Part shown: in pieces, positions 1-64,000 of the stretch
How the letters are laid out: every line of letters begins with the position of its first letter
Position numbering within the stretch: the stretch's first letter is position 1
Origin: Antedon mediterranea
Lineage: Eukaryota > Animalia > Echinodermata
Assembly (NCBI RefSeq): GCF_964355755.1
Contig: NC_092674.1
Location: 17,484,001-17,548,000, forward strand
Direction: 5' to 3'
DNA: 64,000 nt
Notes under the pieces: generated by a model
Told to the model about the DNA's origin: nothing
What the model saw: the letters and a program-made list of their open reading frames with translations, nothing else
The model's database searches: none
Program-made: the position numbers and the translations under genes

Positions 1-1219
1 AACATCTTAAGGAGCAAATTTGCAACATCTTTGTAATGCTCTGCACTTGCAAAGAAACAGGGGGATGCATTCTATTCGAAGCAAGAACTGTTCAGTCAAT
101 AATTTAAAAAGACATCAGAAAAGCCAATGAAGTAGACTTGCTGTGCCTACATGTATGGTGGAAGTATTTTGACGGCGCCAACATTACATTTTCTATGTAT
201 GTACTTTGGATGGGAAACTTACTGTGATCCAACTCCATATTTAGGATGGGGTCGAATTATTAAATCCCAGACTCATTACAGAATTAAGAATCCTGTTTCT
301 TTAAATATATATGAGATATATGAGATATATATGAGATATATGAGATATATATGCAGTTATAAAAAGTTGCAGTTGCAGAAAATTAACTGGAATGTTCTAT
401 TGCATGTTGTGAAGGGTGGCCGAATAACTTCTGATACCCATGATCTTAACCTGGATGTGGTAAATGTTCTACTATTTTCATGAAATTAAAAACATTTTTT
501 CCTTTCGGTTTCTATATTTTCCCGTTAGAATAATGGCAATTGAGCATTATTGTGACAAAATACATGACGTCATACAGTATGTCTTATGACATCATAGGTA
601 CGTTATATGGCAATTAAAATATGCTAATTATAAAGTTTAATATCACATTTATATCTACTCGCAGTGCACTTAGGTGGTCTAAAACCAAGCGTTAAGGAGA
701 TATGGAGCTTCAAAATGGTATGATAAATAGCGGCCATTTTGAATGTATGCTAATTAACCCACTTCCTGACGTCCGATTTTGGTAAACTTTGGAAATAATG
801 TTCATTTCAACAAGGAGAATGTCAAAAAACATGTTTTCTTGCATTTCCTAAATTGTTCGCATAGTATAATGTCATTTAAACAGTTATAACATAATATATG
901 CCGTCACCACTACCATATGACGTCATAGGTACGTCAAATGGGAATTTAAATATGCTAATTAGAATGTTTAATATCACATTTATATCTACTCGTAATGCAT
1001 TTAGGTGGTCTAAATCCAACTGTTAGAGAGATATGAGGCTTCAAAATAGCAAATGGCGGCCATTTTGAATTTATGCTAATTAACCCACTTGCCGATGTCC
1101 GATTTTGGTAAAATTTGGATATGATATTCATTTGAACTATATTCACCAGACTAAAAAAAAAAATTCTGTTGCAATTTGTTCTAGGTTCACCCTATTTTTG
1201 ACTTATCTTTACTGGACTA
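1..1219 (+). mobile_element. Probable 3' end of a decayed Academ-like DNA transposon, truncated by the window start
   Basis: Frameshifted Cys-rich remnant at ~370-430 (CSCRK.. / CSIACCEG) resembles the C-terminal Cys finger of the Academ protein at 61500-61610. Two ~220-bp subterminal direct repeats (~585-810, ~917-1138). Ends ...ACTGGACTA at 1219 (TAG terminus on the minus strand) and abuts satellite A. Confidence 0.4.
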
Positions 1220-2217
1220 CTGTATAAGATGATGTTAGCACAATATATTTGCATAAATGGCAATATTATAGCATAATTTTCAAATTTTAAAAAGTGTCAA
1301 TTTTCGCCATTTTTCGAAAAAAAATCCTATGGTCCCCCGCAGGAAAATTTTCTAAAAATGACCAAATTTCGACCCTTTTATTTTTTGACTTAACTAGTTA
1401 CTATGGCTCTATAAGATGATGTTAACACAATATATGTGCATAAATGGCAATATTATATCATAATTATTGAATTTTAGAAAGTGGAAATTTTGGGAACTTT
1501 TCGAAAAAATTCCCTGTAGTCCCCTTCAGGGAAATTTTCGAAAAATGGCCAAATTTCGACCCTTTTATTTTTTGACATAACTCGTTACTATGGCTCTATA
1601 AGATGGTGTTAACACAATATATGTGCATAAATGGCAATATTATAGCCTAATTATTCAATTTTAAACGGTGAAAGTTTTGGTTATTTTTCGAAAAAAATCC
1701 TTTGGTCCCCCGGAGGAAAATTTTCGAAAAATGGCCAAATTTTTACCCTTTTATTTTTTCACATAACTAGTTACGATGGCTCTATAAGATGATGTTAACA
1801 CAATATATGTGCATAAATGGCAATATTATAGCATAATTATTGAATTTTGAAAAGTGGAAAATTTTTCCATTTTTTGACCCTTTTGTTTGTTGACATAACT
1901 ATTTGCTATGGCTCTATAAGATGATGTTAGCACAATATATGATTGTGCATTGCCATTGCCATTTTTCGAAAAAATTCCTATGGTGTCCCGCAGGAAAATT
2001 TTCGAAAAATGGCGAAATTTTGACCCTTTTGTATTTTGACATAACTAGTTACTATGGCTCTATAAGATGATGTTAGCACAATATATTTGCAAAAATGGCA
2101 ATATTATAGCATAATATTTGAATTTTAAAAAGTGGAAATTGTTTCCATTTTTCGGAAAAATTCCTATGGTTCCCAGCAGGGAAATTTTCGAAAAATGGCC
2201 AAACTTCAAACCTTTAA

Positions 2218-2413
2218 TTAGTCGCGTGGACGCGACTCTACAGTTCACTATGTAGGTCGATCGGTCTGTTTGTTGGTCCGGTATCACTTTGGGTTTTATC
2301 GCTTTTCTGTACTTTTTGAACTGTTTTGATGTACAGAAAAGTTTTAAAGTACATTACTTTTTGAAAGTTCATTTATTTCTGAGAGCACGATACTTATTGC
2401 TGTTGGCCTTGTT
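2218..2413 (+). mobile_element. Short DINE-1/Helentron-like (HINE) non-autonomous element
   Basis: 5' hairpin GTCGCGTGGACGCGAC, GTCG/GTCT microsatellite, 3' CACGA..GCTGTTGGCCTTG end, in a T-rich site of satellite A. Confidence 0.65.
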
Positions 2414-2705
2414 TTTGTACATAACTAGTTACTATGGCTCTATAAGATGATGTTAACACAATATTTGTCCATAAATGGCAATATTATAGCATAATTATTT
2501 AATTTTAAAAAGTGAAAAATTTTTGCCATTTTCGACCTTTTTATATTTTGTAATTTTTTATAATTTTAAAAAGTGGAAATTTTAGTCATTTTTCGAAAAA
2601 TGGCCAAACTTCAAACCTTTAAATTGTTGCCATTTTTCGAAAAAACTCCTATGGTGGTCCCCGCAGGGAAATTTTCGCGAAAATGGCCAAACTTCAAACC
2701 TTTAA

Positions 2706-2904
2706 TTAGTCGCGTGGACGCGACTCTACAGTTCACTATGTCGGTCGGTCGGTCTGTCGGTCTTTGGTCCGGTATCACTTTGGGTTTTATTGCTTTTCTG
2801 TACTTTTTGAACTGTTTTGATGTACAGAAAAGTTTTAAAGTACATTACTTTTTGAAAGTTCATTTATTTCTAAGAGCACGCAACATATTGCTGTTGGCCT
2901 TGTT
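2706..2904 (+). mobile_element. Short DINE-1/Helentron-like element (second copy)
   Basis: Near-identical to 2218-2413 with the same flank (CAAACCTTTAATTAGTCGCG). Confidence 0.65.
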
Positions 2905-2930
2905 TTTTGACATAACTAGTTACTATGGCT

Positions 2931-4289
2931 CACACTCGATTCACCAGGGACAAAAAGTAGTGAGCCCTCTATCGGCAGCGAATCGTTTTTGCACACGAGA
3001 CAGCGTGGACAATTACCCGGAAGCAACTTTGTTTTGAAAAGTAAATCTTAGGTTTTTGCAAACTGGCCAATTGGAACTTTTGGTTTTATTTACTAATGAA
3101 TAATTCATGAAAACCTTTGACAAGGCATCTACGAACCACGTGATATTGTTTTTTAATCGACGAACCCATTATATTTGTGTGAAACAAGGGTGAATTACAC
3201 CGATGTTTTTTAAACAATTTTAGGCTATTCGAATGTTAAAATTTCGTCTAATTTGTTGAGGCTGTAATAAAACAACGCAATTTTTTGAGAAGGTGGGTTT
3301 TATAGTTTCTGAATATTTGATTTTTCAATAAAATCTCGTTGGGGTTATTTTTTATTTTTTTTTAATGGCTGCTTAAACATGTGCCTTCTTGGGTATTTCA
3401 CTATTGAAAATGGAACACATGGTTGTAGCTAAAATCATTTTTTACGCCATAAGATAAAAAATGTGGTTTTGTAAATTAATAAGGGCAACATATATATAGG
3501 AAAGCTGTTTTTAATCATAAAACTCTACAAAGCCTCTTTTTTTAGTCGCGTGGAAGCGACTCTATAGTTCACTATGTCGGTCGGTCGGTCGGTCTGTCTG
3601 TCTGTCTGTCTGTCGGTCTGTCTGTCGGTCTGTCTGTCGGTCTGTCTGTCGGTCTGTCTCTCTGTCTGTCTGTCGGTCCGGTATCACTATGCGTTTTATC
3701 GCTTTCTGACCTTATCTTGATATCAGTTTAATCTAGCTAGGTCAATTTTTCACAGTATATTCCTTATGGCCAGAAATAAATGTGGTTATGTTTTCACGGT
3801 GCGCAATAAAAAATTACGCGGTCTACGCACGATTTAACGAAATCACGTTTGTAATCATATCTTCACAACCATGAATCACAATTAAATAAAATTTGGTACT
3901 CATAAATTTCAGGGCATAAAATATCATCATATGGCAATACAATTACGTGCGTAGCGCATGTAACGCATGCGTACGCGCGCTTAACATTTTCAAAATTTAT
4001 TTTCGATGAAATAAGAGTACATTTCAGGCAATTTTAAGCGTTTACAAAATTGCCATGAGTGCGCATATTTTTGCGCGCGCACTGCGCGTTAAATGTTATT
4101 GCGCACTCTTTTTGCCCGATTTCTGTTTTCTTGACTTACTTTTCAACTCGAAATTACGTTATACGAGCACGTCGAAAGTGACAGGCTACGCACGTGTAAA
4201 TTAAAAAAAATTAATGTTTTTAAACATTTCAACATTTTTAATCATGTTCAGTAATTTCGGTCAGTATAGTTCACTATGTCGGTCGGTCG

Positions 4290-4320
<31 letters not shown>

Positions 4321-6102
4321 GGTCTGTCGGTCTGTCTGTCGGTCTGTCGGTCTGTCTGTCGGTCCGGTATCACTATGCATTGTAGCACGCGACTTAATGG
4401 CTGTTGGCCTTGTTTATTTATAAATCAATATAGTCTAGGCCTAGTAGTACAGTAGGAGAGCCAGGCTTTAGCCTATAATAGTGGGGTAGTGCGTGCATTA
4501 TTGGCGCGTGTTCATTGTCTGGCGCGCGTTGTTTATAGGCCTAAGAAAATAATTAAAATATACAAATATAATTAAATAATGATTATTATTAATTGAATGT
4601 TGTTTTTTTTTTACAGACCACAGAGGATTGTTCTACATACTTCAATACAAATAGCATTAAATCAACAACAATTTCTTATGAGTCATATTAATTTACCTCT
4701 GGCATATAATGTGAAAAAGCACTACAGTATTAATACTGTAATAATGGATATCTATAGATGTATTGCCAAAAAGACATTTTATTTTTTAAAAACTTTAACT
4801 TATCCTAATTTACTTATTTAAAGGTTCAAGTGGCGGTTGGTTGTTGTGCAGTAGTTTAATAAAGTTTAAATGTACATTTCAAATCGGCAAATAAATAATG
4901 GTAATAGGGTACTACAGTAAAGAAAATCTTTTGAAGATTAGGCTTAGTACAAAAGATGTTAGCTAAGTTGATGTAGATAACTTGTTGTCTGATTTTTAAG
5001 GTGAAATTTTTGATAATATTAAAAGTTAAAATGTTAACTGGTGTGTATTTGTATTTCATTTATTGCTCCATTATTATAATGAAAAGCAGGGAACCATGAC
5101 ATTTCATTTTAGCTCCGATAAAAAGTAAACATTTTCAGCATATACTGTACTTAAATCAATCATATGTTAGTGACAGGTGACATTAACAGATTTATTATGA
5201 GATTACTAGTAAGCCTACTAGTAGGTTTAGCTCTATTCACAAAAATAATGACATTATATACTGTACATTAATTAATTAGCCTAGCTAGGCCTAACTAATT
5301 TACTGATTTTTCAGTATTTTACCAAGTCAACCGTTCAGGCATGCAGACAGTCATCACTTCACACTAATCTTCATAATTTTAAGAAAAATGAAAGTTCAGC
5401 ACTTTATTTTAAAATTTATAAGCCCATATTATAAGATTCTGCCTCATCCACTTAACAAGAACTAAAATCGAGAGCCCAGTGATAGAGCGCATCTTCCGAC
5501 GTTCTCGTCGCCTAAGGAAACGAGTATTCCAGCCCTGCCGCGTCTTCCTAGGCCTACGCGCACCGCACTTTCGCTCAAAATACACTATTTTCAACTCCTT
5601 ATAGAATTTGTTTGAAAAATAACCCCAAGCTTATATTTGGAAATCTTTGAAAATGCATATAATACTATATTATAGCGTTTTCAGAATTTCATTTAAAAAT
5701 TGCAAATTAATGTTAGTTATTTTAACACATTAGTTAGTTTTCACTTTTTTGTTTTCGCCGTATGACTCACTTTGTTTACGTTTACACTTGACTTAGACGT
5801 TTATCTTAGAATTCGAATCAATTAATCCATAATCAACTAAAATTGCTATTGTTGTGGTTTTTGTTTAATATAAATGTTCTTAATAAACAGAAATAAATCA
5901 AACAACAATATAATTTAATATAAACCCGTTAAAAGGGAAATTTAGACAACCTATAAAAACACGGAAGTCAGAGCTCGCGTCGCTCGAAATGCTCGGGAAC
6001 TTTCTATTTATAGCCAATCGAAAAAGGCTCCGGCTAACTTAAACAATGAAAACGGCTCTCGGAACACTTAATGTCCCATTTTCGCTGTTTGACGTGGATG
6101 TG
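2931..6102. mobile_element. Non-autonomous Chapaev-like DNA transposon with RSS-like ends
   Basis: Termini CACACTC... and ...GGATGTG; perfect 4-bp TSD GGCT (2927-2930 / 6103-6106) in satellite A. CAC termini with a 4-bp TSD are Chapaev hallmarks. No transposase ORF. Left subterminal region resembles 34383-34620. Confidence 0.8.
3542..4414 (+). mobile_element. Long DINE-1/Helentron-like element nested in the Chapaev-like element
   Basis: Starts TTAGTCGCGTG and ends with the inverted subTIR CACGCGACT plus the GGCTGTTGGCC hairpin; two (GTCT/GTCG)n tracts at ~3577-3678 and ~4278-4364; T-rich insertion site. Confidence 0.7.
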
Positions 6103-8075
6103 GGCTCTATAAGATGATGTTAACACAATATATGTGCATAAATGGCAATATTATAGTCTCTTTGTGAGACTTGCTCCTTCAGTCAGTATTTTTAAATCAC
6201 GACTGAAAGCCCATCTGTTCTCATCCGGTATTAATTAATTTATTCATTCATTCATTTACTCCTTCCCCGAAACCTTGACTCAGAAATACCGGGATGGTGT
6301 CCGGCGGGGGATAGTTTAACCCTAGCTTAAGTTGTGCATGCTTCATTTACTCTCTATTCTTAATTCTGGCCCCGAAACCTTGACTCAGAAATACCGGGAT
6401 GGTGTCCGGCGGGGGATAGTTTTACCTTAGTTAAGCATAGTTAAGCTTTGTTACATTTTTTTTTTCACATTATTGATTGTCTCCATCCCCGAAACCTCGA
6501 CTAAGAAATACCGGAATGGTGTCCGGCGGGGTATAGTTTATTACCATTAGTTAAGGTCCTATGTAAAGCACCTAGAGGGGTCAGTGATCCATTAGGCGCT
6601 ATATAAATACTGTTTATTATTATTATTATTAATTATTGAATTTTAAAAGGTGGAAATTTTGGTCATTTTCGACCCTTTTATATTTTGACATAGGTAGTTG
6701 CTATGGCGGCTCTATAAGATGATGCTAGCACAATATATGTGCATAAATGGCAATATTATAGCCTAATTATAGAATTTAAAAAATTGGAAATTTTTTCCAT
6801 TTTTCGAAAAAATTCTTATGGTCCCCCGCAGGGAAATTGTCGCAAAAATGGCGAAATTTCAAACCTTTTATTTTTTGACATAACTAGTTACTATGGCTCT
6901 ATAAGATGATGTTAACACAACATATGTGCATAAATGGCAATATTATAGTCTAATTATTGAATTTTAAAAGGTGGAAATTTTGGTCATTTTTTGAAAAAAT
7001 TCCAGTGGTCCCCCGCAGGAAAATTTTCAAAAAATAGCAAAATTTCGACCCTTTTATTTTTTGACATAACAAATTACTCTGTCTGTATAAGATAAGACAA
7101 TATATTTGCATAAATGGCAATAGCATAATTTTCGAATTTTAAAAAGTGAAAAAAAATCTTATGGTCCCCAGCAGGGAAATTTTCGAAAAAAGGCCAAACT
7201 TAGACCCTTTTATTTTTTGACATAACTAGTTACTATGGCTCTATAAGATGTTGTTAGCACAATATATTTGCATAAATGGCAATAGCATAAAAATTTTTCG
7301 AAAAATGGCCTAATTTCTACCCTTTTGTTTTTTGACATAAATAGTTACTAATTTTCGAAAAATGGCCAAATTTTGACCATTTTATTGACATTATGGCTCT
7401 ATAAGATGATGTTAACACAATATATGTACATAAATGGTAATATTATAGCATAATTTTCGAATTTAAAAAAAGTAGAAATTTTGTCTATTTTTCGAAAAAA
7501 ATTCCTATGGATCCCCGCAGGGAAATTTTAGGACAATGGCCAAATTTCGACCCTTTTATTTGTTGACATAACTAGTTACTATGGCTCTGTAAGATGATGT
7601 TAGCACAATATATTTGCATAAATGGCAATATTTTAGCATCATTTTCGAATTTTAAAAATTGGAAATTTTGTCAATTTTTCGAAAAAATTCATATGGTCCC
7701 CCACAGGAAAATTTTCGGAAAATGGCCAAATTTCAACCCTTTTATTTTTTGACATAATTCGTTACTATGGCTCTATAAGATGATGTTAGCAAGTGGCAAT
7801 ATTATAGCATAATTATTTAATTTTAAAAAGAGGAAAATGTTGCCATTTTTCGACCCTTTTTTGACATAACTAGTTGCTATGTCTCTATAAGATGATGTTA
7901 GCACAATATATGTGCATAAATGGCAATATTATAGCATAATTATTAAATATTAAAAAGTGGAAATTTTCGAAAAATGGCCAAATTTCAACCCTTTTATTTT
8001 TTGACATAGTTCGTTACCATGGCTCTATAAGATGATGTTAGCAAAATATATCTGTATAAATGTTAATATTATAGT
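6103..8075 (+). repeat. Satellite A array (continued)
   Basis: Same unit as 1220-2930; interrupted by an L2 fragment. Confidence 0.93.
6159..6630 (+). mobile_element. 5'-truncated L2-clade LINE 3' end
   Basis: Encodes the C-terminal FKSRLKAHLF motif (~6190-6220); ends GGCGCTATATAAAT..(TAT)n, typical of L2 3' tails; the 3' UTR has three copies of a ~46-bp GC-rich motif. Confidence 0.75.
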
Positions 8076-11000
8076 TTTTATGTACCGACATCGACCAAGT
8101 TTTTACGTACAGACATCAACCTCGATTTTACGTATAGAAATCAACCCCGATTTTACGTACATACATCGACCCCAATTTTACGTACAGACATCGACTCCGA
8201 TTTTACGTACAGACATAGACCTAGTTTTACGCAGCGACATCGACCTAGACTTTACATACAGTCATCGACCCCGATTTTACGTACATACATCGACTCCGAT
8301 TTTACATACAGACATCGACCCGATTTTACGTACAGTCATCGACCCAGTTTTTACGTACAGACATCAACCTCGATTTTACGTACCGACATCGATCCCTATT
8401 TTACGTACATTCATCGACCCCGATTTTACGTACAGACATCGACCCCGATTTTACGTACAGACATCGACCCGATTTTACGTACAGTCATCGACCCAGTTTT
8501 TACGTACAGACATCGACCTAGTTTTACGCACCGACATCGACCTAGACTTTACATACAGTCAGCGACCCCGATTTTACATACAGACATCGACCTAGTTTTG
8601 ACGTACAGATATCGACCCCGTTTTGACGTACAGACATCGACACCGATTTTACGCAAAGACAACGACCCCGATTTCACGTACAGACATCGACCCCGATTTT
8701 ACGTACAGTCATCGACCCAGTTTTTACGTACAGACATCAACCTCGATTTTACGTACCGACGATCCCTATTTCACGTACATATATCGACCCGTATTTATTA
8801 ACAGACATCGACCTTGTTTTTACGTACAGACATCGACCCCGATTTTACGTACAGACATCGACCCGATTTTACGTACAGTCATCGACCCAGTTTTTACGTA
8901 CAGACATCGACCTAGTTTTACGCACCGACATCGACCTAGACTTTACATACAGTCAGCGACCCCGATTTTACATACAGACATCGACCTAGTTTTGACGTAC
9001 AGATATCGACCCCGTTTTGACGTACAGACATCGACACCGATTTTACGCAAAGACAACGACCCCGATTTTACGTACAGACATCGACCCGATTTTACGTACA
9101 AATATCGACCATGATTTTACGTACAAACATCGACCTAGTTTTTATGTACCGATACCGACCTCGATTTTACGTACAGACAGCGACCCCGATTTTACGTACA
9201 GACATCGACCTAGTTTTGACATACAGACATCGACCCCGTTTTTACGTAAAGACATCGACCTAATTTTTACGTACCGACATCGACCAAGTTTTTACGTACA
9301 GAAATCGACCCTGATTTTACGTACAGACATCGACCCCGGTTTTACGTACAGACATTGACCCCGGTTTTACGTACAGACATCGACCCGATTTTACGTACAG
9401 TCATCGACCCAGTTTTTACGTACAGACATCGACCTCGATTTTACGTACAGAAATCAACCCCGATTTTACGTACATACATCGACCCAGATTTTACGTACAG
9501 ACATCGACCCCGATTTTACGTACAGACATCGACCTAGTTTTTACGTACAGACATCGGCTAAATTTTGACGTACAGACATTGACCCCGATTTTACGTACAG
9601 ACATTGACCCAGTTCTTACGTACAGACCTCAACCTTGATTTTACGTACTGACATCGACCCAGTTTTTACGTACATACATTGACCCCAATTTAACGTACAG
9701 ACATCGACCCCGATTTTACGTACAGACATCGACCTAGTTTTTACGTACAGACATCGACCCCGATTTTACGTACATACATCGACTCCTCTTTTACGTACAG
9801 ACATCGACCCTGATTTTACGTACAGACATCGACCCCGATTTTACGTACATACATCGACTCCGATTTTACGTACAGACATCGACCCGATTTTACGTACAGT
9901 CATCGACCCAGTTTTTACGTACAGACATCAACCTCGATTTTACGTACAGACATCGATCCCTATTTTACGTACATACTTCGACCCCGATTTTACGTACAGA
10001 CATCGACCCGATTTTACGTACAGTCATCGACCCAGTTTTACGTACAGACATCAACCTCGATTTTACGTACCGACGATCCTTATTTCACGTACATATATCG
10101 ACCCGTATTTATTAACAGACATCGACCTTGTTTTTACGTACAGACATCGACCCTGATTTTACGTACATACATCGACCTAGTTTTTACGTACAGACATCGA
10201 CCCTGATTTTACAAACAGACATTGACCTAGTTTTGACGTACATATATCGACTCCGTTTTTACGTACCGACATCAACCTCGATCTTACGTAGAGACATCGA
10301 CTCCGACTTTACGTACATACATCGACCTCGATTTTACGTACAGCCATCAACCCTGTTTTTACGTACAGACATCGACCTCGATTTTACGTACAGACATTGA
10401 CCCCGATTTTACGTACATACATCGACCCAGATTTTACGTACTGACATCGACCCCAATTTTACGTACAGTCATCGACCCAGTTTTTACGTACAGACATCAA
10501 CCTCGATTTTACGTACCGACGATCCCTATTTCACGTACATATATCGACCCGTATTTATTAACAGACATCGACCTTGTTTTTACGTACAGACATCGACCCC
10601 GATTTTACGTACAGACATCGACCCGATTTTACGTACAGTCATCGACCCAGTTTTTACGTACAGACATCGACCTAGTTTTACGCACCGACATCGACCTAGA
10701 CTTTACATACAGTCAGCGACCCCGATTTTACATACAGACATCGACCTAGTTTTGACGTACAGATATCGACCCCGTTTTGACGTACAGACATCGACACCGA
10801 TTTTACGCAAAGACAACGACCCCGATTTTACGTACAGACATCGTCCCCGATTTTACGTACAAACATCGACCATGATTTTACGTACAAACATCGACCTAGT
10901 TTTTATGTACCGATACCGACCTCGATTTTACGTACAGACAGCGACCCCGATTTTACGTACAGACATCGACCTAGTTTTGACATACAGACATCGACCCCGT

Positions 11001-14000
11001 TTTTACGTAAAGACATCGACCTAATTTTTACGTACCGACATCGACCAAGTTTTTACGTACAGAAATCGACCCCGAATTTACGTACAGACATCGACCCCGG
11101 TTTTACGTACAGACATCGACCCCGGTTTTACGTACAGACATCGACCCGATTTTACGTACAGTCATCGACCCAGTTTTTACGTACAGACATCGACCTCGAT
11201 TTTACGTACAGAAATCAACCCCGATTTTACGTACATACATCGACCCAGATTTTACGTACAGACATCGACCCCGATTTTACGTACAGACATCGACCTAGTT
11301 TTTACGTACAGACATCGGCTAAATTTTGACGTACAGACATTGACCCCGATTTTACGTACAGACATTGACACAGTTCTTACGTACAGACCTCAACCTTGAT
11401 TTTACGTACTGACATCGACCCAGTTTTTACGTACATACATTGACCCCAATTTAACGTACAGACATCGACCCCGATTTTACGTACAGACATCGACCTAGTT
11501 TTTACGTACAGACATCGACCCCGATTTTACGTACATACATCGACTCCTCTTTTACGTACAGACATCGACCCTTATTTTACGTACAGACATCGACCCCGAT
11601 TTTACGTACATACATCGACTCCGATTTTACGTACAGACATCGACCCGATTTTACGTACAGTCATCGACCCAGTTTTTACGTACAGACATCAACCTCGATT
11701 TTACGTACAGACATCGATCCCTATTTTACGTACATACTTCGACCCCGATTTTACGTACAGACATCTACCCGATTTTACGTACAGTCATCGACCCAGTTTT
11801 TACGTACAGACATCAACCTCGATTTTACGTACCGACGATCCTTATTTCACGTACATATATCGACCCGTATTTATTAACAGACATCGACCTTGTTTTTACG
11901 TACATACATCGACCTAGTTTTTACGTACAGACATCGACCCTGATTTTACAAACAGACATTGACCTAGTTTTGACGTACATATATCGACTCCGTTTTTACG
12001 TACCGACATCAACCTCGATCTTACGTAGAGACATCGACTCCGACTTTACGTACATACATCGACCTCGATTTTACGTACAGCCATCAACCCTGTTTTTACG
12101 TACAGACATCGACCTCGATTTTACGTACAGACATTGACCCCGATTTTACGTACATACATCGACCCAGATTTCACGTACTGACATCGACCCCGATTTTACG
12201 TACAGCCATCAACACCGTTTTTAGGTGCAGATATCGACCCACTTTTTGACGGACCGAAATCGACCCCGTTTTGAGGTACAGACATCGACCACGTTTTTAC
12301 GTTCAGACATCGAACCCGATTTACAGTACAGGCATCGACTCCGATTTAACGAAAAGACAACGACCCCGATTTCACGAACATACATCGATCCCGTATTTAC
12401 GTACAGACATTGACCCCGATTTTACGTACATACATCGATCCCTATTTTCCAATTTTACGCAAAGACAACGACCCCGATTTCACGAATAGACATCGATCCC
12501 GTATTTACGTACAGACATCGATCCCGTATTTACTTACAGACATCGACCTAGTTTCTACGTGCAAACATCGACCCCGATTTAACGTACATATATCGATCCC
12601 GATTTTACGTACATACATCAACCTCGATTTTACGTACCGACGATCCTTATTTCACGTACATATATCGACCCGTATTTATTAACAGACATCGACCTTGTTT
12701 TTACGTACATACATCGACCTAGTTTTTACGTACAGACATCGACCCTGATTTTACAAACAGACATTGACCTAGTTTTGACGTACATATATCGACTCCGTTT
12801 TTACGTACCGACATCAACCTCGATCTTACGTAGAGACATCGACTCCGACTTTACGTACATACATCGACCTCGATTTTACGTACAGCCATCAACCCTGTTT
12901 TTACGTACAGACATCGACCTCGATTTTACGTACAGACATTGACCCCGATTTTACGTACATACATCGACCCAGATTTCACGTACTGACATCGACCCCGATT
13001 TTACGTACAGCCATCAACACCGTTTTTAGGTGCAGATATCGACCCACTTTTTGACGGACCGAAATCGACCCCGTTTTGAGGTACAGACATCGACCACGTT
13101 TTTACGTTCAGACATCGAACCCGATTTACAGTACAGGCATCGACTCCGATTTAACGAAAAGACAACGACCCCGATTTCACGAACATACATCGATCCCGTA
13201 TTTACGTACAGACATTGACCCCGATTTTACGTACATACATCGATCCCTATTTTCCAATTTTACGCAAAGACAACGACCCCGATTTCACGAATAGACATCG
13301 ATCCCGTATTTACGTACAGACATCGATCCCGTATTTACTTACAGACATCGACCTAGTTTCTACGTGCAAACATCGACCCCGATTTAACGTACATATATCG
13401 ATCCCGATTTTACGTACATACATCGACTCCGATTTTACGTACATACATTGACCCGATTTTACGTACAGTCGTCGACTCCTATTTTACGTACAGACATCGA
13501 CCCCGATTTTACGTACAGACAACGATCCCGTATTTACGTACAGACATCGATCCCGTATTTACTTACAGACATCGACCTAGTTTCTACGTACAAACATCGA
13601 TCCCAATTTAACGTACATACATCGACCCCGATTTTACGTACATACATCGACCCCGATTTGACGTACATACATCGACCACGATTTTACGTACAGACATCGA
13701 CCCCGATTTTACGTAAATACATCGACCCGATTTTACGTACAGTCATTGACCCAGTTTTTACGTACAGACATCGACCCCGATTTTCCGTACAGGCTTCGAC
13801 TCCGATTTAACGTACAAACATCGATCCCGATTTTATGTATACACATCGACCCCAAATTTACGTACAGACATTGACCCCGATTTTACGTACAGACGTCGAC
13901 CCCGATTTTACGTACAGACATCGACCTAGTTTTTACGTAAAGACATCGACCCTGATTTTACATACAGACATCGACCTAGTTTTGACGTACAGACATCGAC

Positions 14001-16795
14001 CCCGTTTTTACAAACATATATCTACTCCGTTCTTACGTACAGACATCGACCTAGTTTTTACGTACCGACATCAACCTCGATTTTACGTAGAGACATTGAC
14101 CCCAATTTTACGTACATACATCGACCTCGATTTTAGGTACAGACATCGACCCCGATTTTACGTACAGACATCGACCTAGTTTTGACGTACAGACATCGAC
14201 CCCGATTTCACGAACAGACATCGATCCCGTATTTACGTACAGACATCGATCTCGTATTTACGTACAGACATCGACCCCGTTTTTACGTACAGACATCGAT
14301 CCCTATTTTACGTACAGAAATCGACTTCGTTTAACGTACCGACATACAGACATCGACCTAGTTTTTACGTACAGACATCGACCTAGTTTTTACGTACAGA
14401 TATCGGCCTAGTTTTTACTTACAGACCTCGACATAGTTTTTATGCAATGAGAGCGACCCCGACTTTACGTACAGATATGGACCCCGATTTTATGTACACA
14501 CATCGAGCCAGTTTTTACGTACAGACATCGACCACGTTTTTACGTACAGACACTGACCACGTTTTGACGTGCAGACATCGACCCCGTTTTTACGTACAGA
14601 CATCGACCTAGTTTTGAACTACAGACATCGACATCGACTCTGATTTTACGTATAGAAATGTACCCCGATTTTACGTACAGACATCGACTTAGTTTTCACG
14701 TACAGCATCGACCCTGATTTTACATACATTCATCTACCTAGTTTTGACGTACAGACATCGACCCCGTTTTTACATACAGATATCGAATCCGATTTTACGC
14801 ACAGACATTGACCCTGATTTCACGTGCAGACACCAATCCCGTTTTTACGTACAGGCATCGACCCCGATTTAATGTATAGACATCGACCCCGATTTTACGT
14901 ACAGACATCGACCCTGATTTTACATACAGACATCGACCTAGTTTTGACGTACAGACATCGACCCCGTTTTTACAAACATATATCTACTCCGTTCTTACGT
15001 ACAGACATCGACCTAGTTTTTACGTACCGACATCAACCTCGATTTTACGTAGAGACATTGACCCCAATTTTACGTACATACATCGACCTCGATTTTAGGT
15101 ACAGACATCGACCCCGATTTTACGTACAGACATCGACCTAGTTTTGACGTACAGACATCGACCCCGATTTCACGAACAGACATCGATCCCGTATTTACGT
15201 ACAGACATCGATCTCGTATTTACGTACAGACATCGACCCCGTTTTTACGTACAGACATCGATCCCTATTTTACGTACAGAAATCGACTTCGTTTAACGTA
15301 CCGACATACAGACATCGACCTAGTTTTTACGTACAGACATCGACCTAGTTTTTACGTACAGATATCGGCCTAGTTTTTACTTACAGACCTCGACATAGTT
15401 TTTATGCAATGACAGCGACCCCGACTTTACGTACAGATATGGACCCCGATTTTATGTACACACATCGAGCCAGTTTTTACGTACAGACATCGACCACGTT
15501 TTTACGTACAGACATTGACCACGTTTTGACGTGCAGACATCGACCCCGTTTTTACGTACAGACATCGACCTAGTTTTGAACTACAGACATCGACATCGAC
15601 TCTGATTTTACGTATAGAAATGTACCCCGATTTTACGTACAGACATCGACTTAGTTTTCACGTACAGCATCGACCCTGATTTTACATACATTCATCTACC
15701 TAGTTTTGACGTACAGACATCGACCCCGTTTTTACATACAGATATCGAATCCGATTTTACGCACAGACATTGACCCTGATTTCACGTGCAGACACCAATC
15801 CCGTTTTTACGTACAGGCATCGACCCCGATTTAATGTATAGACATCGACCCCGATTTTATGTACAGACATCGGCCTAGTTTTTATGTACAGACATCGACC
15901 TAGTTTTTACGTACCGACATCGACCTCAATTTTTCGTGCAGACATCGACCCCGATTTTACGTACAGACATCGACCGCCTTTTTACGTACATATATCGACC
16001 CCAATTTTACGTACAGATATCGACCCAGTTTTTTCGTACTGACATCGACGCCATTTTTACGTACAGACATCGACCTAGTTTTGAACTACAGACATCGACT
16101 CCGTTTTTACGTACAGACATCGACCCTGATTTTACATACAGAAATGTACCCCGATTTTACGTACAGACATCGAACCCGATTTTACGTATAGACATCGACC
16201 TTGATTTAACGTACAGACATCGAACCCGTTTTTATGCGCAGACATCGATCCCGTTTTTACGTACATAAATCGACCACGATTTAACGTAGAGACATCGACC
16301 CCGATTTTACGTACAGACATCGACAATGATTTTACGTACAGACATCGACCTAGTTTTCGACCTACAGACATCGACTTAGTTTTGACCTACAGACATCGAG
16401 ACCGGTTTTACGTACAGACATCGACCCTGATTTTACATACAGACATCGACCTAGTTTTGACGTACAGACATCGACCACATCTTTACATACAGACATCGAT
16501 CTTGTTTTTTAAGTACAGAGATCGATCTAGTTTTTACGTACCGACTCGACCCCGATTTCACGTACAGACATCGACCCCCTATTTACATCGACCTAGTTTT
16601 TACGTACATACATCGACTCCGTTTAACGTACCGACATCGACCCCGTTTTTACTTACAGACATCGACTCCGTTCTTACGTAAAGACATTGACCTCAATTTT
16701 ACGTACAGACAGCGACTCCGATTTTACGTACAGACATCGAGCCCGTGACCTACAGACATCGACACCGATTTTACGCAAAGACAACGACCCCAATT
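8076..16795 (+). repeat. Satellite B: 25-bp tandem array (TTTTACGTACAGACATCGACCCCGA)n, ~8.7 kb
   Basis: Directly visible 25-bp periodicity; all ORFs here are repeat translations (TYRHRPRF / ILRTDIDP / FYVQTST). Confidence 0.97.
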
Positions 16796-18927
16796 TCTCA
16801 CACAAAACATCAAAGTGTACAGAATAGCTTTAAATCGGATTTGGAGACGTTTTAGACCATTTTGTGATTTTCGAAAAAACATGTTAACATAAAAACATCA
16901 AAGTGTACAGAATAGCTTCAAATCGCATTTGGAGACGTTTTAGAACATTTTGTGCATTTCGATGAAACTTGATTACAAAAAAACATAAAAGTGCTTAAAA
17001 TCACATTAGAAACCGTATTAGACCATTTTGAGCATTTCGATGTAATTTTTCACACAAAAACATCAAAGTGCACAAAATAGCTTAATATCATATTTAAAAA
17101 CGTTTTAGACCATTTTGAGCATTTCGACAAAACTTTTTCACACAAAACATCAAAGTGTACAGATTAGCTCCAAATCGAATTTGGAGAGGTTTTAGACCAA
17201 TTTGTGATTGTCGAAAAAAAACTTCTTAACATAAAAACACCAAAGTGCTTAGAATAGCTTCAAATCGCATTTGGAGACGTTTTAGACCATTTTGTGCATT
17301 TCAATGAAACTTGGTTACACAAAAACATCAAAGTGCTTAAAATCACATTTGAAACCGTTTTAGACCATTTTAAGAATTTCGACAAAACTTTTTCACACAA
17401 AACATCAAAGTGTACAGAATAGCTTCAAATCGCAATTGGAGACGTTTTAGGCCATTGTGTGCATTTCGATGAAACTTGGTTACACATAAACATCAAAGTG
17501 CTTAAAATCACATTAGAAACCGTTTTAGACCATTTTGAGCATTTCGATAAAGCTTTTTACACAAAAACATAAAAGAGCACAAAATAGCTTAGTATCGTAT
17601 TTAAAAACGTTTTAGACCATTTTGAGCATTTCGACAAAACTTTTTCACACAAAACATCAAAGTGTACAGAATAGCTTCAAATCGCATTTGGAGGGGTTTT
17701 AGACCATTTTGTGCATTTCGAAAAAACTTGGTTACACAAAAACATCAAAGTGCTTAAAATCACATTAGAAACCGTTAAAGACCATTTTGAGCATTTCGAT
17801 AAAACTTTTCACACAAAAACATCAAAAGTACACAAAATAGCTTAATATGGTATTTAAAAACGTTTTAGATCATTTTAAGCATTTCGACAAAACTTTTTCA
17901 CACAAAACATCAAAGTGTACAGAAAAGCTTCAAATCGCAATTGGAGACGTTTTAGACCATTTTGTGCATTTCGATGAAACTTGGTTACACAAAAATATCA
18001 AAGTGCTTAAAATCACATTATAAACCGTTTTAGACCATTTTGAGCATATCGATAAAACTTTTTACATAAAAACATCAAAGAGCACAAAATAGCTTAATAT
18101 CGTATTTAAAAACGTTTCAGACCATTTTAAGAATTTCGACAAAACTTTTTCACACAAAACATCAAAGTATACAGAATAGCTTCAAATCGCATTTGGAGAC
18201 GTTTTAGACTATTTTGTAATTTTCGAAAAAAGATGTTAACATAAAAACACCAAAGTGCTAAGAATAGCTTCAAATTGCATTTGGAGACGTTTTAAACCAA
18301 TTTGTGCATTTCGATGAAACTTGGTTACACAAAAACATTAAAGTTTTTAAAATCACCTTAGAAACCATTTTAGACCATTTTGAGCATTTCTATAAAACTT
18401 TTCACACAAAAACATCAAAGTGCACAAAATAGCTTAATATAGTATTTAAAAAGGTTTTAGACCATTTTGAGCATTTCGACAAAACTTTTTCACACAAAAC
18501 ATCAAAGTGTACAGAATAGCTTCAATTCGCATTTGGAAACTTTTTAGACCATTTAGTGCATTTCGATGAAACTTGGTTATACATAAAAACACCAAAGTGC
18601 TTAGAATAGCCTCAAATCGCATTTGGAGACGTTTTAGACCATTTTGTGCATTTCAATGAAACTTGGTTAAACAAAAACGTCAAAGTGCTTAAAATCACAT
18701 TAGAAACCGTTTTAGACCATTTTGAGCATTTCGATAAAACTTTTTACACAAAAACATAAAAGAGCACAAAATAGCTTAATATCGTATTTAAAAACGTTTT
18801 AGACCATTTTGAGCATTTCGACAAAACTTTTTCACACAAAACATCAAAGTGTACAGAATAGCTTCAAATCGCATTTGGAGAGGTTTTAGACCATTTTGTG
18901 CATTTCGATGAAACTTGGTTACACAAA
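16796..18927 (+). repeat. Satellite C array (~88-bp subunits in 3-4 recurring variants)
   Basis: ACATCAAAGTG-type motif recurs at 16807, 16895, 16983...; unit includes GCATTTGGAGACGTTTTAGACCATTTT. Confidence 0.95.
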
Positions 18928-21900
18928 TTTTTCGAAAAAAAATTCCTATGGACCCTCGCAGAGAAATTTTAGAAAAATGGCCAAATTTCGACCCTTTTAT
19001 TTTTTGACATAACTTGTTACTATGGCTCTATAAGATGATGTTAGCACAATATATTTGCATAAATGGCAATATTATAGCATAATTTTGCGAATTTTTTGAA
19101 AAGTGGACATTTTTGCCATTTTTCGAAAAATTCCTGTGGTCCCCCACAAAAAAATTTTCGAAAAATGGGCAAATTTCGACCCTTTTATTTTTTGACATAA
19201 CTAGTTACTATGGCCCTATAAGATCATGTTAGCACAATATATTTGTATAAATGTTAATATTATAGCATAATTTTCGAATATTAAAAAGTGGAAATTTTGG
19301 TTATTTTCCAAAAAATTCCTATGGTCCCCGCAGGGAAATTTTCGGAAAAATGGCGAAATTCGACACTTTGATTTTTTGACATAACTAGTTACTATGGCTC
19401 TATAAGATGATTTTAGCACAATATATTTGCATAAATGGCAATATTATAGCATAATTATTTAATTTTAAAAAGTGGGAAATTTTGGCATTTTTCGACCCTT
19501 TTATTTTTTTACATAACTAGTTACTATGTCTCTATAAGATGATGTTAGCACAATATATGTGCATAAATGGCAATATTATAGCATAATTTTGGAATTTTAG
19601 AAAGTGGAAATTTTGGCAATTTTTGGAAAAAAAATTCCTATGGTCCCCCGCAGGGAAATTTTCGGGAAAATGGCGAAATTCAACCCTTTTATTTTTTGAC
19701 ATAACTAGTCTCTATAAGATGATTTTAGCACAATATATTTGCATAAATGGCAATATTATAGCATAATTATTTAATTTTAAAAAGTGGAAAATGTTTGCAT
19801 TTTTCGACCCTTTCATTTTTTTTACATTAGTTACTATATCTCTATAAGAAGATGTTAGCACAATATATGTGCATAAATGGAAATAATATAGCATAATTTT
19901 TGAATTTTAGAAAGTTGAAATTTTGGCCATTTTTCAAAAAAAAATTCCTATGGTCCACAGCAGGAAAATTTTCGAAAAATTGCCAAATTTCGACCCTTTT
20001 ATTTTTTGACATAACTAGTAACTATGGCTCTATCAGATGATGTTAGCACAATATATGTGCATAAATGGCAATCTTATAGCATAATTTTCGAATTTTTGAA
20101 ATTTTCGAAAAATTGCCAAATTTCGACCCTTTTATTTTTTGAAATAACTCGTTACTTTGGCTTTATAAGATGATGTTAACACAATATATGTGCATAAATG
20201 GCAATATTATAGCCTAATTATTGAATTTTAAACGGTGGACATTTTGGGTAATGTTAGCAAAATATATCTTTATAAATGGCAACATTATAGCATAATTTTC
20301 GAATTTTGAAAAGTGGAAATTTTTGCCATTTTTCGAAAAAATTCCTATGGTGTCCCGCAGGAAAATTTTGACCATTTTATTTTTTGACATAACTAGTTAC
20401 TCTGGCTCTATAAGATGATGTTAGCACAATATATATGCAAAAATGGCAATATTATAGCATAATTATTGAATTTTAAAAAGTGGAAAATTTTTCGACCCTT
20501 TTGTTTGTTGACATAACTAGTTGCTATGGCTCTATAAGATGATGTTAGCACAATATTATGTGCATAAATGGCAATATTATAACATAATTTTGGAATTTTA
20601 GAAAGTGGAAATTTTGGAAATTTGTCGAAAAAATTCCTATGGTGTCCCGCAGGAAAATTTTCGAAAAATGGCCAAATTTTGACCCTTTTATTTTTTGACA
20701 TAACTAGTTACTAAGGCTCTATAAGATGATTTTAGCACAATATATTTGCATAAATGGCAATATTATAGCATGATTATTTAATTTTAAAAAGTGGAATATT
20801 TTTGCATTTTTCGACCCTTTTTATTTTTTGACATAACTAGTTACTATGGCTCTATAAGATGATGTTAGCACAATATATGTGAATAAATGGCAATATTATA
20901 GCATAATTTTTGAATTTTAGAAAGTTTAAATTTTTGCAATTTTTCGAAAAAAAATTCCTATGGTTCCCCGCATGGGAAATTTTCGAAAAATGGCCAAATT
21001 TCGACCCTTTTATTTTTTGGACATAACTAGTTACTATGTCTCTATAAGATGATGTTAGCACAATATATTTGCAAAAATGGCAATATTATAGCATAATTTT
21101 TGAATTTTAAAAAGTGGAAATTGTTTCCATTTTTCAATAAAATTCCGATGGTCCCCCGCAGGAAAATTTTCTAAAATGGCCAAATTTCGACACTTTTGTT
21201 TTTTGACATAACTAGTTGCTATGGCTCTATAAGATGATGTTACCAAAATATATCTGTATAAATGGCAATATTATAGAATAATTATTTAATTTTAAAAAAT
21301 GGAAAATGTTGCCATTTTTCGACCCTTTTATTTTTTTACATAACTAGCTGCTATGTCTCTATAAGATGATGTTAGCACAATATATTTGCATAAATGGCAA
21401 TATTATAGCATAATTTTAGAATTTTAGAAGTTGGAAAATTTGTCCATTTTTCGAAAAAAAATTCCAGTTTTCCCCAGCAGGAAAATTTTCGAAAAATGGC
21501 CAAATTTCGACACTTTTATTTTTTGACATAACTAGTAACTATGGCTCTATCAGATGATGTTAGCACAATATATGTGCATAAATGGCAATATTATAGCATA
21601 TTTTTCGAATTTTAGAAGTTGGAAAATTTGTCCATTTTTCGAAAAAAATTCCTATGGTCCCTGCAGGAAAATTTTCGAAAAATTGCCAACTTTCAAGCCT
21701 TTTATTTTTTGATGTAACTAGTTACTATGGCTCTATAAGATGATGTTAACACAATATATGTGCATAAATGGCAATATTATAGCATAATTATTGAATTTTA
21801 AAAAGTGGAAAATTTTCCCATTTTTCGACCCTTTTGTTTTTTGACATAACTAGTTGCTATGGCTCTATAAGATGATGTTAGCACAATATATGTGCATAAA

Positions 21901-24900
21901 TGGCAATATTATAACATAATTTTGGAATTTTAGAAAGTGGAAATTTTGGCAATTTTTCGACAAAATTCCTATGGTGTCCCGCAGGAAAATTGTCGAAAAA
22001 TTGCCAAATTTTAACCCTTTTATTTTTTGACATAACTAGTTACTATAGCTCTATAAGGTGATGTTAGCACAATATATTGGCAAAAATGGCAATATTATAG
22101 CATAATTTTGAATTTTAAAAAGTGGAAATTGTTTCCATTTTTTAATAAAATTCCGATGGTCCCCCGCAGGAAAATTTTCTAAAATGGCCAAATTTCGACA
22201 CTTTTGTTTTTTGACATAACTAGTTGCTATGGCTCTATAAGATGATGTTAGCACAATATATGTGAATAAATGGCAATATTATAGCATAATTATTGAATTT
22301 TAAAAAGTGGAAATTTTGGTCATTTTTGAAAAAAAATTCCTATGGTCCCCTGCAGGAAAATTGTCGAAAAATTGCCAAATTTCGACCCTTTTATTTTTTG
22401 ATATAACTAGTAACTATGGCTCTATAAGATGATGTTAGCACAATATATTTGCATAAATGACAATATTATAGCATAATTTTCGAATTTTAGAAATTGGAAA
22501 TTTTGTCCATTTTTCGAAAAAATTCCTATGGTCCCCTGCAGGAAAATTTTCGAAAAATGGCAAAATTTCAACCCTTTTATTTTTTGACATAACTAGTAAC
22601 TATGGCTATATAAGATTATGTTAGCACAATATATTTGGATAAATGGCAATATTATAGCATAATTATTGAATTTGAAAAAGTGGAAAATTTTGCCTTTTTT
22701 CGAAAAAATTCATATAGTCCCCCGCAGGAAAATTTTCGAAAAATGGCCAAATTTTGACCATTTTATTTTTTGACATAACTCGTTACTATGGCTTTATAAG
22801 ATGATGTTAACACAATATATGTGCATAAATGGCAATATTATAGCCTAATTATTGAAGTTTAAAGGTGGAAATTTTGGTTATTTTTCGAAAAAAATTCCTG
22901 TGGTCCCCGCAGGAAAATATTCCAAAAAAATGTCAAAATTGCGACGCTTTTATTTTTTGACATAACTAGTTACTATGGCTCTACAAGATGATGTTAACAC
23001 AATATATGTGCATAAATGGCAATATTATAGCCTAATTATTGAATTTTAAACGGTGGAAATTTTGGTTATTTTCGAAAAAATTCCTTTGGTCCCCCGGAGG
23101 AAAATTTTTGGAAAATGGCCATATTTCGACCCTTTTATTTTTCGACATAACTAGTAACTATGGCTCTATAAGATGATGTTAGCACAATATATTTGCATAA
23201 ATGGCAATATTATAGCATAATTTTGCGAATTTAAAAAAAATGGAAATTTTGTCTATCTTTTGAAAAAAAAATTCCTATGGACCCCCGCAGGGAAATTTTC
23301 GTAAATTGCAGAATTTCGACACTTTTATTTTTTGATGTAACTAGTTAGTATGGCTCTATAAGATGATGTTAACACAATATATGTGTATAAATGGCAATAT
23401 TATAGCATAATTATTGAATTTTAAAAAGTGGAAATTGTTTCCATTTTTCAATAAAATTCCTATGGTGCCCCGCAGGAAAATTTTCGAAAAATGGCCAAAT
23501 TTCAACCCTTTTATTTTTTGATGTAACTAGTTACTATGGCTCTATAAGATGATGTTAACACAATATATGTGCATAAATGGCAATATTATAGCATAATTGT
23601 TGAATTTTAAAAAGTTGAAAATTTTGCAATTTTTCGACCCTTTTATTTCTTGACATAACTAGTTGCTATGGCTCTATAAGATGATGTTAACACAATATAT
23701 GTGCTTAAATGGCAATATTATAACATAATTATTGAATTTGAAAAAGTGGAAAATTTTGCCATTTTTCGAAAAAATTCATATAGTCCCCCGCAGGAAAATT
23801 TTCGAAATATGGCCAAATATCGACCCTTTTATTTTTTGACATAACTCGTTACTATGGCTTTATAAGATGATGTTAACACAATATATGTGCATAAATGGCA
23901 ATATTATAGCCTAATTATTGAAGTTTAAAGGTGGAAATTTTGGTTATTTTTCGAAAAAAATTCCTGTGGTCCCCGCAGGAAAATATTCCAAAAAAATGTC
24001 AAAATTGCGACGCTTTTATTTTTTGACATAACTAGTTACTATGGCTCTACAAGATTATGTTAACACAATATATGTGCTTAAATGGCAATATTATAGCCTA
24101 ATTATTGAATTTTAAACGGTGGAAATTTTGGTTATTTTTCGAAAAAATTCCTTTGGTCCCCCGGAGGAAAATTTTCGGAAAATGGCCATATTTTGACCAT
24201 TTTATTTTTCGACATAACTAGTAACTATGGCTCTATAAGATGATGTTAGCACAATATATTTGCATAAATGGCAATATTATAGCATAATTTTCGAATTTAA
24301 AAAAAATGGAAATTTTGTCTATTTTTCGAAAAAAAATTCCTATGGACCCCCGCAGGGAAATTTTCGGAAAAAGTCCAAATTTCGACCCTTTTAATTGTTG
24401 ACATACCTGGTTACTATGGCTCTATAAGATGATGTTAGCACAATATATTTGCATAAATGGCAATATTATAGCATAATTATTGAATTTTTAAAAGTGGGAA
24501 TTTTTGCCATTTTTAGAAAAAATTCCTATCGTCCCCACGCAGGAAAATTTTCGAAAAATGGCCAAATTTCGACCCTTTTATTTTTTGACATAACTATTTA
24601 CTATGGCTCTATAAGATGATGTTAGCAAAATACATGCGTATCAATGGCAATATTATAGCATAATTTTTGAATTTTAAAAAGAGGAAATTGTTTCTATTTT
24701 ACAATAAAATTCCTATGGTCCCCCGCTGGAAAATTTTCGAAAATGGCCAAATTTCGACACTTTTATTTTTTGATGTAACTAGTTAGTATGGCTCTATAAG
24801 ATGATGTTAACACAATTATATGTGCATAAATGGCAATATTATAGCATAATTATTGAATTTTAAAAAGTGGAAAAATTTGCCCTTTTTCGAACCTTTTATT

Positions 24901-25510
24901 TTTTGACATAACTAGTTACTATGGCTCTACAAGATGATGTTAACACAATATATGTGCTTAAATGGCAATATTATAGCCTAATTATTGAATTTTAAACGGT
25001 GGAAATTTTGGTTATTTTTCGAAAAAATTCCTTTGGTCCCCCGGAGGAAAATTTTCGGAAAATGGCCATATTTTGACCCTTTTATTTTTCGACATAACTA
25101 GTAACTATGGCTCTATAAGATGATGTTAGCACAATATATGTGCATAAATGGCAATATTATAGCCTAATTATTGAATTTTAAAAGGTGGAAATTTTAGTTA
25201 TTTTTTGAAAAAATTTTCGAAAAATGTCCAGATTTCGACCCTTTTATTTTTTGACATAACTAGTTACTTATGGCTCTATAAGATGATGTTAGCACAATAT
25301 ATTTGAATAAATGGCAATATTATGGCATAATTTTTTAATGTTAGAAAGCGGAAATTTTGGCCATTTTCCGAAAAAATTCCTATGGTCCCCCGCAGGGAAA
25401 TTTTCGAAAAATGGCCAATTTCGCCCCTTTTATTTTTCAACATAACTAGTAACTATGGCTTTATAAGATGATGTTAGCACAATATATTTGCATAAATGGC
25501 AATATTATAG
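18928..25510 (+). repeat. Satellite A array
   Basis: Uninterrupted mix of long and short units. Confidence 0.95.
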
Positions 25511-26613
25511 GAAATTTAAAGTATTAAATTATAGTTTATACGCAGCACAAGTACTTTCTTTTAACTAAGGATGTGGTATATAAATGTGGGTAGATTTCAG
25601 AGTAACAGAAGTGTTAGGATGAATGGTATATTGTTTCTACAGGTAATTAAAAAGTGAATGTTAGTCAAGGGAGACACTTTATCAAAGTTCCAACCACAGT
25701 AATTGACAATGTAGTTCTATAGACCAACGGGTATATCTAATAGTGGAACCACAAAAATGTAGGATAGGGTAATTTCTAATTGGCAACCAATGGGAATTCA
25801 GAGTGTTTAGTTGATTACTAAGAGGCATACTAGCACACCTCATTGTTAAATTAGCCGTTCAATAGTTGTACAAACTTTTCAATCGTTGTGGATATATTAC
25901 TGTGGATATATACTTTGTGGATATATATTACTTTGAATCTCAGTACGATCAATTTTCCATATCATAGCCTTTGTTCTATAGTAGGAATCGTTCAACCTTC
26001 ATCAAAACGTTCATCTTACTTGGATTTATACAACTGTTTATTGTATCATTTTTGTTTATTGTGCGTATTTAGTACATTTCAAGCGAATCTGTTATCAATT
26101 TATTTGAGACACAATTTCATTTATTATTCTTCAACGGCAGTTTTCATTAATTTTACTGATATTATTAAAATGGCTATAACAAGAAGCAAACGCTCAACGC
26201 CGTATGATAAGGGAGTTTCTAATTGGTCTGTAGCGAAACTAAAAGGAGAACTAAAAAAACTTGGAATTGTACACCCATCTCAAGCCAAAAAGGCACAGTT
26301 GGTGCGCTTATTCAATGAATCTGCTATTTTTCGGCCAGCAATCGAACCTCAAGTTGCCTAGATTAGAAATCCTACAAACAGGGTACTGATCGACTTAGTT
26401 TCTAAGTTGTCTACAACAGTACAAAATCTGCAACAAAATGTGGCATCATTGACATAAACAGTGAGTTCGTTGAGCTCTCAACAACAGCCTGCAGTTGGTA
26501 GTCCTTCACCAATCAATAGTAATGCCACTAGCTCTAGGGCAACGACAAGTGAGGACATCACACTGGAGCCATTCTCCATTCGTTCAGCATTTCGTAGCGA
26601 AAATAAATAACTA

Positions 26614-27787
26614 TGCTATGTTTGGTGTTTTAACTGTTTTAATATGGAGTATTAAGGAGAGCGTAGGTGCTAGCACGGTAACAAATAGCGGGGAGGTGTG
26701 GCCATTGTTAACGTACAGCAGAGAATTTCTCTTAAGTAGACGTGACTTAAATACTACACATTCCTTTGCAACAGGTGCGTACTCAAACATTAACAAAACA
26801 AAGAAAAGAAAAGGAAACCAAAGAGGAGGCGTTAGAGTTCGATTAAAGAAATTAAAGCATAAAACCCCACTGCCAACAGTTGTTTTTGGTAATGTACAGA
26901 GTATAAGAAACAAAATAGATGAACTAAGAGCGAACGTAAAGTTCTTAACGGTTTTTCGCGAGTCGAGCATGATTTGTTTGTCAGAAACATGGCTGACGGA
27001 TAATGATCCAGATTCCTCAGTTGATCTTGACGATTACACATTGATTAGAATGGATAGAAATGAAAATTCAGGTAAAAACAAAGGAGGTGGCGTGTGTGCT
27101 TATGTAAGTGAAAAATACTGCAAGCCATCGCATATCACTGTAAGGAGTGAAGTATGTAATAAGGACATTGAATTGCTTGCGATTGATATGCGCCCGTATT
27201 ACCTCCCAAGGGAGATACATCAAGTGAAGGTATTTGTGGTCTATATCCCACCATCAGCAGACATTAATATAGCAGCAACAACAGTATATGATCTCATTTC
27301 TGAAGCAGAAAATAATTCGCCTGAAGCAGCTAAATTCATCATGGGGGATTTCAACTCATGTTCATTAAAAGAATACCTACCTACATACCAGCAATATGTT
27401 GATTGTCCAACTCGCAACAATACGTGTATCGACCTTTGCTATGGAAATATTGATGGTGCATACAAGTGTAAAGCTATGGCGGGTCTTGGCAAATCTGACC
27501 ACAATATGATCAGCCTCATTCCAATATATAAAACCCGTCTTCGTGATAAACCCTCAAAGAAAATAAAGGTAAAACGTTGGACTGAGGAAGCCAGCGAGAC
27601 CCTTAAAGGGTGTTTTGAATGCACAAACTGGGATGCATTAAAGGAAAATGCAGAAAATTTGAGCGAAGCGACCCTCGTTGTATCCGAATACGTAAGATTC
27701 TGTGAAGAAATGATTATACCTGTATCAAAAAAAAAAAAAAATCAACAATCATGCCCATTCCCAATAAACCAAATCCCAAGGAAATGA
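26614..27787 (+). pseudogene. LINE apurinic-like endonuclease domain
   Basis: NVQSIRNKIDEL, SETWL, GGGVCAYV, VYIPP, GDFN, IDLCY and SDH motifs; frame breaks at the A-run 27726-27741. Confidence 0.88.
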
Positions 27788-28947
27788 ATGACCTTAGACC
27801 CGTGGCCCTTACATGTTTACCAATGAAGTGTTTAGAAAAAATTGTTAAAAGTAAGCTAGTTGCCTCAGTGGAGAATCTGCTAGATATAAATCAATTTGCA
27901 TATCGTCCAAACAGGTGTGTTTATGATGCAGTGCTTCTGCTCCTTAATAACGTTTCTGAGCACCTAGAGAAAAAAGGTTGCTTTGCGAGAATTCTTTTTG
28001 TTGATTTCTCTAGTGCATTCAATAATATTCAACCATATGTTCTGGCTAATAAGCTTATCGATTTAGAAGTTAACCCACTGATTATAAAATGGCTACATAA
28101 TTTTTTAAAAGATAGAGAACAGCGTGTGAAGCTTAATCACACGTTGTCCTCGTTGTTGAAAGTTAACACGGGTGTTCCACAAGGTTGTGTGTTGTCACCT
28201 TTATTGTATACAATATACACAAATGATTGTAAGTCAAATAATACAAAAACTGAGATTATTAAATATGCAGACGACACTGCTCTGATTGGTTATCTGGATT
28301 CAAAAGATGATTCAATGACAGGCTTCTTATACAGTATTAATATTTTTCACAAATGGTGTAAAGATAATTTTTTAGATCTAAATATAAATAAAACTAAAGA
28401 GATGGTTTTTGATTTTCGGAAGAAGATAAACTACCTTCCCAAGATCAAAATCAATGGTGAGACCATTTCGGAAGTTAAAACTTACAAATATTTAGAGGTT
28501 GAAATTGATAATGAACTTAAATTTGATGCAAATAGTAGGTGCATATACAATAAATTACAAAAACGTCTCTTCTTTCTACGCAAATTAAACTCTTTTAAGA
28601 TTGACCGTACTATTTTACAACTTTTTTATACTTCTATCTTAAACAGTGTACTTAGTTTTTGCCTAATATGTTATTATGGTAATTCACGTTTTAAAGATAG
28701 ACTTTTACTTAATAAAATAGTTAAACAAGGCAGTAGAATAGTAGGCTCTGAACAAATTCAACCTGAAGTTTTATATAAGGAATTAGTAATAAAAAAATTA
28801 AAGATTATTTTAAAAGACCACGCTCATCCTCTGCACTATAAATTTAAAAAAAGTCAACGTAGTGACAGACTCCTTCAAAGAAAAATTAAAACAAATAGAT
28901 ATGGCAATTCATTCGTCCCTGCTGCAATACGATTATATAATGGATGA
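27751..28947 (+). pseudogene. LINE reverse transcriptase domain
   Basis: RPVALT, QFAYR, DFSSAFN, GVPQGCVLSP, YADD and KTKEM motifs. Confidence 0.92.
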
Positions 28948-29793
28948 TATGCGCTAGTTTTATTTTTTGTAGTATTTTAATCGACTTTTTAGGATTTTAT
29001 ATGTATATTTTGTATGGCTTTTTTTATCGTATTTTATATTTTATGTACTGTATCCATTTTATATTTGTATGTACTGTATTTTTGAAAAGGCCAACAGAGT
29101 TTCCCCATGGGGATAATAAAGTTTTAATTGAATTGAATTGAATTGAATTCGAACGGCCTAGTACGTCGGCAACTGTTGTTGAAGAATCCTCACAAAGAGG
29201 AACATACATACGTACCAGGTTTGGATACGCTGCGGAATCACTGCCCATGGTGGAAACTATATCACCTGCAATCCGCCAACAAATAGTATCAGGTAGGAAC
29301 ACTAATTTTGCTTCTCTATTAATTCCTTTATTCAATGCTTCGCCCCGAGACAAAGAAGATGAAAATAATTCGTTCAAACACGATCCACGATTGGCAAAAT
29401 CCCTCAATATTGGAGAATTTATCCAAGCCTTCGGGATTTATAAAAATATCATGTGCACTGCTCATTCCCAGCGAAGAGAGGAGCTCAACAAATACGAAAG
29501 AGACATTGTAGACATGGCTTCTCGATACCTTGGAAATGGTTTATATGAATATCACAAACAATTTAGCTTAATTGCGGCATCACATTTGAGATACAACAAT
29601 GTCCTTGTCGACTGGTTCATACGAAATAACACGCTTTTCTGTAACATTTTTGCCAATAGGCGCCCTAACACATGCAACTATTGCAGCAGCACACTACACA
29701 GTACAGCCTTCTGCGATATATCCGAAAATTTACCTAAGAAAGCTACTATGAATACGGCCATCCCTAACGCAGACAACGACTGGTATGGTCGAC

Positions 29794-30116
29794 TTGTTTG
29801 TTTGTTTGTTCATTTTTATACTGGGTGACCTCTTCAGTCAAAGACTGATCTCCCAGAGGACCCAGTTGGTGATCAGTGGCTGTGATGTACTAATACACCG
29901 GGGTAACCCCCTACTCGTCTCGAAAGATGTACTAGGTTCTTTAAAGTGCACACGAGCTAGTTGTGTACACTTGACCTACGGTTTATAGTCCTTATCCGAG
30001 AAGACTCGTTCTACCACCAGAACCATGGAGTGAGTGAGCCTCGAACCCTTGCCGATGTTATGGCTACGTAATTACGGTTCCACTGTCTTAACCGCTCGGC
30101 CACTCACTCACTCACT
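29794..30116 (-). mobile_element. tRNA-derived SINE with a Deu/Nin-like central domain
   Basis: On the minus strand: A box TGGCCGAGCGG, B box GGTTCGAGGC, central TCGGATAAGGACTATAAACCG..TTAAAGAACC..GAGTAGGGG..CCCGGTGT resembling the DeuSINE core, and an (AAAC)n tail; interrupts gag. Confidence 0.8.
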
Positions 30117-30242
30117 ACGACGCGTTTTTCATCAAGGCAGAGAAATCTGCAACAATTATAACGGTGATAGAGGGTGTGTAAAGATAAACTGCAATTTAGC
30201 TCACATTTGCTTGTTATGTAAAGGCGGCCACTCACAGTCAGC

Positions 30243-31297
30243 ATGCAGGTGGTAAAAAAACGGACAGGGGCCTCAAGTGATAGAGGCCACTGCACAACGT
30301 TAAACGAACCCGCTAACTATGATACAACAATAACCACCCCTATAAATATTGAACAGCTTCATAAGCATATGGCGCTGTGTCCAAACCCGTATCTAAAGAA
30401 CTATTTGTTAGACGGGTTGGTATATGGTTTTTCTACAGGTATCAAATCACTTCCAGAGCAATTGATTGAATGTAAGAACTTAAAATCGGCTACAAGGCAA
30501 CCCGATACGGTTGCTGAATTGGTAAAAACAGAAGTTACCAAGGGATATTTATTAGGCCCATAAAATGTTATTCCATACAAACAATATCGCATAAACCCTA
30601 TCGGTATCGCAGAAGGTAAATATTCCAACAAAAAGAGACTAATCGTTGACTTGTCCGCTCCGCACGATGATTTAACAACCCGAGCTTGAACGAACTTATA
30701 GATAAAGATCAGTATTCACTACAATACGTCAAAATAGACGACGCTATTAGAATGATTAAAAATCAAGGTCGTGGAGCATTATTGATAAAAACAGATATAA
30801 CTGACGCATTCAAATTAATACCCATCCACCCAGGACTGAGAGGCTACCATGGAATTAAATGGAACGAACAATATTACTTCTTTAAACAACTTGTTTTTGG
30901 TTGTCGTTCAAGTCCAAAAATAGTTGACACACTATCCCAAGCAGTTTGTTGGATAGCTTATAACATTCATAATATTCTTCATCTTCTGGACGATTTTCTT
31001 GTAATAGAATCTCCGACGGCAAACGCACATTCAACCAAAATGCGTTTTCTGGATATGTTTAAAACCCTTGGTATTCCGCTATCAGAAAAGAAATCAGAAG
31101 GACCTTCTACGTCGTTAGAATACCTCGATATATACCTCGATTCGATTAACATGGAAGCGAGACTACCAACAGAAAAAATAGCTAGAATTAGAAATATTAC
31201 AACGGAATTCAGTAAGCGTGCCTCCTGTACAAAAAGAGAATTATTGAGTCTCTTGGGGCATTTAAATTTTGCTTGTAGGGTCATACACCCTGGGCGT
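30243..31297 (+). pseudogene. DIRS-type reverse transcriptase (stop codon and frameshift)
   Basis: TPINIEQL..GFSTG..EVTKGYLLGP*..KKRLIVDLS, then NELIDK..DDAIR..FGCRSSP..LDDFL..SLLGHLNFACRVIHPGR; ends at an inversion breakpoint. Confidence 0.88.
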
Positions 31298-31706
31298 GTT
31301 TTGCATTACAAATGTTTTGCGACTTCTTAATCCCTCGTAACACATAGTGGAGTCTGTTTGCCCCCACTGTAACATCTCGTAAACCTGCTTTAATATAATG
31401 GAAACGTATTCCCGCCAGATACAAGTTTATTGTTTCAAATTTCAGATCTAGCGCTTTTTTGCAATGGGTAACAAAGTATATAAGTTGGTCCTCGTCAATT
31501 AGCGGAAGTGTTGCTTTCTTTACTGGTACGCCTGACATGGTCAAGAATGTTAGGAAACACCGCAATGCAGATTTATATACTCTCTTCGTAGAATCAGAAA
31601 TAGAGTTGTCCCATAACTGTTCGACTTGTAGTTTCAATTCATTAGAAGCTCTGAATGGTGTACGCATGGTGTCGGAAGAGCATTGGCTGTTGGTACAAGC
31701 CGTCAA
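31298..31706 (-). pseudogene. N-terminal (core-binding/SAM-like) part of the tyrosine recombinase; catalytic domain missing
   Basis: SISDSTKRVYKSALRCF..LIYFVTHC..LKFETINLYLAGIRFHY..VLRGIKK, typical of DIRS YR N-termini; no R-H-R-Y catalytic region follows. Confidence 0.75.
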
Positions 31707-32229
31707 AATTTCTGCATCTGGTGGCGAGAAAGAGCATCAGCTATAACGTTATGTTTCCCTGCAATATGAGTAGCGCATATATGATAATTATGGATAGCAG
31801 AATGATATGTTAGTTTCCTCATCAGTTTCATAATATCAGGTATTCTGGACCTACCCTTGGAGACGATTTCAACCGTGGCCATATTATCGCAAAGGAACAT
31901 TATTCGGTTTCTAGCCCAATTATTACTCCATAATACACATGCCATGACGATGGGATAAAGTTCAAAGAACGCCATAGACGTCTTGTCCGTAAGGTATATT
32001 TGTGGGAAATTTCCCTGAAACCATTCGTTCCGATATATACCACCAAAAGATGTGCGTGTTGCATCGGTGTACAGCGAAATGTCATTAGCAATTGTGATAT
32101 TATCATTTAAAAAGAAAGATACACCATTCCAGTGTTTTAAAAACAGGGACCACATCGCTAAATCTGCTCTACAATCTTTGTTGATACGTACATGATGGTG
32201 TAGTTTCTTTTTTAGGCTGATTAAATAGT
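31703..32229 (-). pseudogene. DIRS-type RNase H (inverted segment)
   Basis: YLISL..DLAMWSLFLKHWNG..YTDAT..FGG..FELYPIVMA..CDNMATV..KGRS..HIAGKHNVIADALSR. Confidence 0.85.
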
Positions 32230-32878
32230 AGCCCCCTGCCACTGCTTCATGTTGTATATATAAAAAAAAAAAAAATAAAAAAAATGGATCTTCATCCAAA
32301 TACACATGTTCGGCTAGGGTAGCGCTTATCTTCCCATTGGATCTTCATCCAATTATCCAAGCCTCCCTACCACTGCTTCATGTTGTATATATATAAAAAA
32401 AATGGATCTTCATCCAAATACACATGTTCGGCTAGGGGAGCGCATATTCCGCCAAAACCCTCCATGTCTCCGTTCTCATCCATAATAGCAACAATAAAAT
32501 AATATACATATAACTAAAATACTATCTTTGGGGGCTTCTACTAATTTTATTCGCTCATTTGGCTGGTATAATTCTGGGGAATTATTTTGCCCCCAATTTC
32601 CACAATTTACCTCACGGATGTCACTTTACATCCTTAACTTACCGATATACTTAATAACAACCATTTGATTTACTCGCTCCTGTGACAATACACTGGACCT
32701 TTAATACAGCGATGTCATATGAGTGGTAGCCCCCAAGAGGCCAAATGTAGTTTATTATTAAGCTTTAGTAGTATTTAGCATTGCTTGTACGGTATCAGTA
32801 GAAATAAATATTATGTATTGTTAAATGTATACTCTTAATAAACTGGGAAAGCATTACTTATTTGTGTTGTGTGTAAAA

Positions 32879-34382
32879 GCATAATTATTGGATTTTAAAA
32901 AGTGGGACATTTTTCGAAAAAAATTCCTATGGTCCCCCGCAGGAAAATTTTTCGAAAAATGGCCAAATTTTTACCCTTTTATTTTTTGACATAACTAGTT
33001 ACTATGGCTCTATAAGATTATGTTAGCACAATATATTTGCATAAATGGCAATATTATAGCATAATTATTTAATTTTAAAAAGTGGAAAATTTTGGCATTT
33101 TTCGACCCTTTTATTTTTTGACATAACTAATTACTATGTCTCTATAAGATGATGTTAGCACAATATATGTGCATAAATGGCAATATTATAGCATAATTTT
33201 TGAATTTTAGACAGTTTAAATTTTGGCCATTTTTCAAAAAAAAAATTCCATAGGTCCCCCGCAGGGAAATTTTTGGGAAAATGGCGAAATTCGACCCTTT
33301 TATTTTTTGACATAACTAGTTACTAAGGCTCTATAAGATGATTTTAGCACAATATATTTGCATAAATGGCAATATTATAGTATAATTATTTAATTTTAAA
33401 AAGTGGAAAATGTTGGCATTTTTCGACCCTTTTATTTTTTGACATAACTAGTTACTATGTCTCTATAAGATGATGTTAGCACAATATATGTGCATAAATG
33501 GCAATATTATAGCATAATTTTTTAATTTTAGAAAGTTTAAATTTTGGCCATTTTTAAAAAAAAAATTCCTTTGGTCCCCCGCAGGGAAATTTTCGGAAAA
33601 TGGCCAAATTTCGACCATTTTATTTTTTTACATAACTAGTTACTATGGCTCTATAAGATGATGTTAGCAAAATATATCTGTATAAATGGCAATATTATAG
33701 CATAATTATTTAATTTTAAAAAGTGGAAAATGTTGCCATTTTTTGACCCTTTTATTTTTTAACATAAGTAGCCGCTATGTCTCTTTAAAATGATGTTAGC
33801 ACAATATATTTGCATAAATGGCAATATTATAGCATAATTTTTGGATTTTTTAAAAAGTGGACATTTTTGCCATTTTTCAAAAAAAATCCTATGGTCCCCC
33901 ACAAGAAAATTTTCGAAAAATGGCCAAATTTCAATCCTTTTATTTTTTGACATAACTAGTTACTATGGCTCTATAAGATCATGTTAGCACAATATATTTG
34001 TATAAATGGCAATATTATAGCATATTTTTCGAATTTTAAAAAGTGGAAATTTTGGTTATTTCTCGAAAAAATTCCTGTGGTCCGCAGGGAAATTGTCGGA
34101 AAATTGCCAAATTTCGACACTTTTATTTTTTGACATAACTATTTACTATGGCTCTATAAGATGATGTTAACACAATATATGTTCATAAATGGATATATTA
34201 TAGCCTAATTATTGAATTTTAAATGGTAGACATTTTGGTTATTTTTCGAAAAAATTCCTGTCGTCCCCCAACCGGAAATTTTCGGAAAATGGCCAAATTT
34301 CGACCCTTTTATTTTTTGACATAACTAGTTACTATGTCTCTATAAGATGATGTTAGCACAATATATGTACATAAATGGCAAT
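32879..34382 (+). repeat. Satellite A array
   Basis: Same unit as the other satellite A arrays. Confidence 0.95.
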
Positions 34383-34794
34383 AAATTAAGTGTAGCGCCC
34401 CCAACGTTCATATCGTTTTATGGAGTAGCGATTCCGAAAACATATTGTATACAAACCACACGAGGTACCCGGAAGCGATCAAGCATAAAACGACTGTATT
34501 TTAATAGCCAATAAAAACAAATAAAAACCGCGAAAGCCAGAAAAATAATGAATATTCATTAGAACAACCCTAGATGAAGGTGAAAAAGATGTTGATGTCG
34601 TTTTATCACGTGGATTTTCAGAGGGAATCTAACTGAAAGTTAACCAACATTGTATACTCAACGCCAGTTTTTTTCTCAAGTGATACATTTAAAAAGTAGG
34701 TATAAATTTTTTTTTCCATATCAGTTTAAAAATAATTTTTTCTGTTGAATTCTTTGATTTAGTTGGATACTATAGTTATCCTTGAATGTTTTAA

Positions 34795-36175
34795 AGTGGA
34801 GCTCCACCCAGAAAATTACTATTTTTCATACATTTCAACGATTATTTAAAAATATCATCGCTTATACTTCATATTTTTTTGAAATTTTTTTCAATGAGTA
34901 CGATTTTCTTGAAAATCACGCCTTTTTGCGTTTTGGGGGGATACCTTGTAATTTCCTATTCTTTGACATGCAAAAGGGGGGTATATTTGAATAATCCTAA
35001 AAAATTCATTTCTTCACCAAAAAAAAAATGTAAAATGTATATTTATGTAATTTTTCCAGATCTTTCTATTTCTGGTATTTTTATCACGTATACATTGCGC
35101 AATTTTGCGTAAATAGACACTTTCCCCCGTTCGGGTCCAATTGGGTTTTTTATTTTGCTAGGGAGTACGATCACGTGACATTTTTCACAATCACACTACA
35201 CTGCAGCTGGCGATCTGTTATTTTGTCGCGATGTTATTTTTGACGGGCGAAAAGTATATTAAAACATTCTGAATGTGACCCTATTATGTTTCACAGTGTA
35301 ATAATGTGATTATGAGACTATTACTAAAATGTCAAATTTAACGAGATTTGAGAAAGACGTGGCTATATATTCAATAAAGCTAGGCCTAGGCCTACTAGAG
35401 TGTAGGTATGTACCGATGCTGCGTGGCCTCTAGCTAGGCTAGGCTGACAGCAGTGAAGTTTGTTTTGCTGGCACCCGACCTTGGCCTACCCATGGGCCAT
35501 GATAGGGTGCCTGAATAGTTGCTTTTCAGTCAGGTCTAAGCTTGCACATCGCTTTACTACTCTTGTTCTGTATACTATAGGATTTTGTGTTTCACAATTC
35601 TTAATGTGCGAGAAAACCCAGGAACGATAAATGGGGCAAAACGACCATGCCTATGAATACATAGGCCTCTAGACAAAAATTCAAGGCTAGCTAGGCTGAG
35701 CAGAAGCTGAGCTAGGCCTAGCCCTAGCTTAAAGTTAAAAGCAATCTGATAAGATTATTATGCTGTTGTTGTACAGTGAAAATCATGAGGTTACATGTAA
35801 ATTATAATGACATTCTTATCGGAAATATTACTTAGGCCTAAACAAATCGTATTAATTAATTGTGTGTATAAAATTTATTCCCCATTTTTCGACACATAAT
35901 TTACCAAAGGGGAGACATTTCATCAATGCGTTGACCGGCGACTAAAACGCGTCAGTCGCTAAGTGTAACGCGTTTGCGACGTATTGTAAACTAATAACCC
36001 CTAAGTTACTGAAAAACTGTAATGTGTTAAAAAACACTATTTTCTGACCAATTTTTTAGAAATGATTTTTAGGAAAATATTTCCGTATTTGTCCTGTTTT
36101 TTTTTTATGTAATCACTTTCAATTAAACATACTTAAACATAATATAAGCTGAGAAAGTCTGAGTGTAGCTCCACT
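34795..36175. mobile_element. Non-autonomous Kolobok-like element
   Basis: TIR AGTGGAGCTCCACCCAGA / AGTGGAGCTACACTCAGA; TTAA TSD (34791-34794, 36176-36179); AG termini. Confidence 0.8.
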
Positions 36176-36887
36176 TTAACAAGGTTCGTATTCATATAGC
36201 CTGGCTGGATTTTTTCCTATGCTAGCTAGGCCCAGGCCCCCTTGCGTGGTTAAAACCAGCTGTGTAAGACTAATGGCTGTGTATTTTTAACAGGTAAACA
36301 TGTCTGTTCTGGGGCCTGAGTGACAGTTTAAAGCTGTTTCTAGTAGGCTAGCCTGGTCCTAATTAATAATAAGGCCTAGCCTAGGACCTAGCTAGGCCTA
36401 AGATATTTTAAAAATCATATTGGGAGGGGAGTTACACTACAGTAGGTCAGGCTACATGCCTATACTATATATAAAATATAGGCTACATCATCAGCAGGTT
36501 AAGGCCTAGCAGCCTACCTAAACCTGTCTTAGTCAAAGATAAGTTCTCGGGGTGTAATATATTAAAAGAAAGAAGCTATAGAGTACTGTGACATTAGATA
36601 TTTAATTATAACAAATGTATATTTCTTTCATATTTGTATTGTATATTTATTATTAATACAGTATTTTGATATGCAATCAAAATCTGAATCAGTATATAAC
36701 ATCAATTTCAATAAATATTTAATATATTAAAACCAAATTAAAATAAAATAACTTCCAAAAATTCAATTACAATTCATATACCATTTGTTAATATTTCCAA
36801 AATCATTGTTCTGGCAATAACAAAAAAACCACTACCATTCATAATATGTACAATACTGTAACAATTAACTGAGTGAGAAATAGCAAA

Positions 36888-39800
36888 CTATTCCTCAACT
36901 TTTCTGCACTTGGGCCTAGTCACCTCATGCTGGATCTCGGGTGAAATAAAAGTCAGATGTGACTTCATGATTGACATAAGCTGGTCAAGGTTGCTCTTTA
37001 ATCCATATACCGCCCTTTTCCGGCGATTAAATTCTGAGTGGATTAATTCGCCGCCTTGCTCAGCTCAGAGTCCAACTCCTACTCTCCATTCTTTCATAAA
37101 CGGTATTGTGTGGTGCTCCAACATGTGCAATTTTGGTTGAATCACATTTGGAGCGATGCGTCTGTATTCTTTGGAGAACAGTTGTATGTAGGTTTCTGTT
37201 TTGTGAAAAAATTGTTTTTTTAAATTTTAACATTTTATTTGAAAGATGTATTGTCTTTTGAAATGACAAAAAATCATGAATTAAATTTTAATGTAACAAG
37301 AAAGTTTATAAATGAGAATTTAAATTATACAGATGTTAATCACACATTAAGAATAAATAAAACCAGACAAAATTCACATTTTTTGGTCATCAGTTTTTGC
37401 TTACCATATTGATCTATTTCTGAATCAGTGATGCGCCTAGTATGGTTTATGCATTCATGGACAATAGTAAAGGTTTTGAATACAGGTGTAAATGATTCCT
37501 GTATCTTGTGCAATTTTGTTTCAAGCAGTTGCTTACAGTTTGTAGGACAGTGATGTATCTGTTGCTTTAAAGTCATTGAGACACCATCCATGAGCTTTTC
37601 TATGATGTTGAACTAAAAATAAAATGAATAGTTTAAAATAAAACATTTACAGTATGGCGAGAGTCAATCGCAAATAATTCTTAATTTTATTACTAATTTT
37701 GCTGTGTAAAAATTAACGAACTTCACATTTTAGGAATTTTAGTTACTCACTTTGCATGCTCTGTATACATGGTTTCCCACAAAACTCTTTCCGTGGTACT
37801 GCTGTCGAGGAATTTTATTTTTCCTCAACACCTCGTCCATTTTTGTACATAGAGGTCCAGTTCCAAATTTTATCTCTTGGTTCATAGTACTTCGGTATAT
37901 AAAATATAAAAGAAATATAGCATTAATTTTTATAGTAATGTATTGTATGTTTTAGACATAATTTTAAATTTTAAAGGTGTATACTGTAGTACTGACCAAG
38001 TCTTTGACCTCTTGTTCTTTCAGATTTATTATGTGGCCAGTCTCTGCAATCTCTGCAATCTTGTTATGCTGTTTTGTCACAAGTGACACTGAGAGCTCGT
38101 TTCTTAAATCCTCAAGATTCTCTTCTAAAGACTGGATTAATTTTAATCATTGTAGCATTTCGATGCGCTGCAGCTTCTGATATGCTTTTCTCAAAGTCTG
38201 CTAGATGATCACCTGAGATTATACAATATTGGTCAATCGAATAAATTTCAATCTGCATCAAAAATGTGCATCAAAATTAGTATATTTAAAAAATGTTAAT
38301 GATAATATGGATAATTCATAGAAAAATAAGTTTCAGCCAAAGGTTTGTTTATTATGCATAAAAACAGGATAAACAATTTCGAAATTTACTGAATTCTATG
38401 CGGAAAGGGACAATGTATATTTAAAAAGCAACTTGACCAATTGAGTTTATTTAATGTCAATGTAAAGTTGAAACAACATTTGAAGTTACCAGTCAAGATG
38501 TCACCATCCTGTCGCATGTTAAAAATTATAACATCAAGATTGTGCACGTCTTTTTCCAGCATATCATAGAGTTTTTTAAACAACCCAAGAGAAATGTGTA
38601 ATGCTGGTATTGACACCTGGAAAAATAGTTGATTGAGGAAATATTTAATAAAGAGGTATATTTATAAATTACTGTAACAATTGTTTGTTTTGACAGTTAT
38701 TTTATACTAACATTGTTATTTAATATGGAAGTACAAACACACATTTCATTGTTTGGAGTGTGTATTAAACTTTCTAAATTGAGATTTTAAATAATTTTGA
38801 ATTTAACCTAACATAAACACTGGGGACCTGTGCTGTTATGATTATTTACCTACCCTGTTTAATTCGATGTCTACCAGGTATGGCCTAACAACGCTGTGCG
38901 ATATTGTTTTGCTTTTTTTTTGTCACTCCCATGGTCTACAAAAGACTTGTAGTCACGATTGTAGGTCTTGAGACATCTACAGGCTTAAGGAACATTGTTG
39001 TTTCTAATGTCATCTTGATTACAAAAACAATAGATGCAACTGTACTTTCCTTTAAAAAAAATCAATTTTTAAATCTACATAATATATATAGTACTTCAGT
39101 TTTGTGTAACAAATGCCAAACAATGAGAGCTAATAGCCAAAATATAAAAAAAAAATTGTATTGAAACTGGAAATTGTACTTACCATTTGGGCCAACAAGT
39201 CCATATACCTTTGACAAAAAATCATAATCCCCAAAAAAGAATAGGCGGATATTTTGAGTTCTGTAAAATGAGAAGTTATTTTCATTCAATTACCATGAAT
39301 TCTAATTAATTACATTAATCATAATTAAAGATATACAAATTATGTAAAATTTTCAAATTAAGTTGCATATTATAATTATGTAGCTCTGCTATATACTTAA
39401 GTCAGTGTTACTCATTCCAATATTATACTACTGTATTTAATATTACTTTTTGGTCTTTGGTGAGGTCCACTGGTTTTCATCTAAATCCATGACTTCATCA
39501 AGAACCAGTTTCAAGCCTTTTTCGACATTAACTATAAAATCTGGTGCTTGGAATGCAAAAATGACAATAATATTGTGCTGTGCATTGGGTTTAGGTAAAC
39601 TGCAAATTTGAACTTCAAATTTAGTGGTATCACCACCCTTGTCTCCTCCAAACTTGAGAAATATATCTCCATCTTTGAAGAAGTTCAATTCATCAGACCT
39701 ACAAAATTTAAAATTGCTTGATTATTTTGTTAAAAAATTAAATATAATTTAAGTCTTCCCTGACTAGATGTGTAATTATTTGTGTACAGCCAAATCAAAA

Positions 39801-42800
39801 CCAGGCATTTGTCGTAAATGTGACATTTTGAGTTTTATAGGTATTTGTACAGAGCACATAATTTGCTTTAAAATACTGAAAAAATTATTCAATTTGGTCA
39901 AGTATTTTTAGAGTTATGATACAATAAGTAAAGAAATACAAGTAAGAATTCATTTTTATTTAGCAGTGAAAAATGCATTCAAAGATAAACAATAGTTCAA
40001 ACAGGAAGTTTAAATGTGCTGGCAGACAGCGACTCATGTTCACCTTGACAACGCTAACTTCTAGTATACCTATGACTTTGAAATTTAGCACAAATGTAAC
40101 TAATACATTTTTCTATAATCATTGAAATTTTCAAAGAAATCCAGTAACATTAACATTGTCAAATGAGACTTCAAATAACAACATACGTTAGTACACTTTT
40201 TTTTACTAAACTTATGATTGTTATGTGTGAGGCTTGTAATAACTATAAATAAGTACTATAAATAAGTACTATTAATAAATTTAAAAAATACAACACATAG
40301 AAATGAACCAAAATTAATGATACACAGACAGTTGATTGTGTTTGATGTGTTTAAATTTATTTACAATTGGTACACTTTAAATTATAACATTTTGGTCATT
40401 TCAGGCTGCGTGTTACAACAGTATTATCATCTTTTGTGCCGGGTCATTTAAATACATTCATATTTTTCGATACAATTATTTCACGGTTTTATTCAGGGTT
40501 ACGTTGCATAATAGAATACATGTGTCATGTATCATCAGAATCAAAGTCATTTTTGTAAAGTTATATTAAGCACCGTATCACCATTATTGGAGTTGTTTGA
40601 GAAGAGAAAGTAGCAACAGCATCACCACCACTGTCAAAACTATTGTATTGGTATTACATTACAGTATTACCAATCAAGATCTGAAAACAGAATGAAAAAT
40701 TAAATTAAACTTTTTTAAACACATTTAAAAATCTTTTTTTTTTTGGGCTAGGCCTAGACCAAGGTATGCTAGGTGGTTTTACTAGGCTAACTTGAAGTAC
40801 TAAGCTGGCATACAGTTCATCTCTTATCTTATGCCTAGGCTAGGCCTAATATTTTGATCAAAAGTGTTTCTGTGTTCACCAAACTGAGTGTGTTGCGCTA
40901 TAAAGTCATTTCGTACTTTCTAACCTCTTGTTGTTTATGATTCGCTAGCGAAGCCAATATTTCTACTTTTCATATTATATAAATCATTAAACTATTCCAT
41001 GTTGTTTTAGTATTATCTAGGATGCATAAATAGCAAGTATGAATTAATATTGAATGTTTTTTACAGTAAGAATGTTTTGTTAAAACCTTACCGCTTCCTC
41101 AGTGTACTTTGAATAGCTGTTAAAGGCAAATTTAACGCTTCAATGACTTGAGCCACTCTGTTAGCCAATCAAATTGCCTGTTTCAGGATTCCGTAGCAAC
41201 AAGACTGGTTTGCTTATACCAAAAGGTTATTAAAGAATGTGTTTGATTGGCTATACTATTATTTTACATGACCTACAACCTTTATCTTTGGAAAGATTTT
41301 TTCACGAGCTTTCTAAAAATACCACACATTAAGGGGTCTTCTCATAATCAAAGAGGTAAAAGTTGGTTAGAAATAGACACAAATTACAGAATAGAACTTG
41401 ATTTTTTCACCAAAGACGAAAAAGGGGGTCTCATTAAAATGTTATTTTCATTGATTTATACTTATAATTTCTTTAAAATACATAGATTTTTGGAATCTAC
41501 GGTAAATTTTCTGTAAGATTATTTAAAAAACTAAAAATGGTCAAGATATAGGTTTTACACATTCAGAAGCATTTTACAGAAATCCCTTGCTGCCGACAAA
41601 CGCCTGGTTTTGGTTTGGCGGTACACATTTTATTCTTGTATTTATACCAAATGCGATCTATTATAGTATATATAATTTGTGCCAATGATACAGTACTGAT
41701 GTATGAAATAGGTTTGTTTAAAAAATAACAACAAAAAATATTACATACATATCATATTTGTTTAGGTAGTCATAGATTAGTTCTTTGATTTTGGTTAGTC
41801 GGACTACTGCAACCTCCTCCAAAACAAGACCTCCTATAGATGTGGCTCCATCTCGTTTGACAAACATGTATTCCATAGAATCTACTATGTGATCACCGAT
41901 AATCTGTTCTTGGCAAATGCGCATTTGCCTTTCAGAAGCCAAAACTCCTGGGCAAAAAAAAATGTATATACAGTACTGATTAATTATAGTTTTTATAGTT
42001 TTCTATAGTATTCTAAATTCAATTTAAAAAGAAGTAAACTGTTGACTGAATAATAGTAAACAGTGGCTGTGTGGCCCGACGGAGGTCCACATACCCGACA
42101 CGAAAAGCAATAATAAAATAAATTACCTCCGCAGTGCTCGTTGCTGGCTCCAATTTATGCGGCAGGCATTCATGATTGCCAAACATCTTTGGGGGTCCAT
42201 TTTCTCTTCAGTACTTGTAACACTAACAGTTGTTGTGCACTCCGATTGTTTAACAATGTTTATTGGCTGAATTTGATCAAATAAAATATTTGTATGATTT
42301 ATCAAATAATAATGTATATGAGTGGATCAAGAGTGTAGGCCTACATTATGATAAATTTAAATTAATTGTAATGGGTTAAAAACTCACCCGTCCTCGAGTC
42401 ATAAGTGACACTTTCTTATTATTCATAAGGTCTTTCCGTACTATGTTGTGTGCCATGCTTTTCAATTCTTTTGGCCAAACCTCATTTGTTTGGGCAGTAC
42501 ATGTAATTTCTTCAACTGCACTTAAAATGTTGGTGAATGCCTGTTCTTTAAACGTTTTGCAAACATGATTGGGGGTTTCTGACCAAACTAATTGAATGTT
42601 ACATTGTTTGCATTGCAAAGGGACTCGTTTAAGCGATTGTTCTACAATAAGTGGAACTGGTTTGAGATCTTGGTCACTGACAATTTTGCTGCAGTTAAAA
42701 CAATCAATTGATTCTCGTCCTACTGCCTTAAACAATTTTTTTATGCAAAATGTACAAAAAAAAATGTTGACAAGATGTCTGTTGGCTGTCAATTGACAAC

Positions 42801-43186
42801 AAATTATTGCATATCTGACTTTCATACACTTGATTATCGTAATTTTCAAAAATTTTAAATTGAGGATTTAGTAGCAAGTGCTCATGGGTGGGAATAAAAC
42901 TGCCAGTAGTAGTGCTTCTGTTTTCGGGAAACTTGCATTTCTTCAGCCTTCGACCAGGTCTTGATTGTTGACTGAATAAGTAGCAGGCTAAGCATTTGTC
43001 TCCATGGTCTTTGAAATTAAATGGTGTTATGTTGTGTCCACCAAGTGCGCTAACGTGACAGCTTGCACATAGCCACTTAAGATTTGGATCCAAATTATAT
43101 TCATAAGTGTACTTTACATCTTTTATTTTAAATTTTTTTCCGCAACAGTAGCAAAGGGAACTTAATGCCCTTTCGTGAAACTCCAT
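36888..43186 (-). pseudogene. Intron-containing Chapaev transposase: Chapa Zn finger, RING, Zn finger and DDE core
   Basis: Approximate exons: 43186-42388 (H-x7-CYCCG..CASC..H..CLAC..GRR; RING ICNNLL..SCQHFF/CTFC..CFNC with a frameshift ~42760; CKQC..H), 42266-42127 (PINIV..CLAIM), ~41947-41749, 39698-39447 (GGDKGGDTTK), 39260-39184 (GDYDF..YGL.G), ~39050-38855 (CIYC), 38616-38490 (PALHISLG), ~38213-37997, 37889-37751 (QQYHGKSFVGN), ~37612-37405, ~37196-36888 (KLHMLEHH; EQGGELIHSEFN). GT-AG junctions are visible; several stops and frameshifts. Confidence 0.8.
39782..41626. mobile_element. Non-autonomous TIR element, Sola1-like, inside a transposase intron
   Basis: ~33-bp TIR GTGTAC(A/C)GCCAAA(T/C)CAAAACCAGGC(A/G)TTTGTCG; 4-bp TSD ATTT (39778-39781, 41627-41630), which fits the Sola1 AWWT preference. 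Confidence 0.7.
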
Positions 43187-44431
43187 TACTGTATATGAAA
43201 TAAAATATAATATAAAAAATATTAAATAAAAATAGCTCCGCAGCTTATCTGTGAAATATATTTGTAATTGTATGTGTAATTTTTATAAAGGCCTATAATA
43301 GTATAGTTACAGTAATGACTGTCACTCAGTCACACCAGCTAGCCTAAAAATGCACCAGAAAAGCAATAATTATTATTATAAACACATGCCATTAATTATT
43401 TGATAACAGTTATAATGATTAAATTTAGGATTAGGATAATTAAAGGTTTTACTACTACGAATTTTCTATGTTTGGGCCTAGCTTCATCCTAGGCTTACAT
43501 TACTGTCAAGTTTATCGCCGGCGTCAACGCACTTTCTAAGCCTATCGCCAAACCGTTTTCTCGCCGTTCACAATAACAATGTATAAAGGGGTTGCAAAAT
43601 ATGCGAGTTTTACTAAAAACTGAACCAGGCTATATTAACATAACTTGTATTATTTTATTTATATAATAATGATGGCCTATATTCTAGTTCGTTCTTTTTC
43701 TAAAAAAATGAATTATATCCAAAAAATAAGTTAAGAATACAATGATATTTTCTACTTACGATTGTTTACTATTTCATTACACAGTTTATATCGACTTCCT
43801 GGTTTATGTGTGGGAGATTATTTCAGTAAAATGGACAATATCGTCGTTTATTTATTAATTTATATTAAAGAAACAATAAAATATTGATTTTTTAATTGAA
43901 CATAAACTTTTTTAATCGTTTGGTTTTGTATAAAATGTGTTTTCTACATAAAAACTAACGGTAGCAAAATTTGATTTGGCGTTCGCGAAATAATGGTTTG
44001 TAAACAAAATTCATAAGTTCGCGCGGATCGGAGAGCGTCGTCTGCTAACACTGAGGGCGCTTTACTTTTTCTGATATCTTAACACTAGTTGAAACAGCTG
44101 TGTTGTCGAATTTTCAAAATTGGAAATTTTGTCAATTTTTCGAAAAAAATTCATATGGTCTCCTGTAGGAAAATTTTCGAAAAATGGCCAAATTTCGACC
44201 CTTTTATTTTTTGACATAACTCGTTACTATGGCTTTATAAGATTATGTTAACACAATATATGTGCATAAATGGCAATATTATAGCCAATTATTGAATTTT
44301 AAACGGTGGACATTTTGGTTAACGTTAGCAAAATATATCTGTATAAATGGCAACAGTATAGCATAATTTTCGAATTTTGAAAAGTTGAAATTTTTGCGAT
44401 TTGTCGAAAAATTTCCTATGGTGTCCCGCAG

Positions 44432-45879
44432 GCGATTTTTTTTCCCGTACGAGAGTTCCTCCATCGGTTCGTTTCGGACTCAATCGACTCTTCGGTAAGC
44501 CACCGATACTCACTGATGCGTGACAGCAACCACAAAACGTGAGCAGCTTCTTTGCACGAGTGACAAATTTATACATACTATACTAGAGGCCTAATACTAT
44601 ACTCACTGTAAATATAATAATAAATATTAATAGTAGTACTGAACGTCATTGTAATAATAATAATAGTCCTAGAATTTTAATAATATAATACTGTATAGGC
44701 AGCCACAAACCAATGTATGTACCATCAGATTCACAAACAGTAACACACACACACAGCAGCAGCACTTTGTTGGTCGTCACAAGCAAGGCCAGCTAGCCTA
44801 GCCCTACGTACGTGTGCTTCAATGTAGTACATTCCATCTACAGTACTATTTTTTATTTTAATAAAATGAAGTAGTAGGTTAGAAATTATATGTACAGAAG
44901 TAACACTAACAGATGTTTTTATCAAGAAAATTACAATTTTCTTCAGGTTTTTAAGTGTAACATTTGAAAAATTGTATACATTTAGGCCTAGTATTAGTAA
45001 CATGTATTCTTGTAAGTTGTAATGTATAGAAACACATGCTTGCTTATAAAGCGTTTAATATCGTGTTAATTTAATAATTGATGATAGTATCACATATAAT
45101 TATAAGCTTCCTGGAAAATGTGTTATTATTAAATGTATTTGTACTATTGCAGTCGTGTCAGTACCGTAATTGAATGTTTTTTACTTTGCATGTATTTTTT
45201 ATGATTTTCCAAATTACATATAATAAACAATAATATTAGTTGTAGGCCTATAACTTAATTAAAACTCCAAAGTTGCCTATTATTAAAAGTCTGAAATCTT
45301 TTTTTCAAGATTGGGGATAATTAATACGTACACCTTTAACGTAAAATTTCCATTACCTTACAATATAAATATTAATTTAATAATATTATTTTAAAAGGTA
45401 TACTAAACATACACTGTGCATAGGAATTCCTACTGTACATAATCATTTTAAATTCAAAAGTAATACCTTGCATAGGCTTACATAAGCTAGCCTAGCCATG
45501 GGCTAGCTACAATACCATAAACGATAAGAAAAAGAGCCTCTCGTTCGTGACAAAAGGTCGTTCAACTTCAAAAAATAATATCTGATACGACCTACTATTG
45601 GGTCGTAGACCTAAATATCTTCAATATGCTATTGAGTTCTTAATGTAATTACTAAGTAGGCCTAGTATTTATTAATTAATGTCATCAAATCAAAACTCGT
45701 ATTAGTGTAGATTTATTTTACTATTGTGAGAGCCTGTGTGAAAGTAAGCTCGCGGTTTGTAAATGTAAATTGTATTATGTTATCACGCATCAGTGAGCTG
45801 ACTTTACCGAATACCGAAGAGAGTCGATTGAGTCCGAAACGAACCGATGGAGGAACTCTCGTACGGGAAAAAAAATCGC
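44432..45879. mobile_element. Non-autonomous MULE/MuDR-like element
   Basis: ~60-bp near-perfect TIR GCGATTTTTTTTCCCGTACGAGAGTTCCTCCATCGGTTCGTTTCGGACTCAATCGACTCT; 9-bp TSD GTCCCGCAG (44423-44431, 45880-45888). Confidence 0.85.
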
Positions 45880-46112
45880 GTCCCGCAGGAAAATTTTCGA
45901 AAAATGGCCAAATTTTGACCCTTTTATATTTTGACATAACTAGTTACTATGGCTCTATAAGATGATGTTAGCACAATATATTTGCAAAAATGGCAATATT
46001 ATAGCATAATATTTGAATTTTAAAAAGTGGAAATTGTTTCCATTTTTCGAAAAAATTCCTATGGTTCCCAGCAGGGAAAATTTCGAAAAATGGCCAAACT
46101 TCAAACCTTTAA

Positions 46113-46309
46113 TTAGTCGCGTGGACGCGACTCTACAGTTCACTATGTCGGTCGATCAGTCTGTCTGTTGGTCCGGTATCACTTTTGGCTTTTATCGCAT
46201 TTCTGTACTTTTTGAACTGTTTTGATGTACAGAAAAGTTTTAAAGTACATTACTTTTTGAAAGTTCATTTATTTCTGAGAGCACGATACTTATTGCTGTT
46301 GGCCTTGTT
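46113..46309 (+). mobile_element. Short DINE-1/Helentron-like element (copy)
   Basis: Near-identical to 2218-2413, including the flanks. Confidence 0.65.
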
Positions 46310-46432
46310 TTTTGACATAACTAGTTACTATGGCTCTATAAGATGATGTTAACACAATATATGTCCATAAATGGCAATATTATAGCATAATTATTTAAAT
46401 TTAAAAAGTGGAAAAATTTTGCCATTTTCGAA

Positions 46433-49168
46433 AAATGCGATTTGAAGCTATTCTGTACACTTTGATGTTTTGTGTGAAAAAGTTTTGTCGAAATGCTCAA
46501 AATGGTCTAAAAACGTTTTTAAATACGATATTAAGCTCTTTTGTGCTCTTTGATGTTTTTGTGTAACCAAGTTTCATCGAATTGAACAAAATGGTATAAA
46601 ACGTCTCCAAATGCGATTTGAAGCTTTTCTAAGCACTTTGGTGTTTTTATGTTAACAAGTTTTTTCGAAAATCACAAAATGGTCTGAAACGTCTCAAAAT
46701 GCGATTTGAAGGTATTCTGAGCACTTTGGTGTTTTTATGTTAACAAGTTTTTTCGAAAATGACAAAATGGTCTAAAACGTCTCCAAATGCGATTTGAAGA
46801 TATTCTGTACACTTTGATGTTTTGTGTGGAAAAGTTTTGTCGAAAGCTCAAAATGGTCTAAAACGTTTTTAAATACGATATTAAGCTATTTTGTTCTCTT
46901 TGATGTTTTTGTATGAAAAGTTTTATCGAAATGCTCAAAATGGTCTAAAACGGTTTCTAATGTGATTTTAAGCACTTTGATGTTTTTGTGTAACCAAGTT
47001 TCATCGAAATGCACAAATTGGTCTAAAACGTCTCCAAATGCGATTTGAAGCTATTCTGTACACTTTGATGTTTTGTGTGCAAAAGTTTTGTCGAAATGCT
47101 CAAAATTGTCTAAAACGTTTTTAAATACGATATTAAGCTATTTTGTTCTCTTTGATGTTTTTGTGTGAAAAGTTTTATCGAAATTCTCAAAATGGTCTAA
47201 AACGTCTCCAAATGCGATTTTAAGCTATTCTGTACACTTTGATGTTTTTAACACTTTGGTGTTTTTATGTTAACAAATTTTTTCGAAAATCACAAAATAG
47301 TCTAAAACGTCTCCAAATGCGATTTGAAACTATTCTTATCACTTTGGTGTTTTTATGTTAACAGGTTTTTTCGAAAATCACAAAATGGTCTAAAACGTCT
47401 CCAAATGCGATTTGAAGCTATTCTGTACACTTTGATGTTTTGTGTGCAAAAGTTTTGTCGAAATTCTCAAAATGGTCTAAAACGTTTTTAAATACGATAT
47501 TAAGCTGTTTTGTGCACTTTGATGTTTTTGTGTGAAAAGTTTTAACGAAATGCTCAAAATGGTCTAAAACGGTTTCTAATGTGATTTTAAGCACTTTGTT
47601 TTTTTTTGTGTAACCAAGTTTCTTCGAATTGAACAAAATGGTCTAAAACGTCTCCAAATGCGATTTGACGCTTTTCTAAGCACTTTGGTGTTTTTATGTT
47701 AACAAGTTTTTTCGAAAATCACAGAATGGTCTAAAACGTCTCCAAATACGATTTGAAGCTATTCTGTACACTTTGATGTTTTTGTGTGAAAAAGTTTTAT
47801 CGAAATGCTCAAAATGCTCTAAAACGGTTTTAAATGTGATTTTAAGCACTTTGATGCTTTTGTGTAACCAAGTTTCATCGAAGTGCACAAAATGGTCTAA
47901 AACGTCTCCAAATGCGATTTGAAGCTATTTTGAGCACTTTGATGCTTTTGTGTGAAAAGTTTCACCAAAATGCTCAAAATGGTCTAAAACGGTTTTAAAT
48001 GTGATTTTAAGGACTTTGATTTTTTTGTGTAACCAAGTTTAATCGAAATGCACAAAATGGTCTAAAACGTCTCCAAATGCAATTGGAAGATATTTTAGGC
48101 ACTTTAGTCTTTTTATGTTAACAATTTTTTTCGAAATGCACAAAATGGTCTAAAACGTCTCCAAATGCAATTTGAAGCTATTCTGTACACTTTGATATTT
48201 TGTGTGAAAAAATTTTGTCGAAATGCTCAAAATGGTCTAAAACGCTTTCAAATACGATATTAAGCTATTTTGTGCACCTTGATATTTGTGTGTGAAAAGT
48301 TTTATCGAAATGCTCAAAATGGTCTAAAACGGTTTCAAATGTGATTTTAAGCACTTTGATGTTTTTGTGTAACCAAGTTTCATCGAAATGCACAAAATGG
48401 TCTAAGACGTCTACAAATGCGATTTGAAGCATTTCTAAGCACTTTGGTGTTTTTATGTTAACAAGTTTTTTCGAAATGCACAAAATGGTCTAAAACGTCT
48501 CCAAATGCGATTTGAATGTATTCTGTGCACTTTGATGTTTTTGTGTGAAAAGTTTTATCGACTTGCTCAAAATGGTTTAAAACGTTTTCAAACACGATAT
48601 TAAGCTATTTTGTCCAATTTGATGTTTTGTGTGAAAAGTTTTATTCAAATGCAAAAAATGGTCTAAAACGTTAGTAAATGCGATTTGAAGCTAATTTGTG
48701 CACTTTGATGTTTTTGTGTGAAAAGTTTTATCGAAATACTCAAAATGCTCTAAAACGGTTTTAAATGTGATTTTAAGCACTTTGATGCTTTTGTGTAAAC
48801 AAAGCTTCATCGAAGTGCACAAAATGGTCTAAAACGTCTCCAAATGCGATTTGAAGCTATTTTGTGCACTTTGATGCTGTTGTGTGAAAAGTTTTATCGA
48901 AATGCTCAAAATGCTCTAAAACGGTTTTAAATGTGATTTTAAACACTTTGATGTTTTTGTGTAACCAAGTTTCATCGAAATGCACAAAATGGTCTAAAAC
49001 GTCTCCAAATGCAATTTGAAGCTATTCTGTACACTTAGATATTTTGTGTAAAAAAATGTTGTCGAAATCCTCAAAATGGTCTAAAAGGCTTTCAAATACG
49101 ATATTAAGCTATTTTGTGCACTTTGATATTTGTGTGTGAAAAGTTTTATCGAAATGCTCAAAATGGTC
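46433..49168 (-). repeat. Satellite C array, reverse orientation
   Basis: Reverse complement of the 16796-18927 units (AAAATGGTCTAAAACGTCTCCAAATGC). Confidence 0.95.
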
Positions 49169-51147
49169 TTAAGAATTTCGATAAAACTTTTCACACACAA
49201 ATATCAAAGTGCACAAAATAGCTTAATATCGTATTTGAAAGCGTTTTAGACAATTTTGGCCATTTCGACAAAACTTTTTCAAACAAAATATCAAAGTGTA
49301 CAGAATAGCTTCAAATCACATTTGAAACCGTTTTAGACCATTTTGTGCATTTCGATAAAACTTTTCACACACAAATATCAAAGTGCATAAAATAGCTTAA
49401 TATCGTATTTGAAAGCGTTTTGGACCATTTTGAGCATTTCGACAAAACTTTTCAAACAAAATATCAAAGTGTACAGAATAGCTTCCAATTGCATTTGGAG
49501 ACGTTTTAGACCATTTTGTGCATTTCGAAAAAAATTGTTAACATAAAAAGACCAAAGTGTTTAGAATATCTTCAAATCGCATTTGGAGACGTTTTAGACC
49601 ATTTTGAGCATTTCGATAAAATTGTTCACACAAAAACATCAAAGTGTACAAAATAGCTTCAAATTGCATTTAGAGATGTTTTAGACCATTTTGTGCATTT
49701 CGATAAAACTTTTCACACAAAAACATCAAATTGCACAAAATAGCTTAATACCGTGTTTGAAATCGTTTGAAACCATTTTGAGCATGTCGATAAAACTTTT
49801 CACACAAAATCATCAAAGTGCACAGAATAACTTCAAATCGCATTTGGAGACGTTTTAGACCATTTTGTGCATTTCGAAAAAAAACTTGTTAACATAAAAA
49901 CATCGACGTTCTTAGAATAGCTTAAAATCGCATTTGGAGACGTTTTAGACCATTTTGTGATTTTCGAAAAAACTTTGGAACATAAAAATACCAAAGTGCT
50001 TAGAAATGCTTCAAATCGCATTTGGAAACGTTTTAGACCATTTTGTGCATTTCGATGAAACTTGGTTACACAAAAACATCAAAGTGCTTAAAATCACATT
50101 TGAAACCGTTTTAGACCATTTTGAGCATTTCGATAAAACTTTTCACACACAAATATCAAAGTGCACAAAATAGCTTAATATCGTATTTGAAAGCGTTTTG
50201 GACCATTTTGAGCATTTCGACAAAACATTTTCAAACAAAATATCAAAGTGTACAGAATAGCTTCAATTCGCATTTGGAGACGTTTTAGACCATTTTGTGA
50301 TTTTCGAAAAACCTTTTTAACATAAAAACACCAAAGTGCTTAGAAATGCTTCAAATCGCATTTGGAGACGTTTTAGACCATTTTTTGCATTTCGATGAAA
50401 CTTGGTTACACAAAAACAGCAAAGTGCTTAAAATCACATTTGAAACCGTTTTGGACAATTTTGAGCATTTCGATAAAACTTTTCACACAAAAACATCAAA
50501 GTGTACAAAATAGCTTCAAATCGCATTTAGAGACGTTTTAGACCATTTTGTGCATTTTGATGAAACTTGGTTAAACAAAAACATCAAAGTGCTTAAAATC
50601 ACATTTGAAACCGTTTTAGACCATTTTGAGCATTTCGATAAAACTTTTCACACACAAATATCAAAGTGCACAAAATAGCTTAATATCGTATTTGAAAGCG
50701 TTTTGTACCATTTTGAGCATTTCGACATAACTTTTTCAAACAAAATATCAAAGTGTACAGAATAGTTTCAAATTGCATTTGGAGACGTTTTAGACCAGTT
50801 TGTGCATTTCGAAAAAATTTGTTAACATAAAAAGACAAAAGTGTTTAGAATATCTTCAAATCGCATTTGGAGACGTTTTAGACCATTTTGTGCATTTCGA
50901 TGAAACTTTTCACACAAAAACATCAAAGTGTACAAAATAGCTTAATACCGTGTTTAAAATCGTTTTAAACCATTTTGAGCATGTCGATAAAAACTTTTCA
51001 CACAAAAACATCGAAGTTCTTAGAATAGCTTCAATTCGCATTTTGAGACGTTTTAGACCATTTTGTGATTTTCGAAAAAAATTGTTAGCATAAAAAGACC
51101 AAAGTGTTTAGAATATCTTCAAATCGCATTTGGAGACGTTTTAGACC
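49169..51147 (+). repeat. Satellite C array, forward orientation
   Basis: Orientation flips at ~49169. Confidence 0.95.
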
Positions 51148-52890
51148 GTTCAGCAAGAATACTGGTTGATTTACAGGTAGGTAAGGGTGTCTTATTTCCT
51201 CTATGCAGTAACGTGTTTACAATTTTTAATAATTGCTTCTGGTCGCCTATAGCATTATTTACTAGAGCTGAGTGATATTCAAACTTTGCAGTATGAATAT
51301 GTGATGATACACATTGGCGTTGATGTGTGTAAGCATGCCAATCAGTTTCGAGACCTGTCTTACGCCATTTCCTCTCCAGCTGCCTTCTTACTTTTTTCTG
51401 TTTTCGTATCTCATCAGTATACCATGGAGTTTGCGGTCGAATAGTCACCAGACGTGACTTAGTTGGAGCAAGTTTATCAATGATTGAACGCAATGTAGAG
51501 TTGTACATACATATAGCATCATCAATGTCACATGGAAGAGATGATACAGTCAGTGTTAGTGGTAGTAACTCGCTGACAACAGAGTCAGCACAGAGATTCT
51601 TGTAGTTACAACTAGAAACTATTTTCTGAGTTGGCGGCGGTTTATTTAACTGTAACTTACAATGTACGGCTGAGTGGTCAGATATATCTGGGATGCCCAC
51701 ATTGACATCAGTTAGAAAAGTGTCAGTTGATTTGGTAATAATCAGGTCAAGAGTATGACCTGCCTCATGGGTTGGTTGCTTAACATGTTGATTAAGATCA
51801 TAAACTTTAAGAAGGCTCATAAACTGCATAACCTCCTTATTCTCGGATTTGTCAAGGTGAAAGTTGAAATCCCCGGCAATGAGCAAGTCGGAATGTACTA
51901 ATGCAATGGTATCAAGCATGTTAGAGATCTCATTGAAGAAATGTGAGACGGTGAAACCATTTTTCTTGCTAGGAGGAGGACGATAGATAACTATGATTCG
52001 CAGTGTTCGAATTCCGTTACTAAATTGAATTCCCAACGATTCAAAAGTACTACAGTCAGGTAAGTCCAGAGAGCGTGTTTTTAGACAAGCTTTGTACATG
52101 AGGGCGAATCCCCCATGACGACCATATGTTCTAGGAACATGGTTAAACATGTAACCATCTGGAGTTATGCAGCCAGCAGAAATTGAGTCATCATCACGCA
52201 ACCATGTCTCAGTTAGCGCAAAAATGTCCAAATCGTTATCTATAATGTGCTCAAATATTGAAGTGGATTTCCGGTTTGATTCGGATCACAAATTGATCTT
52301 GCATTAAGTAAGCAAAAAGAAATTCTGGTTTGTGCACTGCTTGGATTTGGGATGTATTCTTGAAAAAATGATATATTTTGCTTTCTCCGCTTTGATGCGC
52401 CGCCACGGCATCCCCGTCTCGTTCGTTTTTTATTGTTAAGTCCAAGCCTACATATGTAACTCCAAGTAGATGAATCCAATCGGATAGATTTCAAACAGCA
52501 GCTAGATATGCTGTATAATACTTTTGATGTGTAGTTGTACATTGAACAAAATAAATAAATAAATGATGAAGAGAACACATTCCTAGCTAGGCTAAAGAAT
52601 GTCAGCATAGCAGCACAAACAACAACAAAGCAGATAGGCACACAACAGCCTACACAGCCTATGCTACAGAACAATAACAGCTAAGACAATGTTAGCTTAG
52701 GTAAGCTTTTAAAACAGCCTAACACACAGTTCAGGTACAAAATCTCTGATTAATATACTGTTCATGTAAGTCACTAAAATGATACAATGTATAAATAACT
52801 TTATATACTGGTGAAATAAGTGTAATAAGCGTATAAATGCGATCAACACTGTGCTGCCAGAAGCGCTCAGTGTGGCATTCACTAAGCACA
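51148..52890 (-). mobile_element. 5' portion of an L2/CR1-group LINE (endonuclease only; RT absent)
   Basis: RGCRGG..LLNARSI (52240-52674) frameshifts into DIFALTETWL..IYRPP..GDFN..PTHEAGHTLDLI..SDH..PWYTDEI..RRQLERKWRKT (to ~51148); flanked by satellite C. Confidence 0.85.
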
Positions 52891-53461
52891 TTAGCCATTT
52901 TCAGCATTTCGACAAAACTTTTTCACACAAAATATCAAAGTGTACAGAATAGCTTCAAATTGCATTTTTTGAGACGTTTTAGGCCAGTGGGAAAGCCACT
53001 TCGCGATTTGACCGTTAAATCGTGTAAAATTGACTTACTTCCGCATTAGCAATTTTGAAGCGCCCTCTGATGTTGAAAACTGAAACCAGGAATTGGCGTC
53101 GCCTAGCAAATAATTGCTGTTTTATTTAAAGCTCTCATGAATATTTAAGACCCGCCCCACATTTCCTATTATGGTAAAACAATTTCCTAATAAGTATAGT
53201 TTGATAACCAATCGCTTTCTTTCGGAAAAAACCGAAGCTTATCAAAGCATTCGGCGGTAAAAGTCGAGACTCGTAAAATGCACAAATGTGGTACGATTTG
53301 TCTTCTGTTTTGTTGTCATTTTTCTGAATAGTCGGAGGTGCATCCCAACAAATAAAAACAATTTTAATCAATTGTTGTATAAAGAGTAATATTAGTTTCA
53401 TCGATTGTGAGATATTTCTAACCTGTTCAAATTGTTTTGGTGAACTCCTAGGCCGTAAAAG

Positions 53462-55880
53462 CAGGGAAGAGTTAAATTACATGGAAAACTCACGAGCCGT
53501 TGAGGCGTGTTAATGCAATTAAATCGCTATTGTTCTCTATTGTTTTGTGAATAAACTAACTTCCCCTTTTGTCCCATACGCGCGGCACCGCCAATTACTG
53601 AATATGCTGCCACCAACGTGTAGATTGGCATTAGACTTGTTACCAGTCGTTTTTTTTCAGAAATCCTTTTTGGTTTTTTAAAATAAAATAAGAGGTTTAA
53701 CACTTAACGACTAATTTGAGACTATTTTGCACACGTTACACAAGCGTTTCCATTTTTTAAAATGTGTATTTTCACAAAGAAACACGCTTTTTAGGTGGAT
53801 TTTCGGTAAGTATGCAATGGCCTTTTACGAAATGTATCGTCTTTTATATCAGCATTTAGAGACATATGCCTAAAATTGCCTAATGTCTAGCTCAGATATG
53901 TGAAACCAATAACATCTATATATATTGTGGTCCAGTTTTTATTTGCGACCAATTCCGACCAAATACCAAAAATAAAAGATTTCTGAACCACCTTTACTCA
54001 GTTTTAGAGACTAAGATCGGCGGCGAGATGCTGGTAAGCTCCGCCCACATGCTATTCCAGATAGACGCTGTTGCTAGGCCTATCGGCCACCTATTGCTAT
54101 TCTGTCAAGCAACCTGTTTTAGTTTTTCAATTGTTAAATAAGTCAAAAATACCAGGCTAACATAAAATGAAAGTTCTAGACCTAGGCCCCTAATTAAAAC
54201 AAACTTCTATTAGAGTAGGTTTACCTAGGGCTAGCTAATAAGCTAGGGCCTCTAGCTAGGCCTTCCTCTCTTCATCCAAGTGCAATTCATCCCAATGATG
54301 GTACCCAAGATGCTGCCTACAGAAGGTATTGGTTTCTGAATTTTTTTATTTGAATACTGTATATAATAATGTTTCCTTTTTTTCATCCACAGTTTCTTCA
54401 TTTGTTGACATGGCCAAGATATTCCTTTCACAGAAGAAGCCTGATGGTACAAGACGGATTGTGTACTTTTTCCGTGAGAAAAACAACCAGGATGCTCTAG
54501 AAAACTATTCCAGTATAGAAAGGAGTTGCCTTGGGAGATGGGAAAATCTGACAGTCATAACTTATTAGTTATTTTAAATTGATACTTGTTTTGTAATCTG
54601 TTGATTCAGCCATTTGAAGTAGATAAAGAATGTCACGGAACAAAATATATTTTAGTACTTACGAAGAATCTCTTTTTTTACTCTGGTATTGATAAACATT
54701 ATGACATCATGTAACAATTTTAATAAAAAATTGTTTTGTAAATAAAGTATATTCTAAATTGTATGTTGGTTTGACTAAAAACAAAACACATAATTTGATG
54801 AATACATACTTTGAAATATACCTGTATTGACATGATTATACAGTATTGATTTTTATACAAAATAAATTTACAACTCCAACCTTAAACTTTTTTTGTCTTT
54901 TGCTTTTATTTTATTATTTGTTAAGTTACACCAGTGTGTGATAATACTCTGTTTGATATTGGAATTACACATTCCCTTTAGCGACAAAAACCTCTCCATT
55001 TCTAAATCTAAGTTTCTAAAAAACAAATTAATACATCTTTTATGTGAAAAGCACCCCCTCCCCCTTTGAACGTCACTTCAACCAGTCATTGGTGTAGTCT
55101 ATAGGAAAGAATTAGTTTCTTCTATACTTTTGACCTCCCAGCACAATAAAGTTCACATAAAATCATATAATACAATGCAGAATTATTTTCAGGCAGGGAA
55201 GAACTCTGGGCCTGGCCCTAGACCTAGGTAGGCTACTGGTACATGCAACTGGCGCGCACAGGAGATACTTTTAATGGCCGAGTAGCCTACAAATACACTC
55301 TTATTGTTAAAACAGGATCAGGCTAACTTAGTTTGGTAAGCATATCAATTCAAATAGGCCTAGGTAGCTAGCCAGAAGAGAAGATTGTAGGCCTAGCCTA
55401 ATAGTAGTTGAGTAGGGCCTATTTTTAGGGCCTAAAGTAACTAGCCTAGGCCTAGCTAGGAGTGCCTATCTATTACATTCTTACTAGCTAGGGCCTAGGC
55501 CTAGGCCTACTAGCCCTAGATTGAAGTAGGACCTGGTGTAGCAAGTAGGCCTAGCCTATTACATATACTTGAAATGTGCGTACGGAAATTTTCTAAAAAC
55601 GGAAAATACAAATACGACGACGACTACGTCGCGATATATATCGAAAAAGTTTAATGCGTCAGGTTACCAAGGGGCTGGGGGCGGTTCGACGAAGACGTCA
55701 TCAGTAGTGTGTTGTTGCATGCGGTCACCGACCGGAAAACAATCGCTTCTGAGCATGCGCAAAGCAATTACTTCGTCTTGAGCGAACATCCGTTGATTAT
55801 GTAATCGAATCGGCGGTGCCGCGCGTTGTAACGTTTGATGTAAGGTCCGTGAGTTTTCCATGTAATTTAACTCTTCCCTG
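53462..55880. mobile_element. Non-autonomous P-element-like transposon nested in the Academ element
   Basis: Perfect 33-bp TIR CAGGGAAGAGTTAAATTACATGGAAAACTCACG; 7-bp TSD GTAAAAG (53455-53461, 55881-55887); CA...TG termini. Confidence 0.8.
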
Positions 55881-56591
55881 GTAAAAGGTAGGTATCTTTT
55901 CTAGCTGTTAAAATGGTTATGGCGACGCGAGCCACGTGTGTTGGTATAGGATGAGATGGGAACGCGTGTTCTATGTGTCGCGTGTGGGGGTTTATTAGGT
56001 CATTAACGCACGACATACCATATCTGTCTGGACCTAGGCCTACGTACGAGGCCTAGCTAGCCTATGAGTTTTTTATAATATTTAATAATAATAATGGGAT
56101 AGTACAATATAAATCCATCATAATATAAGCCTAGCTTCTATTACTAAATTAGTGTAGTAGGATAGGTAGGACCTACTGTAGCTAGCCAAGAGTAGTAGGC
56201 TTTTATTTTTTATTATTAATTTTGTTTTCATTAATATTTTTAGTACAAAATATTACTAGGCATATACTATATATGCCTAATAATACCTAGTACAATATAA
56301 AACCATGTTATTATTTATTCATTTTTACGGTACTATATATAATATAGTATAGTTGTAGCCTATTTTTATTATTAATTAGCCTTCATTAGAGTAGGCCATA
56401 TTTTATTAAGTAATAATAGTATGCCTGGTAGTGTAATCAACTGCTGTGTGTTGGACAATTATTAATTCATATTTGCATAATTGTTATTTTTCAGGTGTGG
56501 TTGATAATCGGCCTAGTTTAAATGTAAGTTTTAGATATTTATTGCTACAGTAAGGTAAGTAAAGGTAGGTACACATTAATTAATACTTAGA

Positions 56592-59500
56592 ATGCCTCGT
56601 GGTAGTAACTGTCAACGGACTAATCCATCCAGGGAAGGTGGTCCATGCAAGTTCTGTGATGCAACTGAAAACAGATATTGGCATATTGCAAATGCTCTAC
56701 CAAACCATGCATTAGCAGTAGAAAACTTGCAGCAACATTTTAAGGTAAGTGAGATGGATTGTATTTGTTGGAATTGCCATAGGAAGTGGAATACTACTGA
56801 ACAACCGATAGCAAAGAAACCAAAGGTAGACCCTAGATCATGCCTTGTTCCAAATTGTACAAATCTTCACCAAATCCACCAAACTGACAAAGGGGATGAA
56901 TGTAAGTTAAGGCAATGTTTCCAGCTTCCAGAAGCCGATGTTAAGCAGGTACCACAATTGGATGGTAAGTTTTTTATTTGTCATTTGCATTATAATATCT
57001 ATAACCGTTTTCTCTCACCGTCTAAAAATGGTAGTGTATGTGATAATCGTACACCGGGTGGCAGCAATAGATCATGTGGCAATGATGTTGACAAATTTAA
57101 ATCGTATTTGATTGCACTTAATTTGTATGCTGAAGATATGGACTTGGCAAACATGTATTTATGTTTATCATGTTTTGCATCATACCATAGGTACTGTAAA
57201 GGTGAGTCATTCATCAGAGAACAGCGATGTTCCAAACATTTCTTTCAGAGTCTCATCGATTCACTTCAAGAAAATGTTGATCGCCAGAGCTGCATTGATG
57301 TAAGCATCTACAAGTCTGTAATTCACTTAGGGGAGGTTTTGCTTTCTGATAAAGCAATTTTACTAGATAAACTCTATCAGCATTTTTCAGAAAGTTGTTT
57401 GTTGTTTGATGTATCACAATGCAGGAATCATGAGTTACACAAATTAACTGAAAAGCAGATGAGGAAACTATTGCTTAAACGTATAAGGGCGTCATTAGGT
57501 GAATGTGTAACAAGCTACAGTGTCCCTGGAATCGAACGTTTAGGAATTGTTTTTAGAAGGTTTGGTACCGATATCCAGAATTGTTTGTTGAAATCCCTAC
57601 GAGTGCAATAAGGAGAATGAGCGACTTAAAAGGCATGTTGAGGAAATGTAGAGAAAACTAAAAGGTTTAGAGACTCAAGGTAAGTGTCATTTGACAGCTG
57701 CAGCTGATGATTTACAGTCTAGAGTGGCCACTCAGGCTAAGGTGTTTTCCGATAATAAGTTAACTATTGATACATTTGATTTCATTTCACTCATTAGGTC
57801 TGTAGATCCTGTTGTTTGGAACTTTCTTGTACGAATAAGTCTAAATAACCAAGAAGTTAAGTCTTTTTATAATAAGATGACATTTACATGGGATACTCAT
57901 TACATGAGTACACACAAGTCAACAACACTGAGTCATAGTAAGCAATTGAAGAGACTCAATCTAATATGTTGCCTTCTGTTTTTGCAAAATGACCAGGCTT
58001 ATCTTCCTTTCCATATGCTAATCACTGATATTGTTGACAAGTTTACACACTCCTCCGGGAAATGTGTAAGTATCTTGTCACAGTTTGGGATATGTGTATC
58101 AAAAGACACTTTACTTAGGTACCAGAAACATGTTGCAGAACAGGAGATTGTCAATAAACAGTTTTTAACTAATTCATTCACAGTTGTTTCTATGGATAAC
58201 ATTGACAAAAACTCACAATATGCTGCTGTCCGATCATCGGAGCACTCGCGTGGATTCCACGGTACCTCAATTCAGGCTGTTCAATCCTTGCCTACAGCAT
58301 GTAAGACAAATTTAACTAATCTTTCTCAGGTTCCCCAGGTAACTCAGAGCAGCATGGTACAGCAGGTGGAAATTGGAAGAGAAAGGAAAATTTGTCCGTC
58401 AACAGTGTCAAGTTATCACAGCGGTTCTAATCAAATGTTTAATCCACTTAATCCACAGAGAGGTCGATGTTCCAATCTGAATATAGAAGACTTCCAGCTG
58501 TCAAATGATGAGTCTGCTGCTTTATCTACACAGGAACATTTTCTTTTTCAGTATATCCTGACAAAGACTTCGGCAAAACTAACAAAACCAGAACTCTCTT
58601 TACCAGGTTTGAAAGCTGCACATCATAGTGTTGGCTTTTCCAACACAGAGAAATCCGAAATTCAGTTTTTTGCAGTTCTTCCAGAACCAGCTGACAGCAA
58701 GGAGACAATTAAACACTCGTTGTCAATGCTGTATACTAAATATAATATTGGTAATTCCAGAGATCAATTGGTTGTGGTAGGTGATGGAAAAACATATGAC
58801 ATTCTAATGAATTTGAAAAGGGAGTATGGTACAGACCTTGACTGGATGTTACCCTACATAGGTGATTGGCATCTTTTAAAGAACTGTCAGGGCCCTAATA
58901 TGAAAGTGTACCTAGATGCAGGTCTCAAAGATTTATTGCTGAAAGGAGGATATCGTGGTGCTAAACTTACATCTGTTGCTAATGCCACTGTTTTTGACAC
59001 AACACATCATTTTCTTTTGCAGGTTTGGGAGGCTTTTTATCAATTTCAGGTTAAAGCATTTTTTGATAGTATGGAATTGCGAGATGAGATCACATCTAAT
59101 ATTAATGATTGTATTTCTGCTTCTTTGAATAGTGAACATTTTTCATATATGGATACTAGTTCAATGTTATCAGCTCACCCAGTATACAAGGAAAGATTTG
59201 ACAAGTTTTGTAGTGAATTATGTCTCAAAAATGCAACTTTCAGGTTCTGGCATCACTTTGTTCATCGTGATATGTTCCACTACATTAATCTTTATCTTGC
59301 TATTCGCAGTCGAAATTTTGATCTCAGGAATGCATGTGTTCTCCAGCTAACTCCATTATTCCATGCATTAGATAGGCACATGTATCTAAAAATAATTCCT
59401 TTTCATATAGCTGATCTAAAGAAATATCCTGAACACATTCTTGAATGCTTTTCACAGGGTGCATTCACAGTTAGTATCACTGGCAATAATTGGTCATGTG

Positions 59501-61758
59501 TAGCCCTTGATGAGGCACATGAGATGGTAATCAACAAGAATGTAAAGATGGCTTTGACAACAACAGGAACAGAAGGATTATCAAAGCTAGTACACTATCT
59601 TCCACACCGCACACGATCTGTATGCAATTTATCCTTACAGATGAGTCGTAAAATTGGATATTCATCACCTCAATTTCTGTCTCCTTCTCTAATTAAATAT
59701 GAAGAAGAGAATATACTTGTTTTTTTCACAGAACTGCAGAGTTCTGCAATATTGGATACAGGTCCTTCTGATCTTTTATACCATTTATTCACAGGACAGG
59801 CTGCAGCACCAAAAGCCTCCACCGATTTGCTGAATTTCTTTGAATATGACCAGCAAGATTTAAACTCTTACCTTAAATGTATAGTTCTTAATGTTCCAGG
59901 TGCAAAGCGACCACACCGAAAGAGAAGAAATATCACCACTTTCACTACGCCAAAGAAGACTGTTGCAAAATAGAGAAAGGAAATCCAAGATCACAAACTA
60001 CAGATATCCTGTTTACGAAAACAGGTTGCTTGGTCAAAATCACAAAATCAGGCTGTATCTGACTTTCACCAAGTTCTTTCTCTTCATAGGGCTTTATGTT
60101 CAGCAGATGGCATACCGTACAAAGCTAGTAAGGCTGTTTCATCTACTTTTTTTAATTCAAGGTATCCTAATGCTTTCACAGATATCTATACTCCCACCAA
60201 GGAAGCAACAGCATATATAGCAGAGGGAATGTCTTTAATCAACACTACCCCATTACAATCTCATGAGACATTCAGAGATTACATGTCCTTTCTTTTCAGG
60301 CAATGGGTTTTAAGACCATTCCGTGAATACCATGCCAGTGAAGTTCATGTGGTGTTTGACCATCCCAGTAGACATGGTTTAAGTCCAAAGGATGTTGAGA
60401 GAACACGGCGTGATTCAAAACAGGATAGTACAGCTGACACTCAATTTTCTTCCATAGATGTAGATGACAAGTTACCACGCAACTGGCGTGCATTTCTTGG
60501 AGTGCGGAGCCAGAAACGTCTTCTCGTCAATCTAATATCAAGTTTCTTTGTCTCTCTTGCTTCACAGAAATTACATGATGGCCAGACTTTTATAACGTCA
60601 GGAGGTTTTGATGGTCAAGACACTGACAAAGCTTTTTGTGCTCGAACTAATGAAACCAATTTGGTTTCAGAATATATATCTTCACACGAGGAAGGGGATT
60701 CAAGAGTGTGGCTACATTTTGCTAAAACATCCTGCAAATCTGTTGTTATTTATAGCCCAGATCGAGATACTTTTCATGTAGGTCTTCCAGTTGTAAAGAA
60801 AGCAGAAAAGAAAGCTGTTGTCCAGTTGAGAGCTTCAAGAGGAGATAATTTGTATCTCTGTGTTAATTCATTGTTGTCATCATTGTCTGATGACCTTTCT
60901 TTGCAGGCTCTTGTTGATGCGGTATCTGATGTTCCAGAGTATCTTCAGGTGTTGTTTATTTGTAGCGGTTGTGATTATGTTTCATTTTTCAAAGGACTTT
61001 AAAAAAAGAAATTCATGGAAGTGTTTTTTAGACATTTCAGGTTTGTTACTGGAGGGGTTTATTCAGGTTACCTGAATCAGGTTGGTTCTGGTGTTCAAGA
61101 ACTTGGACTATTAGCATTTTATAGATTGGTTGGTTGTGTTTATTTTCAGCAGCACATGTCTGCATTTAGCGTAGATACAGCGGAAGAACTTTTTGATAAT
61201 GTGAGTACAAGTACATCTGATTTGAGTGACCTAGACATACATGTTAAATTTCTTACTGTAATCAGGGAAAGTATATTCCACCGCATCACAAGTGAGGACC
61301 AGTGGATGCCAACAGTTGATGCTTTGAAGTATCACTGGTTAAGGACATGTTGGGTTGCTTTAGTATGGTCTCAGGCAAGTACACATTTAGTTGTAATTCC
61401 TGAATGTATAAAGTATGGATGGAGCCAGACAGACCAAGGCAAGATTACTGTTATGTGGGACTCTGAAGAAAATAAATTAAAGGTAAGTGAATCAGTTAGA
61501 TATTTAAAGATTGGCTGCAAATGCAAGACTGGATGTATAACTGGCAGATGTGCGTGCCATAAACGCAAAAAACATTGTGGACCTGGTTGCTCTTGTTTAA
61601 GATGCAAGAAAACACAAGACGTTGAAGATGAAGATCTTACCAGCAGTGACTCGGATACAGAGTCTACTTGTAGTAATTCAAGTGATGGTTCTGCTATCTC
61701 CTCACATGATGGCATGGATGAAGATGCCAATGATACTTTTCAATTTTTAATCACTTAG
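56592..61758 (+). pseudogene. Academ transposase: N-terminal Cys-rich region, transposase core, XPG/PIN-like nuclease, C-terminal Cys finger
   Basis: MDNID..FHGTS, VGDGKTY, IGDWHLLKN, ALDEAHE; XPG-like VVFD, HEEGDSR, SPDRD, GCDYVSFF; C-terminal CKCKTGC..RCAC..CGPGCSC..C. Frameshift at ~57610; in-frame stops at ~57651, 59973 and 61002. Confidence 0.82.
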
Positions 61759-62077
61759 ACATTGTAACTTTTTTTTTATTATGTATATATGTTACTTTCA
61801 AATAAATGCAGTGAAATCTCTTGTAACAGAATAATACTTTTTTTTCACAAAAACACTTTTTACTTGTTGATAGTACAATATTACCATGATCTTTTTAACA
61901 TTGTTCTTTCATTATTTTTTGTTTTTGAGTATTATTTGAATGCTGCATGTATATAATCAAGTCCTATACTCCTATAATCAAATATATATTTCAATACTGC
62001 ATGTTATCAATGTAAACATCTGGTTATTTATGCAATAATAATTTAACAGGATACATAAACTACCTCATATTAGTTAA

Positions 62078-62500
62078 ATCCATTTATCAGTTTATTCCAT
62101 CCATGATATTATTATACCAAAGAAGTTTAAATGTTTGCATGCCTTGTAATTTTGTTGTATATAATGCATAGCCTATATACAATATATATTTTCGAGCCAT
62201 GTTAGTTTCCAGTTTGAAGTTTCAATGTTACAGTATTATTAAACGTGTCCATGTATTGTAGTGTTTTGTATATAAAATACAGTATCCATTTATCAGTTTA
62301 TTCCATCCTTGATATTATTATACCAAAGACGTTTAAATGTTTGCATGACTTGTAATGTTTTTGTATATAATAGTACTTAGCCTACATATTATATTTATAT
62401 ATATTTTTGTAGTCCTATAAACGGTTAGTTTCAGGTTTGATTTTTCAAATACAGTATTATTAAATGTGTGCATGCATTGTATTGTTTTGTATATAAAATA
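62078..62500 (+). repeat. Two ~207-bp direct repeats in the Academ 3' region
   Basis: ATCCATTTATCAGTTTATTCCATCC.. at 62078 and 62285. Confidence 0.8.
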
Positions 62501-63679
62501 TAGTATATTTATGTAGATTTTGCAATTAGAACAATAAGTCTTTCTGTATGCTCATTTTAATGCATTTTTCACTATACCATACAGTTATCACTGTATAATA
62601 CAGTAATATAACAATCATTCTAAAAGTCTTTCATTCTGCATGCATTGTAGTTCTTTGTACATCATATATATATATATATAGTGTGCTGCATGATTGTAGT
62701 TCTTTTGTCTGTCATTTCAATAAATATTATATATAAAAAAATAAAATAAAAGTACAGTATTTATTATTATTGATTGAAAATACAGTATTTTGTTTACAAA
62801 AAAAAGTTTTTTTTCCCCTTTCCTTCGTCAAAAGTATCTACTAATCAATATATGATGTGTTTATTTGTCTGTATTTTCAAACGTGTAATGTAAATAGGCA
62901 ATCTTTCGGTGCTTTTCTTATTTAACTGTCATACAATTGGCTAGCCCCGATGCGACTTATCGTGATGTCAATAGACCGACTTTTTGCCGCTGGAACAATC
63001 ACTCGCTAAATGGGCCTAGGCCGCGGCCTCGTATACAAGTTTAGAAATAGCGATTATAACTAACCTTAATAAATATTGTATTGTCGGGGATGAACAAGTA
63101 ATAATACAAGTTGTAACCGAGTATTTTTATTTATATAAATACTTGTCTGAGGCAATATCAATATCGAGTATTATTTTTCGCTACGTAAGTTTATAAATAC
63201 GATCATAAATGCGTTTTCAAAATGGCGGTTTCGCTGATTTCGGTGTATAAGAATAGAGACACCTTTAGTTTGAATAGTCGGAACTGCGTCCCAACAATCC
63301 AATTCTTTAGCTTATTATCGCATTTTGTAGATTATAAAATTCTCTAATAGGGATTTTAAATGCAAGACTGTTCAATTTTTTTATATATTTTATTTTTACA
63401 TGTTTTTAGGGTACAAATTCGTAAAAAAGACATCGGTCGATTTTGCCATTAAAGTACACATTATAGGTTTGGTCAAAGTCGTTAAATTTGATATCACAAT
63501 ATATAACAACTATATATAAAAGTATTTCACTGATAACATTTGATTCATAAACTACTAAATTAACAAATAATGTGTTTTTCTAATACCCCAAAATTTGGTA
63601 ATTTTGAACTAATTTCGAAAAGTAGGGCGCCCTCTCCGAATCGAAATTTGACACGATTTGACGACTGGCTTTCCTACTG

Positions 63680-64000
63680 TAGACCATTTTGTGCATTTCG
63701 AAAAAATGTGTTAACATAAAAAAACCAAAGTGTTTAGAATATCTTCAAATCGCATTTAGAGACGTTTTAGACCATTTTGTGCATTTCGATGAAAATTGGT
63801 TACACAAAAACATCAAAGTGCTTAAAATCACATTTAAAACCGTTTTAGAGCATTTTGAGCATTTCGGTAAAACTGTTCACACAAAAACATCAAAGTGTAC
63901 AAAATAGCTTAATATTGTGTTTGAAAACGTTTTAAACCATTTTGAGCATGTCGATAAAACTTTTCACACAACAACATCAAAGTGCACAGAATAGAAAGAC
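63680..64000 (+). repeat. Satellite C array (continued)
   Basis: Resumes in register after the Academ right TIR. Confidence 0.93.

Follow-up and report, generated by a model that had tools for sequence, protein, structure and literature searches.

The two unlike ends of a 3,172-bp non-coding element exemplify a design that is family-wide in the Chapaev DNA transposons (CMC/CMCT clade): the geometry is that of V(D)J recombination signal sequences (RSS), and the sequence resembles them only partly. The element occupies positions 2931-6102 of the window, that is, the whole 64,000-nucleotide stretch of Antedon mediterranea contig NC_092674.1 (17,484,001 to 17,548,000) that was analyzed. There is little doubt in our minds that the element is a Chapaev, and the short/long asymmetry of the ends is, with equally high confidence, a selected trait of the family.

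The element carries CAC…GTG termini and is located inside a 187-bp host satellite. Its short end (2931..2958, plus strand) consists of the heptamer CACACTC (2931-2937), a 12-bp spacer, and the 9-mer ACAAAAAGT (2950-2958). Its long end (6066..6102, minus strand) consists of the heptamer CACATCC (6102-6096), a 21-bp spacer, and the 9-mer ACATTAAGT (6074-6066). An earlier note on this DNA had given the same coordinates, heptamers, spacers, and 9-mers, and the CACA-N6-TCA that it described at both ends was found as well, together with the GGGACAWWAAGT block at a 9-bp offset. The tetranucleotide GGCT, which had been named as a duplication of the target site (TSD) 4 bp in length, is present on both flanks (plus strand, 2927..2930 and 6103..6106). 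The window contains 59 empty 187-bp monomers, most of which read TATGGCTCTA with one GGCT, and these prove the ends and the 4-bp TSD. The fifth flanking base is mismatched (TGGCT versus GGCTC). The element was also rightly called non-autonomous: a Chapaev profile detected no transposase remnant in it (best E 0.65), and its longest stop-free frame has 74 codons. No further copy of its family was present in the window or in the 83 Chapaev loci described below.

Within the element, an insertion bearing a (GTCT/GTCG)n microsatellite is nested in a T run on the plus strand at ~3543..4413 (boundaries approximate). It is presumably Helentron/DINE-1-like, and kin copies lie near 2212, 2700, and 46107. 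On the minus strand at 6005..6018, ATTGG (reverse CCAAT) and TATAAATA make up a CCAAT/TATA-like motif. Judged from these motifs, the promoter probably lies at the long end, which would then be the 5' end, consistent with the long 5' end in element A, a coding Chapaev of the same window. A 29-bp subterminal repeat is present in two copies at 6015..6071 (minus strand), and the TTAAGT part of the 9-mer recurs 29 bp further in.

Taken alone, the RSS likeness of the element is modest. A block shared between the ends at 10/12 positions arose at any offset in 3.3% of shuffles (p 0.033), and of 20,000 CAC pairs drawn at random, 737 had one. Among 716 control CAC sites, a match of at least 7/9 to the RSS nonamer was seen at spacer 12 for 3 sites, and for 21 when all RSS-like spacers were allowed. 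CAC together with a nonamer having A at positions 5 and 6 was found at the left end only, the right end having T at position 5. Measured against RSS spacers of 12±1 and 23±1, the 12/21 of this element leaves the long end 1 bp under the range; element A has 13/23. The significance of the RSS-like ends comes from comparison across families and not from a single element.

For this comparison, 83 Chapaev loci (designated by L numbers) were assembled, namely the best 80 of 109 confirmed metagenome loci and three loci from a genome scan. Terminal repeats and TSDs were looked for in the DNA around each transposase, which allowed both ends to be assigned in 11 families and a single end in a further 11 loci. 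No end was obtained for most of the 83 loci (best 80 of 109 plus three); the loci beyond those assigned were truncated or redundant or had no end that could be identified. The resulting end set comprised 36 ends, and the pair set comprised 13 pairs from the 11 metagenome families, element A, and the 2931-6102 element. Both ends of L004, the 5' end of L005, and the 3' end of L075 had been picked with the inner motif and were excluded from the non-circular tests. A perfect 4-bp TSD was found in 6 of the 11 metagenome families (L031, L042, the L044 family, the L062 family via L029/L073, L067, and L075) and was absent in L004, L005, L012, L021, and L057. Among viral contigs, 31 pattern matches to Chapaev were obtained, none of which was confirmed. 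Three loci (L081, L082, and L083) are Chapaev transposase genes in bacterial MAG assemblies, and the 360-kb contig that holds L082 shows a Chapaev-type 5' end; these genes are probably due to contamination by eukaryotic host DNA.

All 13 pairs combined a short with a long end, at offsets of 9-13, and neither short/short nor long/long pairs occurred. The short/long spacers were 12/22 in L005, L012, L021, and L031, 12/23 in L057, L067, and L062 (11 in copy L029), 11/22 in L044 and, with a weak short 9-mer, in L042, 13/22 in L004, and 11/24 in L075. Over the 36 ends, short spacers measured 12 bp (16 ends), 11 bp (5), 13 bp (1), and 15 bp (1, poor), so that 22 of 23 fell at 11-13. Long spacers measured 22 bp (7), 23 bp (4), 21 bp (1), and 24 bp (1), with 12 of 13 at 22-24. 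The 21-bp spacer described by the earlier note is the shortest of the 13 long spacers, 11 of which are 22 or 23 bp. The transposases of the paired families are only 26-65% identical. In a tree of 35 core sequences, one clade (bootstrap 83) has a short 5' end wherever ends were found, whereas the short end is 3' in element A, L004, L005, L007, and L012; polarity flips between clades, and the pairing of short with long stays. Two distinct Chapaev families, both short-5'/long-3', were observed 3 kb apart on one contig (L067:3315-7828 and 10807-14482).

The position profile of the ends showed CAC at 1-3, G at 5, GTTT at 8-11 (partly owing to selection for single ends), low information at 12-18, and then the 9-mer. 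The CAC-led terminal element that had been noted as a heptamer is conserved over ~11 bp (CAC-n4-GTTT), not over 7. The family 9-mer is (A/G)CA(C/T)TTAGT (RCAYTTAGT); of the 36 ends, 31 have T at RSS position 5 and 28 at position 6. Because this is the family 9-mer, the agreement with the RSS nonamer at 7 of 9 bases that had been noted at the 12-RSS position, and that does exist in the left end, is an outlier: ACAAAAAGT was found there and in L054, and it is the geometry that is RSS-like. The two terminal 11-mers of the 2931-6102 element are identical at 6 of 11 positions, and both depart from the family block. L009 showed a terminal match at 10/11 positions without the inner motif.

A de novo motif search of the 36 ends with no position prior returned CAYTTAGT, with the best site at 20-22 in 12 ends, at 30-33 in 13, and elsewhere in 11. 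When sites were located by motif first, the distances to the upstream CAC over 50 sites, redundant copies included, peaked at 11-13 and 22-23. A matrix was trained on 12 ends of six non-host families, whose spacers had been assigned with the motif in view. Applied to the 2931-6102 element, it placed its best sites at spacer 12 on the left (score 3.2) and spacer 21 on the right (score 7.2). Checked against chance on held-out, non-circular ends, it put 17 of 20 best sites at spacers of 11-13 or 21-24, compared with 21% of 4,000 random CAC sites (p ~2e-9, the families being related and the counts not wholly independent). The misses were L007, L079, and the 5' end of element A. Over the whole end set, 4 of the 36 ends (the 5' ends of L042, L057, L079, and element A) had a 9-mer of poor quality or in the wrong place. 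A weaker and underpowered test of the offset per pair gave 9 of 12 pairs at 9-12 against a null of 0.35. It is very improbable that the inner block is a chance or host-factor motif, such as a GCGCCC(C/T)C box, and its RSS resemblance coincidental. The modest single-element statistics would fit such an origin, as would the recurrence of AAAAGTAGGGCGCCCTC in an unrelated element at 63618, but the bimodal spacers across many families go beyond chance, it is the 9-mer and not the GC box that recurs, and the held-out matrix test largely refutes the idea.

Element A is located at 34385-44102, with its 5' end at 44102 and its 3' terminus deleted in the window copy. Its transposase gene (~36880..43189, minus strand) contains introns and encodes a Chapa zinc finger, a RING, and a DUF1280/DDE core. 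The gene contains a frameshift, located near 42760 within a run of A, and a nested insertion at 39778-41626. The latter, which we assume to be Sola-like, has 34-bp inverted ends and an ATTT duplication; another nested insertion was observed at 34790-36175. One exon of the gene is 93% identical to Antedon mediterranea protein P0001, which has a RING and DUF1280; the identity points to a feather star (Crinoidea) as the likely host. The long 5' end (44064..44102, minus strand) consists of the heptamer CACAGCT, a 23-bp spacer, and the 9-mer AGAAAAAGT. At the other end, the 9-mer AAATTAAGT is retained (34383..34391, plus strand) and the outer ~20 bp are lost. Loose ends restored this 3' end in each of 4 runs (three organisms, different flanks); in all four, the intact end starts with CACAGCTGTT and has a 13-bp spacer (counted by hand) ahead of (G/A)AATTAAGT. 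The terminus at 44102 is backed by the satellite, which resumes there, and by a contig joint from 44102 to 34473. Contig joints also revealed internally deleted derivatives of element A, e.g. from 36400 to 43850. The search for a TSD pair of element A in the window gave no result because the 3' terminus is deleted.

The inner blocks of the two ends of element A match at 16 of 21 positions at offset 10, and its 5' block matches the left block of the 2931-6102 element at 15 of 18 positions at offset 11 (0 of 5000 shuffles). Element A was nevertheless rejected as the direct parent of that element, since internal similarity is nil and the terminal 11-mers differ. No cognate transposase was found for the 2931-6102 element, with which element A shares no internal sequence.

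Three satellites (187/132-bp, 25-bp x340, and 87-bp) fill much of the window and harbor the transposons (1223-25500, 32900-34400, and 46433-51147). A large Academ-like element at 52985-63677 is inserted in the 87-bp satellite; its inverted ends read CAGTRGGAAAGCCA, and its ORF set of ~1,700 codons (DUF6589, CXC domain) is broken. Another, presumably MuDR-like, lies in the 187-bp satellite at 44412-45889; its inverted ends are ~70 bp long, and it is apparently flanked by a duplication of 9 bp, GTCCCGCAG. Broken LINE-like endonuclease/reverse-transcriptase ORFs and a DIRS-like reverse-transcriptase/tyrosine-recombinase set were seen at 26474-32344 and 51119-52680. A CTCF-site-like GCGCCC(C/T)C box stands a short way in from the ends of the two Chapaev elements and also of the unrelated Academ-like element (~2964-2970, 34393-34402, 44052-44061, 53060-53068, and 63626-63635); its recurrence in the Academ-like element led us to discard it as a Chapaev-specific motif.

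An assignment of the 2931-6102 element to Chapaev3 was dismissed, as that group requires a 3-bp TWA TSD (PMC4079192) and the TSD here is GGCT. We also weighed an origin from Transib/RAGL, the element being a non-autonomous derivative whose 4-bp TSD is atypical and for which RSS-like ends would be a known trait. There are 12/23-like ends in five Transib families (PMC1131882) and in PflRAGL-A (bioRxiv 2023.08.20.553239), and TSD lengths vary across the Transib lineage (bioRxiv 2026.08.26.747230). RAGL elements exist in echinoderms, and the terminal block of the element is off the Chapaev consensus. However, the TSD is 4 bp and not the 5 bp of Transib/RAGL, the matrix built from Chapaev ends only finds both 9-mers at the right spacers, and the left block has its 15/18 match in element A. 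Moreover, the end of Chapaev locus L054 reads CACGGCC, 12 bp, and ACAAAAAGT, with 9-mer and spacer identical to the left end of the element. Such an origin is therefore improbable.

The Chapaev transposase is predicted to fold like the RAG1 core. An AlphaFold model of the transposase P0005 (pLDDT 86) had RAG1 as its best match (Foldseek E 3e-16) and superimposed on the RAG1 core with Z 25.6 and rmsd 3.8 Å over 463 residues; some alignments, at high rmsd, continued into the nonamer-binding domain (NBD) of RAG1. With a profile built from 32 homologues, the best PDB match was the RAG1 N terminus (E 2.8e-26), and the RAG1 core gave a weak collinear alignment. A GGQP/RGRP-like motif stands at the opening of the segment after the RING, together with three helices. 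The GRPR motif is only partly kept (GGQP/RGQP/RGRP). Among 48,161 chains, the top match of this RING-to-core segment was 3gnb, the RAG1 NBD-DNA complex, collinear over 58 of 68 residues but weak (Z 3.2, rmsd 4.0) and tied with unrelated helices. No sequence match to the RAG1 NBD was found in the segment, and the Foldseek match was not significant (E 7.2). In many Chapaev genes, an intron was observed inside the GGQ/P motif that opens this NBD-like segment, e.g. at L036:2647-2985 and at 42379 in element A.

The short/long design is common to 12 coding Chapaev families (11 from metagenomes and element A), and all 13 end pairs agree with the idea put forward earlier that bipartite ends offset by roughly one helical turn occur in Chapaev, beyond RAG and Transib. 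Because one-turn/two-turn spacing recurs in distantly related families, it is likely that the Chapaev transposase joins one end with an unlike one in a manner similar to RAG. The main, indirect support for unlike-end pairing is that no pair among the 13 has two ends alike, although the spacers have diverged and the polarity has flipped. We consider it probable that the 2931-6102 element is a non-autonomous Chapaev with unequal bipartite ends and that a Chapaev transposase, which would favor a short with a long end, moves it in trans. That the asymmetry would work as a 12/23-type pairing preference, by analogy with RAG, is somewhat the better-favored view.

In the RAG system, the NBD dimer pivots to 12 and 23 and enforces the 12/23 rule (PMC10462144). 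By analogy, a Chapaev transposase acting in trans would place its catalytic core on the outer ~11 bp of each end, and a RAG1-NBD-like dimer might occupy the two inner 9-mers. On a flexible hinge, this dimer could tilt to one one-turn and one two-turn spacer, as in RAG (PMC10462144). Both 9-mers would lie on the same helical face, giving good pairing for unlike ends only. Alternatively, the 9-mer might be bound and helical phase alone be important, each end working with either one or two turns, so that short/long is inherited and not enforced, as in ProtoRAG with its auxiliary distal TIR contacts. TIR asymmetry reportedly has relatively little effect on invertebrate RAGL, and RAG1 without RAG2 is described as having no 12/23 preference (PMC7204232 and PMC8355894); Chapaevs encode one protein, several of their 9-mers are degenerate, and their GRPR motif is only partly kept. 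This alternative appears unlikely, though not negligibly so: it has to account for 13 unlike pairs whose spacer sequences have fully diverged and for a polarity that was reversed at least once, yet left no symmetric family in the sample.

It is possible, but a little short of an even prospect, that the 4-bp-TSD Chapaevs as a group follow a 12/23-type rule, a single-subunit, RAG2-free transposase with an NBD-like domain pairing a one-turn with a two-turn end. Asymmetric bipartite ends would then be older than the divergence of Chapaev and Transib/RAG, and the 12/23 geometry would come from their common ancestor instead of being an invention of the RAG line. The origin of the 12/23 asymmetry is debated, with a "Transib seed" proposed in PMC8355894 and RAGL-A ends by Martin et al. 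(2023). If Chapaev, a third, more distant, and widespread lineage with the zinc finger and RING of RAG1, keeps the one-turn/two-turn design in all families examined, the asymmetry is probably ancestral to the group as a whole and RAG2 unneeded for it. Young multi-copy Chapaevs with near-intact genes are a natural single-protein system for studying unlike-end pairing. Annotators could class gene-less Chapaev copies by their ends, CAC-n4-GTTT … RCAYTTAGT with a spacing of 12 or 22-23.

Among known systems, N-RAG-TP of Aplysia is a mollusc element with a RAG1-N-terminus-like protein and is discussed alongside Chapaev. Panchin and Moroz, writing on it in 2008, reportedly mention RSS-like TIRs. The accessible literature on Chapaev together with RSS, heptamer, nonamer, RAG1, or asymmetric spacers described no short/long bipartite ends, Repbase Reports and Panchin and Moroz 2008 lying outside the search; a prior mention of the asymmetry is possible, though less likely than not. 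Chapaev itself is defined by CAC…GTG termini and a 3-4-bp TSD (PMC4079192), and its domain content is described in PMC4411706 and bioRxiv 2026.01.24.700457. With Chapaev as portrayed there and in PMC12730594, the 2931-6102 element shares the CAC…GTG termini, the 4-bp TSD, and the end design of elements coding for Chapa, RING, and DDE; it differs in being non-coding.

Chapaev ends resemble V(D)J RSS in the CAC-led terminus and in a 9-mer placed at one or two turns (12±1, 22-23), one of each per pair. They differ in the 9-mer (RCAYTTAGT versus ACAAAAACC), in a terminal block of ~11 bp, and in a 4-bp instead of a 5-bp TSD. The transposase shares with RAG1 the predicted core fold and an N-terminal zinc finger and RING, and, unlike the RAG1/2 system, no RAG2 gene was seen for Chapaev. 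Transib was called the only other known 12/23 case in a 2021 review (PMC8355894), and most of its families described in 2005 (PMC1131882) are symmetric. Transib5, Transib2_AG, and TransibN1-N3_AG (PMC1131882) as well as subgroup I Transibs (PMC9435367) are single-gene elements with short/long bipartite ends like Chapaev, but with a 5-bp TSD and CACAATG/AAAAAAATC motifs and without Chapa or RING. The closest end architecture described in the accessible literature is that of PflRAGL-A (Martin et al. 2023, bioRxiv 2023.08.20.553239), which combines a heptamer, an adjacent conserved block (TR2), a 10-bp-asymmetric spacer, and an AT-rich 9-mer, and which differs from Chapaev in its RAG1L-RAG2L pair, its 5-bp TSD, and its intact GRPR/K motif.

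Follow-up and report, generated by a model that had tools for sequence, protein, structure and literature searches.

A 12/23-like spacing of the terminal sequences in a large part of the Chapaev group of transposons

Does the RSS-like terminus at positions 44102-44064 of the window (the whole 64-kb stretch of DNA that was analysed) belong to a transposon family whose two ends are laid out like the 12- and 23-spacer RSSs? Direct re-reading of the minus strand agreed with the original prediction: the end consists of CACAGCT, 23 bp and AGAAAAAGT, in which the heptamer agrees with the RSS consensus at 5 of 7 positions and the nonamer at 6 of 9, with AA at positions 5-6. The heptamer-like CACAGCT of this 5' terminus (44096-44102, minus strand) opens a terminal inverted repeat of ~13 bp (44090-44102) and is followed on the same strand by the 23-bp spacer of the long end (44073-44095), a length measured in one copy, that of the window, and by the distal box (44064-44072). 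Matches of the RSS type were as common in 40 shuffled windows as in the 64-kb window itself, with 3 observed against 4.5 ± 2.1 for spacer 23 and 6 against 4.2 ± 2.0 for spacer 12, so the RSS match alone is at chance level; given a terminus, a nonamer of this quality would fall at precisely 12 or 23 with a probability of ~0.023. The terminus itself is real, since the host satellite starts immediately beyond 44102 in the window sequence and the first 10 bases also open the other end of the family in four public runs, where the flanks are all different. The site is almost certainly the end of a Chapaev-type transposon, and the proposal that it terminates a transposon with a RAG1-like N-terminus was borne out.

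The terminus bounds a decayed element of ~9.7 kb (34384-44102) within a tandem satellite of about 186 bp. Comparison with P0155, a protein of 890 aa whose source label is the crinoid Antedon mediterranea, outlined on the minus strand a decayed, spliced transposase gene of the Chapaev type (36888-43186) with Chapa, RING, GRP motif and DDE core. Its exon pieces are 91-97% identical to P0155 and its lesions comprise frameshifts near 42760, 38910 and 38138 and stops near 38985 and 37066. An intron of the gene holds a 1.85-kb insertion (39778-41626) with 34-bp inverted ends (39781-39814 and 41594-41627), and the joint 39777-41627 that spans it was present in three of four runs. In run X1 the summed contig depth was ~100,000 over 34384-36300 and ~1,500 over the coding exons, depth not being equivalent to copy number; the high depth of the 3' 2 kb, together with joints that link the 3' part to the 5' end, suggests many non-autonomous derivatives.

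To identify the element we used the domains, motifs and termini, the quick tree described below being built from unnamed proteins. P0155 contains a Cys/His N-terminus, a RING (PF00097, 26.2 bits against a cut-off of 21) and DUF1280, and its core motifs are D402, D478, C497-C500 as C(2)C, L564-H565, H812-H817 as H(4)H and EQGGE at 834-838. Of these motifs, C(2)C, LH and H(4)H are characteristic of Chapaev (PMC4079192, section 14), for which a RAG1-like N-terminus, a Chapa domain and, in some subgroups, a RING have been described (PMC4411706). The N-terminal Cys/His pattern of P0155 was compared by eye with the published Chapa alignment (PMC4411706, supplement 5), and the CAC terminus that is a hallmark of Chapaev is present at 44102 and at the partner end. 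A profile of P0155 and 23 relatives matched RAG1 99-382 (E 1.5e-27) and the solved NZD (8e-12). For the RAG1 core, phmmer from the transposase found only the RING region and the profile gave no significant core stretch. The CCGHC C-terminal tail was absent from P0155 and was not seen in alignment A1, and none of the eight listed opposite-strand frames of at least 70 aa was kelch-like (RAG2L) by eye, an inspection that a spliced relic could escape. Word-index protein searches returned P0001 only. Chapaev elements make target duplications of 3-4 bp; for the truncated window copy the evidence comes from the second element (2931-6102) and from outside copies described below, which show 4 bp. An identity as RAGL or Transib was rejected on these duplications of 4 bp rather than 5 bp, the missing CCGHC and a core without significant sequence similarity to RAG1; the combination of Chapa and RING with the C(2)C/LH/H(4)H motifs and the fold fits a RING-bearing Chapaev.

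Next, we looked at the other end of the element. In the window the 3' end is truncated, its heptamer and spacer being deleted, and a box remnant AATTAAGT remains with the block shared by both ends (34384-34403, plus strand). The intact 3' partner end reads CACAGCT, 13 bases and RAATTAAGT in all four runs (one contig each, three organism codes, different flanks). The shared block at 44052-44067 (minus strand) is identical to 34388-34403 at 13 of 16 positions, a value reached by 3 of 2000 shuffles, and sits exactly 10 bp deeper at the 5' end than at the 3' end, so the window family is 23/13 with an offset of 10. An alternative box for the 44102 end, at spacer 10, scored -3.8 and was dropped, the 13/16 block favouring the offset of 10 between the ends.

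The partner had previously been sought in a 12-spacer end at 2931. This pairing was mistaken: 2931 belongs to another element, the spacer of the true partner is 13, and the elements 34384-44102 and 2931-6102 have no meaningful internal DNA similarity. The CACA-N6-TCA and AAGT noted as common to the flagged end and the ends at 2931 and 6102 are indeed shared. The second element is non-coding, carries a 4-bp target duplication, GGCT (2927-2930 and 6103-6106), and occupies, duplication included, 2927-6106 inside a satellite unit. One of its ends consists of CACACTC, 12 bp and ACAAAAAGT (2931-2958, plus strand), with the best box at spacer 12; the other consists of CACATCC, 21 bp and ACATTAAGT (6066-6102, minus strand), at an offset of 9 to the first. 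The ~186-bp tandem satellite found at 1100-7900, 18900-25500, 32900-34383 and 44103-46200 hosts both CAC-ended elements, a possible sign of target preference.

The window is rich in other repeats. An 87-bp satellite in both orientations gives long inverted repeats at 16800-18950, 46600-51000 and 63680-64000, a strongly GC-skewed array of a 25-bp minisatellite extends over ~8.8 kb at 7950-16750, and a perfect 33-bp inverted repeat pair occurs at 53462-53494 and 55848-55880, 2.35 kb apart. Retroelement relics were found at 26474-28947 (a LINE with a reverse transcriptase match), 29142-32344 (a second reverse transcriptase, next to frames that look DIRS-like) and 51119-52285 (a LINE endonuclease). 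A second large transposase-like frame with stops, presumably KDZ/Zisupton-like, gave weak DUF6589 and CXC matches at 56580-61758. A motif AGCGCCC(T/C)C, which we take to resemble the CTCF motif, recurs near mobile-element ends at 53060, 63626 (reversed), 2963, 44054 and 34394.

We then turned to relatives outside the window. A metagenome scan gave 93 related loci, 80 of which were kept and clustered by DNA into 58 families; among 41 stretches scanned in viral contigs there was no relative. Six families were chosen by eye for CAC ends that closely bracket the coding region (L016, L022, L047, L067, L070 and L077), and their 5'/3' spacers were 12/22, 12/23, 11/22, 12/23, 12/23 and 11/22. Beyond base 13, the end-to-end match summed over the six peaked at offset +10/11 with a value of 49, against 38.6 ± 1.4 (maximum 44) in the null; the peak was matched by none of 400 shuffles, corrected for all offsets, and +10/11 was the top single offset in only three of the six families. 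Nine of the 13 outside copies with both ends carried a 4-bp target duplication (two of the nine represent a single insertion), and 5-bp duplications were absent. Candidate end pairs lying far from the coding region or unlike the family tip were dropped (L001, L005, L013, L025, L042, L056, L061, L068 and L073), as were, on the same grounds, outer end pairs in L051, L053, L074 and L077, taken as chance or other elements.

Held-out ends were called on their first 13 bases only, and the proximal score cut of 14 was set after the output had been seen. All seven held-out 5' ends scoring at least 14, out of nine, placed the best-scoring box at 11 or 12; the remainder were L001 at 22 and L035 at 25 with a negative score. 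For the five held-out 3' ends the best box lay at 21 in the high-scoring L033 and at 16, 27, 24 and 9 in four low-scoring ones. Leave-one-out with the box matrix recovered the 5' spacer in five of the six chosen families and the 3' spacer in all six. With a lower proximal cut of 11, 20 of 3820 interior CAC sites passed. Under looser cuts, nine of ten inward-facing matches (among 1088 CAC sites) fell at 11, 12 or 22, against one of six in the outward-facing control (among 1023 CAC sites), seven of the ten being families already in the held-out count.

The asymmetry also occurs in reverse. In the complete element L006 the 5' spacer is 22 and the 3' spacer 12, and its two ends agree at 23 of 26 bases at offset -10 and at 12 or fewer at any other; no target duplication was seen in its flanks. 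In L009 the 3' end, judged by eye, has a spacer of 12. The 5'-long order of the window family is thus not unique. Within the list of 20 outside ends above the score cut, 19 lie at 11, 12, 22 or 23 and one at 21. The 14 end-bearing families compared have a core identity of 31-76% (median 42) and different spacer sequences; they are diverged but not independent, because the quick tree places all of them in one branch (SH-aLRT 93), next to which P0155 forms a long branch. The original prediction of a 12/23-like family architecture therefore stands in part: ends one helical turn apart occur on independent elements, and the pair in the window is 23/13. The spacers that it proposed to measure at both ends proved asymmetric in the window family and its relatives, with the A-tract mostly absent. 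A spacing of the 12/23 kind characterises much of the Chapaev group, and asymmetry of the ends by one turn is very likely a family trait of the group.

Some of the outside loci deserve mention in their own right. The near-intact, multi-copy elements of the L067 and L077 families look recently active. The L070 contig carries two different Chapaev families, at 2976-7489 and near 12194. A single short locus from the genome scan, L081, has a Chapaev-like transposase on a 2.3-kb contig of a bacterial MAG; it is likely a binning contaminant and was left out of the analysis.

The sequence of the distal box tells a different part of the story. Over the 20 outside ends its consensus is R-C-A-Y-T-T-A-G, with C in 19 boxes and A in 19. 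The A-tract, read as AA at positions 5-6, is present in two of the three intact window ends, the flagged one among them; as a family feature it failed, occurring in only 2 of the 20 outside boxes. Chapaev ends are thus RSS-like in geometry and mostly not in the A-tract. AGAAAAAGT is a diverged Chapaev box in which the C that is nearly invariant at position 2 is missing; its score on the family box matrix is low, and spacer 23 is outside its two best scores. With this poor score and a transposase without helices at the NBD position, the flagged end is an atypical one for the Chapaev group.

To compare the proteins with RAG1 we relied on predicted structures. Residues 285-885 of the P0155 model (pLDDT 78.6) align to RAG1 458-1008 with Z 29.2 and rmsd 4.4 over 460 aligned residues, ahead of amphioxus RAGL (Z 24.4), HzTransib (23.7) and the P transposase (11.1). 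The transposase core is thus predicted to have a RAG1-like fold, its kinship to RAG1 being by fold only. In 13 of the 14 families (the region is not covered in L052), ~55 residues separate the G-[QR]-P motif from the first core helix; in L067 they are predicted as three helices. Among 48,161 chains the L067 segment found the RAG1 NBD first, weakly (Z 4.5, rmsd 4.1 over 56 aligned residues); a further RAG1 chain ranked third, and a protein of no relation was tied with the NBD match, at Z 4.2. Foldseek also placed RAG first, at E 4, and sequence searches of Pfam and the PDB, with the segment as query, gave nothing relevant. The segment directly precedes the helix at which the RAG1 core match starts, which is the position of the NBD in RAG1. 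Most Chapaev transposases are predicted to carry a three-helix NBD-like segment. P0155, with a gap around residues 263-290, and the 48%-identical P0002 have no such helices; the window family keeps the GRP motif. In the window, at 42126-42400, the ~55 NBD-position residues of most relatives are missing, as in a natural deletion variant; the gap lies within one exon, so the absence of the helices is not a gene-model error. The window family retains the offset between its ends although its transposase has no NBD-position helices.

We give a probability of about 0.6 to the reading in which the ends, one turn apart, have tip and box read together, with short end pairing with long as under the 12/23 rule. 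The Chapaev transposase would then act like RAG1, its core binding the 13-bp tip and cutting at CAC, and an NBD-like dimer might bind both boxes and pivot to absorb the difference of 10-11 bp. The NBDs of RAG form a dimer that contacts the two nonamers together and, by pivoting, enforces 12/23 (10.1101/2023.08.20.553239). That the box is read by an NBD-like dimer seems slightly better than an even bet. The layout would go back to the ancestor shared by Chapaev, Transib and RAG, and shared descent of the Chapaev ends with the RSS is, in our judgement, fairly probable. In the window family, which has lost the helices and whose box has diverged, reading would probably fall to the GRP hook that remains or to a different domain, unless the box is a relic. 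A bolder version, for which we hold the odds to be against, makes the 12/23 rule older than RAG and Transib: a true NBD in Chapaev would enforce short with long on inherited ends, no RAG2 being seen, and the window family would be a natural NBD deletion whose spacing is kept otherwise.

Among the findings that weigh against this explanation is the case of the P elements, whose ends have a comparable offset and whose binding domain is unrelated. Their spacings of 9 and 21 bp have been likened to 12/23 (PMC7776569), and phasing by one turn could be a general solution for dimeric transposases, in which case the asymmetry would be functional and would have arisen apart from the RSS. The departure of the box from the RSS nonamer in the A-tract and the retention of the offset in a family devoid of the NBD-like helices fit such a separate origin. 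We consider it unlikely, since the distances from the CAC tip fit 12 ± 1 and 23 ± 1, beyond the offset alone, the fold is closer to RAG1 (Z 29) than to the P transposase (Z 11), and the best structural match of the segment is the RAG1 NBD.

More doubtful still is an alternative in which the transposase or a host protein binds the box and each end is helped on its own, with no rule of short with long. The window family and L006 have a conserved block longer than nine bases, a similar motif, AGCGCCC, lies away from these ends at 53060 and, reversed, near 63626, and in amphioxus RAGL the NBD equivalent adds little to cleavage (10.1101/2023.08.20.553239, PMC7204232), all of which independent sites would accommodate. 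Such sites, however, need no offset of 9-11 across families 31-76% identical, nor its retention when the polarity flips. Chance combined with selection of ends is very improbable as a source of the pattern, even considering the chance-level RSS matches in the window, the choice by eye of the six training pairs and the 20 of 3820 interior CAC sites that pass the low cut: it is opposed by the shuffle test corrected for all offsets, the held-out ends with their outward-facing control, and multi-copy boundaries whose flanks differ, 9 of 13 copies having a 4-bp duplication. Our preferred reading remains that of jointly read tip and box, from which we infer a short/long pairing rule in Chapaev; a function of the spacing, like a shared ancestry with the RSS, would be part of it.

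The origin of the 12/23 asymmetry is debated, between a Transib seed and the ends of RAGL-A (10.1101/2023.08.20.553239, PMC8355894). Ends resembling RSS12 and RSS23 at 5' and 3' have been described for Transib5, Transib2_AG and TransibN1-3_AG (PMC1131882, legend of Fig. 4C), for AanRAGL and subgroup I Transibs (PMC9435367) and for PflRAGL-A (10.1101/2023.08.20.553239). The literature covered, in part, included papers that mention Chapaev together with the RSS, PMC8355894, PMC7204232, PMC3014272, PMC12730594, supplement 5 of PMC4411706 and supplements of PMC4079192, and within it we found no account of two-part ends one turn apart for Chapaev; the Repbase Reports that define Chapaev, Panchin and Moroz 2008 and Yuan and Wessler 2011 fall outside this scope. 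The term TIR does not occur in the 2026 Chapa-domain preprint. Asymmetric ends are thus known for Transib, RAGL and P elements, and the Chapaev case is apparently new, no report having been found.

These results indicate that antibody-gene assembly likely follows a spacing rule older and more widespread than described. Chapaev is only distantly related to other Transibs (2015, PMC4411706), so asymmetry across Chapaev would shift the origin of 12/23 to the root of the Chapaev/Transib/RAG group, and it would set a conserved geometry apart from a changeable box sequence. Many near-intact one-gene transposons, of both polarities and with and without the NBD-like segment, make the rule testable without RAG2.

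Finally, we compared the elements with known systems. They are like RING-bearing Chapaev subgroups in their CAC termini, 4-bp duplications (seen in relatives and in the second element), Chapa and RING, and the motifs C(2)C, LH and H(4)H, but the window family is without ~55 residues of most relatives, and two-part ends one turn apart are not described for Chapaev in the literature covered. Transib has ends resembling RSS12 and RSS23 and differs by 5-bp duplications, an A-rich nonamer and the absence of Chapa and RING. PflRAGL-A and AanRAGL share the conserved tip and distal box, with a length difference of 9-10 bp, whereas RAG2L is present in them and their duplications measure 5 bp; RAG1L-A proteins are distinguished by the CCGHC tail and by 35-39% identity to RAG1, to which the Chapaev core is linked by fold only. 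The Drosophila P element, a working analogue and not a member of the group, has a binding site offset by ~one turn between its ends, together with 31-bp repeats, 8-bp duplications and a THAP domain. With the V(D)J RSS and the RAG1 NBD, Chapaev shares the CAC tip, a box at 12 ± 1 or 22-23, the RCA start of the box and the RAG1-like core fold, whereas its box usually has TT instead of AA at positions 5-6 and no RAG2 is seen.
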